Below, piece after piece: positions 1-64,000 of a DNA stretch of 64,000 nucleotides (positions are counted from its first letter, which is position 1; each line of letters opens with the position of its first letter). Under the pieces are notes generated by a model. It was given only the letters and a program-made list of their open reading frames with translations, had not been told where the DNA came from and did no database searches. Location: positions 1,009 to 65,008 of IMG/VR virus record IMGVR_UViG_2857898870_000003. One strand, given 5' to 3'. A program made the position numbers and the translations under genes. Source of the stretch: a virus.

Positions 1-135
1 AATGGTGTTCCGATGGAGGTGGTGTCCAAGATGCTTGGTCATACAAATATAAAAACAACACAAATCTATGCGAAGGTGCTCAACACAGAGGTCGAGAAAG
101 GATTTGATGTCTTGGAGCGAAAGATGAAGGTTTAG
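1..135 (+). CDS. Tyrosine recombinase/integrase, C-terminal fragment (5' truncated by window edge)
   Basis: Frame 1 translates NGVPMEVVSKMLGHTNIKTTQIYAKVLNTEVEKGFDVLERKMKV*. The GHTNIKTTQIYAKV region matches the conserved C-terminus around the catalytic Tyr of Bacteroides-type tyrosine recombinases. Stop at 133-135. Confidence 0.7.
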   Translation, partial: NGVPMEVVSKMLGHTNIKTTQIYAKVLNTEVEKGFDVLERKMKV

Positions 136-154
136 CGACAAATAGACCAATAAA

Positions 155-196
155 ACACGCCCGTGTCAGAAAAAACACGGGCGTTATACTTTTATT
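155..196. terminator. Bidirectional rho-independent terminator between convergent genes
   Basis: Perfect 9-bp inverted repeat acgcccgtg (157-165) / cacgggcgt (176-184) with an A-rich loop, followed by a T-rich run (tatacttttatt). Lies between the + integrase end (135) and the minus ORF end (212). Confidence 0.5.
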
Positions 197-211
197 ATGC
201 GACAAATAGGA

Positions 212-424
212 CTATTTTGTTCTTTCGACCAAAATCTTTGAAATTCGAACTTGCAGTTGCTGCAACTCGATATTATTCAGTTCTTCCAAATCAATGTTCG
301 CTATTTTTACTTTCCGATTTTCGTCGAAATTGTTTTTCTTCTCCTCGATAAGAGCGGTTACTAACTCGTCTATTTGACCCTTGATTTTCTCTCCTTTTAA
401 CTTGTAATCCGTTGTTCTTGCCAT
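212..424 (-). CDS. Hypothetical small protein (70 aa), coiled-coil-like
   Basis: ORF track only. No recognisable motif. Confidence 0.3.
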   Translation of the reverse strand: MARTTDYKLKGEKIKGQIDELVTALIEEKKNNFDENRKVKIANIDLEELNNIELQQLQVRISKILVERTK

Positions 425-441
425 AATATTAGTTTTTAATG

Positions 442-657
442 TTATTTATTTTCGATGAAATCTAGCTGATATCCTAATGCGTCTCCTATTTTGGACAGGA
501 TGTCTATACCAGTGCTGTATTTACCTGTCTCTATCCGGGCGATGTTGCCCGGCGCTAGGCCTGTAAGTTCAGCTAGTTTGTATTGTGATATCCCGGCCTC
601 CATGCGGAGCTGGGCTATTCTTTTACCGATTCTTTCTCTATTATTCATCTTGGGCAT
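442..657 (-). CDS. XRE-family helix-turn-helix transcriptional regulator (71 aa)
   Basis: RIAQLRMEAGISQYKLAELTGLAPGNIARIETGK is a textbook XRE/Cro-C1 HTH. Overlaps the upstream ORF 641-979 by 17 nt (coupled pair). Confidence 0.7.
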   Translation of the reverse strand: MPKMNNRERIGKRIAQLRMEAGISQYKLAELTGLAPGNIARIETGKYSTGIDILSKIGDALGYQLDFIENK

Positions 658-979
658 CCTCCCAATCGCAATAATTGCAATACCATACTGCGCATTTTTT
701 CATTATCCCTAATAACATTTCCCGGTCTTCCACAGGATCAAGAGTACAGCTATGATGCAAGGCCATCAACAGCCTCTCGGTTCTTGATCCTTCGTTCTTG
801 AATTTAAATGTCAATACATTCGGATTAAGCCCTATTGCGTCAAAGTCCCTGTCAAACACCTCGAAAACGGAAGCCGATCGTACATGCTCGATGATTGTAC
901 GATCGCCCAATAAGTTCCCTTCATGAGAGTGGGCGTCCCAAAATACCCACTCCGGTAGATTAAGTTCTATTTGTTTCAT
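641..979 (-). CDS. Hypothetical protein (112 aa); candidate toxin-like partner of the downstream XRE HTH gene
   Basis: ORF overlapping and co-oriented with the HTH gene (HigB/HigA-like toxin-upstream arrangement). No catalytic motif identified. Inference only. Confidence 0.25.
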   Translation of the reverse strand: MKQIELNLPEWVFWDAHSHEGNLLGDRTIIEHVRSASVFEVFDRDFDAIGLNPNVLTFKFKNEGSRTERLLMALHHSCTLDPVEDREMLLGIMKKCAVWYCNYCDWEDAQDE

Positions 980-1191
980 AAATTATTGTAGGCCTCTACT
1001 ATTTTTAAATAACAATGCCGACGGGCATCATTATGTTTTTCTTTGTTCGAATCGTCATTGATCCAATCCCAAGCCTCTGAATCCGTGGTACGAACCTTTA
1101 TGTTTTGCTCCCTGTAACGTGCCTCGATCACATATTGACCATAACCGTTACCTCTTCTCATCTCAAAATTAACTTTTCTGAAAGTTGCCAT
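976..1191 (-). CDS. DUF3873-like small protein (71 aa), of the kind carried by Bacteroides mobile elements
   Basis: MATFRKVNFEMRRGNGYGQYVIEARYREQNIKVRTTDSEAWDWINDDSNKEKH resembles my recollection of DUF3873 family members (about 70 aa; FEMRRGNGYGQY..TTDS..DW..DDS). 4-nt overlap with the upstream ORF. Confidence 0.4.
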   Translation of the reverse strand: MATFRKVNFEMRRGNGYGQYVIEARYREQNIKVRTTDSEAWDWINDDSNKEKHNDARRHCYLKIVEAYNNL

Positions 1192-1234
1192 GTCTTTACG
1201 CCGCTTATAGGTTGCCGCCCTTTCCTTATTTAGA

Positions 1235-1468
1235 TCAATTATTTACAGTTATTACCGTGTAAAATGGAGCCTCCATCCCTACTTGACAGTAGGCTTTGCC
1301 TTCTTTGTCTACCCAAACAGCCTTACCATAGCTGCTATCTGGATGATTGGTAGTGGAGGTTACTTCAATCTCTTCGCCATTAAAATTATTTTTAAGATAT
1401 GTTTTCATAGATATTAATTTAAAAATCGTATTGCTCGACACCCAAAGGGAGTAAAAGAGGCTCACCAT
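1235..1468 (-). CDS. Hypothetical protein (real start probably internal, at the MKTYLKNNF methionine)
   Basis: ORF track only. Overlaps 1419-1805, so its boundaries are uncertain. Confidence 0.25.
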   Translation of the reverse strand: MVSLFYSLWVSSNTIFKLISMKTYLKNNFNGEEIEVTSTTNHPDSSYGKAVWVDKEGKAYCQVGMEAPFYTVITVNN

Positions 1469-1805
1469 CGCTTCCTTTTATCGGAAGCAATATGCCTTCA
1501 AATACAATCTTCTCTCTATCCGTAAACCATAAAGAAGACCCTATTTCTTTTTCCCCGACCAAATTAGACGCTGACACACCCATTTCTTTTTTATTATCAG
1601 CATAATTGTAGGAGCATCCATTAGGTAAATCACCATATCTTTCAGCTTTAACTATCTTGGTGAAATCAACTTCTACACCTTCATATCCTAAATCGTAAGA
1701 TGCTTGCAAAACAGGAGTGTACCAACCACAAAGATCACATTCTTTAGCGTGTCTTTTGCCTAATTCGTAGGCTCTTTTATAATCGCTTACTGTAATTTCT
1801 CTCAT
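1419..1805 (-). CDS. Hypothetical protein (128 aa)
   Basis: ORF with plausible globular composition (CDLCGWYTPVLQASYDLGYEG). No assignable family. Confidence 0.35.
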   Translation of the reverse strand: MREITVSDYKRAYELGKRHAKECDLCGWYTPVLQASYDLGYEGVEVDFTKIVKAERYGDLPNGCSYNYADNKKEMGVSASNLVGEKEIGSSLWFTDREKIVFEGILLPIKGSDGEPLLLPLGVEQYDF

Positions 1806-1913
1806 TTCCTTTACGCCGCTTATCCGTTGCCGCCGGTTATTGTTATTTTGATGTTACAAAAATACTATCAAATTTGATAGTATGCAAGTTTTTCAATGGT
1901 TATTTTTTATGCT

Positions 1914-2180
1914 TTATGGCATATTTTCGTTCTCTTTATCCTCCAAGACTTTTTTAAGCTGATAGAGGCTTATGATATCATATTCAAACGTAGGATTTTC
2001 CCAGTTCTTCCGGACGGAGTTCGTTTGGACCGAGATAAATTTTCGTAAGTCAAAGATATATTGACATTGTGACAGTCTTATCTCGTTAAATGTTATCTCG
2101 TAGTTATCAAACCACTCTAAAAGTTGTTTAAGCTCTTCGTTCATGGTATATAATAAAATTTGTTCCCGCGAATATACCAA
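1914..2180 (-). CDS. Hypothetical protein (88 aa)
   Basis: ORF track only. Confidence 0.3.
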   Translation of the reverse strand: MVYSREQILLYTMNEELKQLLEWFDNYEITFNEIRLSQCQYIFDLRKFISVQTNSVRKNWENPTFEYDIISLYQLKKVLEDKENENMP

Positions 2181-2338
2181 TAATGCCTATATGACCGGAC
2201 CTAACTATATACGAATGATTCGTAGATGATAGAAAACAGTATAGAATAGTTGATTTTTTGGTGTCCGATGGGAGATAATGATCAAAGTAACAAACACGAG
2301 TCACTTTATTTATCTCTTTTGCGAGAAAAGACAAGATT

Positions 2339-2905
2339 ATGATCGGATCTATAGTTGGAGCCGCCAGTTCCTTGGCGAGTGGCATTGCCGGGGGAATAAA
2401 GGCAAGGAAGGCGGCTAGAAAAGCGAACGCCGTGTTGGACCAGAGTGCCAAGGAGAACGAGGATTGGTACAACAGGAGATACAATGAGGATTATACCCAA
2501 AGCGCGGAGGCGCAAGCCGCCTTGACCAAGGCAAGGGAATTAGCGGATGAGCAGTACCGTAAAGCCTCCGGTACCGCCGCGGTCGTAGGTGCTACTGATG
2601 AGTCCGTAGCTCAGGCCAAGAAAGCGGCGGGCGAGGTGATATCCGATACCGCCAGTGGTATAGCCACTAACGCTACCGCACGGAAGGATGCCGTGGAATC
2701 CCAATATCTCAACACCAAGAATAATATCAGTAACCAAAGGCTGTCTATCTATAATCAACAGGCGGCAAACGCCACGCAGGCGGCTAATCAAGGGATGCAA
2801 GCGGGTATGAACTTGGTAGGGGCTGACATGCAATCTCATCTTGATACTAGCAAGGGATTGTTCGGTAATTTGTGGGGGAACATAAAAAAGAATCTGTGGA
2901 CATGA
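2339..2905 (+). CDS. Hypothetical protein (188 aa): Gly-zipper hydrophobic N-terminus then a basic stretch; possible virion/ejection protein
   Basis: MIGSIVGAASSLASGIAGGIKARKAARKA, then a Q/A/N-rich sequence. First gene of the plus-strand block that ends in the giant ORF. Confidence 0.4.
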   Translation: MIGSIVGAASSLASGIAGGIKARKAARKANAVLDQSAKENEDWYNRRYNEDYTQSAEAQAALTKARELADEQYRKASGTAAVVGATDESVAQAKKAAGEVISDTASGIATNATARKDAVESQYLNTKNNISNQRLSIYNQQAANATQAANQGMQAGMNLVGADMQSHLDTSKGLFGNLWGNIKKNLWT

Positions 2906-3933
2906 CGACATTGACGGAAAGATATAATAGGAAAAGGACCCCGGTCGTTCAGAGGCCGGAGTTATCCACTACGCCATTGGTTGAGCCGGAGGTTGCCGGA
3001 AGCCAGAACCCTGTCGCTCCAACCGTGGATAATACGGATGAGACCGCTCCACAAACTAACGTTGGCGAGCCTCGGTTGAACGATTATCAGTGGAGCAGGA
3101 GATTCTTCGATGAGTACATGACTCCTCCTATAACCAAGGAAGAGGAGGAAAGGCGAAAACGTGCGGCTTCGGCTGTGACGGGAATAGGGCATCTAGGGAA
3201 CGTGTTATCATCGTTCGCCAATCTTGCGTTTGCGGGAGAAGCACCTTCGCAGAAACTACCTACCGTAGCTGATCCTAAACTACAATCTTATTCTGACAGG
3301 TTGGAGGCTATCAGGCAAAGATATGGGGCCGGATATCTGGCCGCAAGGCAAAACGATATGAATAACTATCAAAGGGCGTTATCTCTGTATAGACAGGATC
3401 AAGCTAGAAAAGCCCAGAATGATTTGGCAAAAGCCAAGATCGCACAAAGTGACGCTCAATTCGCAATAAAGAATGACAGGGAGGAGCGGAAGATGAAACA
3501 GGATGCCGCATATAAAGAGAGAGAGTTGGGTATAAGGCAATCCAATCTCCGTAGTCTTGAGCAATATCGTACCGCTAAAGCTAATGGTTCTGGAGCGGAT
3601 AAGTCTATTGACATCATCGGCAGAAACGGTAAACGTTTCACTTTGTCCGGTAAGGATAAAGATGGGGTTATCGCTTATATGTATAAGAGGATGTTGGAGT
3701 ATGCGGAAGAAAATAAAGATAAAAACAAGAGCGTATCGGATGTAACGTGGCAGCTTGGTGAAGGTGGAGACCAAAAGACCAAACAAGCCGCTATTGTCAT
3801 GAGTAATATTCAGAATTTCCCGGAATTATACGATGAGTTTGATAAGGTAATCGGATCGGGAGGTTCTTCTAGTACTAACAAGAAAAATGTAGGTTGGGAT
3901 AATAATTCAAGTTCTAAAAATGTAGGTTGGTAA
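2872..3933 (+). CDS. Hypothetical protein (about 344-353 aa); likely true start is the ATG at 2902, overlapping the upstream TGA (ATGA)
   Basis: Long ORF. The ATG at 2902-2904 overlaps the upstream stop at 2903-2905, suggesting translational coupling. C-terminus carries a short duplicated KNVGW motif. Confidence 0.45.
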   Translation: MGEHKKESVDMTTLTERYNRKRTPVVQRPELSTTPLVEPEVAGSQNPVAPTVDNTDETAPQTNVGEPRLNDYQWSRRFFDEYMTPPITKEEEERRKRAASAVTGIGHLGNVLSSFANLAFAGEAPSQKLPTVADPKLQSYSDRLEAIRQRYGAGYLAARQNDMNNYQRALSLYRQDQARKAQNDLAKAKIAQSDAQFAIKNDREERKMKQDAAYKERELGIRQSNLRSLEQYRTAKANGSGADKSIDIIGRNGKRFTLSGKDKDGVIAYMYKRMLEYAEENKDKNKSVSDVTWQLGEGGDQKTKQAAIVMSNIQNFPELYDEFDKVIGSGGSSSTNKKNVGWDNNSSSKNVGW

Positions 3934-3937
3934 AATT

Positions 3938-6900
3938 ATGGAAGGGAACAATACCAGAAAATTATATGACGCTTTAAAAAGCGATGGATATACCGATTTG
4001 GGCGATTTTTCCTCTTTTGAGGGAAAATTGAAAGACTCGGGTAAGCGTGAAATGCTTTATGAGGTCTTGAAAAAAGATGGATGGCAAGATTTAGGTGATT
4101 TCTCCCAATTCGAAAGCAAATTAGGCTATGCTCCAATTAATAACGAGAATATTAAAGAAACAGATTATGATTCCCAATCAAGTGTTAATCCTGCACCTAT
4201 CGCTTTAAGACAGGAGGTTGACGTGCCTATGAAGGATCAATCGGAATACGTTAATCCGTGGACGAACTCACCTGATTACAATTTTGAGTCCTTGCGTAAA
4301 AAAGGAAAGATTGAGACCGCTACTCCTCCACCTCCTACGGAGTATGAGAAGGATTCTTCTTTTATGAATACTTGGGCTGGAGACGCCATACAGAAACTTA
4401 ACGCAGGAGGTGCCGATCTTGGTGCCGGTATCTTTGGGGTCTTGGATAAGGAGTCCAAAGGACTGGAATCCGCAACTGGAGGATTGATCTCACGTGGCGG
4501 GGCATTCAAGGATATCTCAGATAGATTTAAGGCTGATGCGGAGTTTTCCCGGGCAAGGTCAAACAGATACAATGGCAAGGATTTCACCGATCTTTGGAAA
4601 GAAGGGAATTATATGGGTGCCATAGGTGATATAGCCTTGCAAGGCGTAGAGTCGCTTCCGATGTCAATCGGGGCCATGGCCGCTACAATGGCCGGAGCTC
4701 CAGCTGCCGGACTCGCTGGTATAGGGTCAATAGTGGCTAGCCAGAAATATGATGATCTCGATCAGAATAACCCAAACATGGAAGAGTTCGCAAAGGTATC
4801 TAACGCTATTCTTACTGGTACGGCAGAATCCTTGTCTGAGATGCTGGGCGCAGGCGTATCCAAGGCTTGGATGTCAACCTTATTCAAGACGTTAGGAAAG
4901 GAAAAGGCGCAAGAGGCTATCAAGCGTGGCATAATGGGTAAGATGCAAGAGTACTATAAAAAATTCGGCATGTTTTTCGAGCCTGTAAATGAAGGTATCG
5001 AAGAAGTATCTTCCACGCTAGCGGAGAATATAACGGATAAGATAACTGATGCGGATCCGGAAAGGGATTTGACCGATGGTGTATTGCAGAGCTTTGTCTA
5101 TGGTATGGGAGGCGGCGCTTATTTTACTGGTACCGGAGCGTTGGCTAAAGGTGCGCAATACGTAGCGGATAAAATAGGAGGCAAACAGGCTCAGCAGCCT
5201 ATCACCGATCCCAATGTAACAGATCAAGGCGTTGAAACTCCTCCTCTGTCTAGGTTTGCCGAGGCAGAGGAGGAAGGTCGAAATATGACTGATCCGGGCG
5301 ATATACGGACGGCGAGCAAAAAGATGGAAGAGACAAGGCTTTCCCTATCTGGAATGGTTCCGGGTTTGGCTAGTACGATAGAAAGCTATGTGGATGATGG
5401 AGCTAGCGAGGCCCAAGTGATGAGTCTTCTTGATGGAGTTAATGCGGATGCCCGTCCGTTAGCCGAGGATTTCTACGCTGATTATCTCAGGATATCCGGT
5501 TTGCAGGATCGTATAGGCGATGAAATAGACAATGAGGTTGAAACTTACGTTGCCAATAATATTACTCCTTATGTTACCACGAATCCTGAAGGCCAGTCTA
5601 TTGTTACCATGGCTACGCTTAGCGAAGGAAATGAGAAAATACCTGTGTACGTTAGGAGTATCGAGGGAGATAAAGCCGTTATTTCCGATAACGGACAGGA
5701 TCGGATGGTTTCAGCGAAAAGGTTGAGCGATATAGTCGAGCAAGATGCTGGTCGTATGAGACGGACCTATGAGGATCAATTATTGGCTACCCGCCAGTCC
5801 GAACTTGATATGGCCATGAATCATAATCCCAAGACGCAATTACCCAAGCCGGGATTGGTCATATGGAACGGGGATAATGCGTTTATCCTTCAAGGACAAG
5901 ATGAGAACGGTGATTGGATCGCTCAACCTGCGGCTTTGGACAAGGAGACAGGACAGGTAGCGCCGAAGGCGGGATCAGCTCCGGCTATGCCTATTGCGGA
6001 GAGGGATATTCTTGCTCTTCAAGATGCCATGTACGATGCTCAACAAGCTAATGAGGTATCGCAAGATATTGATAATGTTACCAGTGTTGATTCCGATATA
6101 ACTTCTGTATCCCCTGTGGCCGCTACAATCACCCAGCCAACGAGTGAGATTGAGACGGAAGGTGCCATTGATCAGATAGCACAACCTAGCAATGTAGAGA
6201 ATCCTTCCATGGTCATGCGAGAAGATGGTACACCCGATTTCGTATCATCAGGAACGGATATGGCCTTGGATTTCCTCCATGATAAATACGGAGAGAAGAT
6301 GCCAAGGAAGATCGAGGTGACGAGAAAGTCTTTCGATGAAAGCCTTAAAAAAGCGTCTGATGCCTTGGAAAAGGCGCAAGAGGCATACGATGATGCCCCT
6401 ATCGGAAAAGAGGATAAGGCCGAGGCCGCATTGATAAAAGCCCGACAAGAATATGAGGCGATCAAGGTCGAGGCTGATTTCTGGGCTAATCTTGATGATG
6501 ATATCAAGGAGGCCAGCAAGAAGCCGGGTGATGTCATAGCGAAGGAGATCTCCGTGATAGGTGATCCTATGAGCGGAGAGGAGCTTGCGGCCATGATGCT
6601 GGCTAATGGGGCGATCAAATTGACACGTGACAGTTACAAGAAAGAGACCGGTGCCGGGAATAATGAGACAGCGAGGATGTTCGGACTGTTCGCCTCTCCG
6701 GAGAAAGGCGGTGTTAATATAGAGAGGGCGGGTGAGATATTGGAGCTTGCCGATAGGGAGAATGGCACTAACTTCTTCGATGAGAACGATACGAACGCCG
6801 GAAGGGACGCTATCATAGAGGTCTTGTCTTCCGCTCATACACGTGGAGACTTGATTGATTATGTCAAGAGGAATCGTGAGGCGATCGCTGAGCGTGAGAG

Positions 6901-9900
6901 ACAGGCCGAGTACAACGCTTACGCTGAGTGGTGCGAGGAGAATTATCATATGTCCCCGGAAGAATACGAGGCGTATGAGGAAAGCATGGTACGTGATTTC
7001 TCGGAGAAACAATTGACTGATGAGGAGCGAGGCGAGCTTGATTCGCAAATCGTGGATGAAATACAGGCCATAATTGACGAACAAAATGAAATAGACGCTA
7101 TCTTAGCGCAAAATAAACCGATAGAAAATGAAAACATTGAAGGAAATGACGAAAGCGGAGGCGATGGCTTACGCGAGGGAGGCGGCGAGGTACTGCCAAG
7201 AGAACAACTTGATCAGACCGGGGGAACTGGAGAGGTTGAGGGAAGAGAATCGGCTGGCCCCGACATTGATCGCACGGATGGAGCTACACAAGAAGGCTCA
7301 TCAAGGGGGCTAGTTCCTTTTGTCGCTCCTTCTCCAAAGGAGAATGAGACCCCATTGGACTATGCCGAGCGCATAGTTCAGGCTAAGAGATTGCACGATG
7401 AGGAGCTAAAGGTTGACACAAACCCTTCCGAGGCGCAGAAAGAGGCCGGGAATTACAAGAAAGGGCACATAAAGATAAACGGTTTCGATGTTTCCATAGA
7501 ACAGCCCGTTGGTTCCGTCCGTTCAGGTAAGGACGCTAGCGGAAAGGAGTGGTCGCAGGTCATGAATAACACTTACGGTTACATTCGAGGCACTGAAAGT
7601 GTGGATGGTGATCATATAGACGTATTCCTAGGTCCGGATATGAATAGTGACATGGTGTATGTCGTGGATCAGGTGAATACTGATGGCTCATTCGATGAGC
7701 ATAAGGTTATGATGGGATTCTCTTCCTTGGAAGACGCAAGGTCCGCTTACTTGTCAAACTATGGGGAAGGTTGGCAAGGGTTAGGCAACATTACCGGGGT
7801 AGCGTTGGATGAGTTCAAGAAATGGATTGATTCTTCAATCCGGAAGACCAAACCGTTCTCTGAATATAAAGGAATTAAACGGGAGGAAGATATTGCCCCC
7901 CGAAAAGTAAAGAAATTGTCTTTGGTTGATAAAGACGATTATATAACCTCCGCAGAGCGGAAGCATATAAAAGCGTTTCTGGAGAGTGGATTGAAAGAGG
8001 CAAGGGTAAACAACTCTATCTATGAGATTTCTAATATTGGTGATGATGGTGTTTATGAGATCGTAAGGCGGTTTAACTATACCGATCCATTGACCTTGGT
8101 GAAAGATGAGAACGGTAAACTAGTTAATAAGCGAGGGGAGGGTGAACATGTTATAAGGGTAAAGCCCACTTTTGAGGAGATAAGGCCGGATAGTGGTATT
8201 CGTTTCCGAGAAGTAAAAGATAAGAATGGCGAAAAGTCCTTGGTTGGGTTACATAATATCAGTGAAGAAAAACTTCGAAAAGCATTGAGACAAGGAGGCT
8301 TCGCCAATCCGAGTGCGGCCGTTATAGACATATCCAGACAATCGCATACTGGCTATGGTTCCATATCGCTTGTACTTCCCTCTTCCATGATTGAGAAACG
8401 TACTGGAAAAAATGCTGGTACTTGGAGTCAAGACGCATGGACACCCATTTATCCAACTATAGAGAGGCAGTTTTCAGGGAAAGGCAGTGACGCATTTTCA
8501 AAAGACTTGCAAAAACTTCCAGAGGAAATGCGGTCGACAACCAAAAGTGGGATGAACAGCTATATGGATGGAAGAGGCGAGGATAGTCTTGCTTATATGT
8601 ATTTATATGAGCAAGGTAAAGCTCCGGAAATAGCCCGTACAAAGCCTTCATATCCGGAGAAAACAAGAACCGAAGTTGAAGATGCCACAAATGGATCGTT
8701 CTCTATGAGTGGTTTGTCTGACAAGCAATTGTCCCGTCTGAAAGATGCCTATATGGAATATAAAGGATTTAGTACGGAAGGTTACAATGAGGCGATAAAA
8801 CTTCGTAGAGCCAAGCTTGAAGAAGCTATAGGGAAAATGAATCCAAGATCAATCCTCTACGAGAAACGTAAGATGGATCTTGAACGAATCGATAAGTATG
8901 GGTTTGATTACTCTGCGGTAGAAAGCTTCATGAAATCAGTACGTGATGACATAAGCAATTCCGACAAGGTTGATGCTCACGGAACAATGCGCGATTCATG
9001 GAATTTCATAGAAGAAAATGGAATGCGAGGCGATTTTAACAAGTGGCTCGATAAATTGAATGAAAGGTACGGGATAAAAGAAATTATTTTTAACGGATTT
9101 ACTCCTTCCGGTATAAGAAAGTACATTCCTAACACCTTGGAGAACGTATCCAAGTTTATGAAGAAGCAAGGAAGAAGCGCATCTGTCGGAATAGGTGCGT
9201 CGTTCCAAAATTTCGCTGCGAGTTTGCTGGATGCTAAAGGCTCACTGAAAGATATACGCAAGGATAAAGGGAAGCTGACTACGGATCATGCTGACGTTGA
9301 CGCTTTCAGGGATAAATGGTCTAAGGTATTTCATGAGTTAGGAGAAAAATTGCAACCGGATGCCAAAGGATATGACGACTACGGTCTATACAGGTTGGCG
9401 GAAGCGGCACGAAGCAAAGACCCTCAAAAATATATAAAGGAAGAATATGGGATAGATTTTTCTGATGAGGATGTGAAGACGCTGAATGAGATGGTGGATG
9501 CCATAAGGAATGAATATCCGGCAATGTACTTCGAGACTAAGTTTGAACGTCCTGTATATTTGGAGGAATTTGCTGCCGCTGTAGTCCCGGATAACGTAGA
9601 TGGTGACATTCGTAAGGCGATATACGATGCGGGTTTGAAAATATTCACTTATAAAGCCGATGATGAGATATCGAGAAATGAGGCAGTTAAGCAAGCCTCA
9701 GAAATTGATGGCGTTCGTTTTCGTTCTATAGGTGATAAAGGTGCTGCTAATTTAAATAAGGCTGAAACTATTGAATCCTCAATCAACGATTGGTCAAACA
9801 AGCTTAATACCCCTGTCAGGGTAATCCATGACGTGGACGATATAACCGATACGGATGAGAATATGTTGGCCCGTAAGAGAGATTCCAAAGGCTGGTATGA

Positions 9901-12900
9901 TACTTCTACCGGGGAGATAGTCATAGTATCACCTAATTCCACGTCCGTAGGTGACGCTCAAAGGACTTTCCTCCATGAGGTGGTAGGGCATCATGGGTTA
10001 CGTGAGCTATTCGGGGATGATTTCGATACTTTCCTTGATAACGTGTATCGGAACGCCAACGAGGATATCCGGAAAAATATCATAGACCGGACTAAAGGCA
10101 ATCCTCTTAACTTGCGTGAGGCTACAGAGGAATACATCGCTGAATTAGCGGAACGTGGTTTCGATAACAAGGCCGAGCGTTCGTTATGGGAAAAGATCAA
10201 GGACGCTTTTCTTGATATGTTGAGAAAGGCCGGTATTAGCCTTGATTTCAAGTTATCGGATAATGACCTCCGTTATATTCTCTGGAGAAGCTATAAGAAC
10301 TTGGAGCAAGGAAACTTGATGGATGTGGCTGAGGATATCGTGATGAGAAATAGATTAGGTCTTAACAATATAAATTTGAACGAAAATGGATCAATCGAAA
10401 GAGATATTGAGCCTAAAAAAGGAAAACAACCTTCTGAAACAAAAGGTACTGGAAGGGAACTCGAGACAATCGAGGGCGTTAATGAGAACGGAAACGAAAG
10501 TGAACGAGACCATATCGACAAACCAAGGGGAGTTGAAAACGCTATTGACGGAACTGAAAACGCAACTGACCGAAATGGAAAAAAGGCTGATGGCCAAGTT
10601 GACAACGATGGAGACCAACTTGACGGAGGAGATACGGTCGATAGGAACGGAAGTGTCCGGGATGAAATCGACGGTGAGCGGACTGTCATCGGACGTGCAG
10701 GATCTGAAAACAAGGGTAGAGGCGTTGGAGAAAGCGTAAGGGAAAAGACGGATGATTTCGCTTTCGCAGAGAGAATAAAGAAAGAAAATGATAACATCCG
10801 TTTCCGGGAGGCTAAATCGGAGGTGGAGAACGAGGAGCCTTTGAATAAGGAAATGGTTGACGCTTGGGATAAAGTGGCATCTTCAGACAGTTTTAAGTTC
10901 AAAGAGGCTATGGTTGACTCTTTAACAGCTATAGATGAGTTCTTGAAATTATTGGCCAAGAAAACCAAATCGAAGATACTGGATTACGAGAACCCATATT
11001 ACGCTCTTATAGCCTTGTCTTCAAAGAATAAGGCGGATATGGATAGTTTCGACTCTAAATTCCTGAATCCTTTGAATGAGGCTATAAGGGCATTGATAGG
11101 TGATGTCTCTGAGGTGTCCAAGAAAGGTTTAAGAAGAACTTGGGATTGGTCTAAAGGGTCATTAAGGGATTTGGTTAAATATGTACAATCTAAACACGGT
11201 ATCGAGAGAAACCGTGATATGTCCGTAAGGGATGGCATAGAAACTCTTAAGGCGTTTGACGTGGACGCTTTGTCTAAAATGGGGGTTATTTCCGACTCTG
11301 ATCTTAAAAACGCTAAAAAAACAGCGGAAAAGGTTGCGGAGGAAAAGGGGAGTGAGGCTTACAAAAAGACGTATGACAAGGTTTTTGGCAAGGAACTAAA
11401 GAAAGGTGTTGATAAAGGTAAGGCTGAGCGTTCTGCTGAGATAGCCGCCGATTATCGGAAATCATTTGTCAAATCCGAGATCTATAACAAGGAGATGGAT
11501 AAATATAAAGAAAAGGTGACCGGAACGTTGATTGATAGGTGGGAAGATTCAAAGAAAGATGTCCTTAATAAGGATCTAGCGTGGGACGAGGAACAAAAGG
11601 AGTTGGATAGAGAGGCATTGTCATTCCAATGGAAGTTAGGCGATAATTCTTATGGTGTGATTCTAGGAAAGGACTATAGTGGTTTGTCTTCAGTGTTTAA
11701 GCCTTCGGAGGATGGAGCGAATAAAGATAAATGGCTTTCTGACGCTTATGATTTCGTGAGAGATTATGAGTCTACCCACAATATGGTTTTAGTCGATAAT
11801 CTATGGGATAAGGTTCATAACGTGTCAGAGTATACGTTAAGGAGGCAGTATGAGTCCGGGCTGATAAGCAAGTCCTATATGGATAAGAACCTTTCCCGGT
11901 TTAAGTACTTTATCCCGTTGAGAGGTTTCTCCGATAATATTGCCTCCGATGTTTATGATTACATAGACGCTACGGAGATAAAGATGGGAAACCCAGTGAA
12001 GACCGCTAAAGGACGTATCTCTGAGGCTGATAATCCTTTCGCTGGTTTGATACACGTTGGATACGGATCTATTACCGCAGGAAATAGGAACTTGGCGAAA
12101 CAACGTTTTCTCAATTTAGCTAGCAATCATGACACTGGCGGTCTTATTACCATAGATAATATCTGGGTTCGAAATGTCGGTACCGAGGAAAATCCGGAAT
12201 GGGTGGAGTCCATTCCGCAAATACCGGATAACGCTTCTGGCGAGGAAGTGGCCAAGGCGGTGAAAGATCATGAGGAAATGATGAGAGAGCTTAGAGAGGA
12301 AGGTAAGGCTGAGCTGATTAAAGGAGGTCGATCGGATATACCATATAAAACATTGTATGACCAGAGAAGCCAGCATCAGGTACAGGTTTTCGTGGGAGGT
12401 AACAGGTATGTCATGACCGTTAATGGCAATCCCCGATTGGCGCAAGCGGTAAATGGATTGACTAATCCGGATGTGAAGGATGATCTCGCTTACGTCGTAG
12501 CTAGGAACTTGAAAACATTTATGGCCGGAGCTTTTACGTCCAAGAACGTGGCGTTCTCGTTTGCCAACTTGATAAGAGATACGCCTTATGCCAATAACTC
12601 CGTGTTTGTGACGGAGAATTTTAGGTATTTCAAGGATTTTTCAGGGAACCAGAGGCGAGCGTTATTTGGACTTCGGAGTTTAGGTCGTAATCTGTATAAA
12701 TACAGAAGGGGAGAGATAGATATTTCTGATAAGGAACAGGCGATATTTAAGGAGTTCATGGATAATGGAGGGGCTACTGGATATACGTTCGTGGAGACGC
12801 AAAAGGAATACGCCAAGGATTTAGCGAACAAGTTAGAGAAACTTTCGGATGGTAATATTGGGAAGTTATCCCCAAAACAACTAGTCTCTACTGTATTTGA

Positions 12901-14263
12901 GTGCTTTGAGTTCATGGGTAACGTAGCGGAACTTGTGAACCGATATGCGGCGTATAAGACGAGCCGGGAACATGGAAGATCCATTGACCGGTCAATCAAT
13001 GATGCCAAGGAGGTATCGGTTAACTTTAACAAGAAAGGTGCCGGAAAGAAAACGAAGAGCGATAAATGGTATATTAACACAGCAGCGTGGATATCTGAGT
13101 ATGGAAGAGATTGGGTGTTGTTCTTTAACGCCGCCGTTCAAAGCATGTATAAGGAATATTCCATGCTGAGAAATCATCCAATTAAAGGAATAAGTTCCCG
13201 TATAGCCCCACTAATATTCATGGGATCGTCTGTCTCGTTGCTCAATAATCTGTTTATGCCTATGCTCTTCGCTTATTTGGGATGGGATAGCGATGATGAT
13301 GATAGGGATTATTTTGATTCATTGAGCGATCATGAGAGACAGAATAATATATGTATTCGTTTGACTCATGGTCGTTGGCTCAAGATTCCGTTATCTCCGG
13401 AGCTTGCCAATTATTTCAAGATCGGAGATATAATTGCCGGGCAATTATCCGGTAAAAGGGAAGTGGAGGCTATGGATGTCGTTAAGACAGGGATTGATAT
13501 GGTGTCCCCGTTAAACATAAACTGGGAGTATGATAGTTGGAAGTTCGCTCTAAATCTCCTGCCTACGGTGGTTCAGCCTATCGCCCAAAACGCCTCTAAC
13601 GTGAATTTTATGGGTAATCCTATCTATAAGACCTCGATGAACAAGGCTAATGATTATGATCCGGAGTACACCAAGGTCTACAGGAGTACCAGTACCACCA
13701 TGGTCGAGTTGTCGAGGGCGTTTAACTCGTTAACGGGTGGCGACGATGTCAAGAGAGGCACGAGCTTTAATCCGGCTACTTGGCAGAACATTCTTTCTGG
13801 ATATACAGGAGGTTTTGGTACTGTGGCATTGGGCGTGTCTGATTTAGTCCTTGATATGCTGTCCGGAGAGGATGGGGATATGCCGGTGAGTCGTTATCCC
13901 CTGTTAAGCCGTTTCTTGACCGGAGGGGACAAGGATTTGAAGCTGAGCCGGATGAATTCCATATATAACAAGAAGGTCGTAGACTTTGTCACGGGAATGG
14001 ATCATGATTACAAGGGATATCTAAAGAAAATACAGGATACTTCCGTGGACGATTTCGACAGGGCCGGATATATGGTCAAGTTAAACCAGCTGACCGGTAG
14101 CGATGATTATAGGAGATCCATGGAATTGTCACAGTACGTGAAGGCCATATCCGATATGGAGAGGTTCCTTCGTGAGGTCGGTAGCGATAATGATTCCCTA
14201 GAGAATCAAGTGTATGAGCTAAAGCTACGGGCGTTGGAGATATTTGAGGATGAGGATGAGTGA
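3938..14263 (+). CDS. Giant 3441-aa multidomain protein (candidate packaged/ejected polyvalent-type protein); function unknown
   Basis: Uninterrupted 10,326-nt ORF starting 5 nt after the previous gene. Contains an N-terminal tandem ~28-aa repeat (KLYDALKSDGYTDLGDFSSFEGKL / MLYEVLKKDGWQDLGDFSQFESKL), a HEVVGHH (HExxxH, non-canonical) motif near aa 2000, long acidic/Gly-rich disordered linkers, and many globular segments. Size is comparable to phage polyvalent or virion-injected giant proteins (established concept), but no domain could be assigned with confidence. Confidence 0.65.
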   Translation: MEGNNTRKLYDALKSDGYTDLGDFSSFEGKLKDSGKREMLYEVLKKDGWQDLGDFSQFESKLGYAPINNENIKETDYDSQSSVNPAPIALRQEVDVPMKDQSEYVNPWTNSPDYNFESLRKKGKIETATPPPPTEYEKDSSFMNTWAGDAIQKLNAGGADLGAGIFGVLDKESKGLESATGGLISRGGAFKDISDRFKADAEFSRARSNRYNGKDFTDLWKEGNYMGAIGDIALQGVESLPMSIGAMAATMAGAPAAGLAGIGSIVASQKYDDLDQNNPNMEEFAKVSNAILTGTAESLSEMLGAGVSKAWMSTLFKTLGKEKAQEAIKRGIMGKMQEYYKKFGMFFEPVNEGIEEVSSTLAENITDKITDADPERDLTDGVLQSFVYGMGGGAYFTGTGALAKGAQYVADKIGGKQAQQPITDPNVTDQGVETPPLSRFAEAEEEGRNMTDPGDIRTASKKMEETRLSLSGMVPGLASTIESYVDDGASEAQVMSLLDGVNADARPLAEDFYADYLRISGLQDRIGDEIDNEVETYVANNITPYVTTNPEGQSIVTMATLSEGNEKIPVYVRSIEGDKAVISDNGQDRMVSAKRLSDIVEQDAGRMRRTYEDQLLATRQSELDMAMNHNPKTQLPKPGLVIWNGDNAFILQGQDENGDWIAQPAALDKETGQVAPKAGSAPAMPIAERDILALQDAMYDAQQANEVSQDIDNVTSVDSDITSVSPVAATITQPTSEIETEGAIDQIAQPSNVENPSMVMREDGTPDFVSSGTDMALDFLHDKYGEKMPRKIEVTRKSFDESLKKASDALEKAQEAYDDAPIGKEDKAEAALIKARQEYEAIKVEADFWANLDDDIKEASKKPGDVIAKEISVIGDPMSGEELAAMMLANGAIKLTRDSYKKETGAGNNETARMFGLFASPEKGGVNIERAGEILELADRENGTNFFDENDTNAGRDAIIEVLSSAHTRGDLIDYVKRNREAIAERERQAEYNAYAEWCEENYHMSPEEYEAYEESMVRDFSEKQLTDEERGELDSQIVDEIQAIIDEQNEIDAILAQNKPIENENIEGNDESGGDGLREGGGEVLPREQLDQTGGTGEVEGRESAGPDIDRTDGATQEGSSRGLVPFVAPSPKENETPLDYAERIVQAKRLHDEELKVDTNPSEAQKEAGNYKKGHIKINGFDVSIEQPVGSVRSGKDASGKEWSQVMNNTYGYIRGTESVDGDHIDVFLGPDMNSDMVYVVDQVNTDGSFDEHKVMMGFSSLEDARSAYLSNYGEGWQGLGNITGVALDEFKKWIDSSIRKTKPFSEYKGIKREEDIAPRKVKKLSLVDKDDYITSAERKHIKAFLESGLKEARVNNSIYEISNIGDDGVYEIVRRFNYTDPLTLVKDENGKLVNKRGEGEHVIRVKPTFEEIRPDSGIRFREVKDKNGEKSLVGLHNISEEKLRKALRQGGFANPSAAVIDISRQSHTGYGSISLVLPSSMIEKRTGKNAGTWSQDAWTPIYPTIERQFSGKGSDAFSKDLQKLPEEMRSTTKSGMNSYMDGRGEDSLAYMYLYEQGKAPEIARTKPSYPEKTRTEVEDATNGSFSMSGLSDKQLSRLKDAYMEYKGFSTEGYNEAIKLRRAKLEEAIGKMNPRSILYEKRKMDLERIDKYGFDYSAVESFMKSVRDDISNSDKVDAHGTMRDSWNFIEENGMRGDFNKWLDKLNERYGIKEIIFNGFTPSGIRKYIPNTLENVSKFMKKQGRSASVGIGASFQNFAASLLDAKGSLKDIRKDKGKLTTDHADVDAFRDKWSKVFHELGEKLQPDAKGYDDYGLYRLAEAARSKDPQKYIKEEYGIDFSDEDVKTLNEMVDAIRNEYPAMYFETKFERPVYLEEFAAAVVPDNVDGDIRKAIYDAGLKIFTYKADDEISRNEAVKQASEIDGVRFRSIGDKGAANLNKAETIESSINDWSNKLNTPVRVIHDVDDITDTDENMLARKRDSKGWYDTSTGEIVIVSPNSTSVGDAQRTFLHEVVGHHGLRELFGDDFDTFLDNVYRNANEDIRKNIIDRTKGNPLNLREATEEYIAELAERGFDNKAERSLWEKIKDAFLDMLRKAGISLDFKLSDNDLRYILWRSYKNLEQGNLMDVAEDIVMRNRLGLNNINLNENGSIERDIEPKKGKQPSETKGTGRELETIEGVNENGNESERDHIDKPRGVENAIDGTENATDRNGKKADGQVDNDGDQLDGGDTVDRNGSVRDEIDGERTVIGRAGSENKGRGVGESVREKTDDFAFAERIKKENDNIRFREAKSEVENEEPLNKEMVDAWDKVASSDSFKFKEAMVDSLTAIDEFLKLLAKKTKSKILDYENPYYALIALSSKNKADMDSFDSKFLNPLNEAIRALIGDVSEVSKKGLRRTWDWSKGSLRDLVKYVQSKHGIERNRDMSVRDGIETLKAFDVDALSKMGVISDSDLKNAKKTAEKVAEEKGSEAYKKTYDKVFGKELKKGVDKGKAERSAEIAADYRKSFVKSEIYNKEMDKYKEKVTGTLIDRWEDSKKDVLNKDLAWDEEQKELDREALSFQWKLGDNSYGVILGKDYSGLSSVFKPSEDGANKDKWLSDAYDFVRDYESTHNMVLVDNLWDKVHNVSEYTLRRQYESGLISKSYMDKNLSRFKYFIPLRGFSDNIASDVYDYIDATEIKMGNPVKTAKGRISEADNPFAGLIHVGYGSITAGNRNLAKQRFLNLASNHDTGGLITIDNIWVRNVGTEENPEWVESIPQIPDNASGEEVAKAVKDHEEMMRELREEGKAELIKGGRSDIPYKTLYDQRSQHQVQVFVGGNRYVMTVNGNPRLAQAVNGLTNPDVKDDLAYVVARNLKTFMAGAFTSKNVAFSFANLIRDTPYANNSVFVTENFRYFKDFSGNQRRALFGLRSLGRNLYKYRRGEIDISDKEQAIFKEFMDNGGATGYTFVETQKEYAKDLANKLEKLSDGNIGKLSPKQLVSTVFECFEFMGNVAELVNRYAAYKTSREHGRSIDRSINDAKEVSVNFNKKGAGKKTKSDKWYINTAAWISEYGRDWVLFFNAAVQSMYKEYSMLRNHPIKGISSRIAPLIFMGSSVSLLNNLFMPMLFAYLGWDSDDDDRDYFDSLSDHERQNNICIRLTHGRWLKIPLSPELANYFKIGDIIAGQLSGKREVEAMDVVKTGIDMVSPLNINWEYDSWKFALNLLPTVVQPIAQNASNVNFMGNPIYKTSMNKANDYDPEYTKVYRSTSTTMVELSRAFNSLTGGDDVKRGTSFNPATWQNILSGYTGGFGTVALGVSDLVLDMLSGEDGDMPVSRYPLLSRFLTGGDKDLKLSRMNSIYNKKVVDFVTGMDHDYKGYLKKIQDTSVDDFDRAGYMVKLNQLTGSDDYRRSMELSQYVKAISDMERFLREVGSDNDSLENQVYELKLRALEIFEDEDE

Positions 14264-14303
14264 AAAGATAGCGGGTGACACCAACACCACCCGCTATATA
14301 AGC

Positions 14304-14513
14304 TTAAATTTCTTTCATTTTATCTTTTGTCTTGTTATATGCCCATTTGCATCCATAATAGGCTATCCCAGTAGATGCAAGCAAGATAAATGTAGGTTTA
14401 AGATAAAATTCTATATCAAGTATACCTAATAGTATTGTTATAATGGCAAAAGAGCCAAAATAAAAGATAATAAAAGCAACTATAACAGCTAAAACTGGTA
14501 AGATTTTTCTCAT
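14304..14513 (-). CDS. Small membrane protein (69 aa, 2 predicted TM segments); moron
   Basis: Hydrophobic ORF (ILPVLAVIVAFIIFYFGSFAIITILLGIL) in an AT-rich segment, on the opposite strand to both flanking blocks. Confidence 0.35.
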   Translation of the reverse strand: MRKILPVLAVIVAFIIFYFGSFAIITILLGILDIEFYLKPTFILLASTGIAYYGCKWAYNKTKDKMKEI

Positions 14514-14525
14514 GATATTATGTGT

Positions 14526-15131
14526 TTAAAGTCTTAAATCTTCTTTCTCCGGTAATAATCCATATTTAAAAAAAATATATATTTGGTCATCAAACAAATC
14601 ATATACCTCTTTATGTATTTTAGCCCCTACAATATATAGCATATTCCGATACGCATATAGATAGTTAACGGATACGTGGATTATCGGGTCTTTGTATCTC
14701 TCGTCCTTGAAATATGAATTATATACATATTTTATAGCGTGCTTCCCGCAAAACATACAGTTCTTGAACTCAGTGATCTCGCAGATCTCTCCGGTCAACT
14801 CGCTAGATCTCTTAGTCGATATTTCCATCATTTCCTTTAAAGCGTCTTTTGCCGGCCAAATATCCTTGTCCTCGATCGGGCTTACGTCTGTAATATTCAC
14901 GAATGCGATAGTCCCGCTATTAACTTCCTCCACCTTGAAAACGGTATGCTCGGCATTGCCTGTCGTGATCTTCCACTTAAATAAGTCCATATCAGGGAAT
15001 TCCCAAGTGAACCTGTACTTGAAATTGGAATATACATAGTTCTTGTTATCCCATCTGTAGTCTTGACATATACAGTATTGGCAGAATAACAATGCTAATA
15101 AAATCACATATGTTAGTCTCTTCATTGTCAT
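14526..15131 (-). CDS. Secreted protein (201 aa) with N-terminal signal peptide; moron
   Basis: MTMKRLTYVILLALLFCQYCICQ signal-peptide-like N-terminus, AT-rich codon usage, several Cys. Co-oriented with 14304-14513. Confidence 0.45.
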   Translation of the reverse strand: MTMKRLTYVILLALLFCQYCICQDYRWDNKNYVYSNFKYRFTWEFPDMDLFKWKITTGNAEHTVFKVEEVNSGTIAFVNITDVSPIEDKDIWPAKDALKEMMEISTKRSSELTGEICEITEFKNCMFCGKHAIKYVYNSYFKDERYKDPIIHVSVNYLYAYRNMLYIVGAKIHKEVYDLFDDQIYIFFKYGLLPEKEDLRL

Positions 15132-15416
15132 TCAAATTTATGAGTACTTTGATCTAGTATAAGCGCTTTTTTAGATATTTTATCTACCAGAATGTATTCC
15201 TTGACACTTGAATACCTTTGTGTCTGCACGTAATTCCATGCTATGAAAGCAAATATGAACATCAAAATCACCTTGAATATTCTGTATGTTTCCTCGCTCA
15301 TGTTTTATGTATTTATATTTTTTGCAAAATTACCCAATCTTCACATCTGTTATCCCGCAGGAGGCATGTTTTACGGCATATTTTATTTTAGTTTTATCCC
15401 GAGGAATAGTAAAAAA

Positions 15417-15458
15417 TTAAAAACTCCCCAAATCCTCACGGACAAGGGAGTTTTTATT
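15417..15458. promoter_or_regulatory. Stem-loop (10-bp perfect stem AAAAACTCCC/GGGAGTTTTT) with conserved loop motif AATCCTCACGGAC, followed by a T-run
   Basis: Read directly from sequence. The same loop motif recurs at 15508, 15582, 15744, 15827, 54531-54557 and 61062-61090. Confidence 0.5.
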
Positions 15459-15929
15459 ATTTAACTATAATCTATATGAATGGTTTTCAGACAACCTTAA
15501 ACGGTCCTATCCTCACGAACGAGAGCGTTTGTAATATCTAAATCCATATCTAAACAAAGACATACTTAATCATCATCGCCGATCCTCCCGGAATAGCAAC
15601 GGTGGGTATATCCGTCTTAAAATGCTTCCCAATACCACCCAAGGGAAGCGGGAAATATTTATTCAAACTATATTTTATGCCATAAGGAAAGGAGTGTGCC
15701 CCCATCCTCCAAAGCTATCCCCTTGACATAAATATACCTCTGGTTCTCACGAATGAACGGTATGACATTGATAAAATTATTTTATGAATACAACCTAGTG
15801 TAATATCTTTAAGTAATGACTCCAGTCCATCACGGATGAGAGCCATAAGGGGTTATAAATATATAACATACCATATACGCATAAAAAAACGTGGTGCCGT
15901 CACAACTACCAAGACCCGGCGTCCCCACG

Positions 15930-16027
15930 CCAACATAACAGGTAGTAAGCAACGGCCCACGTCTTATATATAGATTATATATACAAATAACGTGGGCGTA
16001 TTGTTGCTATCGGCTCCCTGTTATGTT
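15930..16027. repeat. Large imperfect palindrome (about 31-37-bp arms) around an AT-rich palindromic core
   Basis: Left arm aacataacaggtagtaagcaacggcccacgt (15932-15962). Right arm acgtgggcgtattgttgctatcggctccctgttatgtt (15990-16027). The arm ends aacataacagg / cctgttatgtt and gcccacgt / acgtgggc are exact reverse complements. Spacer cttatatatagattatatatacaaata. Confidence 0.5.
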
Positions 16028-16210
16028 TATAAATTTGGGGAATTTAGGTCTTTATAGGAGACGATATCTTTAACGCCACAATGTGTGTCACGTCTTACAT
16101 TCTAATCAGTGACTACGCGAATATACTCTATTTATTTTATATTAGTAAAAAATAAGTCGTATTTTATTTGTCTAATATTGATTTTTACAGGGAAAACGTT
16201 CATGCGCACG

Positions 16211-18325
16211 CTATAAACTCGACTCATTTTTTGGATATGAATCGATATATCCCGTTGATTCTTCTTTGATTATAGAAGGCTTAGGCATATCTTCGGATAT
16301 GAGCGCACCTATCATGTCTGTCATCAATATATCGTCGTGATTGCCACGACCGGGAATATTCCCGTAACTACCGTCCGGACGTTGCTCGTATTTTGACGCT
16401 TCCTTGTACATACGCTCATCCGGGTCTATAAACATATCGTCCTCGAAAGCCACTATGAAATTATCTACCATGTCCTGCTTGGTCTTTTTGTTGGTCTGGA
16501 AGCCTATCTTCTTGTATATGCCGTTCCTTATGTCCTCGGGATCCGTCGCCGCTCGCATGTAAAGATTAGGGTAGATATCCTCTATCTTTTTCAGTATGCC
16601 ACGAATATGATCGCCTTCCTCCACGAACTCTGACGCCTCTGATTTTTTCTTATCAAACGTATTGCTCTCGAAGGCGAGAAGGGCGTTCTTGTAGTATCTG
16701 GCGATCTTGACGGCTTTGTAGGCGAGCCAATCGTATCGTATATGACCGTGCCATCTGGCTACCACCTCCGCCTTTCCTCCGCTGAATCGTAAATTCCACC
16801 TGTTTATAACCGTTATGCATGACGGGTCAGAGTTCTTGCTACGTCCACCGACATCGACGATAACAAGATACTCGTTGGATGTCCTTGTATCATCGGGCCT
16901 CTTCCAGATTCTCAACAGGCCGTTCGGATTCTTGGAAAGAATTATCCTCTTGGTCTTCTCTGATTGGGATATGTCGCCAATGAACTCCGGGGGTGATACG
17001 TATCTTTCCCGCATTACCTCGATCGTATAGATATTGAACACGAGATTACCGGAATACTTGAAACACTCGACATCATCGGATGGTGCCTCGGATGCCATCG
17101 ATGCGTGATCATGGAACGAGGCCCTTTTCTTGATATACCATTTGATGTGCTCCAGCGTAGCTCCTTTTTCCCATAGAGACCATAGATACTGTCCCGGCTC
17201 GCTATTGTCATTAGGGGAGGTCGTGACATCCCTTCCCTCTAATAGATCCAATATGAAAAGCCGGATCTCTTTCTTGTCCTTGAATCTTATCATGTCGTTC
17301 TCGATAAAGAAGAACGGTATGAATAGCGCCTTACGGGATGACGTGCCCTCCTTGGCCATTTGGTACTCATCATAGAAATAACCGGCCATGCCGTTAGCCG
17401 TAGACTCGGAGATCTCCATGGTCAACGGTCTCTCCAATATATTCGAGTCTATGTTTGTTATAACCTGCTCCGCCGATTTGCCATCCGTTGTTTTCCAGTA
17501 GGCTACCTCCGAGAAGTGGGCCATGGCATAGTCCATACCACGTGTTGACTCGAAATTCTCATAAGATGCCACGGTTATCACGTTATCACGTACCTTGTTC
17601 CCGGACGGGTCGGTGATTATGGAGTCGGACGCCGAATGCTCGTAAGGGGCGAATTGTAACTTGTCAACACCATATATAAATCCCGGGATATTATCGAGAA
17701 CCTTTTTATACATGGCCTTGATACGTTTGGCGGTATCTTTCGTCTGGGCTATAATTACGGAATACCATCCTTCCATGACGAATAGCTGTATCCACGCCAT
17801 ATAGAGCTGTACCAAGGTGGAACCTCCCCATTGCCGGGCTTTCAATAATATTATACGGATCGGGACTCCCTTATGCCTCATTTCCTCCAGAACGGATAGC
17901 ACGTAACGTTGGGCGTAATTAAGCTCAAAGGGGATCATTTCTCCCGCCTCTTTCGACTTGATCTTAAATAACGAGAAAAAGGCGAAGGACGGGTCTCTCG
18001 AGCAACGGGCCCAAAATAGCATGTTGGCCACGTCCTCCTCATTTATCCCATCTGAATCCGGGTACAGCTCGTTGAACCTTATCGTGTAGTCCTTTATGGA
18101 ACCGGCTTTCAGGACATCCTGATACAGATCGTTTTTGAAAACCTCCTCGGTAAGCCACTGTACCCTTATGGGGTAATCATCTATGACAACCCTATGGCTA
18201 TGCCCCTCCATTCCACGCCCCGTGAATTGGTCGTGCGTGCCGAATATATTTTTCAGCCTCTTGTTATTCTCGGCCAATATAGACTCAACCTCTTCCGTGA
18301 ACGCTAATTTTCTGTATGACTCCAT
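16211..18325 (-). CDS. terL: Terminase large subunit (704 aa)
   Basis: N-terminal ATPase-like region with a Walker-A-like LLKARQWGGST and a Walker-B-like hydrophobic stretch ending AHFSEVAYW. C-terminal RNaseH-like nuclease signatures (LVIVDVGGRS, HDDILMTDMIGA). Size and position next to morphogenesis genes fit TerL of Bacteroides phages. Confidence 0.6.
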   Translation of the reverse strand: MESYRKLAFTEEVESILAENNKRLKNIFGTHDQFTGRGMEGHSHRVVIDDYPIRVQWLTEEVFKNDLYQDVLKAGSIKDYTIRFNELYPDSDGINEEDVANMLFWARCSRDPSFAFFSLFKIKSKEAGEMIPFELNYAQRYVLSVLEEMRHKGVPIRIILLKARQWGGSTLVQLYMAWIQLFVMEGWYSVIIAQTKDTAKRIKAMYKKVLDNIPGFIYGVDKLQFAPYEHSASDSIITDPSGNKVRDNVITVASYENFESTRGMDYAMAHFSEVAYWKTTDGKSAEQVITNIDSNILERPLTMEISESTANGMAGYFYDEYQMAKEGTSSRKALFIPFFFIENDMIRFKDKKEIRLFILDLLEGRDVTTSPNDNSEPGQYLWSLWEKGATLEHIKWYIKKRASFHDHASMASEAPSDDVECFKYSGNLVFNIYTIEVMRERYVSPPEFIGDISQSEKTKRIILSKNPNGLLRIWKRPDDTRTSNEYLVIVDVGGRSKNSDPSCITVINRWNLRFSGGKAEVVARWHGHIRYDWLAYKAVKIARYYKNALLAFESNTFDKKKSEASEFVEEGDHIRGILKKIEDIYPNLYMRAATDPEDIRNGIYKKIGFQTNKKTKQDMVDNFIVAFEDDMFIDPDERMYKEASKYEQRPDGSYGNIPGRGNHDDILMTDMIGALISEDMPKPSIIKEESTGYIDSYPKNESSL

Positions 18326-18758
18326 AGATGATATAGGCTATTAGGAATGACAGCAAGTGTATCCTCCAGTTGAATAAGGGGATAAACGCCATGACGATAT
18401 TGCTCAATATTATTCTCCAAAGGCTTAGTTTATAGGCGTGATATCTGCGGGCGTAACATCCCATGATAAATCCGGACATGCCGCATGTAGGAACCGGCAA
18501 TGAGGCTAGTGGTACGAACGAGGCCAAGACGCAAGACACGTAACCGATCAGGCATGTTTTCACACGAGGCTTAAACTGGAATAAGGCGATAAGATTTAAT
18601 GATAAATGAAATATGTTGGCGTGGGTGAACATGTAAAGGAAATGGTCGTATGGAATGGAATTGGTATCGAAATAGAAATGTTTACCTGCGAGTTGGAGTA
18701 TGACGCTTGTCAAGGCGATTATTAATGAAGGAATCAGTCTTTTTAGCTTACCTTCCAT
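18285..18758 (-). CDS. Rhomboid-family intramembrane serine protease-like protein (157 aa)
   Basis: Multi-TM protein carrying rhomboid hallmarks: THANIFHLSLN (TM2 H..HL..N motif), CGMSGFIMG (GxSG catalytic-serine motif) and a later TM histidine (WRIHLLSFLIAYIIYG). Overlaps the terL start by 41 nt. Confidence 0.5.
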   Translation of the reverse strand: MEGKLKRLIPSLIIALTSVILQLAGKHFYFDTNSIPYDHFLYMFTHANIFHLSLNLIALFQFKPRVKTCLIGYVSCVLASFVPLASLPVPTCGMSGFIMGCYARRYHAYKLSLWRIILSNIVMAFIPLFNWRIHLLSFLIAYIIYGVIQKISVHGRG

Positions 18759-19155
18759 TTTTCCTTTCCCGGTTGATGCGTTGTATTATCGCCAACGCCC
18801 GTGAATAGGATATGTAAAAACAGGGGGCCGTTTGATAGACCGCGAAAGAGGTGATGAAATAAACGGAGCTTCCCTTGAATTCTCTCTTTTTCTCCAGCTC
18901 TTTGTAAATCTCATAAATGTCATCGATCATCTTGTTCCTGATCGATCGACCTTTTTCCTTGGTCTTCCCTTTCCTGATCAGCAGGATTCCCCTATACGCT
19001 TGAAGGGTGGAGATCCAGAACCTAGAGGCATGTGAGGATATAGCCCTCATTACCGCCTCTCGGTGGGATTTCACTTCCCTCATCTTCAAAGCACGTCTAT
19101 AAGCTTCGTAAAGCTCCATGTCCCGCTCTGGGATGAAATCTACGCCATTAACCAT
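18748..19155 (-). CDS. Hypothetical basic protein (135 aa), upstream of the rhomboid and terL genes; possible small terminase or DNA-binding protein
   Basis: Position is first in the minus-strand terL operon. Basic, helical composition. No motif. Confidence 0.3.
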   Translation of the reverse strand: MVNGVDFIPERDMELYEAYRRALKMREVKSHREAVMRAISSHASRFWISTLQAYRGILLIRKGKTKEKGRSIRNKMIDDIYEIYKELEKKREFKGSSVYFITSFAVYQTAPCFYISYSRALAIIQRINRERKNGR

Positions 19156-19308
19156 AAAGAACGCTTGTTTTGGTGAACATCACAAAGATAGAAAATAGAT
19201 TCACATGTTTGATTATTCTTAGGGTTCATGGGTTAAATAAAATAATCAAAATAACAAAACGGATATACCTTATTATTTTCCTTTGCCTAAAACAAAATCG
19301 ATTAAGGT

Positions 19309-20013
19309 ATGGCAGATATATCTAACAAAGAGAGATTCAGACAAAGATACGCCAAACGGAATCCGGATCTTAACATGGATGACGAGGAGGCTTACTACGG
19401 CTCGGTCAACCAGTTCATGGACGAGTATGAGGGTTACGAGGGAAACTCTAAGAAAATGCGGGAGAACCTATCGAAGAGTCCAGCTTTCGCCGAGTTGATG
19501 GTAGCCGCTAGGGATCAGGATGATTTCGATCCCGTGGTGTGGATGGTACAGAATAAGGGGCTTGACTTAAAAGCCTTGGCCGATGATCCCGATTATTCGC
19601 AAAAGCTGGCCGACGCTCATAACGCTTACTTGGAGAAACTGGCGAAACAGGACGAGATCGAGAAACAAATGTCGGAGAATATGCCGGCTAGCGTGGAAGC
19701 GATTAGGGCGAAAGCCTCGGAGATGGGCCTTTCCGATGATCAAGCGGAGGAGGTTATAGGCAATATGTATCAAGTCATGGATGACTTGATCGTCGGTAAA
19801 TTGGACCCGTCTATTTTCGAGATGATGGCCAAGGGAATGAATTATAACCAAGACGTGGAGGCCGCTCGGGAGGAAGGCGTTGCGGAAGGGATCAACAAGA
19901 AAGTTACCGACAAGTTAAAGGATCTTAGCGGTAAGCAGGAAAGGCCGAGAGGAAGACAAGGAGCACGGCAGGAGAAGCCGGTTACGCAAGACGTGAACAA
20001 TCCTTTTTTATAA
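19309..20013 (+). CDS. Acidic helical protein (234 aa); scaffolding-protein-like
   Basis: Highly acidic, coiled composition (DDEEAYYGSVNQFMDEYEGYEG...). Sits directly upstream of the capsid candidate. Confidence 0.35.
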   Translation: MADISNKERFRQRYAKRNPDLNMDDEEAYYGSVNQFMDEYEGYEGNSKKMRENLSKSPAFAELMVAARDQDDFDPVVWMVQNKGLDLKALADDPDYSQKLADAHNAYLEKLAKQDEIEKQMSENMPASVEAIRAKASEMGLSDDQAEEVIGNMYQVMDDLIVGKLDPSIFEMMAKGMNYNQDVEAAREEGVAEGINKKVTDKLKDLSGKQERPRGRQGARQEKPVTQDVNNPFL

Positions 20014-20042
20014 TAAGAATAATAACAATTAATACTTTTGCG

Positions 20043-21644
20043 ATGAATAAATTATTTAAAGACAAGATGTTTTGGGTCAAGGCTTTGTTCTTTGTCTTGG
20101 CGGTATTGACTGGTGGAGCGGCTATGGCCGTGGAGATCGGGGAGAATGGAAGTGATACGGATCCCAATGATGGCAAGCCGTTGGAGAACGCGACCCCGGA
20201 CGCAGCAGGTAAGGGTATTGATCAGCAGGGGCAGGGGGCTACCGGATCTGCGGTCACTGACGCTGATCTGGCCGAGAACAAGGTAGAGGATTACGTCAGT
20301 AAATTTCAAGCGTACAAATATCCCATGCACACGGATTTCCTCAAGCTCGCCAAGCAAGTCCATGTCAACACGAAGGAACCGGAGCATTACAATATTGGCG
20401 AGGCTATAATGGATTGCGTTACCAAGGCGGCGGTGACCAACACGGAAAAGGACGCTGAGGTAAAACTAAGCTTGTATAAGAATGACGAGAAGTTATTTGC
20501 CGAGTGCAACACTGTCTTGGTAGACGGCGTAACCGGATATGATGAGAACGGAAATTCTGACGGTAGTCCGTTAGTCCTCTATGTCATATCCGCGGATAAG
20601 GCTAACGGTATTATGGTTTCCGCTCTTAATGGCCCGTTGGATGAAGGAAAAAACATGTATGTGCCGGATTTGAAAGCGGGTACCGGATTGCACATCATGG
20701 CACCGGCCATGAGTGAGAGTGAGGTGGAGATCGCCCCGGATTCCGCTTATCCCAAGAAAGAGATCGCCTACTTGCAGAAGAAGGTATGTCCGATTACGTG
20801 GACGGAATTCTTCGAGCGTATCAATAAGAAGGCTAAGTGGAACGTGCAAGACTTGAAGGATTGGACTTTGTCTAATTTCCGCAAGAAATGTACACGCACG
20901 ATGTTGATCGGCGTAGGTACGAAGTTCGTGAAGTATGGCTCCAAGAAAACAGGTACCGAATACGTGTATGCCCAGAAAGGCGTGTTGAGACAATTACGGC
21001 TGGGTTACCAGATCGGTTCGACATTGGAGTTCGCCGATCTTATCGGTATCACCCGTATGCTTTTCGGAAAATACTCAAACACGAACGAGATGGACGTGTA
21101 TTGCGGTACCAAGTTCATCGAGAAGTTGTTGAACATCGATTTCACGAAACATAAGGATATCTCATTCGTCAAGAAACAGAATATCGGTATCGATATCTCC
21201 TCTTTTGAGACCACTTTCGGAAAGTTGAACTTCAAGGTAGAGCATGCCCTTGACGATCTTGGATATGAGGAATGCGCCGTAGCTTTCCCGATGTCCGAGG
21301 CCAAGCGTTATTACTACCAAAAAGGAAAGACTCTTACCGTGGATCACTCCAAGGGAGAAGGCGGTGAGGTACGGGAGGCCAAATCCCAATATTATATTCA
21401 GGATGACTGCTTGATGCTTACGGGTTATAACTCGATGCTGATCGGTCCGGACGTGACAGTGAGCGGATATAAGCTGTCTATGCTTGACACAGTCGTTTCC
21501 AGCGTGGCTTCCCTGAGTTCCGTATCTACACCGAAAAAGGACGATGTGGTTTACTTGACCGTAGCGGACGATACGCACGCCGTCGGATTGTATGTATATG
21601 ACGGTACCGCATGGAAACCATACAAGGGAGAGATTAACGTGTAA
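20043..21644 (+). CDS. Putative major capsid/structural protein (533 aa) with an N-terminal signal-peptide-like hydrophobic segment
   Basis: Position after the scaffold-like gene and size suit an MCP. However, MFWVKALFFVLAVLTGGAAMA looks like a cleavable signal peptide (AMA/VE), which is atypical for an MCP. Assignment is therefore tentative. Confidence 0.3.
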   Translation: MNKLFKDKMFWVKALFFVLAVLTGGAAMAVEIGENGSDTDPNDGKPLENATPDAAGKGIDQQGQGATGSAVTDADLAENKVEDYVSKFQAYKYPMHTDFLKLAKQVHVNTKEPEHYNIGEAIMDCVTKAAVTNTEKDAEVKLSLYKNDEKLFAECNTVLVDGVTGYDENGNSDGSPLVLYVISADKANGIMVSALNGPLDEGKNMYVPDLKAGTGLHIMAPAMSESEVEIAPDSAYPKKEIAYLQKKVCPITWTEFFERINKKAKWNVQDLKDWTLSNFRKKCTRTMLIGVGTKFVKYGSKKTGTEYVYAQKGVLRQLRLGYQIGSTLEFADLIGITRMLFGKYSNTNEMDVYCGTKFIEKLLNIDFTKHKDISFVKKQNIGIDISSFETTFGKLNFKVEHALDDLGYEECAVAFPMSEAKRYYYQKGKTLTVDHSKGEGGEVREAKSQYYIQDDCLMLTGYNSMLIGPDVTVSGYKLSMLDTVVSSVASLSSVSTPKKDDVVYLTVADDTHAVGLYVYDGTAWKPYKGEINV

Positions 21645-21709
21645 ACTGTAATATTGTCAAACAAGACCCACCGGAGCAAACGCACGGTGGGTCTAATAAA
21701 ATCAATCGA

Positions 21710-22114
21710 ATGATCACGAAAACATATGAGTTGGTAGGCAAGGATAATTGCATGCTCCGTACTATATACTGCGGCACAAGGGTCAGCATGGAGTTCAAGG
21801 GCGGTAATTTCATCAATGGCAAGAACGCCTTACTACGGACTAGCAACCCTTTCGTACAAGACGCTATCGAGAATGATTGCCGATTTGGTACGTCTATCCG
21901 GCTCGTCTCTACGTTAAAAGACGATGATGTGTCTGGTGTCTCGGTCATGAGGAACTCGAGAGGCCGGGAAAAACAAGTGAAAGAGGTCAAGACCGTAAAG
22001 AACGTGAATGATGCTATTGACTATTTCGCCAAGATGGGCTATAAGGTGGAGAACGATGATATGCTCGAGGAGTTAAAGGATAAATTAAGTGTCTCATTCC
22101 CGAACATGAAATGA
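21710..22114 (+). CDS. Hypothetical structural-module protein (134 aa)
   Basis: ORF in the morphogenesis block. No motif. Confidence 0.4.
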   Translation: MITKTYELVGKDNCMLRTIYCGTRVSMEFKGGNFINGKNALLRTSNPFVQDAIENDCRFGTSIRLVSTLKDDDVSGVSVMRNSRGREKQVKEVKTVKNVNDAIDYFAKMGYKVENDDMLEELKDKLSVSFPNMK

Positions 22115-22115
22115 T

Positions 22116-22754
22116 ATGGATATTAGCGTGAGCGACATAGTGAGTGAGGTCAAGATCTGCATAGACGAGATCGGGCTTAATGACGCTGAGTTCCTAGGAA
22201 CGCAGGATAACGAGGAAATGGACACGATTATCAAGTCCAAGATATCGGAGGCGTTGCGCTTCGTGAACGGTAACGCGGACTGGGGCCTGCTGGAACCGAA
22301 CAAGATAATAACGGACGGAACCATAAAGGACGATCTTGTCGCTCATGTAAGTTTGCCGGAGAACTACTCTCGGATTTGTTACGCTAGGCTATCATCATGG
22401 CCTTTATTTATTTCAGATCCTATCTATTGGAACGATAAGGAATACGCCACGCTGTCGGATCCATACGCAACGGGGACATGGGAAAGACCTAAACTGGCGT
22501 TGACCATGAGGCCGGGTAAGACATTGGAGCTATATAAGGCGAAGGATAAATCCGACACGTTCGAGATCGGGATCATAACGGACGAGGATATAACGGATAG
22601 CTTGGAGGTAAGCCCCAAGCTGAAAAAGGCGCTGATCTATTATATATCCGGCCTCACGTTGCTTACTTACAGGGATCAGCATGCGGACAGTATGTTTAAT
22701 CAAGCGTTGGTTCTTATGGGTGTCAATCCATCCGGAGCCAACTCCAATCAATAA
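22116..22754 (+). CDS. Hypothetical structural-module protein (212 aa); head-tail connector candidate
   Basis: Starts 2 nt after the previous gene. No motif. Confidence 0.4.
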   Translation: MDISVSDIVSEVKICIDEIGLNDAEFLGTQDNEEMDTIIKSKISEALRFVNGNADWGLLEPNKIITDGTIKDDLVAHVSLPENYSRICYARLSSWPLFISDPIYWNDKEYATLSDPYATGTWERPKLALTMRPGKTLELYKAKDKSDTFEIGIITDEDITDSLEVSPKLKKALIYYISGLTLLTYRDQHADSMFNQALVLMGVNPSGANSNQ

Positions 22755-22769
22755 CAAGACTATAGAATC

Positions 22770-25700
22770 ATGGTATACATATTCAAGGACAGGTTAATTC
22801 GGGTAGAGTGGACTATTTACAAGGGGATAAGCCCGGTGAAAGAGGATTTCTCCCGATCTAATGTAAAGGTTTTTCTATTAGGCAACCGGGAGAAATATCT
22901 ACTTCAAGCGAGAGCGGACAAAGGTACGCTTTATGTAGACATTCCTTCAGGGTTGGAAGAAGGAACTTACTCTATCGAGGCGATATGGGTCAAGAATATG
23001 GATCATGTCTTTGATACACGAAGCGTATGCCGCTCCAAGAAAGAGGATCTTTTCTCTATTACCGAATTTGAGGACGAGGCTACGAATATCGGAGAAGGTG
23101 TCGTCGTGCTGAAAGTAAAGACCTCTACCGCCACTTATGGCTATGATGGCTTGTCCTCATATGAGCTGGCCGTATTACGTGGGGACTGGAACGGTACGGA
23201 AGGAGAGTGGCTGAAGCATGAGCGTTACGTAAGCGTGCTCGATTCCCGTGGTGATAGCGAGGTTGATACCATGAGCCAAAAGGCCATTACTGATGAACTG
23301 GAGGCACAAGACAATGCCATAGAGGATATTAGGGAAGATACGGAAAAACTTGATAATCGTGTGGAGAAAGCGGAGGTCAAGGTTAATAATATGGGGGATG
23401 TCGTTGATGAGATCAAGAGCCACGCCCCGGTATCAGCCCGTCCCGCCGGTTTCAAGCCGGACATCGACCTTACCCCGGAGATCACGGTAGACCGTGCTTG
23501 GAGAGACCATGAGGGTAACGTTATCCGTGATACGTATATCACCCGGAGGGGATTGAGGAACGAGATAATCGACATCACCAACCAGCAGGTAACGGACTTG
23601 AAGCCCGGTTCCGTCGATCCGGACGATCTTTCCGAGGCTACCAAGCAATTGATCGGTAACAAGAGCATAACCAACCTTCCGGACGAGGAGGATATAACCG
23701 TGACGGATAATCGGACCTTGAAGTTGAAAGATAAGGAATACGCCCCGAAGGATTACTCCGGCATGGGACGTGTGTATCTCCGGAAGCATTACGTGAACGG
23801 CGTGAACACGCTCACGCAGCACATGATGAGAAAGCCTAATACCATTTATATCATACAGTATGACTACTGCCTAGCCGGGCAGACGATCGAAGTGCCGGAG
23901 AATTGCGTGCTGGAGTTCCAAGGGGGGAGTTTGAGGAATGGTGTTTTAACAGGAAATTATACTGAGCTTAATTTGTCTTATGGCAATTTTAGCGATATAA
24001 ACTTTAGAGGATCTTTTAATAGCAAGAGTACGATTCTTCCAATAATGTTTAATGGGACGGATGATGATATTTTCCGTGACATGTCCTCATTATCATATTG
24101 TGGGTTTTTTAATATCGTTATACCTTATAAATCATATGCCTTAAAAAATATTCACGTTTTTAAGACTGGATTAATCAGTAAGGATGATGGGGTTTATTCG
24201 GGAAAGACTCCTTTATATTCCCACGTTCAGGATTTCGCTAAGTACGATAAACCGATTCTTGTCCCATGTGGAAATTTTAAATTCTCACATTTAGGATTTA
24301 CTACATCTTATCAAGGGTTGACATATAATCCCAATACTAGACAATATGCCTTATCTTTTTCAGAAGATAGCAGTGAAGATGGAAAAGCTAAAATTGTCAT
24401 AGTTGACGAAAAGTTCAATTTTGTAAGATTTAAAATACTGGAAAATGGAGGTCATGCTAATGACATGGCCTATAATCCCAATACAAATGAACTTTTGGTT
24501 TCACCAATTAAAGGGAAAACAATTAATATTTATAATTGGGATGAAGATTTCACGCTAAAGAAAACCGTGACAATAAATAGCACATCTTTAGATCCTATAG
24601 AGTCTATCGGATACGATCAAGTCAATAATATATATGCGATCAAGGCCGTTACAGAAGTAATAGTTACGGATACTGATTTTAATGTGTTGTATTCTCATGA
24701 TATATCATTACCAGATATGTATATATCTCAATCTATGGAATTTAATAATGGTAACTTGATATTATGGTGTACTGATCGATTTGACTTGAATAGTGATATT
24801 ACAAATAATTTCATTGTCGTGTTTAGTGTAGATGGTAAATTATTAGATTCTTATAATTATCCATCCTTGTATAAATATGAGGAAAGTGAAGGGATCGTTT
24901 ATATTCCATGTGAAAATAGTTTTTTATTGTCTACATATTCTATTGGTGAAATTCATTTTTATAAGTATGAAAGGAATATTCAATCCCATAGTCACGCTTT
25001 AACGGATATAATAAATTCTGGTTTGACCGAAATGCATTCTAAAAAAGATAGGGTTGTATATGTTGATAGTAATAATAATGGATTTTATGACGGTACTAGA
25101 AAATATCCTTATCCAACTATTACCGAAGCATTGAACCATATCAATAAGATCACTCCTATAAATATGGTAGTATCACCCGGTATATATAATGAGGCTGTGT
25201 ATATTACAGGTAATGCTAGACTTGCTATATATAACGATGATCCTTCCAGGGAAGTTAGAATAAAATCTATTGACTGCTCTAATACTACTATTCTTTTATA
25301 TGATCTTACATTTACGGATGATTCCAATCCTATTATTTTTTCTCATGGGAATGCTTACCTTAATAATGTTAAGGTAGGTCCTTCTAAAGATCCTATCAAA
25401 GATGCTCCATATGGTACAAAAGGTATTCAATTTTATAACGGATGTATAGCTTATATTTACAAAGCGATTGTCGATTCTTTTAGTTGTGCGGTATATGTTA
25501 GCTCATCAAGTGTCGTATCTATCAATCATCTTAGTGGAAGTAATAATTATTATGGCTTCATTACTGATGGTGGGGATATTCTATTTGAGCTTTTTGAGAG
25601 AATAACTATTGGAACAAGACTATTGACATATATTAAACCGTCATGTTTATTGTTACCGTCGAATAATAGACCTTACGCTATTGAAGGAGCTTTCGTGTAT

Positions 25701-25772
25701 GATACAACATTAAAAAAGCCAATCTGGTGGAACGGTACGAACTGGGTCGACGCTACCGGAGCTACCGTATAA
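22770..25772 (+). CDS. Tail fiber/tailspike-like protein (1000 aa) with an AT-rich mosaic C-terminal half
   Basis: The N-terminal third has the fibre-associated motif YGYDGLSSYELAVLRGDWNGTEGEWLK. From about 23940 onward the DNA is markedly AT-rich and the protein becomes Asn/Tyr/Ile-rich (beta-rich receptor-binding-domain-like). Confidence 0.5.
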   Translation: MVYIFKDRLIRVEWTIYKGISPVKEDFSRSNVKVFLLGNREKYLLQARADKGTLYVDIPSGLEEGTYSIEAIWVKNMDHVFDTRSVCRSKKEDLFSITEFEDEATNIGEGVVVLKVKTSTATYGYDGLSSYELAVLRGDWNGTEGEWLKHERYVSVLDSRGDSEVDTMSQKAITDELEAQDNAIEDIREDTEKLDNRVEKAEVKVNNMGDVVDEIKSHAPVSARPAGFKPDIDLTPEITVDRAWRDHEGNVIRDTYITRRGLRNEIIDITNQQVTDLKPGSVDPDDLSEATKQLIGNKSITNLPDEEDITVTDNRTLKLKDKEYAPKDYSGMGRVYLRKHYVNGVNTLTQHMMRKPNTIYIIQYDYCLAGQTIEVPENCVLEFQGGSLRNGVLTGNYTELNLSYGNFSDINFRGSFNSKSTILPIMFNGTDDDIFRDMSSLSYCGFFNIVIPYKSYALKNIHVFKTGLISKDDGVYSGKTPLYSHVQDFAKYDKPILVPCGNFKFSHLGFTTSYQGLTYNPNTRQYALSFSEDSSEDGKAKIVIVDEKFNFVRFKILENGGHANDMAYNPNTNELLVSPIKGKTINIYNWDEDFTLKKTVTINSTSLDPIESIGYDQVNNIYAIKAVTEVIVTDTDFNVLYSHDISLPDMYISQSMEFNNGNLILWCTDRFDLNSDITNNFIVVFSVDGKLLDSYNYPSLYKYEESEGIVYIPCENSFLLSTYSIGEIHFYKYERNIQSHSHALTDIINSGLTEMHSKKDRVVYVDSNNNGFYDGTRKYPYPTITEALNHINKITPINMVVSPGIYNEAVYITGNARLAIYNDDPSREVRIKSIDCSNTTILLYDLTFTDDSNPIIFSHGNAYLNNVKVGPSKDPIKDAPYGTKGIQFYNGCIAYIYKAIVDSFSCAVYVSSSSVVSINHLSGSNNYYGFITDGGDILFELFERITIGTRLLTYIKPSCLLLPSNNRPYAIEGAFVYDTTLKKPIWWNGTNWVDATGATV

Positions 25773-25791
25773 CCATTAAAACATTATAATC

Positions 25792-26097
25792 ATGAGACAA
25801 TTCATATACAAAATCATCAGAAAGATATTCAAGCTTGTATTTTCTGTTTACAAGCCGAAGGTAAGGACATTGTATAAAGGCCGTAGGAACATCGATCTTA
25901 CGGAGAACGGCGATCAGCGCATAAGGGTAGGTAAGCCTTTCTATCTGGCCGGGAACATCTACAAATTAGATCAGTTGGATAATACGAGCGTATTCAAGTT
26001 GGCCCTTTACAAGAAGGAAAGCGAGGATTGGTCAAAGGCTAACGACCTTGATTTGATCTTGAGACTTAACGTCGGCTACAACATATTTTACGTATAA
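25792..26097 (+). CDS. Hypothetical small protein (101 aa) in the tail module
   Basis: ORF track only. Confidence 0.35.
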   Translation: MRQFIYKIIRKIFKLVFSVYKPKVRTLYKGRRNIDLTENGDQRIRVGKPFYLAGNIYKLDQLDNTSVFKLALYKKESEDWSKANDLDLILRLNVGYNIFYV

Positions 26098-26118
26098 CGA
26101 ACTAAAGCACGATACATT

Positions 26119-27075
26119 ATGGAAGATCGAAAAGATATTTGCGAGGGTTACGAGAGGGATAGCGTACAGCAGCTAGACAAGCTGGCCAAGGATAAGAACG
26201 AGCGTTTTCCTATCTATCCGTTGACATACATTCAGGCCGTATATGACGCTAGGACGAAAGAGAGGCTTGATTCCATATTGTGGAAATGCAACAACGTGTA
26301 TTTGCCTTGGATGGGATCGGCGGGGGATACCCGTATACAATTGCCTTTCTGGATGAGAAGGAAGGGTATCATAATCACTTACAAGAACCTTGACGAGGAG
26401 ACGATAACCGAGAAGCTCACCTATGATCTTTGTATCGCCGATGATTTCTTCCGTCTTGACTCCTCTTGGACTAGGATAACGGACGCCCTTCCGGTCGGGG
26501 GTAACATAACCATAGGCTCTAACGGAAATTGGTTTCAGGATGGCGTTGATACCGGCTTCAAGGCACAGGGACCTAAAGGGGACAATGGACAAGTTCCACA
26601 CCTTCGCTTGGCTGGGGGATACGTAAAATATAGCTACGATGAAGAGGTATGGTATGATCTTTTCCCGCTCATTGACATAACCCCAAGCGTAAAGGTGGGG
26701 GAGGTAAAGACGTTACCCGCAGGTAGCAAGGCTTCGGTAACGAACGTTAGCGGGGATAAGGACGCCATTTTCGACTTTGGAATCCCTATGGGAAATACTG
26801 GCCCCAAGGGAGAGAAGGGGGATGGGTATGATTTGTTGGGATTCAGGGATACGGCGGATGCTTTGCCTTCCACCGCTAATATCGGTGACGCTTACGCTGT
26901 AGGAACTTCCTCCCCATATCATCTTTACGTATGGAAGGACAATGTTAGTAAGTTCGTTGATATAGGCTCACTTAACGAGATAAAGGCCTCTATCTTTGAC
27001 GGGGGTAGGGCTGATAGTAATTATGGTGGGACAAGAACCATCGATTGCGGTGGGGCTGACGCTTATTTGGTGTAA
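26119..27075 (+). CDS. Tail fiber-like protein with short collagen-like G-X-Y stretches (318 aa)
   Basis: GPKGDNGQVPHL and GPKGEKGDGYDLLGF collagen-like triplets. Located between tail proteins. Confidence 0.5.
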   Translation: MEDRKDICEGYERDSVQQLDKLAKDKNERFPIYPLTYIQAVYDARTKERLDSILWKCNNVYLPWMGSAGDTRIQLPFWMRRKGIIITYKNLDEETITEKLTYDLCIADDFFRLDSSWTRITDALPVGGNITIGSNGNWFQDGVDTGFKAQGPKGDNGQVPHLRLAGGYVKYSYDEEVWYDLFPLIDITPSVKVGEVKTLPAGSKASVTNVSGDKDAIFDFGIPMGNTGPKGEKGDGYDLLGFRDTADALPSTANIGDAYAVGTSSPYHLYVWKDNVSKFVDIGSLNEIKASIFDGGRADSNYGGTRTIDCGGADAYLV

Positions 27076-27093
27076 CTCATAAATTATTTACCT

Positions 27094-29070
27094 ATGGAAA
27101 GAATTCAGTTAAGAAGAGATACGTCGACAAGATGGAGAGAGGTGAACCCTATTCTCATGGAAGGTGAGGTCGGATTTGAGACGGATACCAGATTGAGAAA
27201 GATCGGTGATGGCGTGAACCGTTGGAATGACCTTGAATATTTGAAGGCAGAAGGTATTGTACAAGAAATTGGGAATAGCGAAGATGTATCCATTAGCCAG
27301 AAAACGCTTTCTAATGAAACATTTTTGAATCGTGTGAACTTAAAAAGCTCAAATGATTTAGACTTGTGTACTCAAATTGGAATTTATACATGGATAAATG
27401 AAGAGGTTCCTATAAATTCCCCGGTACAAGGCTTAGGTTTAATGAACGTATTTCCCTATCTCCTAGATAAAGATGTCTTAAAACATCGAATTGTCCAGCA
27501 AGTCTTCGATTACTATGGGAGAATGTATGTCAGGTATAAAGGTAGTGGAGAATGGGGTGATTGGAACAGGCCTGCTGAAAAATCCATATTGGATAACACC
27601 GTAGACAATACTTTCACTTACAGAAGAAGTTTAAATTCTGATAACAATTTAGATGAGATCTCTCATATCGGAATATACTCGTGGATATCGAGCTCGGTTC
27701 CTCAAAACGCACCAGTTAGTTACGGAGGCGTACTTCTATTATTCCCTTATTTCCGGACGGAGTATACCGAGTTAAGCCGTACCGTGCAAATAGTCATAGC
27801 CTCAAGCGGGAAGATGTTCTCCCGATATCGTACCACATCGGGTTGGGGTTCTTGGGTCTCTGGAGGATCTGGAGGATCGGGAGAGACTTATGAGGATCGA
27901 TTGATGAGGGCGTTTTTAGATAAAACTTTCACGACGTGGCAACCCGAAGGTAATATACCTCGTAATTCACAAGATTTGTCATATTACAGTGGGGCTATAA
28001 GTGGGCTTCCTTATAGCTCCGTGTTTAATTTTGGTAACGACATTTACTATAACCGTGGTCTCTCCTCCTTTTTTTCGGCGGTAAAGAATAAGGGAAGTGT
28101 TTTATATAGTAAAGGTTACGGACAGGACACTAGAAGAGGCTCTTATTATGGTACCGTTTGCTCTACTTTTGGATCTTATATATCTGGTCAAAAGATATAT
28201 TATACCACGACGGAGATTCCGGAGGTTGCCGAGGAGATCACCTATGTTGATATCGAGCAAATAAACATAGGTGATATTTTGTGGACTTCCGGGCATTGTA
28301 AGGTTGTTTCCTCTGTCAATGTGGATGAGGATGGCATCTATAATATCGTCGTTACGGAGCAAGGAGGATATAATATGATGGAAACGGTTTACGATAAAGA
28401 TGGGTTTGAGAAAATCCTTAAAGGGATAGATCCTCATGATAAGAGGGTCTTTAAATTATACCGCTTCCAAAATCAAAGGATACCGGTTTTGCCTAAAATA
28501 GAATATAGCGAGAATGTCATTTCTGAATATGGGGATAGGACCTATTTTGAGCAAGGGCAAGATGTCTTTATAGCGGTCAAAGACGGGGATCATATTAATA
28601 TTTCTGATGGAAGCAATACGAATAGATACCTTTTATCGGGAATGTCCTCTAAAATCGTGAACGGGATCGAGCTATATAATGTGCGACCATATCTATCAGG
28701 GACGGCAGAGTATGATTTGTATACCGATAATGATGATCTTCACGCTAAACTATCTGTGATAGACATGGGTGATGTTATCTTGGATGATATTACCGTGAGG
28801 TTGACAGGATACAGCGACAATGTAAAACCTAGCTGGTATAACGTAATATACCTAATAGAAGCGGAGGAAGGAGAGTATCCTTATTTTCCGGCCCCAGAAG
28901 GATACATGGGGCATAATGCCGTGATGTGCAAGGATTTCATAAAAGACAATACTTTTAACGTAATCATGAGGGATGTGAAGGATTATGCCTCTGGATATTA
29001 CGTCAGATGTTATTATGAAACAAGATTTGGATTAGCTTATAAGGATAGTAATATCATTATGATAAAATAA
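27094..29070 (+). CDS. Tail fiber protein, paralog A (658 aa)
   Basis: Its N-terminal 50 aa (ERIQLRRDTSTRWREVNPILMEGEVGFETDTRLRKIGDGVNRWNDLEYL) are clearly homologous to the N-terminus of 29080-31395. The remainder is unrelated, with duplicated internal segments (NNLDEISHIGIYSWISSSVPQNAPV / SNDLDLCTQIGIYTWINEEVPINSPV). Confidence 0.5.
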   Translation: MERIQLRRDTSTRWREVNPILMEGEVGFETDTRLRKIGDGVNRWNDLEYLKAEGIVQEIGNSEDVSISQKTLSNETFLNRVNLKSSNDLDLCTQIGIYTWINEEVPINSPVQGLGLMNVFPYLLDKDVLKHRIVQQVFDYYGRMYVRYKGSGEWGDWNRPAEKSILDNTVDNTFTYRRSLNSDNNLDEISHIGIYSWISSSVPQNAPVSYGGVLLLFPYFRTEYTELSRTVQIVIASSGKMFSRYRTTSGWGSWVSGGSGGSGETYEDRLMRAFLDKTFTTWQPEGNIPRNSQDLSYYSGAISGLPYSSVFNFGNDIYYNRGLSSFFSAVKNKGSVLYSKGYGQDTRRGSYYGTVCSTFGSYISGQKIYYTTTEIPEVAEEITYVDIEQINIGDILWTSGHCKVVSSVNVDEDGIYNIVVTEQGGYNMMETVYDKDGFEKILKGIDPHDKRVFKLYRFQNQRIPVLPKIEYSENVISEYGDRTYFEQGQDVFIAVKDGDHINISDGSNTNRYLLSGMSSKIVNGIELYNVRPYLSGTAEYDLYTDNDDLHAKLSVIDMGDVILDDITVRLTGYSDNVKPSWYNVIYLIEAEEGEYPYFPAPEGYMGHNAVMCKDFIKDNTFNVIMRDVKDYASGYYVRCYYETRFGLAYKDSNIIMIK

Positions 29071-29079
29071 TTTATAGAT

Positions 29080-31395
29080 ATGGACAGAGTATTACAAAGA
29101 AGAGATACGGCATCGAACTGGGCTAAGTTTAACCCTGTTCTTTCGGAAGGGGAGATAGGAATCGTCATCGACGGAGGTAAAGGTTATAAGATAGGTGACG
29201 GTGTCACACATTGGAATGATCTGGAATACCCCTCTAATCCAACCAGTGTTGTGGGCACGATCGGAGATAGCGAGGTTGCCGTGATTAACCAGAAAGGCGT
29301 ATCCTCTTTGGTCGGCCTAGACACGTACCCTGTATTCTCCGATACCAAGCCCTACGTAAAAGGCGAGATCGTTAATTACGGCGGTCTCTTGTACGAGTTC
29401 ACGGCTGATCATGAGGCGGGGGCGTGGATTGGCACGGACGCAAGGGAGACGAGTTTGAAGGAGGAGGTGACAAAAGAGTTGACCATTAAATCTCAAGGAT
29501 TTACTTGTAGTAATCCAATTACTAATGAAATAATAAAGGAGATATTTTATGCTAAAAAAGATTTTCCTGTATATTTCTCATTAGCATTAAACTACCTTGC
29601 GACTGATAATAAATATCACAATAGATTATATGTAATCAATAAATATACTGATAAAGTAGTAGATTCAATATTTGATTTTTCTTACGATACTTTTGATGAA
29701 TGTAAAGTTGGATTAACTGATGATATATATTTAAATGGATCTAATCCTATAAGATCAGCTGTAGCTATTAATAATAATTATAGAAGGACTAATGAAAGAA
29801 TTGAAGATAATATTTTTACAAGTTATTATAGTCTTGATGCTTGCCCTAATATAAAAAACTATATTGAGAGTAGTTTGAAACTTACTGATGATAGTATAAC
29901 TAATTTGTATATTAAAGAATTAGTAGTTCCAGATATAAATATTGGTGATATTAAAAATATTAGATTGAATTTATGTATATTTGTTGGTAGTAAATATTAT
30001 AATGCTTGCTATATTGATCTTAATCCAACAGGTGTTTATACTGTTTTTGAGAATGCATATGATACGTTCGATGAATGTGCCAATAATTGTAATGGTGTTA
30101 TTTATAATGAAAAAAATAAAGCAGGTGCTTTAATAGAATACTCAGGTATAAAAAATTTTACTTTGACTAGGTCTCCTTTATGGAACCATGATCTTACTAT
30201 AGATTTTGCTCCTACTATAAAAAATTACCTAAACAAGTTTACAATAGAAAAAATAAATGATTATTTTGATGTTACTGATAATTTGATTTTTAAGACAAGT
30301 GATATGATATTAAAGGATCAGTTTTTTAATGGTTCTTCTTATATTGAAAGTAAAGGTTATTCTGTATCGCAACCTATATTATGTAAAGCTGGTATAACTT
30401 ATAAATACAATTTTGATAAAGCAGGAATGGGTAATAATATTAACTGCTGTAAAGTTGATAAATATGGTTTAAATCCTGTTGCATTTACTGTTAATTTATC
30501 CCCAGATGATAGTACAGCTACATTTTCATTTACAGAGGATACCTATGTTAGGATTAACTGTGGTAGAAACTTAGATTCTATTATTCTTACGGAGGAGTCT
30601 ATATTCCCTGATCCTTTTTCCTACTCTCAAGGAGGTAATATATTAAATGAAAGTTTCATTCTTAATGAAAGTCAAAAAAAACAGGTTGAAAATATATCGG
30701 AAAATGCAATAAATAATTTAGCTAATAAAATTATAGCATGGGACGGAGATAGTATTGCTGCTGGCGACAAAGGTACACCTTGGGCAAGCATTATTATGTC
30801 AAAAAATAAAATGATAGGAAAGAATTTTTCAGTTGGTGGAGCTACCATAACTTCGGGTACAACAACAAGTAGCGGTATTAATAGACACTGGGTTAGTTAT
30901 AATATAGATACTATACATCAACAATATCCAGCTTTAGATTATTTAATTCTTGAAGGAGGTTCCAATGATGCAGACTTAGAATCTCAAATCCAAATTGGTA
31001 TATTTGACCCACTCGATTTTGATGGGCCATTTGATAATACCACATTCCATGGCGCTTTAGATTACTTATTCTCTAAAGCTATTACATACTACCCGGGCAC
31101 TAAGATAGGATTTATTATAGCTGTTAAAATGGGTAAAGGTAAATATTCAAGTGTTTCAAATAGGAGGGATTTCTTTGATAAGATAAAACTTGTTTGTGAA
31201 AAGTGGGGTATTCCTTATATAGACTTATGGAAAACAAGCCCAATGAACCCAAATATGAGTGTATATTGGAATCCTGATTTAACTCCAGAAGAAAATATAG
31301 CTCAAGGTTATTATTATGCAGATAGTCAACACCCTACTACTGTAGGTTATAATTATACTGCCCCAATGATTGAAAGTTGGATTAAAACTCTGTGA
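29080..31395 (+). CDS. Tail fiber protein, paralog B (771 aa) with a C-terminal SGNH/GDSL hydrolase domain
   Basis: Shared N-terminal anchor domain (DRVLQRRDTASNWAKFNPVLSEGEIGIVIDGGKGYKIGDGVTHWNDLEY). Extremely AT-rich central segment with internal YDTFDEC repeats. C-terminal SGNH blocks: IIAWDGDSIAAGD (GDS block I), LILEGGSNDA (block III GxND), DSQHPT (block V DxxH). Confidence 0.55.
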   Translation: MDRVLQRRDTASNWAKFNPVLSEGEIGIVIDGGKGYKIGDGVTHWNDLEYPSNPTSVVGTIGDSEVAVINQKGVSSLVGLDTYPVFSDTKPYVKGEIVNYGGLLYEFTADHEAGAWIGTDARETSLKEEVTKELTIKSQGFTCSNPITNEIIKEIFYAKKDFPVYFSLALNYLATDNKYHNRLYVINKYTDKVVDSIFDFSYDTFDECKVGLTDDIYLNGSNPIRSAVAINNNYRRTNERIEDNIFTSYYSLDACPNIKNYIESSLKLTDDSITNLYIKELVVPDINIGDIKNIRLNLCIFVGSKYYNACYIDLNPTGVYTVFENAYDTFDECANNCNGVIYNEKNKAGALIEYSGIKNFTLTRSPLWNHDLTIDFAPTIKNYLNKFTIEKINDYFDVTDNLIFKTSDMILKDQFFNGSSYIESKGYSVSQPILCKAGITYKYNFDKAGMGNNINCCKVDKYGLNPVAFTVNLSPDDSTATFSFTEDTYVRINCGRNLDSIILTEESIFPDPFSYSQGGNILNESFILNESQKKQVENISENAINNLANKIIAWDGDSIAAGDKGTPWASIIMSKNKMIGKNFSVGGATITSGTTTSSGINRHWVSYNIDTIHQQYPALDYLILEGGSNDADLESQIQIGIFDPLDFDGPFDNTTFHGALDYLFSKAITYYPGTKIGFIIAVKMGKGKYSSVSNRRDFFDKIKLVCEKWGIPYIDLWKTSPMNPNMSVYWNPDLTPEENIAQGYYYADSQHPTTVGYNYTAPMIESWIKTL

Positions 31396-31901
31396 TTTAT
31401 AGTATTATCATGTACCGCTACTTCTCCTACATATCAGACCTCGCAAATTGGGCCAAGTCCATCGCCATAGCCGCCGTTGTCACGGCGATGGACTTCGTTT
31501 CGCCGATCGAGAATTTCTTGGTGGTGATCCTGTCGCTGGCCTTCATCGATACGTTCTGGGGGCTGGCTGCGGATCACGGGGATTTCCGGAAGAGCAAGTT
31601 CATCCGTAGCTGGGTGTATATGCTGATATATCTATTAATCATTATCGTGTCGTTCTGGATAGGCATGATGATGGATAGCTCTGAGGATAACGCCAAGGCT
31701 TTCGTGTCTTGGATAACGTGGGCGATGATATGGTTTTACGGGACCAATGTCTTAAAGAACATAGGCAAGGTATTCCCGGATAACAAGGTGATAGCCTTCT
31801 TGTATTGGGTTGCCGCCGTGAAATTTATCAGCAAGGTCAATTTCTTGGATGAGTATAACAAGACAAAGAATAAAAAAGGCTCCCCAGATCCAAAAGGATA
31901 G
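31392..31901 (+). CDS. Multi-pass membrane protein (169 aa); holin candidate
   Basis: 3-4 hydrophobic TM segments. 4-nt overlap with the fibre gene. Immediately upstream of the endolysin. Confidence 0.4.
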   Translation: MIYSIIMYRYFSYISDLANWAKSIAIAAVVTAMDFVSPIENFLVVILSLAFIDTFWGLAADHGDFRKSKFIRSWVYMLIYLLIIIVSFWIGMMMDSSEDNAKAFVSWITWAMIWFYGTNVLKNIGKVFPDNKVIAFLYWVAAVKFISKVNFLDEYNKTKNKKGSPDPKG

Positions 31902-31920
31902 GGGAGCCGGATAAATTTTA
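31876..31920 (+). terminator. Hairpin ggctcccc/ggggagcc overlapping the stop of the holin-like gene
   Basis: 8-bp perfect inverted repeat (31878-31885 / 31901-31908) followed by an A/T-rich stretch. The weak T-tract lowers confidence. Confidence 0.35.
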
Positions 31921-31989
31921 GCTTCCTGTCTTTCGCAAGGGAGGATAGCAATGTTAACAAAGCGCATAAAAGTATAAAAAATAATTGAT

Positions 31990-32451
31990 ATGAGAACGAT
32001 TAACAGGAAAATCAACTTGATCGTGATCCATTGTTCGGCCACTAGGGTAGATAAGGATTATACCCCTGAGCAATTAGAGAGAGACCACAAGGCGAGAGGA
32101 TTCAACTCCGCGGGTTATAACTATTATATCCGGAAGAGCGGGGAGATAGTATCTATGCGTCCATTGGAATTGATTCCGGCTCATGTGACCGGATATAACA
32201 AGAACAGTATAGGAATATGCTATGAGGGTGGTCTTGATCCGGACGGGAATCCGGATGATACACGTACGGAGGCACAGAGACAGTCGATTATAAGGCTGTT
32301 GTTGGATTTGGTCGTACAGTTCCCGGATAGTAGGATCTGCGGTCATCGTGACCTATCCCCGGATCTTAACGGTAACGGTAAGATTGAACCGGACGAGTGG
32401 ATGAAGATGTGTCCGTGTTTTAATGCCGAGGAGGAGTATCGCAATATATGA
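31990..32451 (+). CDS. N-acetylmuramoyl-L-alanine amidase (Amidase_2/PGRP fold) endolysin (153 aa)
   Basis: INLIVIHCSATRVDKDYTPEQLERDHKARGFNSAGYNYYIRKSGEIVSMRPLELIPAHVTGYNKNSIGICYEGG matches the Amidase_2 zinc-amidase signature (H..SAT, R..GF...GYH.YI...G.I..GR, and the AHV..YN.N.IGI segment). Confidence 0.85.
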   Translation: MRTINRKINLIVIHCSATRVDKDYTPEQLERDHKARGFNSAGYNYYIRKSGEIVSMRPLELIPAHVTGYNKNSIGICYEGGLDPDGNPDDTRTEAQRQSIIRLLLDLVVQFPDSRICGHRDLSPDLNGNGKIEPDEWMKMCPCFNAEEEYRNI

Positions 32452-32915
32452 AACCTTGGCAAGTAATATTAATACTAGTGTGCTTGGTAGCCAGTTTCAC
32501 GGCTGGCTACCATATCCGGGGGGATGTGACTGATAAAGTCGTGTCTAAATCCGATACCGTATTAATAACCGACACGATCCATGACAGTATCCCGTATCCT
32601 GTTTACGAGACATTGGTGCGGACGATACCGGAGCCTTTTCCTGTCTACATTACATTAGACGGTGACACGGTAAAGGAACCTGTATATGTTCCGGTACCCA
32701 TAACTAGCAAGGAGTACAAGACGGATGATTATAAACTCTCGATTTCGGGTTACAAGCCAAATCTCGATTACATCGAGGTCTATCGCAAGACTGAGTATAT
32801 AACCAAGACGATCACCCCCCGTAGATGGGGAATCGGCGCGATAGCCGGTTATGGGATCGGTAAACACGGGTTGTCTCCCTATGTCGGGATAGGCGGGTTC
32901 TATAGGATTTGGTGA
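32448..32915 (+). CDS. Lysis-accessory (spanin-like) protein: N-terminal signal/anchor, Pro-rich middle, C-terminal Gly-zipper segment (155 aa)
   Basis: Its ATG overlaps the amidase TGA (ATGA). N-terminal hydrophobic LILVCLVASFTAG. C-terminal GIGAIAGYGIGKHGLSPYVGIGGFYRIW. Position after the endolysin. Confidence 0.3.
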   Translation: MKPWQVILILVCLVASFTAGYHIRGDVTDKVVSKSDTVLITDTIHDSIPYPVYETLVRTIPEPFPVYITLDGDTVKEPVYVPVPITSKEYKTDDYKLSISGYKPNLDYIEVYRKTEYITKTITPRRWGIGAIAGYGIGKHGLSPYVGIGGFYRIW

Positions 32916-33206
32916 GGCTTCCGTGGCTCACACCCGGGAAACCTCTGATAATAGAATGAATGCGTTATATGAATAACAAGGGCTGACGTTTTTTTGTTCA
33001 TGATAATTTATATTAGTTTGATGGTGACTTCGTGAGAACGAGCCGGAAAGGGAGGATAAAGAAAAAGAATCTTCCCTAAATAATCGGATCGGAAGTTTGA
33101 TTATTTTTTCATGCCACGCACGACGGGAAGATTCTTATATGTCTTTCTGCCGTGCATTTTTTGTGCCCGGCTTTGATAGTAAAACAAACCACGAAATAAA
33201 AAGTTT

Positions 33207-33503
33207 ATGAATAAGGTGGAAATTTTTTACAAAAAAGTGATAGAGGCAGTCTGCAAGGAGTGCGGGACCGATCCGGTAATGATGTTTAGCAACAACAAGG
33301 AGAGGAACGTTGACGCTAGGGGAGTGGCTATAACCATACTGGCCGATCGCAAGTTGAGCGACAATATCATATCCGATCTGACTGGAATGACGAGGCAAGC
33401 CGTGAACCGGATGCGTAACTTGTACCCGGACAGGATAAGGAGGAGTTACTACCTGAGGAGGACGGTGGAGAGCGTCAAAGAGGAGCTATCCGGTACGGTC
33501 TGA
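33207..33503 (+). CDS. Small HTH-containing protein (98 aa)
   Basis: LSDNIISDLTGMTRQAVNRMRN resembles a sigma-region-4/LuxR-type helix-turn-helix. Confidence 0.35.
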   Translation: MNKVEIFYKKVIEAVCKECGTDPVMMFSNNKERNVDARGVAITILADRKLSDNIISDLTGMTRQAVNRMRNLYPDRIRRSYYLRRTVESVKEELSGTV

Positions 33504-33691
33504 GGGTGCGTTATGTTGTAAGGCATGTGATTTGTCTATGAAAAAATTTTCATATAACAAAATTTTGTGCGACATTTGCGGAATAAAAGGTGATTTTTAT
33601 AGCCTCGTCAAGTAACCAGCCTTGGCTGAGGCTTTACTTTTAACACCTTATATCTTAAAAAATGTATATTCTAAATAGATCATGAAAAAAT

Positions 33692-34960
33692 ATGACAGCG
33701 ATCGTAGGAGTTTTAAATAAACATGCTGTAGCTATTGCGGCGGATAGCGCAATTACTACAACGGGTCTATCTAGACGAAAGGTCTTTAATCGGGGGAATA
33801 AAATATTCACGTTGTCTAAATTTCATCCAGTAGGCGTTATGATTTATAATAACGCTGCATTAGAGGGAGTGCCTTGGGATGTTATAATTAAACTTTATAG
33901 AAGGTCTTTGGGAGATAAATCTTTTCCAAAATTGGAGGATTATAAAAAAGATTTCATAAGATTTATCTATAAAAAGAATTTTTTTATAGATAAATCAATT
34001 CAGTTAAGCTATTTAAGTGCGTCTGTTCAGTTTATCATTACTAATCTTATCGGGAATGAGGCTGGTCGATTGTGTGGAGGTATAAGGGATGACAATCATG
34101 ATGATTTTTTGTCACAGATGAAAAGATTAATGAGACAGTATTCTGATTTATATTCTTCCACAAAACAATGTGAGTCTCTAAGTGGTTATAAGATTGATGA
34201 TTTCGTTAAGTATTCATCAAAAGTTTTTGATGACCTAATCAATTCTCTAAATCAGATATCTCCAGATAAGGAATTTAGGGAATATGCGGAGACTCTTATT
34301 TTCAATATGATAAAATCAGAGCATGATAATCTCCCTTTTACAGGTATAGTTTTTGTTGGTTATGGTGAAGATGATATATATCCTAAATTGGATCCTGTTA
34401 ATATTTCATTGGTCATAGACAACAAGCTTCGATATTATGATGATATAAATAATTCTGTTGAGATATCGGATAAAAATTCATCTGCGATTCAGCCTTTCGC
34501 TCAAACTGATGTTATGGATACAGTTTTACTAGGTATCGATCCCAAATTAGAAAAGTTGTTTATTGAAAATTTTAAAAAGACGATAACTAAATATGGAAAC
34601 ATGATCGCAGAAGGTGTAGATAGAATTGATCCTCAAATGGCCGCCAAGATACGGGACTTGGATATAAGCGGAGTTGTCAATGAATTTAGAATATTGAATA
34701 GGGAATTGAAAAGAAAGCAATATATTATACCTCTAGTAAGGGCTATCTCTTCTTTAGAGAAAGAAGATTTAATAGATGTGGCAGAAAGTTTGATATCATT
34801 GACTTCCTTAAAAAGAAGGATGACCTTTGAGGAAGAGAGTGTGGGCGGTCCGGTAGATGTGGCTGTTATTTCTAAGGGGGACGGATTTATTTGGATAAAA
34901 AGAAAACATTATTTTGACCCGAATTTAAATGATCATTTTTTTAAAAACTATTATAGATAA
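33692..34960 (+). CDS. Proteasome-beta/HslV-like Ntn-hydrolase domain protein with a ~220-aa C-terminal extension (422 aa)
   Basis: N-terminus MTAIVGVLNKHAVAIAADSAITTTG...NKIFTL aligns by eye to the proteasome-beta/HslV N-terminus (TTIVGV..G.V.AADSR.T.G.....KI..I). Thr2 is the candidate N-terminal nucleophile after Met removal, Asp18 matches Asp17 and Lys37 matches Lys33. AT-rich gene with its own downstream terminator. Confidence 0.5.
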   Translation: MTAIVGVLNKHAVAIAADSAITTTGLSRRKVFNRGNKIFTLSKFHPVGVMIYNNAALEGVPWDVIIKLYRRSLGDKSFPKLEDYKKDFIRFIYKKNFFIDKSIQLSYLSASVQFIITNLIGNEAGRLCGGIRDDNHDDFLSQMKRLMRQYSDLYSSTKQCESLSGYKIDDFVKYSSKVFDDLINSLNQISPDKEFREYAETLIFNMIKSEHDNLPFTGIVFVGYGEDDIYPKLDPVNISLVIDNKLRYYDDINNSVEISDKNSSAIQPFAQTDVMDTVLLGIDPKLEKLFIENFKKTITKYGNMIAEGVDRIDPQMAAKIRDLDISGVVNEFRILNRELKRKQYIIPLVRAISSLEKEDLIDVAESLISLTSLKRRMTFEEESVGGPVDVAVISKGDGFIWIKRKHYFDPNLNDHFFKNYYR

Positions 34961-34965
34961 TACAT

Positions 34966-35181
34966 ATGGGAACGTTATTACAGTCTGATGCAGGTTATTT
35001 GTTCGCTCTTGATAATGATGTTATCATGAATGAACCTAATGAATTGGATGCCTATATAAAATCAAAAAGGATCCAAGAATGTAAAGATTCATTAGAGGAT
35101 GGTATGAGCCTTGATGAAATATCGGAGGTCGTTTCCAATAGGTTAGTTGATCTTATAAAAAAACAATTAACAAGGGAATAG
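34966..35181 (+). CDS. Small acidic protein (71 aa) co-transcribed with the Ntn-hydrolase-like gene
   Basis: Starts 6 nt after the upstream stop and is followed by a strong terminator. Composition DAYIKSKRIQECKDSLEDGMSLDEISEV. Confidence 0.4.
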   Translation: MGTLLQSDAGYLFALDNDVIMNEPNELDAYIKSKRIQECKDSLEDGMSLDEISEVVSNRLVDLIKKQLTRE

Positions 35182-35204
35182 TATTCTATATTTCTTTATA
35201 ACAA

Positions 35205-35242
35205 AAAAGCGTCGTCAACACAAATTGGCGGCGCTTTTTTTG
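35205..35242 (+). terminator. Rho-independent terminator of the Ntn-hydrolase two-gene cassette
   Basis: Stem gcgtcgtc (35209-35216) / ggcggcgc (35227-35234), with two G-U wobble pairs in RNA, followed by TTTTTTT (35235-35241). Confidence 0.55.
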
Positions 35243-35377
35243 TCTCATCCCCTTCCGCAAAGAACTAGCAACAACCTCGCAACAAGCTAGCAAGGAGATA
35301 TTTATTTAGCAAAGCCCTTCTCATGATTTTTGTCGTGTCCGGTAATGGTGCCGGATTAACGACAAAAATTAAAGATA

Positions 35378-36352
35378 ATGGATAGAAATTATTTTATCGG
35401 TACTCCCGAAGGAGGCAATTCCGGTGGAAGTAAGTTTGATATCATGGCCTTTCTCCCGAGCTTGATGGGCGGTGGTGGAAAATCATTGGACCCCAATTTG
35501 GTAGCGGCTTTGATGAACAATAAGGGCAATCAAGACGCTTGGGGCGGTGGTGGTTGCTGGTGGATCTGGATCATCCTCCTGTTCTTCGTATGGGGAGGCT
35601 GGGGTGGCAACGGCTTCGGCAACAACGGGGCTAACGGATTACCGGCTCAATTGAACAATGACGCTGGTCGTGAATTGTTGATGAACGCTATCCAAGGAAA
35701 CGGAACGGCTATCAGCCAATTGTCATCTTCCTTGAATTGCTCAACCCAACAATTACAAAACGCTATCTGCCAGATCCAAGGACAGATCCAGAGCGTGGGT
35801 AACCAAGTAGGCATGAGTTCCCAACAAATCATTAACGCCGTCCAAAGTGGTAACAATCAATTATTGAGCCAGATCGCCGAGTGCTGCTGCACGGTTAACA
35901 ACAACATCACTAAGATGGGCTACGAGAACCAATTGGCTAGCTGCAACCAGACAAACACGCTGGTGAATACGATGAACAACAACACGTTGACTCTCCGTGA
36001 CTCAGGTCTGCAGAACACCCGTGATATCATCAACGAGGTTCGTGATTTCAAGAGCTTGTATCAACAAGACAAGATGGATCGCTTGACGGCGGAGAACCTA
36101 GCCTTGAAAGGACAGATCTCCCAAAGCAACCAGAACGCCTATTTCGCCGCTACTCTACAGGCGCAGACCGCCCCTCTAGGTAACGCCTTGGGTGATTTGA
36201 GCTCAAGATTGGCCAAGATCGAGTGTAACCAGCCGGAGGTGGCAAAGGTTCCTTACTCCCCCGTGGTAGGCATACCCACTTGCGTGGCCGCCCAGTACGG
36301 ATTAGGCCTAGGTCTCGGTAACTGGGGAAACTTCGGCAACGGATGGGGATAA
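35378..36352 (+). CDS. Gly/Gln/Asn-rich single-pass membrane protein with Cys clusters (324 aa)
   Basis: WGGGGCWWIWIILLFFVWGGWGG hydrophobic segment flanked by Gly runs. Long Q/N-rich low-complexity region with CCC and CxQ motifs. C-terminal GLGLGLGNWGNFGNGWG. Confidence 0.45.
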   Translation: MDRNYFIGTPEGGNSGGSKFDIMAFLPSLMGGGGKSLDPNLVAALMNNKGNQDAWGGGGCWWIWIILLFFVWGGWGGNGFGNNGANGLPAQLNNDAGRELLMNAIQGNGTAISQLSSSLNCSTQQLQNAICQIQGQIQSVGNQVGMSSQQIINAVQSGNNQLLSQIAECCCTVNNNITKMGYENQLASCNQTNTLVNTMNNNTLTLRDSGLQNTRDIINEVRDFKSLYQQDKMDRLTAENLALKGQISQSNQNAYFAATLQAQTAPLGNALGDLSSRLAKIECNQPEVAKVPYSPVVGIPTCVAAQYGLGLGLGNWGNFGNGWG

Positions 36353-36380
36353 TGAGTTAATAACCTAAAAATAAAGAGTT

Positions 36381-36725
36381 ATGGCATTCATTAGTCCTTT
36401 CATAATGGCGAACAAGAACGGTATCCCACGTTTGGAGAGCACGGGCGTTACGGTCGGGACGACCAACGTTCGTTTCTCCTTCCGCAATCACCCGTTCCTG
36501 TCAGCCCCGTTTAGCGGGTTGATCTTGTTTCGTCTGGCCCAGCCTATCCCGGCTGGTACTACCGGGACATTGCCGGTAGTGTTTGACACGAACGGCTCCA
36601 CGCAGGCGCTAACGACCATTAACGGCGCAGATGTCACGGCATCCGATATAACCGGCACCGGAATCTACTTGTGTTACTATGAGTCGGGCAATAATACGCT
36701 CCAGATAATGACGGGAGTGGTGTGA
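36381..36725 (+). CDS. Hypothetical protein (114 aa), Thr/Gly-rich
   Basis: ORF track only. Confidence 0.4.
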   Translation: MAFISPFIMANKNGIPRLESTGVTVGTTNVRFSFRNHPFLSAPFSGLILFRLAQPIPAGTTGTLPVVFDTNGSTQALTTINGADVTASDITGTGIYLCYYESGNNTLQIMTGVV

Positions 36726-36778
36726 TAGAGTATCAACGAGAGACCGGAGCGATCCGGCTCTCATAAAAACCAAGAAAT

Positions 36779-37324
36779 ATGTTCAAGAATCAGAGACAAG
36801 GGAATCCTTTATATATCCTTCATAAGGGGAATACGCCGTTTTGTGAGGTTGGAAGCATAGTCAGCGTGTCCCCTCCGAGACCGGAGAATCCAAATTTCAA
36901 TATGTATGGTCCGCAAGCTAAAATCGTGGTGGACATAAAGGCCAAGGTAGGTGAGGACAACGTCAGCTTCTCCAACGTCTTGTCCGACGTCACCATTACG
37001 GATTACCCCACTACAAACGGGGAGAAACTGGTTGTGTCATGCGATCTAGGTGCCCTGAATACGGAGATCAACGCCATGATGCAGCAAAGCCGACAGGTAC
37101 TTGACAGCATCGATTACCATAAATCCGTGATTGAGGGGTGCGAGAAGATGCTGGTAATACTGAACCCTGACTTTGCCCGGGAGAAGGAGAGGGAGAGTGA
37201 GATCGCTAACATGAGAAACGAGATGTCCGATCTGAAGGAGGCTAACGCAAGGTTGGTTGCCATGATGGAGCAACTTGTCGGTTCCGTGAACGGTAATAAT
37301 AACAATAATAAAAAAACAGAGTGA
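36779..37324 (+). CDS. Hypothetical protein (181 aa) with C-terminal coiled coil and poly-Asn tail
   Basis: ORF track only. C-terminus ends NGNNNNNKKTE. Confidence 0.4.
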   Translation: MFKNQRQGNPLYILHKGNTPFCEVGSIVSVSPPRPENPNFNMYGPQAKIVVDIKAKVGEDNVSFSNVLSDVTITDYPTTNGEKLVVSCDLGALNTEINAMMQQSRQVLDSIDYHKSVIEGCEKMLVILNPDFAREKERESEIANMRNEMSDLKEANARLVAMMEQLVGSVNGNNNNNKKTE

Positions 37325-37325
37325 T

Positions 37326-37631
37326 ATGGGAACATATAGCAGAAAACTGAAGGAGCTGATCGAGGAATTCGACGCCATGGAAGACGAGGATATGTTGGAA
37401 CTGGCTAAGGAGGCCTATAAGCTTGGCTGTAAGGAAGGAAAGCGGAAGGCCATGGAAGGCTATGGCAACCGCATGGAGGAAGACGAAGACGATGAGTTCG
37501 AGGACGACGACGAGTTCCGTGAGATGTGGGAGCGTGGCGGCTACGGCAACCGTGGCGGCGGTCGTGGATCATCCGGGGGAGGCTATGGCAATCGCCGGGG
37601 AGTAAGAGGATCCGGACGTGGACGTAGGTAA
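37326..37631 (+). CDS. Acidic protein with C-terminal RGG/Gly-Arg-rich tail (101 aa)
   Basis: EEDEDDEFEDDDEF followed by GGYGNRGGGRGSSGGGYGNRRGVRGSGRGRR. RGG boxes are nucleic-acid-binding low-complexity motifs (established). Confidence 0.4.
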   Translation: MGTYSRKLKELIEEFDAMEDEDMLELAKEAYKLGCKEGKRKAMEGYGNRMEEDEDDEFEDDDEFREMWERGGYGNRGGGRGSSGGGYGNRRGVRGSGRGRR

Positions 37632-37639
37632 TAATAATC

Positions 37640-38089
37640 ATGGGAGGGGCGAAAGTCCCTCTCTTAAATCAGCAGATCATGAGATTGGACGCATACGATA
37701 AGTTCCCTACGGGAATGAGAGAATATTTAAAGGCGTATGGCTGGCATTTCTCCAAGGCCATGTGCGATTTCGCCGTTTCCCGGATGTGGACGGTAGACGA
37801 TTCCGGAGATAAAAAAGAGACTAGGAGTTATACCAAGGAGGACGTGGATAAGATACTGAAGCAATATGGCGTTAAGTTAAGTAAGTCAGAAGGATATGAC
37901 TATGTCTATGTCGCTAATATGTGCCTGTTCGATTTTCAATCGAGATTGCCATTGAATGAGCAAGGGCTAGCTAGGTATATCAAGGCCGTGATAGATGATC
38001 CAGATGGCTATGATGGCATGGTGTTCACAAGGTATTACGCTGATTGCATAGGGTCTGGCACGCCTATAATCTGGGAGGAGATGATGTGA
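37640..38089 (+). CDS. Hypothetical protein (149 aa)
   Basis: ORF track only. Confidence 0.4.
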   Translation: MGGAKVPLLNQQIMRLDAYDKFPTGMREYLKAYGWHFSKAMCDFAVSRMWTVDDSGDKKETRSYTKEDVDKILKQYGVKLSKSEGYDYVYVANMCLFDFQSRLPLNEQGLARYIKAVIDDPDGYDGMVFTRYYADCIGSGTPIIWEEMM

Positions 38090-38271
38090 TGGGAGGCTGG
38101 GGCTACATACTGAGGATCTTGAAGGGAGAGTCCCCCAAGGACGTGCTGGCGAGTATGCCGGAGAAGGATTTTGACAAGGTATCCGAGGTGGTTGGCAATC
38201 TCAAGGCTACCAATCTCACCCGGCAACAAAGGAGGAGGATAGAGCGGGAGTTCAAGACGGTAAGGAGATGA
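38089..38271 (+). CDS. Small basic protein (about 60 aa); start taken as the ATG at 38089 that overlaps the upstream TGA
   Basis: The track ORF is 38044-38271. The in-frame ATG at 38089-38091 overlaps the stop at 38087-38089 (TGATG coupling). Confidence 0.3.
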   Translation: MGGWGYILRILKGESPKDVLASMPEKDFDKVSEVVGNLKATNLTRQQRRRIEREFKTVRR

Positions 38272-38738
38272 TACGACGGGATTACCATATCAAGAGATAC
38301 GATTGGGTGATCCACGTGCTGTATAACGTCACCTGCTCGAGGACATCCGATATCATAGCCCTATTGAGGAGGGTCGGTTGCCCGGAAAGCAAGATACGGG
38401 AGGCTTATGGCAACGTAGGATCCTGCAAGCTGGACGTGGGACTTACTTATTCCAACTACCGGCGAAGGGAATCCGTCATGGTGATAGGCCGGACCTCGTC
38501 TTACGGGGAATTCTCCAATTCGCTGTTCCACGAGTGCCGGCACTTGACGGATCATATGTCCTTGGCCTTGGATCTGGAGATCGGAGGGGAGCCTATCGCT
38601 TACTTGGCTGGCGATATAGGAGCCTTGATGTCCGATGAGATAAGGATGTTCATCTGCGATTGCCATCGTCACAGGAACGATATAAACGATGAGTTATGGG
38701 AAAGAAAAAAGAAGATAAAAAGAAAAAGGAATCCGTAA
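38268..38738 (+). CDS. Hypothetical protein (156 aa), His/Cys-containing
   Basis: ATGA overlap with the previous ORF. Contains HECRH and CDCHRHRND motifs (possible metal ligands). Confidence 0.4.
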   Translation: MIRRDYHIKRYDWVIHVLYNVTCSRTSDIIALLRRVGCPESKIREAYGNVGSCKLDVGLTYSNYRRRESVMVIGRTSSYGEFSNSLFHECRHLTDHMSLALDLEIGGEPIAYLAGDIGALMSDEIRMFICDCHRHRNDINDELWERKKKIKRKRNP

Positions 38739-38864
38739 GACGGGAGATAGACCTCCTCACGGATTCCTTGGATTTCGAGCCTATAAACTTTCATGAGATT
38801 AAGGCTAGGATCAGGTACTTGATGAGCATAGAAGGGAAAAGAAAGTGACATTATACTTTATCCT

Positions 38865-40847
38865 CTATGCTGACATCAGGGCTTGTCGTGCCTTATTGAG
38901 CGTGTCTTGATCAACCTGTCCGTTGATCGCGTTCATTTGATCCGATGGGATACCTTGGATATTTCCACCTTGCTCAACCGCTTGTTTGTTGGATTGAATG
39001 GACTGAAGTATCTGGTCTGATCCGGGGTAATATGATAGTGATAACATTTGCTCCGCGGAAATGGCTCCGGCCATCCATAATTCCTTTACCAAGTCGTTTA
39101 ACATCATTCTCGCTACCGGAGATTCAGCGGATTCCTTGATGTTGACCTTGAAATCTATATCTTGGACTGTCTTCGGGTCATACTCATTATAAGTGGCATA
39201 ACCCGCTGATCTCTCCATCGATATGTTCCTTGGGGATTGATAATATTGATGGATCGTTTTCATCTTTTTACGAGCGATCTCGGCCTCGAACGTGGAGAAC
39301 TTGGTTAGTAACGTAGCGATAGATGTAGTGGAGTTCTGTGTTTCCATGGCATATCTGCTTGCCGCTGTTGATCCCGACGGGGTTTTCCCTTGCAAGGCTT
39401 CCGACACGGACGTTATATCGTTTATGAAACTCAATTGTAATTGCAATAGCTCCGTGGTACCGATATTGGTAGAGTTCGATGTTATGACTTCCGGTTTGTT
39501 CCCGCTCTTGGACGGCTCGTAAAAAATAAATGATCCGATCTCAACGAATTGCTCGGCGAACTCACGATTGGACATCCCGTCCGGAACGGAGTCTTTAGGG
39601 ATCATCTTTACTCCCTTTACCGCTGATTGGATAGCCAAGTCGTTAAGCATGATCAGCCGGTTGATGTATCGTTGCTGATCTATGATAACGGAAATAAAAG
39701 GAACTGTCCGTCCATTCACCAAATAGTGTAGCTTGTAAATATAGGGGTGAGACTTATATTCATAAGGCGTGTCATACTCGGTAAGTACACGTCCGTCCGG
39801 TGATAGCATTTGGAAATGCCAATATTGATCTATTATATAGGTGTATTCTATCAATGGGATCTCTTCCGGAGGTAATCCCTGTGACATTCCCATACGCATA
39901 CGATCCTCATTCTCTCTCTTGATAACAGGAAGATCGCTAAGCTCTATCCTGTATATAGGATCATCGGTGTCCATGATATCCACGCAACGGTATCTAGGCT
40001 TGTTCTCCAATGTCCAAACATGGTAGGTCCGGCACAGGTCGGCGGCGGGAGGCGTGTCGAAAGACTCGTCCATGAAACGATCGGTCTGCTGGGTTCCCAG
40101 ATTTTCCATACGATTGAGCCAAGGTGAGTAAATCTCCTCTAATTGCCTGTAATCATACTCGGACTCCGCTAATACCGAGGCTAGCTCGCCTAATGTATAG
40201 TCACGGATCTCCCCGATCAAGGAATCATCCCAGTGCCTTGGATCATTGGCTTTCGACTCATAGAAGAAATAGGAAGGGTTGACCACGTAGGTGTAGCTGT
40301 CCTCTATATCGTCATGGCTAGACCATTCTTCCGTTACCACGGCGCATCCACCGCAAATAAACTCTATCATTTCGGAGGTGAGGACATCTTTCATAAGGTT
40401 ATTTTCCCAGTTGGTCTGTAAAGCGTCCGTCATCATCTGTGACTTGGTATCCGCGTCTTTCTGCCGGGCGAAACATACGGGAAGGGTAGCGGTCTTTGCG
40501 TATAACCCCGCCAATGTATTTACGATCTTGAAAAGATGATTGTTCTGCAAAGCGACCCCTCCCGTACGCCTCGCTATCCTATCGCGTTCCTTCGTTCTTT
40601 TCCCGTCCTTGTCCAACACGATATCACCCCATTGGTCACCGAACACGTAACGGAAATTACGAAGACGGGTGGCCCTGAAATCGCTAAGGTTTTCCCAAGC
40701 GTTTTGGCACCTAGACAGTAAAGGTATGTTGGTCTTGTCCGTGCCTGATATCTTGACGCGGTGCTTGACGCTATCAACCGTCGTGGGGCGTCGGGAAAAC
40801 CGTGATTTAGGAATAAGTCGTTTCATGATTGATCTTTTTAATCGCAA
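38865..40847 (-). CDS. Portal-like protein (660 aa)
   Basis: Size, predicted mixed alpha/beta composition, and Q/S/T-rich C-terminal tail are typical of portal proteins. No diagnostic motif. Tentative. Confidence 0.35.
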   Translation of the reverse strand: MRLKRSIMKRLIPKSRFSRRPTTVDSVKHRVKISGTDKTNIPLLSRCQNAWENLSDFRATRLRNFRYVFGDQWGDIVLDKDGKRTKERDRIARRTGGVALQNNHLFKIVNTLAGLYAKTATLPVCFARQKDADTKSQMMTDALQTNWENNLMKDVLTSEMIEFICGGCAVVTEEWSSHDDIEDSYTYVVNPSYFFYESKANDPRHWDDSLIGEIRDYTLGELASVLAESEYDYRQLEEIYSPWLNRMENLGTQQTDRFMDESFDTPPAADLCRTYHVWTLENKPRYRCVDIMDTDDPIYRIELSDLPVIKRENEDRMRMGMSQGLPPEEIPLIEYTYIIDQYWHFQMLSPDGRVLTEYDTPYEYKSHPYIYKLHYLVNGRTVPFISVIIDQQRYINRLIMLNDLAIQSAVKGVKMIPKDSVPDGMSNREFAEQFVEIGSFIFYEPSKSGNKPEVITSNSTNIGTTELLQLQLSFINDITSVSEALQGKTPSGSTAASRYAMETQNSTTSIATLLTKFSTFEAEIARKKMKTIHQYYQSPRNISMERSAGYATYNEYDPKTVQDIDFKVNIKESAESPVARMMLNDLVKELWMAGAISAEQMLSLSYYPGSDQILQSIQSNKQAVEQGGNIQGIPSDQMNAINGQVDQDTLNKARQALMSA

Positions 40848-40941
40848 ATAAATCGAATAAAAGCACTTGGTTTTGTCAGAATAACCAAAATAACAAAATA
40901 ATCATACCTAAAGCCCTATTTTTGCCAGAAAAGGATCACAA

Positions 40942-41385
40942 ATGACATATGAGTTTGAATATATAAAGGCGATAAATAAATGCGAGATGCTATCCAGCTT
41001 CGAGGGACGTGATCTCGTCGGGGATAGCGGGGAAAGCCTATATCTAAAGATAAAGATAACGGAACAGGACAGGCCTCTTATAAGGACATATCTGGAACAA
41101 GCGGCAAGGTCGTTGGAGGAAGGCATGTCCAAAATCATAACCTCTTCCGCTTACTCGGAAGAAGGGTTCGTATGGGAGGTCAGGACGGAGGATACACGTT
41201 GGAACGTCAACAGGAAACTGGACGAGAACCTGTTGGACGCTCTGGTTGGTTATTCCATGATGAGTTGGCTTTCTGATCGGAAGCCTGATAGGATAGGGGT
41301 TTATAAATCTTTGTGGGAGGATATGTCCGTCATGTGCGTGAAGAACATATACAGGAAGAATCCCCCGCTATTAAAAAAAGCATGA
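40942..41385 (+). CDS. Hypothetical protein (147 aa)
   Basis: ORF track only. Confidence 0.4.
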   Translation: MTYEFEYIKAINKCEMLSSFEGRDLVGDSGESLYLKIKITEQDRPLIRTYLEQAARSLEEGMSKIITSSAYSEEGFVWEVRTEDTRWNVNRKLDENLLDALVGYSMMSWLSDRKPDRIGVYKSLWEDMSVMCVKNIYRKNPPLLKKA

Positions 41386-41386
41386 T

Positions 41387-41914
41387 ATGGACATAAATCT
41401 AGGTTGGACATATTTAAAGCATGACATAGACCAGTGGACGTGGAGGCTGGGAGATATGAGAAAGGAGGATCCCGGTAAAAGATTCTCCTCGCAGTCCGAT
41501 GATAACGAGGCCGATGATACTTTTATAAGACGCAAGATAGAGGAGGCGGTGGCGACCTTAAAGGTTTCCTTGTCCGGTATCTTGGAGGATATGCCCGGCG
41601 ATTCGGATGACTCATTGGATACCGATGCCGTGAATTGGGTGTTGCGCATGAAGGATCGTCGTGGAGGATATGATAGTGAGTCATTGGCGACCTTGATCCA
41701 TAAATACGTGGTGTGGTTCGTCCTTTGGAATTGGTGCCTGATTTACTTTGAGGAACTAGCCGGAAAGCTAGAGGAGGAGTTAAAGGGTATAGCGTCCATG
41801 ATAGAGGAAACCGCCTATTCAAGGAAAGCTCCTCGAAAGTGCAAGAGGAAGCCGTTTAAGGATATCGATGATGTCATTGTTGATGATGTCATTATAGAAA
41901 CAGGAGAAATATGA
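41387..41914 (+). CDS. Hypothetical protein (175 aa)
   Basis: Starts 2 nt after the previous ORF. Shares the segment RGGYDSESLATLIHKYVVWFVLWNW with the next ORF (RGWRGDPRRLAVYIHRFVVDSVLSFWYR). Confidence 0.4.
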   Translation: MDINLGWTYLKHDIDQWTWRLGDMRKEDPGKRFSSQSDDNEADDTFIRRKIEEAVATLKVSLSGILEDMPGDSDDSLDTDAVNWVLRMKDRRGGYDSESLATLIHKYVVWFVLWNWCLIYFEELAGKLEEELKGIASMIEETAYSRKAPRKCKRKPFKDIDDVIVDDVIIETGEI

Positions 41915-42426
41915 GAGACAGGAAAATCATACAGCCACGTGTCGATATGCGTGGATTTGAGTTAACGATAACGCTATTGAGGTGCGAGATTGAGTATGAC
42001 GTGGATTTCGAGACATGGAAGGTTGGGGATGTATCGGGCCTTCCCGGAAAGGAAAGAGCTGGGCTGGAGACCTCAGAGGAAACGGCGGATTGGATGTTTC
42101 GTCAAGTGAATGATGCGTTGTCGGAGGCTACCGGCCATTTACGGGCGTTTTCACCTTGGGTTCAGAGCCGCGCCGTAACGGACGAGGTGAAGGATGATAG
42201 GGAATGGATCATAAACTTGGTGATGGAAAGAGGATGGCGTGGAGATCCGAGGAGATTGGCCGTTTATATCCACCGTTTCGTGGTTGATAGCGTATTATCT
42301 TTTTGGTATAGGATGGTAGATCCATCTAGGGTACAGATGTACGCCTCTCAAAAGGAGGAGGATCGAAGAAATATCATAAACGAGGCAAGGGAGACACAGG
42401 TTAAGGATGTTTATTTCAGATTATAA
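41911..42426 (+). CDS. Hypothetical protein (171 aa), paralog-like of 41387-41914
   Basis: 4-nt overlap with the previous ORF. Weak shared C-terminal motif. Confidence 0.4.
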   Translation: MRDRKIIQPRVDMRGFELTITLLRCEIEYDVDFETWKVGDVSGLPGKERAGLETSEETADWMFRQVNDALSEATGHLRAFSPWVQSRAVTDEVKDDREWIINLVMERGWRGDPRRLAVYIHRFVVDSVLSFWYRMVDPSRVQMYASQKEEDRRNIINEARETQVKDVYFRL

Positions 42427-42429
42427 ATC

Positions 42430-42720
42430 ATGGGAAAAGGTTTTGAGAATGGTCACATGAAGATGGGAGGAAGGGAGAAGGGAACCCGGAATAAGAACAC
42501 GGAGATAAAGAATTTTTTCCGTGATTTCGTAATCGACAATCAGGAAGAGTTCAAGAAAGCTTTCCTCAAGCTAAAGGATAAGGATAAATGCGCTGTTTAT
42601 TTAAAAGCTAGTGAGTTCGTGGTACCAAAGGTATCCTCTATAAAGTTCGAGGACGCTAAAAACACTAATTCCGCTATTGAGTTGTTGAAGGTAGCGGCCA
42701 GTTACAAGCAAAAAAAATGA
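42430..42720 (+). CDS. Hypothetical basic protein (96 aa)
   Basis: ORF track only. Confidence 0.35.
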   Translation: MGKGFENGHMKMGGREKGTRNKNTEIKNFFRDFVIDNQEEFKKAFLKLKDKDKCAVYLKASEFVVPKVSSIKFEDAKNTNSAIELLKVAASYKQKK

Positions 42721-42750
42721 CATATACCCCCGGCTAGGCCGAGGGGTACT

Positions 42751-45297
42751 TTAACGCATCCTCCAATCCCTTCTAGTCTCGAATCTTACTCTGGTTCCTG
42801 ATAATGTATCTAAATCATATAGGTTTGAGAAATAAACGAGCCGATAGTATTTAAAAGCCCTTTGCCTAAGAGATTTAAGCCGAGACCAATTTTTCCTATC
42901 CGCGCTTACGAATACCGCTATCTTGATTTTTGAGGACTCATCCTTTCGTAAACCCAACGTCCTAAGATCGACTAGTACCTTTAAAGAGAAAGGATCTCCT
43001 AACGTCAAGGCACGTGTGATCGCTATGCCTTTTCTGGTATCTTCAGAGATATATTTTTCCAGTGAGTACAAAACGTTACCTATTTGCACTACCGAGCTTG
43101 GATAATCTTGCGCCATGGCCTTGACCTCTTCCCCTACGAAAGTGGAGAATTCCCCGGTGTCCAAAGAATATACATAATGCTTTCTAGTCCCTTTGGGATA
43201 AATATGCAATAGGGAATTCGTATAATCATAGGCAATCTTACAAGCTCGCAATGTCTCTACGAAAGTTTCCGTGTCCGGGATGAAAAGATCGCTAAAATCC
43301 GGGTTGACATTAAAGAATGTCTCATCAATATTTACTCCTTCCAACGATGACGATAAAAGGCTGATATCGGAGCCTTGCAATAATTTAAGGCCACGCTCGG
43401 TACTGAATACTATCGAGGAATCCAGTTGCGTGATACTATCCGGATTATTGCAAACATCCCTGCTTATAGGTTGGATGGAGGAATACAATCCCGCGTCCGA
43501 TAATTGCAAGGCCCATATCCCATCGGAAGAGAAAGCGTATAAGGGAAACTGCCCGAATTGCCCTTGGGACAGCGCTTTCGTGGTGGATCGGATACCTACG
43601 ATCTCACCGGTTCCCACCGTGTTTATTCCCGCCAACGGGAAATAAAACGGGTTATTGACCTCGGACGTATATATCTTGTTTGGCATATTGACCGACTTGT
43701 CCGTTGATATTGGTGTGCTATCGCTGCCCGGTTTAAATATGATCGGGGCGTATGAGTCGAAATAGTAAGCCCCGTTCAGCGTGTTATGCGGAGAGAGGGT
43801 AACGATCGCTTGGTATCCGTCCGAGTTTCGTGTTATCACCATCTTGTATGCGTTAGCGTTGGGGTAATATAGGTAATGCAAATTGATACCAAGGTTATAT
43901 GAGGAGGATGTTTGAACGACGATATCCTTTTCTCCTTCTCTTATGAAAACCTTTATGCTCAACGTGCTGCTACCGTCGTTGTACGTTACCATGGACTCCG
44001 GAGGATAACCGTCAAATAGTATCCTTTTTATATTAGCTATATTTAACCGCTGGTTATAAGTATAGGAATAATCAGGTATTAGCCAATCTAAATTCTGGTA
44101 CCCGTCCGCGTCAACAAGTTGCTCTCGATTTTGCAACGATTCCAGCACATTATCCTCTAAAGTGAGAGAGCGTCTTTCACCCCCGTTATAACCGCACAAG
44201 TCCTCATACGCTATGCTTGCTACTTTGTAAAACAATGAATTATCCGGCACCTTATTATCCATGGCCTTTCCGGGTAAGACGAGTTGATCGGTATAACCTG
44301 ATCCCGGCAGGGCTATGGACAAGGCTCCCTCGAATGTATGCCTGTTGTAATATCCTCCACCAATAGAGTACACCCCGAAACCGTTATCGTCTGATATTTT
44401 TTGTGCCCCATTAATCTCCCCATAATAATCAAAGGTGTATATTGGCGGCGTTATGAATATATCAAGGCTTTTAACTATGTCCTTCCACCATTCCCTTTGA
44501 TTCCCCATTCCGCTGACTTTGTAATTAATGGAGCATACCACTGAGGATATAATGAAGTTTACAATGATCTTTGCGTCAAAATCCTCTGTGTCCACGTCAA
44601 TAGTAAATGGAACGTGAGGAGTTACTCCGGACGATGGTATCATCAGTATCGGGGCTGATTGCATGTAAGACGTTCCGTCATATAGTCTATAAGCGTAACG
44701 AATAAAGAACGGATATATAAACATGCCTCGATCTACACTTCTCTCCCTGATAAATTTTGAGACATATCCCATCACGGAATTACTGATAGTTGATAGTTGA
44801 TCTTCCGTAAAGGCTCCATCATAGGGCGGATCAACGGATACGGACAATTGTTCGGTCTTATCCAATGATCCTACCAATCCGAATGACAGGATAGGGAAGG
44901 GGGGCTTATCTCCTAATTCCTTATAAAACTCTCCATCCCAAAGTAAATATCTTATAGGATCTTCGCTTATTACAATCAAGGTGTTTCCTATGGACGTGAT
45001 AGCTTTGGGAATTTTGTCATATTGGTTCGCTCCAATAAGATGGGTCGTTCCGTCCGTATCCGCATAACGTAAAACATTCGTCTGGAAAAAGATATAGTGA
45101 AGGAAATCCTTTGTCCGATGCACGTACATAAGTATCGATCCTTCCGGAAGGGTTATGCCTAATTCTTTCGGAGGCTGTATATTCACCAACTCACCATTCT
45201 TGGGTATCAAATTTACACATTCTGATAATTCCCCCTCGTTTCCGATAGATGGAGAACGGTGTATCCCGTAGGATAATGAAATATCTTGCTGTTCCAT
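42751..45297 (-). CDS. Large hypothetical protein (848 aa); structural candidate
   Basis: Long ORF, globular beta-rich composition, no motif. Confidence 0.45.
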   Translation of the reverse strand: MEQQDISLSYGIHRSPSIGNEGELSECVNLIPKNGELVNIQPPKELGITLPEGSILMYVHRTKDFLHYIFFQTNVLRYADTDGTTHLIGANQYDKIPKAITSIGNTLIVISEDPIRYLLWDGEFYKELGDKPPFPILSFGLVGSLDKTEQLSVSVDPPYDGAFTEDQLSTISNSVMGYVSKFIRERSVDRGMFIYPFFIRYAYRLYDGTSYMQSAPILMIPSSGVTPHVPFTIDVDTEDFDAKIIVNFIISSVVCSINYKVSGMGNQREWWKDIVKSLDIFITPPIYTFDYYGEINGAQKISDDNGFGVYSIGGGYYNRHTFEGALSIALPGSGYTDQLVLPGKAMDNKVPDNSLFYKVASIAYEDLCGYNGGERRSLTLEDNVLESLQNREQLVDADGYQNLDWLIPDYSYTYNQRLNIANIKRILFDGYPPESMVTYNDGSSTLSIKVFIREGEKDIVVQTSSSYNLGINLHYLYYPNANAYKMVITRNSDGYQAIVTLSPHNTLNGAYYFDSYAPIIFKPGSDSTPISTDKSVNMPNKIYTSEVNNPFYFPLAGINTVGTGEIVGIRSTTKALSQGQFGQFPLYAFSSDGIWALQLSDAGLYSSIQPISRDVCNNPDSITQLDSSIVFSTERGLKLLQGSDISLLSSSLEGVNIDETFFNVNPDFSDLFIPDTETFVETLRACKIAYDYTNSLLHIYPKGTRKHYVYSLDTGEFSTFVGEEVKAMAQDYPSSVVQIGNVLYSLEKYISEDTRKGIAITRALTLGDPFSLKVLVDLRTLGLRKDESSKIKIAVFVSADRKNWSRLKSLRQRAFKYYRLVYFSNLYDLDTLSGTRVRFETRRDWRMR

Positions 45298-45346
45298 TTT
45301 TTGCGATAAAATTATATGATATAAGTAATAGGTTTTGACATATTGA

Positions 45347-45787
45347 TCAAAACCTATTGCATTTAGGTGGCCTTGATGTGCCTGTTATGATATCTCTGAA
45401 ATTAGGCAACTGCAAATAGAACGAGAATCTGCTTAACGGTCTCCATCGTTCAAGCAATGATTGGTTGCACTCATTCCATCTATCTTTTCCGAAGCGGATA
45501 TCCAAGGCATTAGTTATCTTACGCACGATAGACTGGATGTATGGTACATTTGCCCTGTTCCCAATGGAAGGGGTATAAATACATATTTTGTATATTCCTC
45601 CATTAATACAATCCCAGCTTCCCCTATAAAAAGTGATATGGGCTTTGTCTAGTATTGCCTCGTCTGATAAGCTTATAAATCCGTTATAACTTCCGATCAA
45701 CATCGCTTCGAATACTTTTAACCCAGTGGACGAGCGAAGAAGCTTTTTCAATTCTCTCTCGTCCCGGACAATTTGGCTTATTCCCAT
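45347..45787 (-). CDS. Hypothetical protein (146 aa)
   Basis: ORF track only. Confidence 0.35.
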   Translation of the reverse strand: MGISQIVRDERELKKLLRSSTGLKVFEAMLIGSYNGFISLSDEAILDKAHITFYRGSWDCINGGIYKICIYTPSIGNRANVPYIQSIVRKITNALDIRFGKDRWNECNQSLLERWRPLSRFSFYLQLPNFRDIITGTSRPPKCNRF

Positions 45788-45798
45788 AAATAGCTATT

Positions 45799-46254
45799 TT
45801 AATTGTCGACTTTCCGTATTACTAAAGAGTTGAACGTGTTCAACTGATATTTAAGACCATTAGATAGATCCTCGCACATGTAGCATTGCTGATCGTTGGA
45901 ATAATATACCTTGAAATCATGGGCCATGCCATTGATACGTATGATATCGTTCTCCATGACATCGTCCCCATCCTCGTATTTCTTTCCGGTAGGGTGTGAT
46001 CGTCTTGCCATTATCAATGTAAGAGATACTGGGGCGTCTTCCCACGTTAAGTATCTACCTGTTAATTTATAAATACTGCCTTTTGGAAGTACGATCGCCG
46101 AGTTGTGATCCTCGACGGAAAAATATTCCTCGTCATGCGCCGATCTCTCGTCCGTCCATACCTCTCCTTGCCGCACTGGGAAGTTATCAAGAATAACCTC
46201 GTCACCATTCTTGTTTACGGCCAAGAATACTATTGTTTGCTTGCCTAACTTCAT
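45799..46254 (-). CDS. Hypothetical protein (151 aa)
   Basis: ORF track only. Confidence 0.35.
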   Translation of the reverse strand: MKLGKQTIVFLAVNKNGDEVILDNFPVRQGEVWTDERSAHDEEYFSVEDHNSAIVLPKGSIYKLTGRYLTWEDAPVSLTLIMARRSHPTGKKYEDGDDVMENDIIRINGMAHDFKVYYSNDQQCYMCEDLSNGLKYQLNTFNSLVIRKVDN

Positions 46255-46317
46255 GACATATTATAGTTTACTTATTCCTCGATTTGATGATTACTTTTAC
46301 TCATGATTCTGTTATTC

Positions 46318-46545
46318 TTAATGTTGTACTAACTCTAACTCTGATTCAAAAAATTCCTCGAAATACATTTTCCCGTTAGGATAATGGAGCATAACACAAT
46401 AAAGGTTTTCTTTACGTGCCCCATCTTTGGTTTTAACTAAAGACTTTTCTTCCACGACTTCAGCGATAACGCCGACTTCCGACTTATGCCTTTCGTTCGT
46501 ACACCACACATGTTGTTTGATTTTATATTTTGTTGCCATATTCAT
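46318..46545 (-). CDS. Hypothetical small protein (75 aa)
   Basis: ORF track only. Confidence 0.3.
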   Translation of the reverse strand: MNMATKYKIKQHVWCTNERHKSEVGVIAEVVEEKSLVKTKDGARKENLYCVMLHYPNGKMYFEEFFESELELVQH

Positions 46546-46594
46546 ATCTTTTTAATTATGAGCCTTCATAGTAGGCTCGGTTAATACTATTCCT

Positions 46595-46993
46595 CTAATC
46601 ACCATTCTCTTTCATCCGTTGCAATACATCCTTGCTCGCTTCGAGTATCTCGTCGAAAGACGGGATAGGTATCCATGCGACCCTTGTATAGTGCATCGCT
46701 AAGTTAACCGCCCATTCTTTGCCATCGTAAGAATCACTAGACACAAAGTATTTCCCGCTTATATTCATTCTGCTTAGAACTAAAACCTCGTCTTTATTCT
46801 CCGGTAGCCGGTCATTAATATTTATCCACGGAGATTGCTTTGCCTGCCATTCGGCACCGGCCTTGAAGCCTCTTTTAAAATCATTCTCGCATATAAGGGA
46901 GGCGATTTTATCATCTTCCCCCCATGGGAACTGGCTTGAATATTCTTTTGCCGCATCTTCTATCGTCTGTCCCATATCAATATCTCTTTCCAT
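46595..46993 (-). CDS. Hypothetical protein (132 aa)
   Basis: ORF track only. Confidence 0.35.
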   Translation of the reverse strand: MERDIDMGQTIEDAAKEYSSQFPWGEDDKIASLICENDFKRGFKAGAEWQAKQSPWININDRLPENKDEVLVLSRMNISGKYFVSSDSYDGKEWAVNLAMHYTRVAWIPIPSFDEILEASKDVLQRMKENGD

Positions 46994-47002
46994 TGTTAAT
47001 GC

Positions 47003-47446
47003 TTATTGTTTAAATTCCCAAAACGAAAGCTTGCCTTTCACGCCTGTTATCGGCTTGTCAAACATTACAGGGTTTGCCAATACCCAATTATAGACAACCT
47101 TTCTGCCTGTAATATTCTCATGCAGTTTAGGATTCATGCCGACTGTGTAGTTTTCTGTTTTCTCTGCCCAAATGGATGAATGATTTACTACGCAATCCAC
47201 AATCTCTACGCTGCCAATGATTGTACCAAAAGGCAGATTACCAAACATTGTTTCTTTAGCAATCGTACCAAATGCAGCCTTCATTTGGGCATCAGTTAAA
47301 TCGACGCTAAACTTTTTACCATGAGAACCGGCAGCATGAATAAGCACACGTCCACGATAGTTAGTTCTCCAAGTACGATTCTCAATGTCTTTGATATCGT
47401 GGACTATCAAGGAGGCCCACGGTTGTTTGATGGTTATTGCTTTCAT
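47003..47446 (-). CDS. ASCH-domain protein (147 aa)
   Basis: MKAITIKQPWASLIVHDIKDIENRTWRTNYRGRVLIHA: the N-terminal KxITIKQPWAxLI...K.IE.R motif is the ASCH/PUA-like signature common in phage early regions. Confidence 0.55.
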   Translation of the reverse strand: MKAITIKQPWASLIVHDIKDIENRTWRTNYRGRVLIHAAGSHGKKFSVDLTDAQMKAAFGTIAKETMFGNLPFGTIIGSVEIVDCVVNHSSIWAEKTENYTVGMNPKLHENITGRKVVYNWVLANPVMFDKPITGVKGKLSFWEFKQ

Positions 47447-47448
47447 TT

Positions 47449-47901
47449 TTAACCTCCTTTTACCAATTCTAGATTATCATAAACATTACCTATTACTTTA
47501 ATTTCTCTTTTATAATCAGTCCACCAGCAAGGACTAACTTGCTGCCAATAACGAGTTTTAAGATCACAGTCCAAATCTGTAAGATTAGCCAAGCAATAAC
47601 TCGCCCATTCATCTATGTACCTGATCAATTTAGGATATTTGCCATTCACGCTGATAATGTCCCCCTCGTAAATCTCCTTTCTGCTCTTGTCTTTTAAGCC
47701 TGTGAACTGGCCTATAGTTGTTTCATCGCACATAACTCCAGACAATTGAAAGAAGTGAGTATCACCTCTAAAATTATACTCTCTCTCAACATACAGTTCA
47801 TTCTGCTGGTCTATAATGCAATAGTCGTCGGCTTGAACCAATCCACCATACGCCCATTTATTATTATCAATACGCTTCGCTCTGAATTTAATCTCACGCA
47901 T
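47449..47901 (-). CDS. YopX-family protein (150 aa)
   Basis: N-terminus MREIKFRAKRIDNNKWAYGGL matches the characteristic MREIKFRAW start of the YopX family. Confidence 0.6.
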   Translation of the reverse strand: MREIKFRAKRIDNNKWAYGGLVQADDYCIIDQQNELYVEREYNFRGDTHFFQLSGVMCDETTIGQFTGLKDKSRKEIYEGDIISVNGKYPKLIRYIDEWASYCLANLTDLDCDLKTRYWQQVSPCWWTDYKREIKVIGNVYDNLELVKGG

Positions 47902-48421
47902 TTGATCCTCCTTTCTCTAAAATATCATCACAAGCCTCACCATCACACCTTACCGGCTTTTGATGGAAGGCGCACCAAGCGCCCCCGTTTGCGTCTTCAT
48001 CCTCGATAAGTCGGCAATCACCGCATTTATCTGTTAGGTATTTCTTGTCAAGGTATCCTTCCTTGATAAGCCATTCAATCATATTCACAACAGCATCTAA
48101 GACATTCTTTTTCATAACCTCATGCTTGCAGTCGTATCCCAGTTCTGTGTATTGGATGAACCAATACACGCTATCTTTTGTGATTTCCAAACTTAAATCG
48201 GGTCGGTTGCGTTGTGAAATCGTGGCAGGAAGCATGTTTATCAGCTTGGATAGAGACCAAGCCGGGAATGCCATATCTTGATCCACATGATTTTCAACCC
48301 TGCCATATTCAGATGCGACCGGTAATTCAAATTCATCCAAATACATGTCTGCCGTATCCGGTCTCACCCCGGCCTCTAACAGGCGTGATGATTGTTTTTT
48401 ATTCGTGCAAATTTGATTCAT
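47894..48421 (-). CDS. Hypothetical protein (175 aa), Cys-rich C-terminus
   Basis: ORF track only. C-terminal CGDC...C..H....C...C suggests a zinc ribbon. Confidence 0.35.
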   Translation of the reverse strand: MNQICTNKKQSSRLLEAGVRPDTADMYLDEFELPVASEYGRVENHVDQDMAFPAWSLSKLINMLPATISQRNRPDLSLEITKDSVYWFIQYTELGYDCKHEVMKKNVLDAVVNMIEWLIKEGYLDKKYLTDKCGDCRLIEDEDANGGAWCAFHQKPVRCDGEACDDILEKGGSNA

Positions 48422-48422
48422 A

Positions 48423-48770
48423 TTATAATTCGTTGTTAAAATATTTCTTATTATCTATATCTTCCCTCAATTTTTCGATGTAAGAAAAATACCATTCACG
48501 TGTTTTCTCCTTGTCATTCCCTACGTATAATAAACCAAAAGGATCGTACTCTATAAACTCCTCGGTCTTGCAGAAAGGGCAGGGGACATCCCCGCCTATG
48601 ATCAATCCCCCAACCTCGCTATCATATGAGTCAAGATCCCATAAATATCCATTGATACAACGTGCGTCTGGATAAGATGCGCCGAAAAAGGGAAACTCGG
48701 GACATTGTTTTATTTTCTCTTCCATATTTATCCCTCTTGAATAATTGTACATTCTATCTCTTCGTCCCAT
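48423..48770 (-). CDS. Hypothetical protein (about 100-115 aa) with CPFC zinc-ribbon-like motif
   Basis: ORF track only. Real start may be the internal MEEKIKQCPEF methionine. Confidence 0.3.
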   Translation of the reverse strand: MGRRDRMYNYSRGINMEEKIKQCPEFPFFGASYPDARCINGYLWDLDSYDSEVGGLIIGGDVPCPFCKTEEFIEYDPFGLLYVGNDKEKTREWYFSYIEKLREDIDNKKYFNNEL

Positions 48771-48873
48771 GTGACATCCACCGGATCGTACTCATACTCT
48801 CCATCGGACGTGCGGATCATTACCTCCGCTTCCGGGTCTTGCTCTTGAAGCAATGTTATAAGATCTTTATTTC

Positions 48874-49227
48874 TCATGATTCACCTCCTTCCTTTAATTT
48901 AGCTATGAGTTCATCGGCTAATTCCACAGACCATCCCACTACTTTAGAATAAAGTATACCGCATTCAGTACGGCCTTGATAATGTTGCAATTTCACAAAC
49001 TCGATAGAATAGCGCTTTGCCAAATCATATCTGCGTTGTTCCCAATCAACGGCTTTATCCTCCGTCTTATTTATAACCTCTAGATCCTCTAGAGCGTTGA
49101 GTTCCTGTATGAGATCAAGCCCCTCGGAATCCACATAGCGCACCCAATCCTTTTCAGGACAGGCTTCGGAAGATTTGAAGGCGATAACATCAACGATTTC
49201 CCCAGTCTTTCTTATTCTCGCTTTCAT
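48874..49227 (-). CDS. Hypothetical protein (117 aa)
   Basis: ORF track only. Confidence 0.35.
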   Translation of the reverse strand: MKARIRKTGEIVDVIAFKSSEACPEKDWVRYVDSEGLDLIQELNALEDLEVINKTEDKAVDWEQRRYDLAKRYSIEFVKLQHYQGRTECGILYSKVVGWSVELADELIAKLKEGGES

Positions 49228-49580
49228 GTCAATTTGGATTTAATTGTTAATCTATAATTCTTTAATAAATTGTAAAACAACCGCTTCTTCTCTATATATT
49301 TGAGTCCCTTTCTTTTAAGCCCTCTTTTTGTTCTGGATACAATCATTTGGCATCCGCTAACACCGACATATATACAATTATCATGATGTCTCACGGCTTC
49401 TTTTAACGCTGCCCGAATCATTAGATCACAATATCTATAGCTGTCATTCTGAACGCCTTCGTATCCTTTGCTCATAATGAAATGTCCGATCTCATTGGCT
49501 TCCTGCCTTGAATAGCAAATCGTGAATATGTTATCCATTTTGTTTTTTTCTGGAATATCCATATCTCCTGCTTTTTTCAT
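49224..49580 (-). CDS. Hypothetical protein (118 aa)
   Basis: 4-nt overlap with neighbours. No motif. Confidence 0.35.
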   Translation of the reverse strand: MKKAGDMDIPEKNKMDNIFTICYSRQEANEIGHFIMSKGYEGVQNDSYRYCDLMIRAALKEAVRHHDNCIYVGVSGCQMIVSRTKRGLKRKGLKYIEKKRLFYNLLKNYRLTIKSKLT

Positions 49581-49581
49581 A

Positions 49582-50409
49582 TCAAAACAATGTTTTCTCT
49601 AAATCATAATTAATCCAAATCACCTCCTGTACCTCACTGCTCCGGATGTTATTCTTCTTGACCGGGAACTTTATCATGTTCCAATCCCCGTACAACTCCC
49701 GCATCAACGGACAGTCATAACTACTTATCATGGCCTTGCCTTTGATCGAATGCAAACGATCGGAAAGTTCACGATGCTTATCGTCAGAGAACTCGTACTT
49801 GTAATCATTCGAAGAGGCCCGGCACTCAAGCGGATAGGGTGGGTCGGCGTAGAAGAAAGCGTTTGGGAAATCAAGCCGATCAATGCAATCCTTATAGTCC
49901 AGATTGGTGATCTGGAAATTGCCCCTGATCACCTCTGCGACCTCATGCAGTTTCTCTATCGCGTTGTTCCATCGAGATACGGTCTCACCACCTCTAGCGT
50001 TAACATGGCTCTTGGCGCAATGCCAACCCTTGTTCTTCCGTTGCGCTCCCAACCCGAAGAATGATTGCCGGATACGGACGTAAAACCTCCTTGCGCTCTC
50101 TATCTTATCCCCGGAAGGTTCCCATGAGTTATTATACTCCAGTTCGGAGCATGGGGTTAACAGCAATAACCTTGTCAACTCCGGCTCATGATCCCTCAAA
50201 ACCTCGAAGAAGTTGGTTATATCCCCATTTATCTCGTTGGCTGTCTTGATAACCCTTCCCGGATAATTGATAGACACGGCCATGCTTCCGGCGAACAGAT
50301 CGACCAGATGGGTGAAATCTCTTGGAAAGTTCGTGTACAGATACTCCAACCAAGTGAATTTCCCTCCGAAGTAATTGAAGGCTATAAGTTTATTTCTGTT
50401 TCCGCTCAT
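49582..50409 (-). CDS. DNA N6-adenine methyltransferase (Dam-like, D12 class) (275 aa)
   Basis: FFYADPPYPLE contains the DPPY catalytic motif. N-terminal FNYFGGKFTWLEY and LVDLFAGSMAV resemble the Dam AdoMet-binding region. Confidence 0.7.
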   Translation of the reverse strand: MSGNRNKLIAFNYFGGKFTWLEYLYTNFPRDFTHLVDLFAGSMAVSINYPGRVIKTANEINGDITNFFEVLRDHEPELTRLLLLTPCSELEYNNSWEPSGDKIESARRFYVRIRQSFFGLGAQRKNKGWHCAKSHVNARGGETVSRWNNAIEKLHEVAEVIRGNFQITNLDYKDCIDRLDFPNAFFYADPPYPLECRASSNDYKYEFSDDKHRELSDRLHSIKGKAMISSYDCPLMRELYGDWNMIKFPVKKNNIRSSEVQEVIWINYDLEKTLF

Positions 50410-52352
50410 GCCGCTATTGATTTTAATTCGATTAACTTTCTTGCCAAAGCCTCACATAAAGCTTTAGCCATGCCGACTTCGACGGCGTTTCCGATATATT
50501 TCTTTTGCTCCGCTTGCGTACCGATCAACTTGTAGTTCTCCGGGAATCCCATGATCCGTTTCAACTCGGGAATCTTGAGCATTCGCATCATGATATCCAC
50601 TATCTGATACATGGCCATGAACTCCTTTATCTTGACTATGATCGGGATATCTGTTTCGTAAATCTCAATATAAATATTACCGGCATCATCCATCTTTACA
50701 AAGTCCGGCACAGCATCAAGATTGGATACAGTCTTGGGACTAACCAAGTGAGGTGGTCGCTTGTCCATTCGGGCAATCAATGTAAAACAAGGGTTATCGA
50801 TCGAACTTCCCGAAGATGCAAATTGTGGATTCATCAGGTAGTGCCATTTCCGATTAGCTGTTATTACAGGAGCTGGCTCATTGAGTCCGCTACCGACATT
50901 GTTGAAATTGGTATTCATCACCCACGGACGACAGCTCACCAGATTATATTTGGGATTGGCTGTTATCGCCCCTAATGGGCGGTCGGTTTCGGTCGGTTTG
51001 CTTTGCCCGAATTGCTGATCCATGAACTGGCATGAGACTAGCCGCTGTTTAGGGTTCGCCAATATAGCCGGAGCGGGATGGTTGATATCGGAATGCTGAC
51101 CACCGCCGGAATAGTAGTTCATGATGAACGGAGTTACAAGCGATAACCGGTCTTTCGTGAGCAATGTCGGGCACGGGGCTTGTATATCTTTGGCTGTGTC
51201 TTTAAAATTGTACGAACATAGAAACCTTGTACTTACCAATGAATGATTGTCCTTACACTTAATGGTATGAGCTGGTCCCGTAATAGGTATATTCTTACTT
51301 TCCGGATGTCCGCTAAAGTATTTCGATAGGAAATGAGTCCTCACTATGCCTAACCTTCCTTGACAACTGATCGTCGGGCAGGGTTCTTCTATGCTAGGAG
51401 GGACATGCTTACCAGTTTGCCCATTAACAGAGTTATATTTCAACAGCCATTTGTCTTTTCCTCCGGCAACGTGACGAATAAGCCCAGCATAAATCCTCTC
51501 AAATGTTTTAGGCGAAAGAGGCTTCTTGCGCTTAAATATACTCGTTCCCTCATCCTCTAAATTCAACACGTCTTTTACAGGTTTCCATTTCTTCAACTCG
51601 CCAAATAGGGTTTGAGAGCCTTCCTTACAATGGGTTGGTTCCGGCCAGACTATAGGCATATCCTTTTTTGCGAACTGACCGAAGAAACGTCTACGGGAAG
51701 TATATGCTCCAAAATCGGCGGCGTTCAGGATGCGATGATCGAACTTATATCCGTATTTCTTGACCTTGTTCACCCACCGGAGATATAATCGTCCCTTGTC
51801 TTTTGACACGGGCTTCCCGTTTTGATCTAGGTCTCCCCAACACATGAACTCCTCCACATTCTCGATTTGTATCAGGTCGGGATTGATATCATCAATGTAC
51901 CGGAAAAGATGATCGGCTAATGTCCGGCTATCCGGATCTCTTGCCTGTCCTCCCTTTGCCTTGGAGAAGTTAGTACATTCCAATGAGGCCCATAGCACAA
52001 ACCTCGCATTGGGATTCCGGAGCTTGATCTTCTTGATCAGATTAACGATCGGTGCCAAATCAAGCGTACGCATATCCTCCGTGAAATGGAGGGCGTAAGG
52101 ATGGTTAGCCATGTGGCTGGCGATAGCGTTCTTATCGTGGTTGACGCAGGCTATAACCTTCGCAATAGAACTACTTCCTATATTCGCCTGTTCCACGCCG
52201 GTGGACGTTCCACCTGCTCCACAAAACAGGTCAATATAGTAAAGATTCACGTTATCCTTCTTATGCAATTCCGCAAGGTGATGCAAGAGAATGATCGTCT
52301 TGAATAATGCTTCAGTATGATTCATTGTTTTATCTTTTATCAATTTGTTCAA
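50406..52352 (-). CDS. DNA cytosine-5 methyltransferase with extended C-terminal region (648 aa)
   Basis: Motif I DLFCGAGGTSTG, catalytic Cys in ASLECTNFSKA (PC-motif position), motif VI IENVEEF. 4-nt overlap with the Dam-like gene. The length (648 aa) exceeds typical monospecific C5-MTases. Confidence 0.7.
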   Translation of the reverse strand: MNKLIKDKTMNHTEALFKTIILLHHLAELHKKDNVNLYYIDLFCGAGGTSTGVEQANIGSSSIAKVIACVNHDKNAIASHMANHPYALHFTEDMRTLDLAPIVNLIKKIKLRNPNARFVLWASLECTNFSKAKGGQARDPDSRTLADHLFRYIDDINPDLIQIENVEEFMCWGDLDQNGKPVSKDKGRLYLRWVNKVKKYGYKFDHRILNAADFGAYTSRRRFFGQFAKKDMPIVWPEPTHCKEGSQTLFGELKKWKPVKDVLNLEDEGTSIFKRKKPLSPKTFERIYAGLIRHVAGGKDKWLLKYNSVNGQTGKHVPPSIEEPCPTISCQGRLGIVRTHFLSKYFSGHPESKNIPITGPAHTIKCKDNHSLVSTRFLCSYNFKDTAKDIQAPCPTLLTKDRLSLVTPFIMNYYSGGGQHSDINHPAPAILANPKQRLVSCQFMDQQFGQSKPTETDRPLGAITANPKYNLVSCRPWVMNTNFNNVGSGLNEPAPVITANRKWHYLMNPQFASSGSSIDNPCFTLIARMDKRPPHLVSPKTVSNLDAVPDFVKMDDAGNIYIEIYETDIPIIVKIKEFMAMYQIVDIMMRMLKIPELKRIMGFPENYKLIGTQAEQKKYIGNAVEVGMAKALCEALARKLIELKSIAA

Positions 52353-52812
52353 ACAGGCAAAAGTCTAAAAGCTGTTTGTCCCAGTTTATCCCCTTGCCGG
52401 AATATGTCTTCTTGATTATAGTCTTATACTCATCGGCCTTTAATCCGGAATCCAAGCACGATATGTAGTCATTTACCTTGTCTATCGTGAAACTGTTTAC
52501 CTTGATAATCTTGGCCTTACCTCGTGGTTGCTGCTTGACCGAAACCGTGAGGACGTTCCCCACGCAATACTTGATCGGATCGTGTAACCTCAATGCGGTG
52601 AAATACGTGCCGTTCAACTTGTTATTCGAGTTAACGGCGAAATCTATGTTCTGATCCATGATTCTTATGTGTTTTCCGGTCTGTTGCTTGCAAGCGAAGC
52701 AATAGACCGCTACGTTACTAGTCTTCCTGTATAAGGTCATCACCTGATAGGGATGGCCGCAAGGACAGATATATGCGTATCTGCCCGGATAGAGAGTTAC
52801 GGTCTTAATCAT
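52330..52812 (-). CDS. Hypothetical protein (160 aa) with CPCGHP / CFACK Cys pairs (zinc-ribbon-like)
   Basis: ORF track only. CxC...CxxC spacing. Confidence 0.35.
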   Translation of the reverse strand: MIKTVTLYPGRYAYICPCGHPYQVMTLYRKTSNVAVYCFACKQQTGKHIRIMDQNIDFAVNSNNKLNGTYFTALRLHDPIKYCVGNVLTVSVKQQPRGKAKIIKVNSFTIDKVNDYISCLDSGLKADEYKTIIKKTYSGKGINWDKQLLDFCLFEQIDKR

Positions 52813-53569
52813 TGTTTTTTAATCTGGATATCAAAAATCTTCCGGGATGATCGATCTTGTATTTCCCCTCCCGGCTATCCCGTATCCTTTGCAATAGTTT
52901 CCACACGGGATTTCCTATCTCTCCATAGTTCGATAACTCGCAAATAGTATTGAACTCATCGGGAGAGAGCTTGAAATTGGTGAGTTCCCGTGTCAAAGCC
53001 TCATAATTCCTTTTCACGCCGTCCGAAGGCGGCGGGTCATTCCTTGAAAGATTAAAAAAACTTCCTCCTCCGCTTCCCCCCGTGGGGGATAGAGGGGGTA
53101 TTTCTTTTTCTTTTCTTTCTTTTTCTTTTCTTGTTATAATTTCATCCGTTTTTGTTATAACATTGTTATCGTTACTTTGCGGATTTGTTATAACATTGTT
53201 ATTTCCCCATCTTTTAGCCATGCCTAACTTCCCTGCTTCTGATCGTTTTCTTGATTTCTCGTCCTTGAATCCCATCCTTTGCTTGAAACTCTCGGAGTAG
53301 AAGTACTTACCGTCCTCGGTAAAGACAAATAACCCGAAATCCTCAATGACGGATTTTATTAAGGATGCGTCCTCACGAAGGTCAAAGGCTATCATGTTAT
53401 AATCTTTGACACTCATATAGTTTGGCTCCTCTCTAAGACGTTCTAATATCATGAAGAAAACACCATATCCGGCGGCTTTATGCCTCATTCGTAAACGAAT
53501 CAGCTTATCTGAGTTTCTGGCATTGCTATCGTGCGGAAAATAGCTTGTCAGCTCTTTCCTTGTATCCAT
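52805..53569 (-). CDS. Putative replication initiation / replisome-organizer-like protein (254 aa)
   Basis: N-terminal YFPHDSNARNSDKLIRLRMRHKAAGYGVFFMILERL resembles the phage replisome organizer (Lin1244-type) N-terminal winged-helix domain as I recall it. Central Gly/Ser/Lys-rich linker. Confidence 0.35.
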   Translation of the reverse strand: MDTRKELTSYFPHDSNARNSDKLIRLRMRHKAAGYGVFFMILERLREEPNYMSVKDYNMIAFDLREDASLIKSVIEDFGLFVFTEDGKYFYSESFKQRMGFKDEKSRKRSEAGKLGMAKRWGNNNVITNPQSNDNNVITKTDEIITRKEKERKEKEIPPLSPTGGSGGGSFFNLSRNDPPPSDGVKRNYEALTRELTNFKLSPDEFNTICELSNYGEIGNPVWKLLQRIRDSREGKYKIDHPGRFLISRLKNND

Positions 53570-53765
53570 ACGCTAATTCTCCATAAGCATGTTTTTTATA
53601 TCATGTAATCATAATTTCCTTTTGAATACATCGCAAAACCTAAGACTATTAGCTACTCTTCCGGTATTTAGCACTTTGCACCATACAGCTAGTCCCTTGT
53701 GAGGCTTACCGTTCACGCATTCGCCACATTTCACCTTTTCTTGCTCGTCTTTCTTCTTCGCCATA

Positions 53766-54263
53766 TCACCAAGTCTTTATTTTTATTGGTAGATCGGCGT
53801 ACCACCAAGCTAGAATCGTAGCGTCACGTTGGTCTTGGTTCGTTCTCTTAGGCAAGGGACCGACTATGTAGGAGAGTTCCTCATGGGTTATCTTGCCCTC
53901 GTCCCCTTTCCAATGCTTGGTCAAAGGCTTTACCTCCTCGCAGGGAATCCCTATGTGCTCGCACATCTGGAGAAGCAATATCCCGGTTTGCTGGTTACGA
54001 CCTACATACTTGGCTATCCTCTCGCCGGATTTACCCCTAGCCTTATGGTAGTTGCTTTTTTCGTTAAGCCATCCGGCCTCGACAATGACCACTATGTCTA
54101 CCCCCTTGTATCTCTCTCTCGCCTCCTTGATAAAGTCAATCAAGGAAGGGAAGGGGAGGCTCTTTAAAATTATCTGCCTCGTGGAAGGAGACAGTACGCA
54201 TACGCCGGATTTATCTATGTCCGGGTCAACGGCTATCACCAATTCGTATCTTTTCTTTCCCAT
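53766..54263 (-). CDS. RuvC-like Holliday junction resolvase (165 aa)
   Basis: LVIAVDPDIDKSGVCVL (RuvC motif I with catalytic Asp), VVIVEAGW (second acidic motif), DQRDATILAWWYA (C-terminal catalytic Asp). Confidence 0.55.
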   Translation of the reverse strand: MGKKRYELVIAVDPDIDKSGVCVLSPSTRQIILKSLPFPSLIDFIKEARERYKGVDIVVIVEAGWLNEKSNYHKARGKSGERIAKYVGRNQQTGILLLQMCEHIGIPCEEVKPLTKHWKGDEGKITHEELSYIVGPLPKRTNQDQRDATILAWWYADLPIKIKTW

Positions 54264-54407
54264 GGATTCCTCCTTTCTTTATCGTTTATTAGTAAGAATA
54301 CGGCCAATATCAATGCGATCAGTCCTAGTATCGCGGTGATAAGGTATATGGCCATTGTCAAGTGATCTAAATCTTGTATTGTTTCCATATTAAATATTTG
54401 TTATTCG

Positions 54408-54523
54408 TGATGGTAGCGGGACTCGAACCCGCATGAGTTGCTGAAATTCCAAATAGGAAAGGACAAAACTACATTCTCTCGATAGTCACAAACCTTAGCG
54501 TCTACCAATTCCGCCATACCACC
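54408..54523 (-). tRNA. tRNA-Leu-like element with about 30 extra nucleotides between D-arm and T-arm (possible pseudogene or intron-containing tRNA)
   Basis: Minus-strand sense GGTGGTA-TG-GCGGAATTGGTAGACGC...GCGGGTTCGAGTCCCGC-TACCATC-A. The D-arm is identical to the E. coli tRNA-Leu D-arm. Canonical T-arm (G53, TTCGAGT, C61). 7-bp acceptor stem with one G-U. But 65 nt separate the D- and T-arms (about 33 expected) and no clean anticodon arm can be drawn. No encoded CCA. Confidence 0.35.
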
Positions 54524-54530
54524 GTGTTTG

Positions 54531-54557
54531 CCCCGCATATCCTCACGGACGGCGGGG
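54531..54557. promoter_or_regulatory. Hairpin CCCCGC/GCGGGG with conserved loop ATATCCTCACGGACG
   Basis: Read from sequence. Identical 15-nt loop to the hairpin at 61062-61090. Lies immediately 5' (minus-strand sense) of the tRNA-Leu-like element. Confidence 0.45.
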
Positions 54558-54614
54558 ATAATCATTCTAACCCAAATCTAATACCATGAAAAACACACTC
54601 TAATATTAATATCC

Positions 54615-55427
54615 TTAGTTCTGAATCTTTATTAAATCGGGTATCGCTCCATAAATGGGGGTACGACCATCCCATTTGTCGATAAACTGCTTATAAAGAA
54701 TTTCTTTAGTCAATCCTCTCGAGGTGATTAACGCTTGTTCCGTTTTCAATTGCTCCAACTCGTTGCGTTTCCGTTGCTCCGCTATCTGCTGGTCTAAAAC
54801 CGAAATATTGGTGTTAACTTCATTCCTACTATCAATTTTCTCGCGAACCGCCTTAGAAAACTCTAATTGCGCCGAGAATGTGAGTAATTGAAGACCTCTT
54901 TTCTCGAATTCCTTATCTACAATCTGCTCAAGGCGTTTCTCAAAAAGAAGCGAACCTCCGTCTGCCATTAAGCTATCGGTCTTATGTTTACGGCTTTCCT
55001 CCTTGATCAGGTCATAGATGCGAGGTTCTAGTATGTTATCCTCCAATGATTGCATGAAACCGTCTTTGCCTGATTCCGTATCGGCCTTGTCTATGTGCTT
55101 GTTATCGAAAACAACGTCTATTGCCCTGTTTTTGATAACCTTGTAGGAGTAAGTGGGGCGTGCGTTAAACTCCGTATTGTCTGCGGCTTTTAACGTGACA
55201 GGGCTTCCGAACTCGCCTCGTTGGTCGAATAGCGGGACTTGAAATAATTCCGTGCCCCATTCCCAAGTTGAAACCCTGCCTGATACGACCTTGAAATCCT
55301 CCTTCCCTTGTTTCCCATAATTTTCCATCAATACCCCAGCGTAATTAGGTGCTACACGTTCACAAGAGGATAAAAATACCATAGCGATTATCGCTATAGT
55401 AAAAAACTTAAAACTTGTCCTTTTCAT
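54615..55427 (-). CDS. SPFH/band-7 (stomatin/prohibitin-like) domain lipoprotein (270 aa)
   Basis: Signal peptide with lipobox LSSC. Band-7-like core (VVSGRVSTWEWGTELFQVPLFDQR...KNRAIDVVFDN). C-terminal coiled coil (NISVLDQQIAEQRKRNELEQLKTEQALITS). Confidence 0.6.
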   Translation of the reverse strand: MKRTSFKFFTIAIIAMVFLSSCERVAPNYAGVLMENYGKQGKEDFKVVSGRVSTWEWGTELFQVPLFDQRGEFGSPVTLKAADNTEFNARPTYSYKVIKNRAIDVVFDNKHIDKADTESGKDGFMQSLEDNILEPRIYDLIKEESRKHKTDSLMADGGSLLFEKRLEQIVDKEFEKRGLQLLTFSAQLEFSKAVREKIDSRNEVNTNISVLDQQIAEQRKRNELEQLKTEQALITSRGLTKEILYKQFIDKWDGRTPIYGAIPDLIKIQN

Positions 55428-55650
55428 TCTTGATAAAATTAAATAGTTTGTAAATTATAAATAATGAACTAGTTAACATAATGACTATTCCTAGCCATGC
55501 GTCAACATGGTTAAAAACTCTGTTCCCTACCGGAATAAAGGCTATGGCCAATATCAATATCCAGTGTTTGTTGATAAATTTCTTCATGATCTTTTTATTT
55601 ATTAAACCTCCAACTCCTCGATTAATAGCTGTCCACATCCCATGAACCAT
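55408..55650 (-). CDS. Small membrane protein (about 60-80 aa), NfeD-like partner candidate of the SPFH gene
   Basis: Two hydrophobic helices (HWILILAIAFIPVG, LGIVIMLTSSLFIIYKLF). 20-nt overlap with the SPFH gene. Confidence 0.35.
   Translation of the reverse strand: MVHGMWTAINRGVGGLINKKIMKKFINKHWILILAIAFIPVGNRVFNHVDAWLGIVIMLTSSLFIIYKLFNFIKNEKDKF

Positions 55651-64000: not shown

Follow-up and report, generated by a model that had tools for sequence, protein, structure and literature searches.

A GNRA-capped hairpin module recurs on the minus strand of a temperate Bacteroides phage sequence, beside tRNA-like genes and a FopS-like seed

The stretch of DNA analysed here, referred to as the window, comprises 64,000 nucleotides (positions 1,009 to 65,008 of the IMG/VR record IMGVR_UViG_2857898870_000003) and, judged by its sequence relationships, is part of a temperate Bacteroides phage or prophage. 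Among public sequences, only Bacteroides phage BF1-TP2 (PQ571263.1, 68 kb) is closely related to it; this phage has an integrase and a repressor and shares with the window many blocks of 90–98% identity in a mosaic pattern. The hairpins described in the following lie in a non-coding block at 15300–16210, which is located between a small ORF (15297–15130) and the gene for the large terminase (ORF 16211–18325; phrog_5989, phrog_24361), and in two further regions at 54.5 and 61 kb, where tRNA-like genes adjoin. The features of these regions are given below, with scores from Rfam families and from R1, a covariance model that was derived from 18 phage hairpins differing in their stems and with which the whole window was searched unfiltered.

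15417–15458, minus strand: family hairpin with internal loop UUG/UUUG (terminator scan; R1 match at 15421–15453, 26.5 bits, E 4e-6)
15420–15560, minus strand: BTnc231-like segment (RF04180 positions 1–154, 19.9 bits, E 0.038)
15499–15530, minus strand: degenerate copy 'd', AAACG / UUC-GUGA-GGA / CGUUU (fold; R1 10.4 bits, E 0.9)
15574–15601, minus strand: degenerate copy 'c', CGUUGCU/GGCGAUG with cap UCC-GGGA-GGA (fold -14.1 kcal/mol, z -2.3)
15734–15763, minus strand: degenerate copy 'b', cap UUC-GUGA-GAA on a weak outer stem (core scan, fold)
15816–15846, minus strand: degenerate copy 'a', outer stem AUGGCUCU/GGAGUCAU with cap UCC-GUGAU-GGA, i.e. a pentaloop (fold z -2.55)
15883–16140, minus strand: stable long hairpin ending in U7 (fold -83.3 kcal/mol, z -5.3)
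54408–54523, minus strand: tRNA-Leu-like gene with a large central insertion (Rfam tRNA, 39.8 bits)
54531–54557, minus strand: strong hairpin (fold; R1 match at 54528–54560, 48.9 bits, E 1e-13)
54558–54596, minus strand: FopS-like single-stranded 5' region, the R1' seed (Rfam RF04319)
61062–61090, minus strand: strong hairpin (fold; R1 match at 61060–61092, 45.5 bits)
61151–61211, minus strand: tRNA-Met relic of 61 nt with the anticodon arm missing (comparison with relatives)

Among known large or structured RNA families, none reaches threshold in the window except one tRNA.

The motif common to these hairpins, TCCTCACGRAC, occurs in the window in four exact copies, all on the plus strand (15433, 15510, 54540 and 61072), where shuffled sequences lead one to expect 0.02; its recurrence is therefore non-random, as had been proposed from the letters of the sequence. 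The original prediction had read the motif on the plus strand, however, and it is the minus-strand reading, GUCCGUGAGGA, that turns out to be the functional one. The degenerate core U-Y-C-G-N-R-A-G-R-A is found 14 times on the minus and twice on the plus strand of the window, and when the outer stem is required to have 5 bp or more, seven copies on the minus strand stand against none on the plus strand (Markov shuffles: mean 0.67, maximum 3). The genes around every reported copy are on the minus strand, which is thus the sense strand of the neighbouring genes as well as the informative strand for the motif. Read in this direction, the motif forms a 3-bp UCC/GGA helix with a GNRA tetraloop, GUGA, on top, nested in an outer stem that varies. 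From base to tip, the complete module consists of an outer stem of 6–10 bp, a bulged C, a G.U pair, the UCC/GGA helix and the GNRA tetraloop, with a 2-nt AU bulge on the 3' side; the tetraloop is usually GUGA and sometimes GGGA, and the flanking CG and UAU are constant. Two sites with one mismatch (38754 and 53370), neither of which has its own stem, appear to be chance occurrences; at 38754 the motif is one arm of an ordinary terminator.

With R1, three matches in the window are significant, all on the minus strand, i.e. those at 54.5, 61 and 15.4 kb. At 15510, 15584 and 15828 the model scores 10.4, 7.8 and 8.2 bits (E about 1–7), each non-significant alone, and the copy at 15744 is absent from the match list for the whole window; these four weak copies share just the UYC-GNRA-GRA cap. 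The seven-site family that had been proposed thus holds for three sites, with the cap alone uniting the other four. The claim that the copies at 54531–54557 and 61062–61090 carry the identical 15-nt loop, ATATCCTCACGGACG, on different stems was correct.

That the family is genuine in related phages became clear when viral contigs were scanned with this 15-nt loop in its minus-strand reading, CGTCCGTGAGGATAT. At least 119 DNA stretches were found, representing at least 50 distinct contexts, most of which have pairing stems on either side of the loop; no fewer than 12 different stem sequences occur among them. In an alignment of 18 distinct phage hairpins, on which a structure with an outer stem of 7 bp, the bulged C, G.U plus UCC/GGA, the tetraloop and the AU bulge was imposed, 97% of cells are paired on the GUGA-reading strand (24–53% in controls with slid partners, 83% on the opposite strand), and G.U outnumbers A.C in the stems by 29 to 2; both figures are somewhat inflated because the members had been pre-selected for at least four adjacent pairs with G.U allowed. 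A count that tolerates both mismatch types equally gives about 22 G.U against 3 A.C (CG...UAU class). Two-sided changes occur at all seven outer pairs. Most of the phage hairpins were collected by an exact 15-mer query, and conservation of the loop is therefore partly a product of the collection. Still, a loop that is conserved while the stems around it vary by compensatory change indicates selection as part of a folded element, and the recognition-type element that had been suggested on the basis of conserved loop and variable stem is consistent with this.

The non-coding block at 15.3–16.2 kb is 91–98% conserved in about 50 phage contigs. Many of these match the window only from 15413 on, i.e. 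the common block ends exactly at the terminator hairpin 15417–15458, which also delimits the mosaic block common to phages. This hairpin is a strong intrinsic terminator, for which the predicted 10-bp stem and T-run were confirmed; a U-run is present on the minus strand and on the plus strand as well. At the other end of the block, directly downstream of the large terminase gene, the hairpin 15883–16140 is an inverted repeat with an AT-rich centre, which could be either a structured RNA in its own right or a DNA element with a role in packaging. Downstream of it follow about 470 nt with five capped hairpins, which end in the U-tailed terminator. As a group, the same-strand caps clustered within 350 nt lie far over the background rate. 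Several differences in BF1-TP2 amount, on the minus strand alone, to a switch from G.U to G-C or U-A: the U.G pair of copy 'd' is U-A there, the G.U pair of copy 'a' is G-C (pair 48/72, GU in 11 sequences and GC in 1), and a CUCU/AGAG variant of copy 'b' pairs better. In the alignment of the block, changes are one-sided only, double compensations are absent and a few pairs are broken. A 1-kb non-coding block uniquely conserved between the two phages was considered and dropped, since the many other blocks of 90–98% identity common to the window and BF1-TP2 point to mosaicism.

Two further interpretations of the copies in this block were considered and rejected. An iteron-like spacing of about 70 bp had been proposed, but the actual distances are 77, 73, 161 and 84 bp and hence not regular, and a 10-nt core alone is common to the copies. 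The copies belong to separate hairpins, one for each, and the block is bordered by the large terminase gene and the small ORF rather than by a replication initiator gene. A tandem array of decayed FopS units at 15.4–15.85 kb is conceivable at best: similarity to the seed of the small RNA FopS upstream of the four degenerate copies is marginal (p 0.015–0.4), and the five capped hairpins are therefore not claimed as FopS genes. As a separate observation, two contigs (L380 and L349) lack 39 nt (15684–15722) that correspond nearly exactly to one predicted hairpin, GGGGAUAGCUUUGGAGGAUGGGGGCACACUCCUUUCCUU; this hairpin-sized gap suggests that the block was assembled from hairpin modules.

At 61 kb, the hairpin is located in the trailer of a tRNA-Met relic that was missed by both ARAGORN and Rfam. 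In L009 and L012, a full 76-nt tRNA-Met(CAT) is found at the place of the relic, and in relatives ARAGORN finds tRNA-Met(CAT) 53–67 nt upstream of the hairpin with the AGGUCUC stem in 15 loci; the anticodon arm has been lost in the window, in BF1-TP2 and in L050. The outer stem of the hairpin, AGGUCUC/GAGGCCU, includes a U.G pair, in place of which relatives have U-A (variants GAGGCCT and GAGACCT). About 40 unstructured nucleotides precede it and UUUUCAC follows. In the optimal fold of the plus strand, this hairpin is not formed.

The copy at 54.5 kb has an outer stem CCCCGC/GCGGGG with the complete apical module, i.e. the C bulge, the G.U pair, UCC/GGA, the GUGA tetraloop and the AU bulge, and BF1-TP2 carries the same hairpin. 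It stands immediately 3' of a region that closely resembles the seed part of FopS: 23 nt (54596–54574) are identical to the FopS consensus with its seed GUGUUUUUCAUGGUAUUAGAUUU, at a distance of about 15 nt from the hairpin, and the local alignment score with the FopS seed, 52, is reached by 0.03% of random windows. Against RF04319, positions 54596–54557 align with model positions 1–40 at 30.8 bits (E 0.006 in a 301-nt search), which is below the gathering score of 56 bits, and the 31 3' positions of the model remain unaligned. A scan for the seed found no second copy in the window. The unit starts about 20 nt past the stop codon of ORF 54615–55427, and no TAnnTTTG promoter lies upstream of 54596, so that it would need read-through from the upstream gene. 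Behind the hairpin there is no U-tract; instead, CAAACAC is followed by the tRNA-Leu-like gene, which begins 7 nt after the hairpin and went undetected in the ARAGORN run. In relatives (L036, L050, L309, L318 and others), the acceptor, D-arm and T-arm of this gene are kept around at least five unrelated inserts, which range from 64 to about 150 nt in length, and from sequence it looks like a tRNA scaffold with variable cargo. The minus-strand folds at both 54.5 and 61 kb show about 40 unstructured nucleotides and then a hairpin, which is the usual layout of a small RNA.

The earlier observation that two copies flank tRNA-like elements was accurate—these are the tRNA-Leu-like gene at 54.5 kb and the tRNA-Met relic at 61 kb—and the arrangement at 54.5 kb is common in related phages. 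Among 44 distinct hairpin contexts examined, 22 have a tRNA-like gene (acceptor plus T-arm) 1–11 nt downstream, an arrangement seen at 12 of 3000 random positions. These 22 genes have at least eight different acceptor sequences. A seed-like sequence is located upstream in 24 of the 44 contexts, and 19 have both the seed and the tRNA-like gene. The unit of seed and hairpin recurs in many phage contigs with different stems. In the literature searched, no description of a recurrent fusion of such a hairpin or small RNA to tRNA-like genes was found.

In the host, FopS is a small RNA of about 65–70 nt, in which a single-stranded seed represses susC-type mRNAs and a terminator hairpin follows; its partner RbpB binds the 5' part of small RNAs and not the hairpin (PMC11697453). 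Together with its relative GibS (PMC7366714), it controls polysaccharide-utilisation loci in gut Bacteroides. When genomes were scanned with the FopS seed, 120 loci were obtained, mostly across Bacteroidales, and a tally of the listed caps showed C-GNGA(N)-G caps in 58 of 119 host FopS terminators examined, for instance GUC-GUGA-GAC, GUC-GUGAU-GAC and GUC-GGGA-GAC; the loops GUGA, GGGA and GUGAU are the same set as in the window. The 15-nt module itself, common in phage contigs, did not turn up in the surroundings of 100 chromosomal FopS genes (711 kb in total). Like FopS, the 54.5 kb unit combines a 5' seed, identical over 23 nt, with a single 3' hairpin. Unlike FopS, for which host copies carry the promoter TTTGCAnnGTGT, it has no promoter of its own and no U-tract, its hairpin has the extra C and AU bulges, a tRNA-like gene follows 7 nt on, and its score remains below the Rfam threshold. 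Many phage-borne units were found in a seed scan of viral contigs, including intermediates (L253, L291 and L313) with a canonical promoter, the seed, GGCUG-UCC-GUGA-GGA-UAGCC and a U-run. The seed is absent at the other two of the three strong copies, i.e. at 61 and 15.4 kb. Given the identity of the seeds, it is plausible that the 54.5 kb unit has the same targets as host FopS.

A second host small RNA, BTnc231, offers a comparison for the terminator end of the 15.4 kb block. Its consensus (RF04180) has two C-GUGA-G capped hairpins, the second of which is the terminator. The order at 15560–15420 (fold z -3.65) is similar, with a U/A-rich 5' part, a C-GUGA-G hairpin, a spacer and a C-GUGA-G terminator with a U-run. 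In contrast to BTnc231, the segment scores 19.9 bits against a gathering score of 80.4, has no recognizable promoter and stands at the end of a structured non-coding block of about 0.8 kb downstream of the terminase gene. We propose that the phage module is an elaboration of the GNGA-capped 3' hairpin of the R1-seed small RNAs of Bacteroidales, i.e. of the GibS/FopS/BTnc231 type.

What, then, could be the role of this module? We think it probable, although by no means assured, that it is an RNA 3'-end or punctuation hairpin in minus-strand non-coding transcripts, which would operate in different ways at the three sites. The run of U after the stem is present at 15417–15458, where transcription would be terminated, weak at 61062–61090 (UUUU) and absent at 54531–54557. 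At this last site, a tRNA-like gene follows a few nucleotides on: RNase P would cut at the 5' end of the tRNA and thereby free a FopS-like small RNA, of which the hairpin would then form the protective 3' terminus. In the trailer of the tRNA-Met relic, the hairpin 61062–61090 may close the tRNA transcript. Two simpler accounts have to be weighed against this reading. According to one, the copies are ordinary intrinsic terminators or decayed remnants of such, with a loop owed to descent by duplication and to the stability of the C-GNRA-G cap. The 15417 copy is indeed a good terminator, the terminators of host FopS and BTnc231 are similarly capped and UUUU does follow the 61 kb copy. Yet the 54.5 kb copy and most of its relatives have no U-tract and abut a tRNA-like gene, neutral descent predicts that an unpaired loop diverges faster than its stem, which is the reverse of what is observed, and the other terminators of the window are free of the motif. 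We therefore regard this account as quite improbable, and the original view that the element is not a generic terminator agrees with the absence of the motif from the window's other terminator-like hairpins in the terminator scan and of a proper U-tract from two of the three strong copies. The other account places the function in the DNA, i.e. in iterons or an origin, or in a cruciform or single-stranded hairpin recognized by a protein of replication, packaging or the homing-endonuclease type. The position of the 15.3–16.2 kb block beside the large terminase gene would suit it, as would the long inverted repeat with its AT-rich centre, which makes a packaging signal somewhere in the block possible. 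All copies, however, are co-oriented with local transcription, G.U pairs far exceed A.C pairs, the opposite strand pairs less well, the plus-strand fold of the 61 kb site is devoid of the hairpin, the copies share 10 nt at irregular spacing and two strong copies reside in the cluster of tRNA and small RNA genes, far from any replication initiator gene. This makes a DNA-level element very improbable indeed; between the two possibilities that had been left side by side, RNA processing or binding site and cruciform, the data favour the former and speak against the latter.

A third alternative overlaps with the 3'-end reading and may hold in addition to it. Here, the apical module would be the binding or cleavage site of a dedicated RNA-binding protein or ribonuclease of phage or host, with a role in regulation or processing—such as antitermination, control of decay or loading of the small RNA—rather than in passive protection of an end. 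The bulged C and the AU are kept across unrelated stems, beyond what stability would account for, which makes a specific ligand likely. In particular, the copies at 54.5 and 61 kb agree in 15 nt although their stems are unrelated, the two bulges are retained although the tetraloop itself is free to change from GUGA to GGGA, and the module is absent from the surveyed surroundings of chromosomal FopS genes and common in phage contigs. On the other hand, RbpB does not bind the hairpin of its small RNAs (PMC11697453), and part of the loop conservation stems from the exact 15-mer collection. On balance, we consider a dedicated protein of this kind rather doubtful as the primary explanation. A more far-reaching reading would combine these elements: the 15-nt module might be a punctuation signal of a whole clade of temperate Bacteroidales phages that marks the joints of polycistronic non-coding arrays, in which FopS-type small RNAs that mimic those of the host would be fused to tRNA-like scaffolds, some with hypervariable inserts, with release by RNase P, a factor that reads the bulges and repression of SusC-type glycan transporters via a seed identical to that of the host. 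This must be seen as speculative and on present grounds unlikely; if it were true, a prophage could reprogram nutrient use by its host or remove phage receptors.

Similar principles are known from unrelated systems. In mammals, the 3' end of MALAT1 is formed by RNase P at a downstream tRNA-like structure, mascRNA, and the E. coli small RNA 3'ETS-leuZ is derived from a tRNA spacer. The 54.5 kb unit resembles the former in having a protectively structured RNA end with a tRNA-like element next to it, the 5' processing of which would set the 3' end; the 61 kb copy resembles the latter by its location in a tRNA trailer. These are analogies of mechanism between unrelated sequences, with cleavage being hypothetical in the phage. 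Lambda boxB offers a further parallel: in the nut system, too, short hairpins with a GNRA-type loop occur several times within an early operon, and there a protein recognizes them as RNA, as may be the case for the phage module. Unlike this module, boxB has a 5-bp stem and a pentaloop, and it acts together with a boxA partner and an N-like antiterminator. HDV-like theta ribozymes occur beside tRNA-Met, tRNA-Leu and tRNA-Sup genes of gut phages, at most 5 nt from the tRNA, and have a nested double pseudoknot and a catalytic C (PMC10879173). Like our hairpins, they are small structured RNAs that border on tRNA genes of gut phages and presumably serve in processing. The phage hairpin, however, is a simple stem-loop of 27–33 nt, which either lies on the 5' side of a tRNA-like gene or follows a tRNA on the 3' side at a distance of 53 nt or more, and a search with the HDV-type Rfam families at E values up to 10 gave no match in either of the two regions scanned; a theta ribozyme was rejected for these reasons. 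N4-like hairpin promoters, which came to mind because of a 3441-aa ORF, were likewise dismissed, since BF1-TP2 is temperate and the loops have 15 nt and not 3, and on inspection of the sequence a K-turn or mimics of the sarcin-ricin loop or of SRP helix 8 were discarded, as the G.A pairs or internal-loop sequences needed are absent.

That a FopS sequence occurs in phage is already known from a one-sentence remark on a Caudovirales phage (PMC11697453). What is new are phage units with the exact seed of the host, a phage-specific hairpin as 3' end and a direct join to a tRNA-like gene. If expressed, such units would provide a route for prophages to hijack a host small RNA regulon, and they would represent a bacterial example of 3'-end formation of a small RNA via tRNA processing. 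For annotation, our data carry a warning: the motif should be read as RNA on the transcribed strand, and not as iterons or protein-binding DNA.

A number of minor features of the window deserve to be recorded in their own right. The giant ORF mentioned above, with 3441 codons (3938–14263, plus strand), is in part 93–98% identical to gp68 of BF1-TP2, a protein annotated as hypothetical. The small ORF at 15130–15297 (minus strand, about 56 codons, unlisted) is hydrophobic in its middle part and overlaps with ORF 14526–15131 where the latter starts; ahead of the small ORF, at 15325–15332 on the same strand, there is a Bacteroides -7 box, TAATTTTG. The 17-mer UUGUCCGUGAGGAUUUG at 15428–15444 recurs unchanged in L343 and L348 as the variable arm of a phage tRNA-Leu(CAA); the 15.4 kb cap may be derived from, or be a mimic of, such an arm of a class II tRNA. 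Tandem repeats of 27 bp (59843–60300) lie in the coding frame of ORF 59571–60653 (minus strand), and the ends of the BF1-TP2 record fall in equivalent 27-bp repeats; the record was thus probably opened there by the assembler, and its ends would not be physical termini. Finally, the 61 kb cluster contains three more structures on the minus strand. Four nucleotides (AAAC) ahead of the tRNA-Met relic, the hairpin GCCGGGG-UGGGAUU-CCCCGGC (61216–61236) has a layout of hairpin, AAAC and tRNA that matches the arrangement at 54.5 kb. Farther upstream in the cluster, a hairpin with the cap GCC-GUGA-GGC is found at 61265–61279. At 61334–61402, a third tRNA-like element has the acceptor GGUAGCU/GGCUACC and the T-arm GGGGG-UUCGAGU-CCCCC, with a single long AT-rich hairpin in place of the D and anticodon arms.

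Follow-up and report, generated by a model that had tools for sequence, protein, structure and literature searches.

In the 64,000-nucleotide stretch of DNA that we analyzed as a whole (the window), a cargo slot of a Bacteroides prophage holds a two-gene cassette in which a gene for a predicted proteasome-like threonine protease is followed by a tiny partner gene. The first open reading frame (33692-34960, + strand) encodes a product of 422 aa, whose N-terminus reads MTAIVGVLNKHAVAIAADSAITTTG...NKIFTL, and after a spacer of 5 nt comes a second one of 71 aa (34966-35181, + strand). Both had been called from the letters alone in an earlier, sequence-only reading and both were recovered here; because thousands of full-length homologs exist, they are, on comparative grounds, real genes and no chance ORFs. 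The features of the locus are as follows:

33207-33503, + strand: backbone gene for a 98-aa HTH (DnaA_C/Cro-like) protein, with weak Pfam matches to HTH_26 and Bac_DnaA_C
33601-33643, + strand: upstream hairpin (33601-33633) with a U-rich tail at the left boundary of the slot (terminator scan; -16.5 kcal/mol, z = -3.5)
33636-35203, no strand assigned: exchanged low-GC cargo segment, containing the two-gene cassette only (blastn breakpoints, GC)
33692-34960, + strand: gene for the 422-aa putative proteasome-beta-like Ntn (Thr1) hydrolase, probably of PMI type, matching phrog_5990
33692-33988, + strand: core N, aa 1-99, with strands S1-S4, helices H1-H2, and Thr2/Asp18/Lys37 (predicted secondary structure, conservation, alignments)
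33989-34327, + strand: insertion 1, aa 100-212, five predicted helices at the H2-to-S5 "pore loop" site, hypervariable
34328-34540, + strand: core middle, aa 213-283, with strands S5-S8 and helix H3; G223, G225, P231, and Q271 invariant
34541-34753, + strand: insertion 2, aa 284-354, three predicted helices between H3 and H4, hypervariable
34754-34957, + strand: core C, aa 355-422, with H4, S9-S10, and H5; the best-conserved segment
34966-35181, + strand: 71-aa partner gene with a conserved C-terminal amphipathic helix (ORF, homologs, control comparison)
35201-35243, + strand: terminator-like hairpin (GC core 35209-35234, U-run 35235-35241) at the right boundary of the slot (-21.2 kcal/mol, z = -7.0)

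The left side of the slot is marked by the 98-aa HTH gene, which belongs to the phage backbone and lies outside the cassette: in the sister prophages, an identical protein is encoded upstream of each of the three kinds of cargo, and it also occurs in phage BF1-TP2. A 98-aa regulator encoded upstream in satellite Javan103 was considered as its counterpart and rejected, as the two proteins are unrelated. When the region is compared by blastn with phage BF1-TP2 and nine sister prophages, the breakpoints fall at 33635/33636 and 35203/35204, left-side homology with relatives stopping at 33589-33635, and between them the GC content falls to 0.32, from 0.45 and 0.49 on the two sides, in agreement with the drop below the flanking phage genes that had been noted from the sequence. 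Sister prophages fill the same slot either with a gene for a SocA_Panacea antitoxin (E 2.6e-23) and another gene, or with a pair encoding a 299-aa and a DUF4325/STAS-like protein (also described as a GHKL/STAS-like pair), in which no PADLOC system was recognized and only a weak partial DrmA match was seen; with other cargo in its place, the cassette is dispensable in these close relatives. The proposal of a horizontally acquired cargo in a moron position by the lysis genes is therefore on firmer ground than the sequence-only reading could know, because the cassette is exchanged at exact breakpoints, and we consider it highly probable that the two genes are mobile cargo. The strong terminator credited to the cassette is indeed a stable hairpin with a U-run (-21.2 kcal/mol, z = -7.0), but it is not the cassette's own: the right hairpin (~35201-35243) is kept in all relatives whatever cargo they carry and is thus phage backbone. 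The promoter scan found neither a sigma-70-like nor a Bacteroides-type (TTTG...TAnnTTTG) promoter at the cassette, no Rfam family scored above threshold within 33000-35600, and neither cassette protein matched any model of PADLOC-DB v2.0.0 at E values up to 1.

Searches of the 422-aa protein against Pfam, NCBIfam, and PADLOC, and by phmmer/hmmsearch against the PDB, returned nothing significant, the sole signal of the PDB sequence searches being a marginal two-piece match to the Thermoplasma acidophilum proteasome beta subunit (E 0.15). In alignments with this subunit, Thr2, Asp18, and Lys37 correspond to T1, E/D17, and K33, as had been proposed from the sequence; the Thr and the Asp also align with those of Escherichia coli HslV, and hhalign against one HslV sequence aligned 26 residues only. 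Among 134 divergent relatives, Asp18 and Lys37 never vary (134/134 each), residue 2 is Thr in 131 and Ser in 3, and this Thr/Ser directly follows Met1 in all relatives aligned, so that there is no propeptide. The conservation values and the structure model rest on an alignment of these 134 sequences, each of which represents a cluster at 50% identity; a shallower one, with 47 sequences of no less than 45% identity, had given an AlphaFold pLDDT below 50 in the conserved N- and C-terminal core and was discarded.

The model (pTM 0.92) and the fold searches describe a single proteasome-beta fold, from residue 1 to residue 422, with two internal helical insertions that are placed confidently relative to the core. 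The helices of insertion 1 (aa 101-208) lie between H2 (81-94), itself preceded by H1 (62-73), and the strand at 217-223; those of insertion 2 (284-353) lie between H3 (272-280) and H4 (357-377). Strands at 388-394 and 398-403 belong to core C, while residues 18 to 53 form short strands and loops only, with no helix inserted between S3 and S4. Both insertions are poorly conserved, with a mean conservation of 0.24, no position at least 90% conserved and a family length range of 99-141 aa for the first, and 0.27 and 60-80 aa for the second. The last 68 residues, core C, are the best-conserved part of the core (0.73), carry the motif E-(S/T)-V-G-G-P-V-D-V-A-x-I-S-K-G-D-G-F-x-W-I-K-R-K, and align to T. 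acidophilum beta residues 168-186. On this basis, it is nearly certain that the protein has the fold and catalytic triad of a proteasome/HslV-type Ntn hydrolase; the expectation that structure prediction would reveal such a fold has been borne out, the fold spanning the whole chain. The latter point runs against the other architecture that had been put forward, in which an Ntn catalytic domain of ~200 aa would be joined at its C-terminal side to an independent domain of ~220 aa acting as effector or partner. At the sequence level, where alignment with HslV or proteasome beta is confined to the first 26-39 residues and Pfam is silent, such a fusion looked natural, but one fold along the whole chain, in the model and the fold searches, refutes it, and it is almost certainly wrong.

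This architecture has a described counterpart, where the sequence-only reading could match none. Fuchs, Alva & Lupas 2021 (PMC8665760) gave a computational description of proteasome homologs with multiple insertions (PMI), of which PMI-4 has a long insertion after H1/H2 and a second one between H3 and H4, exactly the two sites seen here, together with the catalytic triad and no propeptide. It is their largest new family and occurs in phages, in Euryarchaeota, and throughout the major bacterial phyla, Bacteroidetes among them, with no function assigned; PMI-3, with insertions at the same sites, is a small family that does not extend to Bacteroidetes or phages, and a helical S3/S4 insertion separates PMI-5, PMI-6, and connectase from PMI-4 (PMC8665760). 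The 422-aa protein has the alpha-beta-beta-alpha fold, the triad, the bare N-terminal Thr, both insertion sites, and no helix between S3 and S4. Its homologs form 5,644 clusters at 50% identity, spread over many phyla, some archaea, phages, and satellites, and when set against Table 1 of PMC8665760 this large family resembles PMI-4 in its wide phylum range and its presence in Bacteroidetes and phages. The protein is thus likely a PMI-4 member, an assignment made by matching features and not by direct sequence comparison. Two differences are worth mentioning: the published PMI-4 models show insertions without core contacts, whereas ours (pTM 0.92) places them confidently, and for the newly catalogued families, those other than HslV, Anbu, BPH, and connectase, neither a function nor an informative gene context was reported (PMC8665760), while the present locus shows a small partner gene that is conserved and a hotspot for prophage cargo. 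The family is therefore already known by its 2021 computational description, and what appears to be new is the conserved partner ORF and the bounded prophage slot. In the literature we found no functional study of this protein's family and no proteasome-like defense system.

Compared with the beta subunit of the 20S proteasome and with Anbu, the protein carries ~220 extra residues in its two insertions. The 20S beta subunit is accompanied by an alpha-subunit gene and removes its propeptide autocatalytically, whereas no alpha-like gene lies near the cassette and the Thr comes directly after Met1. Classical rings are doubtful because the insertions fall where subunits face the pore and where ring meets ring; insertions at such sites would hinder ring and double-ring assembly according to Fuchs et al. 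(PMC8665760). HslV (ClpQ) offers a Met-Thr start, the same Thr/Asp register, a bacterial origin, and the lack of an alpha subunit, but it is compact (~175 aa) and has an adjacent hslU AAA+ gene, when the present protein has 422 aa and no AAA+ gene adjacent in the window. Anbu has ~240 aa, and its operon families are absent from the neighbor families listed for our homologs. The Anbu operon reportedly comprises ATP-grasp, alpha-E, and transglutaminase-like genes, as Valas and Bourne are said to have described in 2008. Connectase (DUF2121) is a non-ring proteasome homolog that acts on one protein motif, and may thereby offer a functional parallel for a partner-directed enzyme. One could imagine that our protein likewise ligates specific sequences or processes peptides, the small partner being a substrate cleaved or ligated at its conserved helix. 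However, connectase lacks H1/H2 and has a two-helix S3/S4 insertion, the opposite of what is seen here, and the partner proteins have no conserved terminal motif across the family, which makes this proposal very improbable.

From a genomic context perspective, the majority of the family resides on chromosomes outside phages, and some members on plasmids. Many copies sit in unremarkable chromosomal regions, as in two Pedobacter species where rplM-rpsI lies alongside, and this vicinity of ribosomal protein genes, the broad distribution including archaea, and the ATP-independent clearance roles suggested for such homologs by Fuchs et al. (PMC8665760) would fit an enzyme of housekeeping or stress proteolysis, comparable to HslV or Anbu, that a phage acquired by chance. 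We nonetheless hold this to be improbable: the neighbors are variable, with no conserved third gene across 57 genomes, and neither an AAA+ gene nor any other recurrent neighbor except the small partner was found around the 57 homologs; the cassette is exchanged as a low-GC unit and occurs in satellites and moron slots; and the insertions are hypervariable. In the same 57 genomes, counted at family loci alone, the neighbors include type I/II restriction-modification, Fic, Schlafen-AlbA_2, and IrrE-like genes and integrases.

In mobile elements, the copies of Streptococcus satellites sit at the element end, that of a Providencia phage between Q/Dam and the holin, that of a Stenotrophomonas phage beside lysis genes, and that of a Porphyromonas phage among structural genes. 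Such positions, on the same strand as and directly beside the lysis cassette in Bacteroides, Providencia, and Stenotrophomonas phages, would suit a protease of benefit to the phage itself, expressed with the late genes and cleaving a host protein in counter-defense, host takeover, or a lysis-linked step; no own promoter was recognized either. As a matter of fact, the same accessory region of sister prophages contains a Tad2-like anti-defense (anti-Thoeris) gene, and the location therefore suits a phage-side role equally well. The terminator-like hairpins that flank the cassette, its dispensability in close relatives, and the predominance of non-phage contexts in the family nevertheless render this explanation distinctly unlikely.

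The operon with a small partner, another claim of the sequence-only reading, is corroborated by the tight spacing and by the conservation of the partner ORF across the family. A small downstream ORF is found at 72 of 75 family loci by a loose rule, and by a strict rule next to 54 of 62 family genes (87%) against 31 of 447 control genes (7%), the distance from protease to partner gene lying between -23 and +19 nt at most loci, often as an overlap of 1-23 nt. Partner homologs also lie downstream of distant family members, and their C-terminal amphipathic helix (GMSxDEISEVVSNRLVDLIKKQL here) is common to different phyla (hhalign E 7.5e-5). The acidity ascribed to the partner holds for this copy (pI 4.4) and is not a family trait, the pI ranging from 4.2 to 12. 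Candidate fusions of protease and partner ("Rosetta stone" proteins) were rejected, the longer family members being miscalled starts or longer insertions.

This organization, two adjacent co-oriented genes, one of them small, tightly spaced or overlapping, is that of type II-like toxin-antitoxin systems. The pair could accordingly be a selfish addiction module with no immune role, which has the protease as toxin and the small protein as labile antitoxin and stabilizes the element. The often overlapping genes, the highly variable surroundings, and the plasmid-borne copies are in line with this, as is the Panacea-type toxin-antitoxin pair in the same slot of sister prophages: like other two-gene morons, PanA-PanT (Panacea-domain) pairs share the slot, the junctions, the two-gene format, and the low GC. 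The kinship stops there, as PanA-PanT has no sequence or fold relationship with the cassette and places the antitoxin-domain gene first; in the cassette, the small gene comes second, as opposed to upstream in most type II systems. With a putative toxin as large as 422 aa in addition, we deem a purely selfish module unlikely. Toxin-antitoxin and defense roles can coexist.

Overall, our observations suggest that a PMI-type threonine hydrolase, most likely of PMI-4, and a small helical partner form a self-contained mobile module in an exchangeable slot that acts in phage-host conflict, a reading to which we give a probability of about 0.5. The most likely form of it, we infer, is a mobile conflict module, of defense or toxin-antitoxin-like nature, whose protease is gated by the partner. 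Methionine aminopeptidase would expose Thr1 and thereby yield an enzyme ready to act, so that control would be needed after translation. The two insertions probably fold into a lid of helices on which substrate or trigger specificity depends, and the co-translated partner may bind through its conserved C-terminal amphipathic helix and gate the protease, serving either as a sensor or as an inhibitor/antitoxin. During lysogeny, the two proteins could then act in superinfection exclusion, abortive infection, or a toxin-antitoxin-like manner, a specific target being cleaved once the control of the partner is lost. Two parts of this scheme are put forward tentatively, at somewhat less than even odds: the conflict function, suggested by location as were the immunity, abortive-infection, or counter-defense roles of the sequence-only reading, and the role of the partner as regulator of the protease. 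Speaking against a conflict function are the absence of a PADLOC match in so abundant a family, the unremarkable chromosomal regions that hold many copies, and the failure of the scans to recognize a promoter inside the cassette. That the cassette would be the founding example of a very widespread and hitherto unrecognized two-component conflict system, with a non-ring protease, specificity residing in a fast-evolving lid, restraint by the partner, and cleavage of a phage or host target, is a bolder and rather doubtful extension.

If this two-component reading were true, it would provide the first proteasome homolog in prokaryotic immunity or toxin-antitoxin biology, as well as a function for the largest orphan proteasome-like family, which a coupled partner gene and a bounded cargo slot alternating with a toxin-antitoxin pair already make testable. 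As a defense or toxin-antitoxin effector, the protein would represent a new protease class for prokaryotic immunity, and, if monomeric and partner-directed, it might serve as a specific protease or ligase, like connectase. Finally, gut Bacteroides prophages commonly carry this exact 422-aa protein (2,175 collection blocks in the index), and what it does therefore bears on phage-host dynamics in the human gut.

The 422-aa protease gene and its 71-aa partner form a mobile, exchangeable two-gene unit with a conserved small partner, within a family that has already been described computationally but not functionally. The genes and the hairpins around them are arranged as follows.

33601-33633: upstream hairpin, -16.5 kcal/mol, z = -3.5
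33692..34960, + strand: protease ORF, ATG start, 422 aa, beginning MTAIVGVLNKHAVAIAADSAITTTG...NKIFTL
34966..35181, + strand: partner ORF, 71 aa, after a 5-nt spacer behind the protease ORF
~35201-35243: downstream hairpin with U-run, -21.2 kcal/mol, z = -7.0

In a scan of the window, the GC content of the cassette stretch is 0.30-0.35 versus 0.41-0.53 on both sides, and the exchanged segment stands at 0.320 between flanks of 0.451 and 0.492. The descriptive claims of the sequence-only reading, namely two ORFs, low GC and a downstream hairpin with a U-run, are thus borne out by the ORF, GC and folding-energy data; the length of its loop caused a consensus terminator scan to overlook that hairpin. 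Within the protease coding sequence lies a near-perfect palindrome of 37 nt (window 33960-33996), visible in blastn against the sister loci as a self-match on the reverse strand (92% identity).

Neither protein has a match in Pfam, NCBIfam or PADLOC, and the full-length PHROGs match of the 422-aa protein is phrog_5990, of "unknown function". When PDB sequences were searched with a profile built from close homologs, the proteasome beta subunit of Thermoplasma acidophilum came up as a marginal match (E 0.15) made of two colinear segments: residues 2-39 against beta 1-35, with Thr2 on Thr1, Asp18 on Glu17 and Lys37 on Lys33, then the C-terminal motif SVGGPVDVAVISKGDGFIW against beta 168-186, ASGGMIDVAVITRKDGYVQ. 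With hhalign, Escherichia coli HslV aligned over the first 26 residues only, Thr on Thr and Asp on Asp. AlphaFold, given an alignment of 134 divergent representatives, produced a model with pLDDT 95.9 and pTM 0.92, where an earlier shallow-alignment model had been poor in the core.

Elements of the 422-aa protein in the AlphaFold model
Residues 4-53: S1-S4
Residues 62-73 and 81-94: H1 and H2
Residues 101-208: insertion 1, five extra helices
Residues 217-270 and 272-280: S5-S8 and H3
Residues 284-353: insertion 2, three extra helices
Residues 357-377: H4
Residues 388-403 and 414-421: S9-S10 and H5

Since this is the canonical proteasome order, the protein is a single Ntn fold of the proteasome type, interrupted by two internal helical insertions. 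The sequence-only reading was largely right in its observation and correct in its proteasome/HslV-type fold call, but it misread the architecture: what it took for a catalytic domain fused to a separate C-terminal domain is one fold with internal insertions. The threonine-protease active site is intact and has no propeptide. At residue 2, always right behind Met1, 131 of the 134 representatives have Thr and 3 have Ser, and Asp18, Lys37, Gly223, Gly225, Pro231, Gln271, Val384, Asp389, Trp401 and Lys405 are invariant, the correspondence of catalytic residues being based on the above alignments and on conservation. Mean conservation in the same set is 0.63, 0.47 and 0.73 for the three core segments, and 0.24 and 0.27 for the insertions, which occur in all members (99-141 and 60-80 aa) without a single position that reaches 90% conservation.

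Fuchs, Alva and Lupas (2021; PMC8665760), working from sequence searches and modelling, added 22 families to the proteasome-like proteins. The largest of these, PMI-4 (501 sequences at 90% identity), falls in the PMI ("multiple insertions") group, ranges over all major bacterial phyla including Bacteroidetes, as well as Euryarchaeota and phages, and has one long insertion behind H1/H2 and a second insertion between H3 and H4; these authors found no genomic context or co-occurrence hinting at function. Range, family size and insertion sites all agree with the 422-aa protein, whereas PMI-3, with the same insertion sites, is a small family missing from both Bacteroidetes and phages. Judged by these described features, the protein very probably belongs to PMI-4. 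The premise that bacterial proteasome homologs all measure 180-250 aa was therefore outdated, and a described family does match (PMC8665760); our literature searches found no later functional study of it. The family is large: a word-indexed search returned more than 6,300 relatives of ~430 aa, every one named "hypothetical", and an exhaustive profile search 5,644 clusters at 50% identity (3,040 with E <= 1e-30, nearly all full length). They occur in Bacteroidota, Bacillota, Pseudomonadota, Planctomycetota, Acidobacteriota, Cyanobacteria and Chloroflexota, in several archaea, in Porphyromonas, Providencia and Stenotrophomonas phages, in Streptococcus phages and satellite phages, and on a few plasmids.

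A small ORF lies directly 3' of the protease gene in relatives at 66%, 64% and 45% identity, in Porphyromonas and Providencia phages and in the satellite Javan103. Overall, a partner candidate (35-81 aa, start mostly -23 to +19 nt from the stop) was found in 72 of 75 loci; under a strict rule (ATG start, 40-90 aa, start -25 to +30 nt from the stop), such an ORF follows 54 of 62 family genes versus 31 of 447 other long ORFs of the same loci. The partners are fast-evolving, and their pI spans 4.2 to 12, so that acidity is not a family trait. Their common feature is a C-terminal amphipathic helix, GMSxxEISExVSxxLIxxIKEQF in Bacteroidota and F/Y-x-K/R-x-x-F-P ... G-x-x-L-A-x-x-x-L-x-x-I-R-x-x-L in other phyla; the HMMs of the two groups cross-hit, hhalign connects them at E 7.5e-5, and some 40 of the 67 distinct partners can be recognised in this way. 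No protease-partner fusion was found among family members, and we deem it highly improbable that the protease is a connectase-like enzyme processing its partner.

The window, with its terminase-like, portal, tail-fibre, amidase endolysin and DUF6808 genes, is the genome of a tailed phage, and the exact 422-aa protein occurs in 2,175 blocks of the assembly collection on contigs of up to 518 kb, from which it follows that the element is an integrated prophage. Homology to the Bacteroides phage BF1-TP2 ends at 33635 and restarts at 35204; in nine sister prophages, the right junction is again 35204/35205 and left junctions fall at 33589-33635. An identical 98-aa HTH gene (33207..33503; 8,565 blocks) precedes each of three cargos.

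Cargo 1: 299-aa protein, DUF4325/STAS-like protein and ~55-aa protein (in BF1-TP2 annotated as ATP-binding protein and DUF4325 protein)
Cargo 2: SocA_Panacea antitoxin-domain protein (E 2.6e-23) and uncharacterised ~160-aa protein
Cargo 3: the 422+71 cassette

The BF1-TP2 cargo is likewise low in GC (0.338). Both hairpins are part of the backbone common to relatives, so the "own terminator" ascribed to the cassette is a property of the slot. Cargo 2 looks like a toxin-antitoxin pair; that the cassette uses the same slot as such a pair, and lies in moron positions, suggests a role in phage-host or mobile-element conflict. We consider a pure addiction module rather unlikely. In six sister prophages (L097, L099, L101, L102, L106, L108), a Sequestin/crAss001_48 gene, which the window lacks between 32451 and 32448, lies between the endolysin and DUF6808 genes, and in one of them (L101:3420-4121) the gene also encodes a fused Tad2-like (anti-Thoeris sponge) domain (E 1.2e-17), so that the lysis region serves as an accessory region and houses anti-defence genes as well. 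This Tad2-like gene would favour a phage-side protease for counter-defence or host takeover, which we consider unlikely.

A second mosaic boundary lies just past the terminator: homology to most sister prophages ends at 35342, and the next gene (window 35343-36352; ORF 35378..36352, 324 aa, Gly/Trp-rich N-terminus, Gln/Asn-rich, phrog_16490) is swapped in most of them for unrelated genes of 166-299 aa. The tail-fibre ORF 29080..31395 (771 aa; Mtd_N N-terminal, GDSL lipase/esterase C-terminal) has a GC content of 0.22-0.33 over its C-terminal two-thirds (29400-31400), and BF1-TP2 homology breaks at 29465 and restarts at 31410; this part has the look of an exchanged module for receptor binding or depolymerase activity. 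Upstream of the lysis genes, the presence of a 345-aa reverse transcriptase (RVT_1) in L099, L101, L106 and L108 (~1070-2540), together with Mtd_N domains in both window tail-fibre genes (27094..29070 and 29080..31395), suggests a diversity-generating retroelement in this phage group; at the equivalent position, the window shows no reverse transcriptase. The window also holds a 3,441-aa ORF, by far its largest (3938..14263, +), and a 101-aa ORF (37326..37631, +) whose N-terminal half is acidic and whose C-terminal tail is rich in Gly and Arg (RGG-like), GGGRGSSGGGYGNRRGVRGSGRGRR.

The pair recurs in other mobile elements. It lies between Q/Dam and holin in a Providencia phage, adjoins holin and lysozyme genes in a Stenotrophomonas phage, and sits at the distal end of Streptococcus satellites, all classic accessory positions. 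Across 57 reference genomes, the two genes on each side are highly diverse, with no recurrent third gene; they include, by raw count, housekeeping genes and type I/II restriction-modification genes (e.g. N6_Mtase 4+2, Eco57I 3+2, HSDR_N 3, ResIII 4), along with Fic, Schlafen-AlbA_2, IrrE-like peptidases, HTH proteins and integrases. Two Pedobacter species have it next to rplM-rpsI. A housekeeping protease appears quite improbable to us. In the loci of a 64%-identical homolog (L002-L005), the pair directly follows a DUF6808 gene amid umuD/umuC/SRAP, HU and radA-like genes, none of its neighbours being a recognised phage structural gene, and may lie in a prophage remnant or a different insertion context. 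A KAP-family P-loop NTPase gene without a PADLOC match stands ~1.4 kb downstream of the pair in a relative of 66% identity (L001:8938-10320, on a 59.5-kb contig).

Methionine aminopeptidase, by its established specificity, would cleave Met1 ahead of Thr; the nucleophile would thus be exposed from the outset, and control would have to be post-translational. The sites of both insertions line the pore and ring-ring interface in the proteasome, and insertions there have been argued to hinder ring and double-ring assembly (PMC8665760). Given the pTM of 0.92, the modelled insertions would pack in a defined way, probably forming a "lid" that sets specificity. Translational coupling probably keeps the partner stoichiometric with the protease; the partner would bind via its conserved helix and gate the protease, and the pair would act in phage-host or mobile-element conflict. 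To this partner-gated protease reading as a whole, we give a probability of about 40%. This analysis contributes the conserved partner gene, the finding that the cassette alternates with toxin-antitoxin cargo in one slot, and a measure of how large and prevalent the family is; taken jointly, they make this orphan proteasome-like family experimentally approachable.
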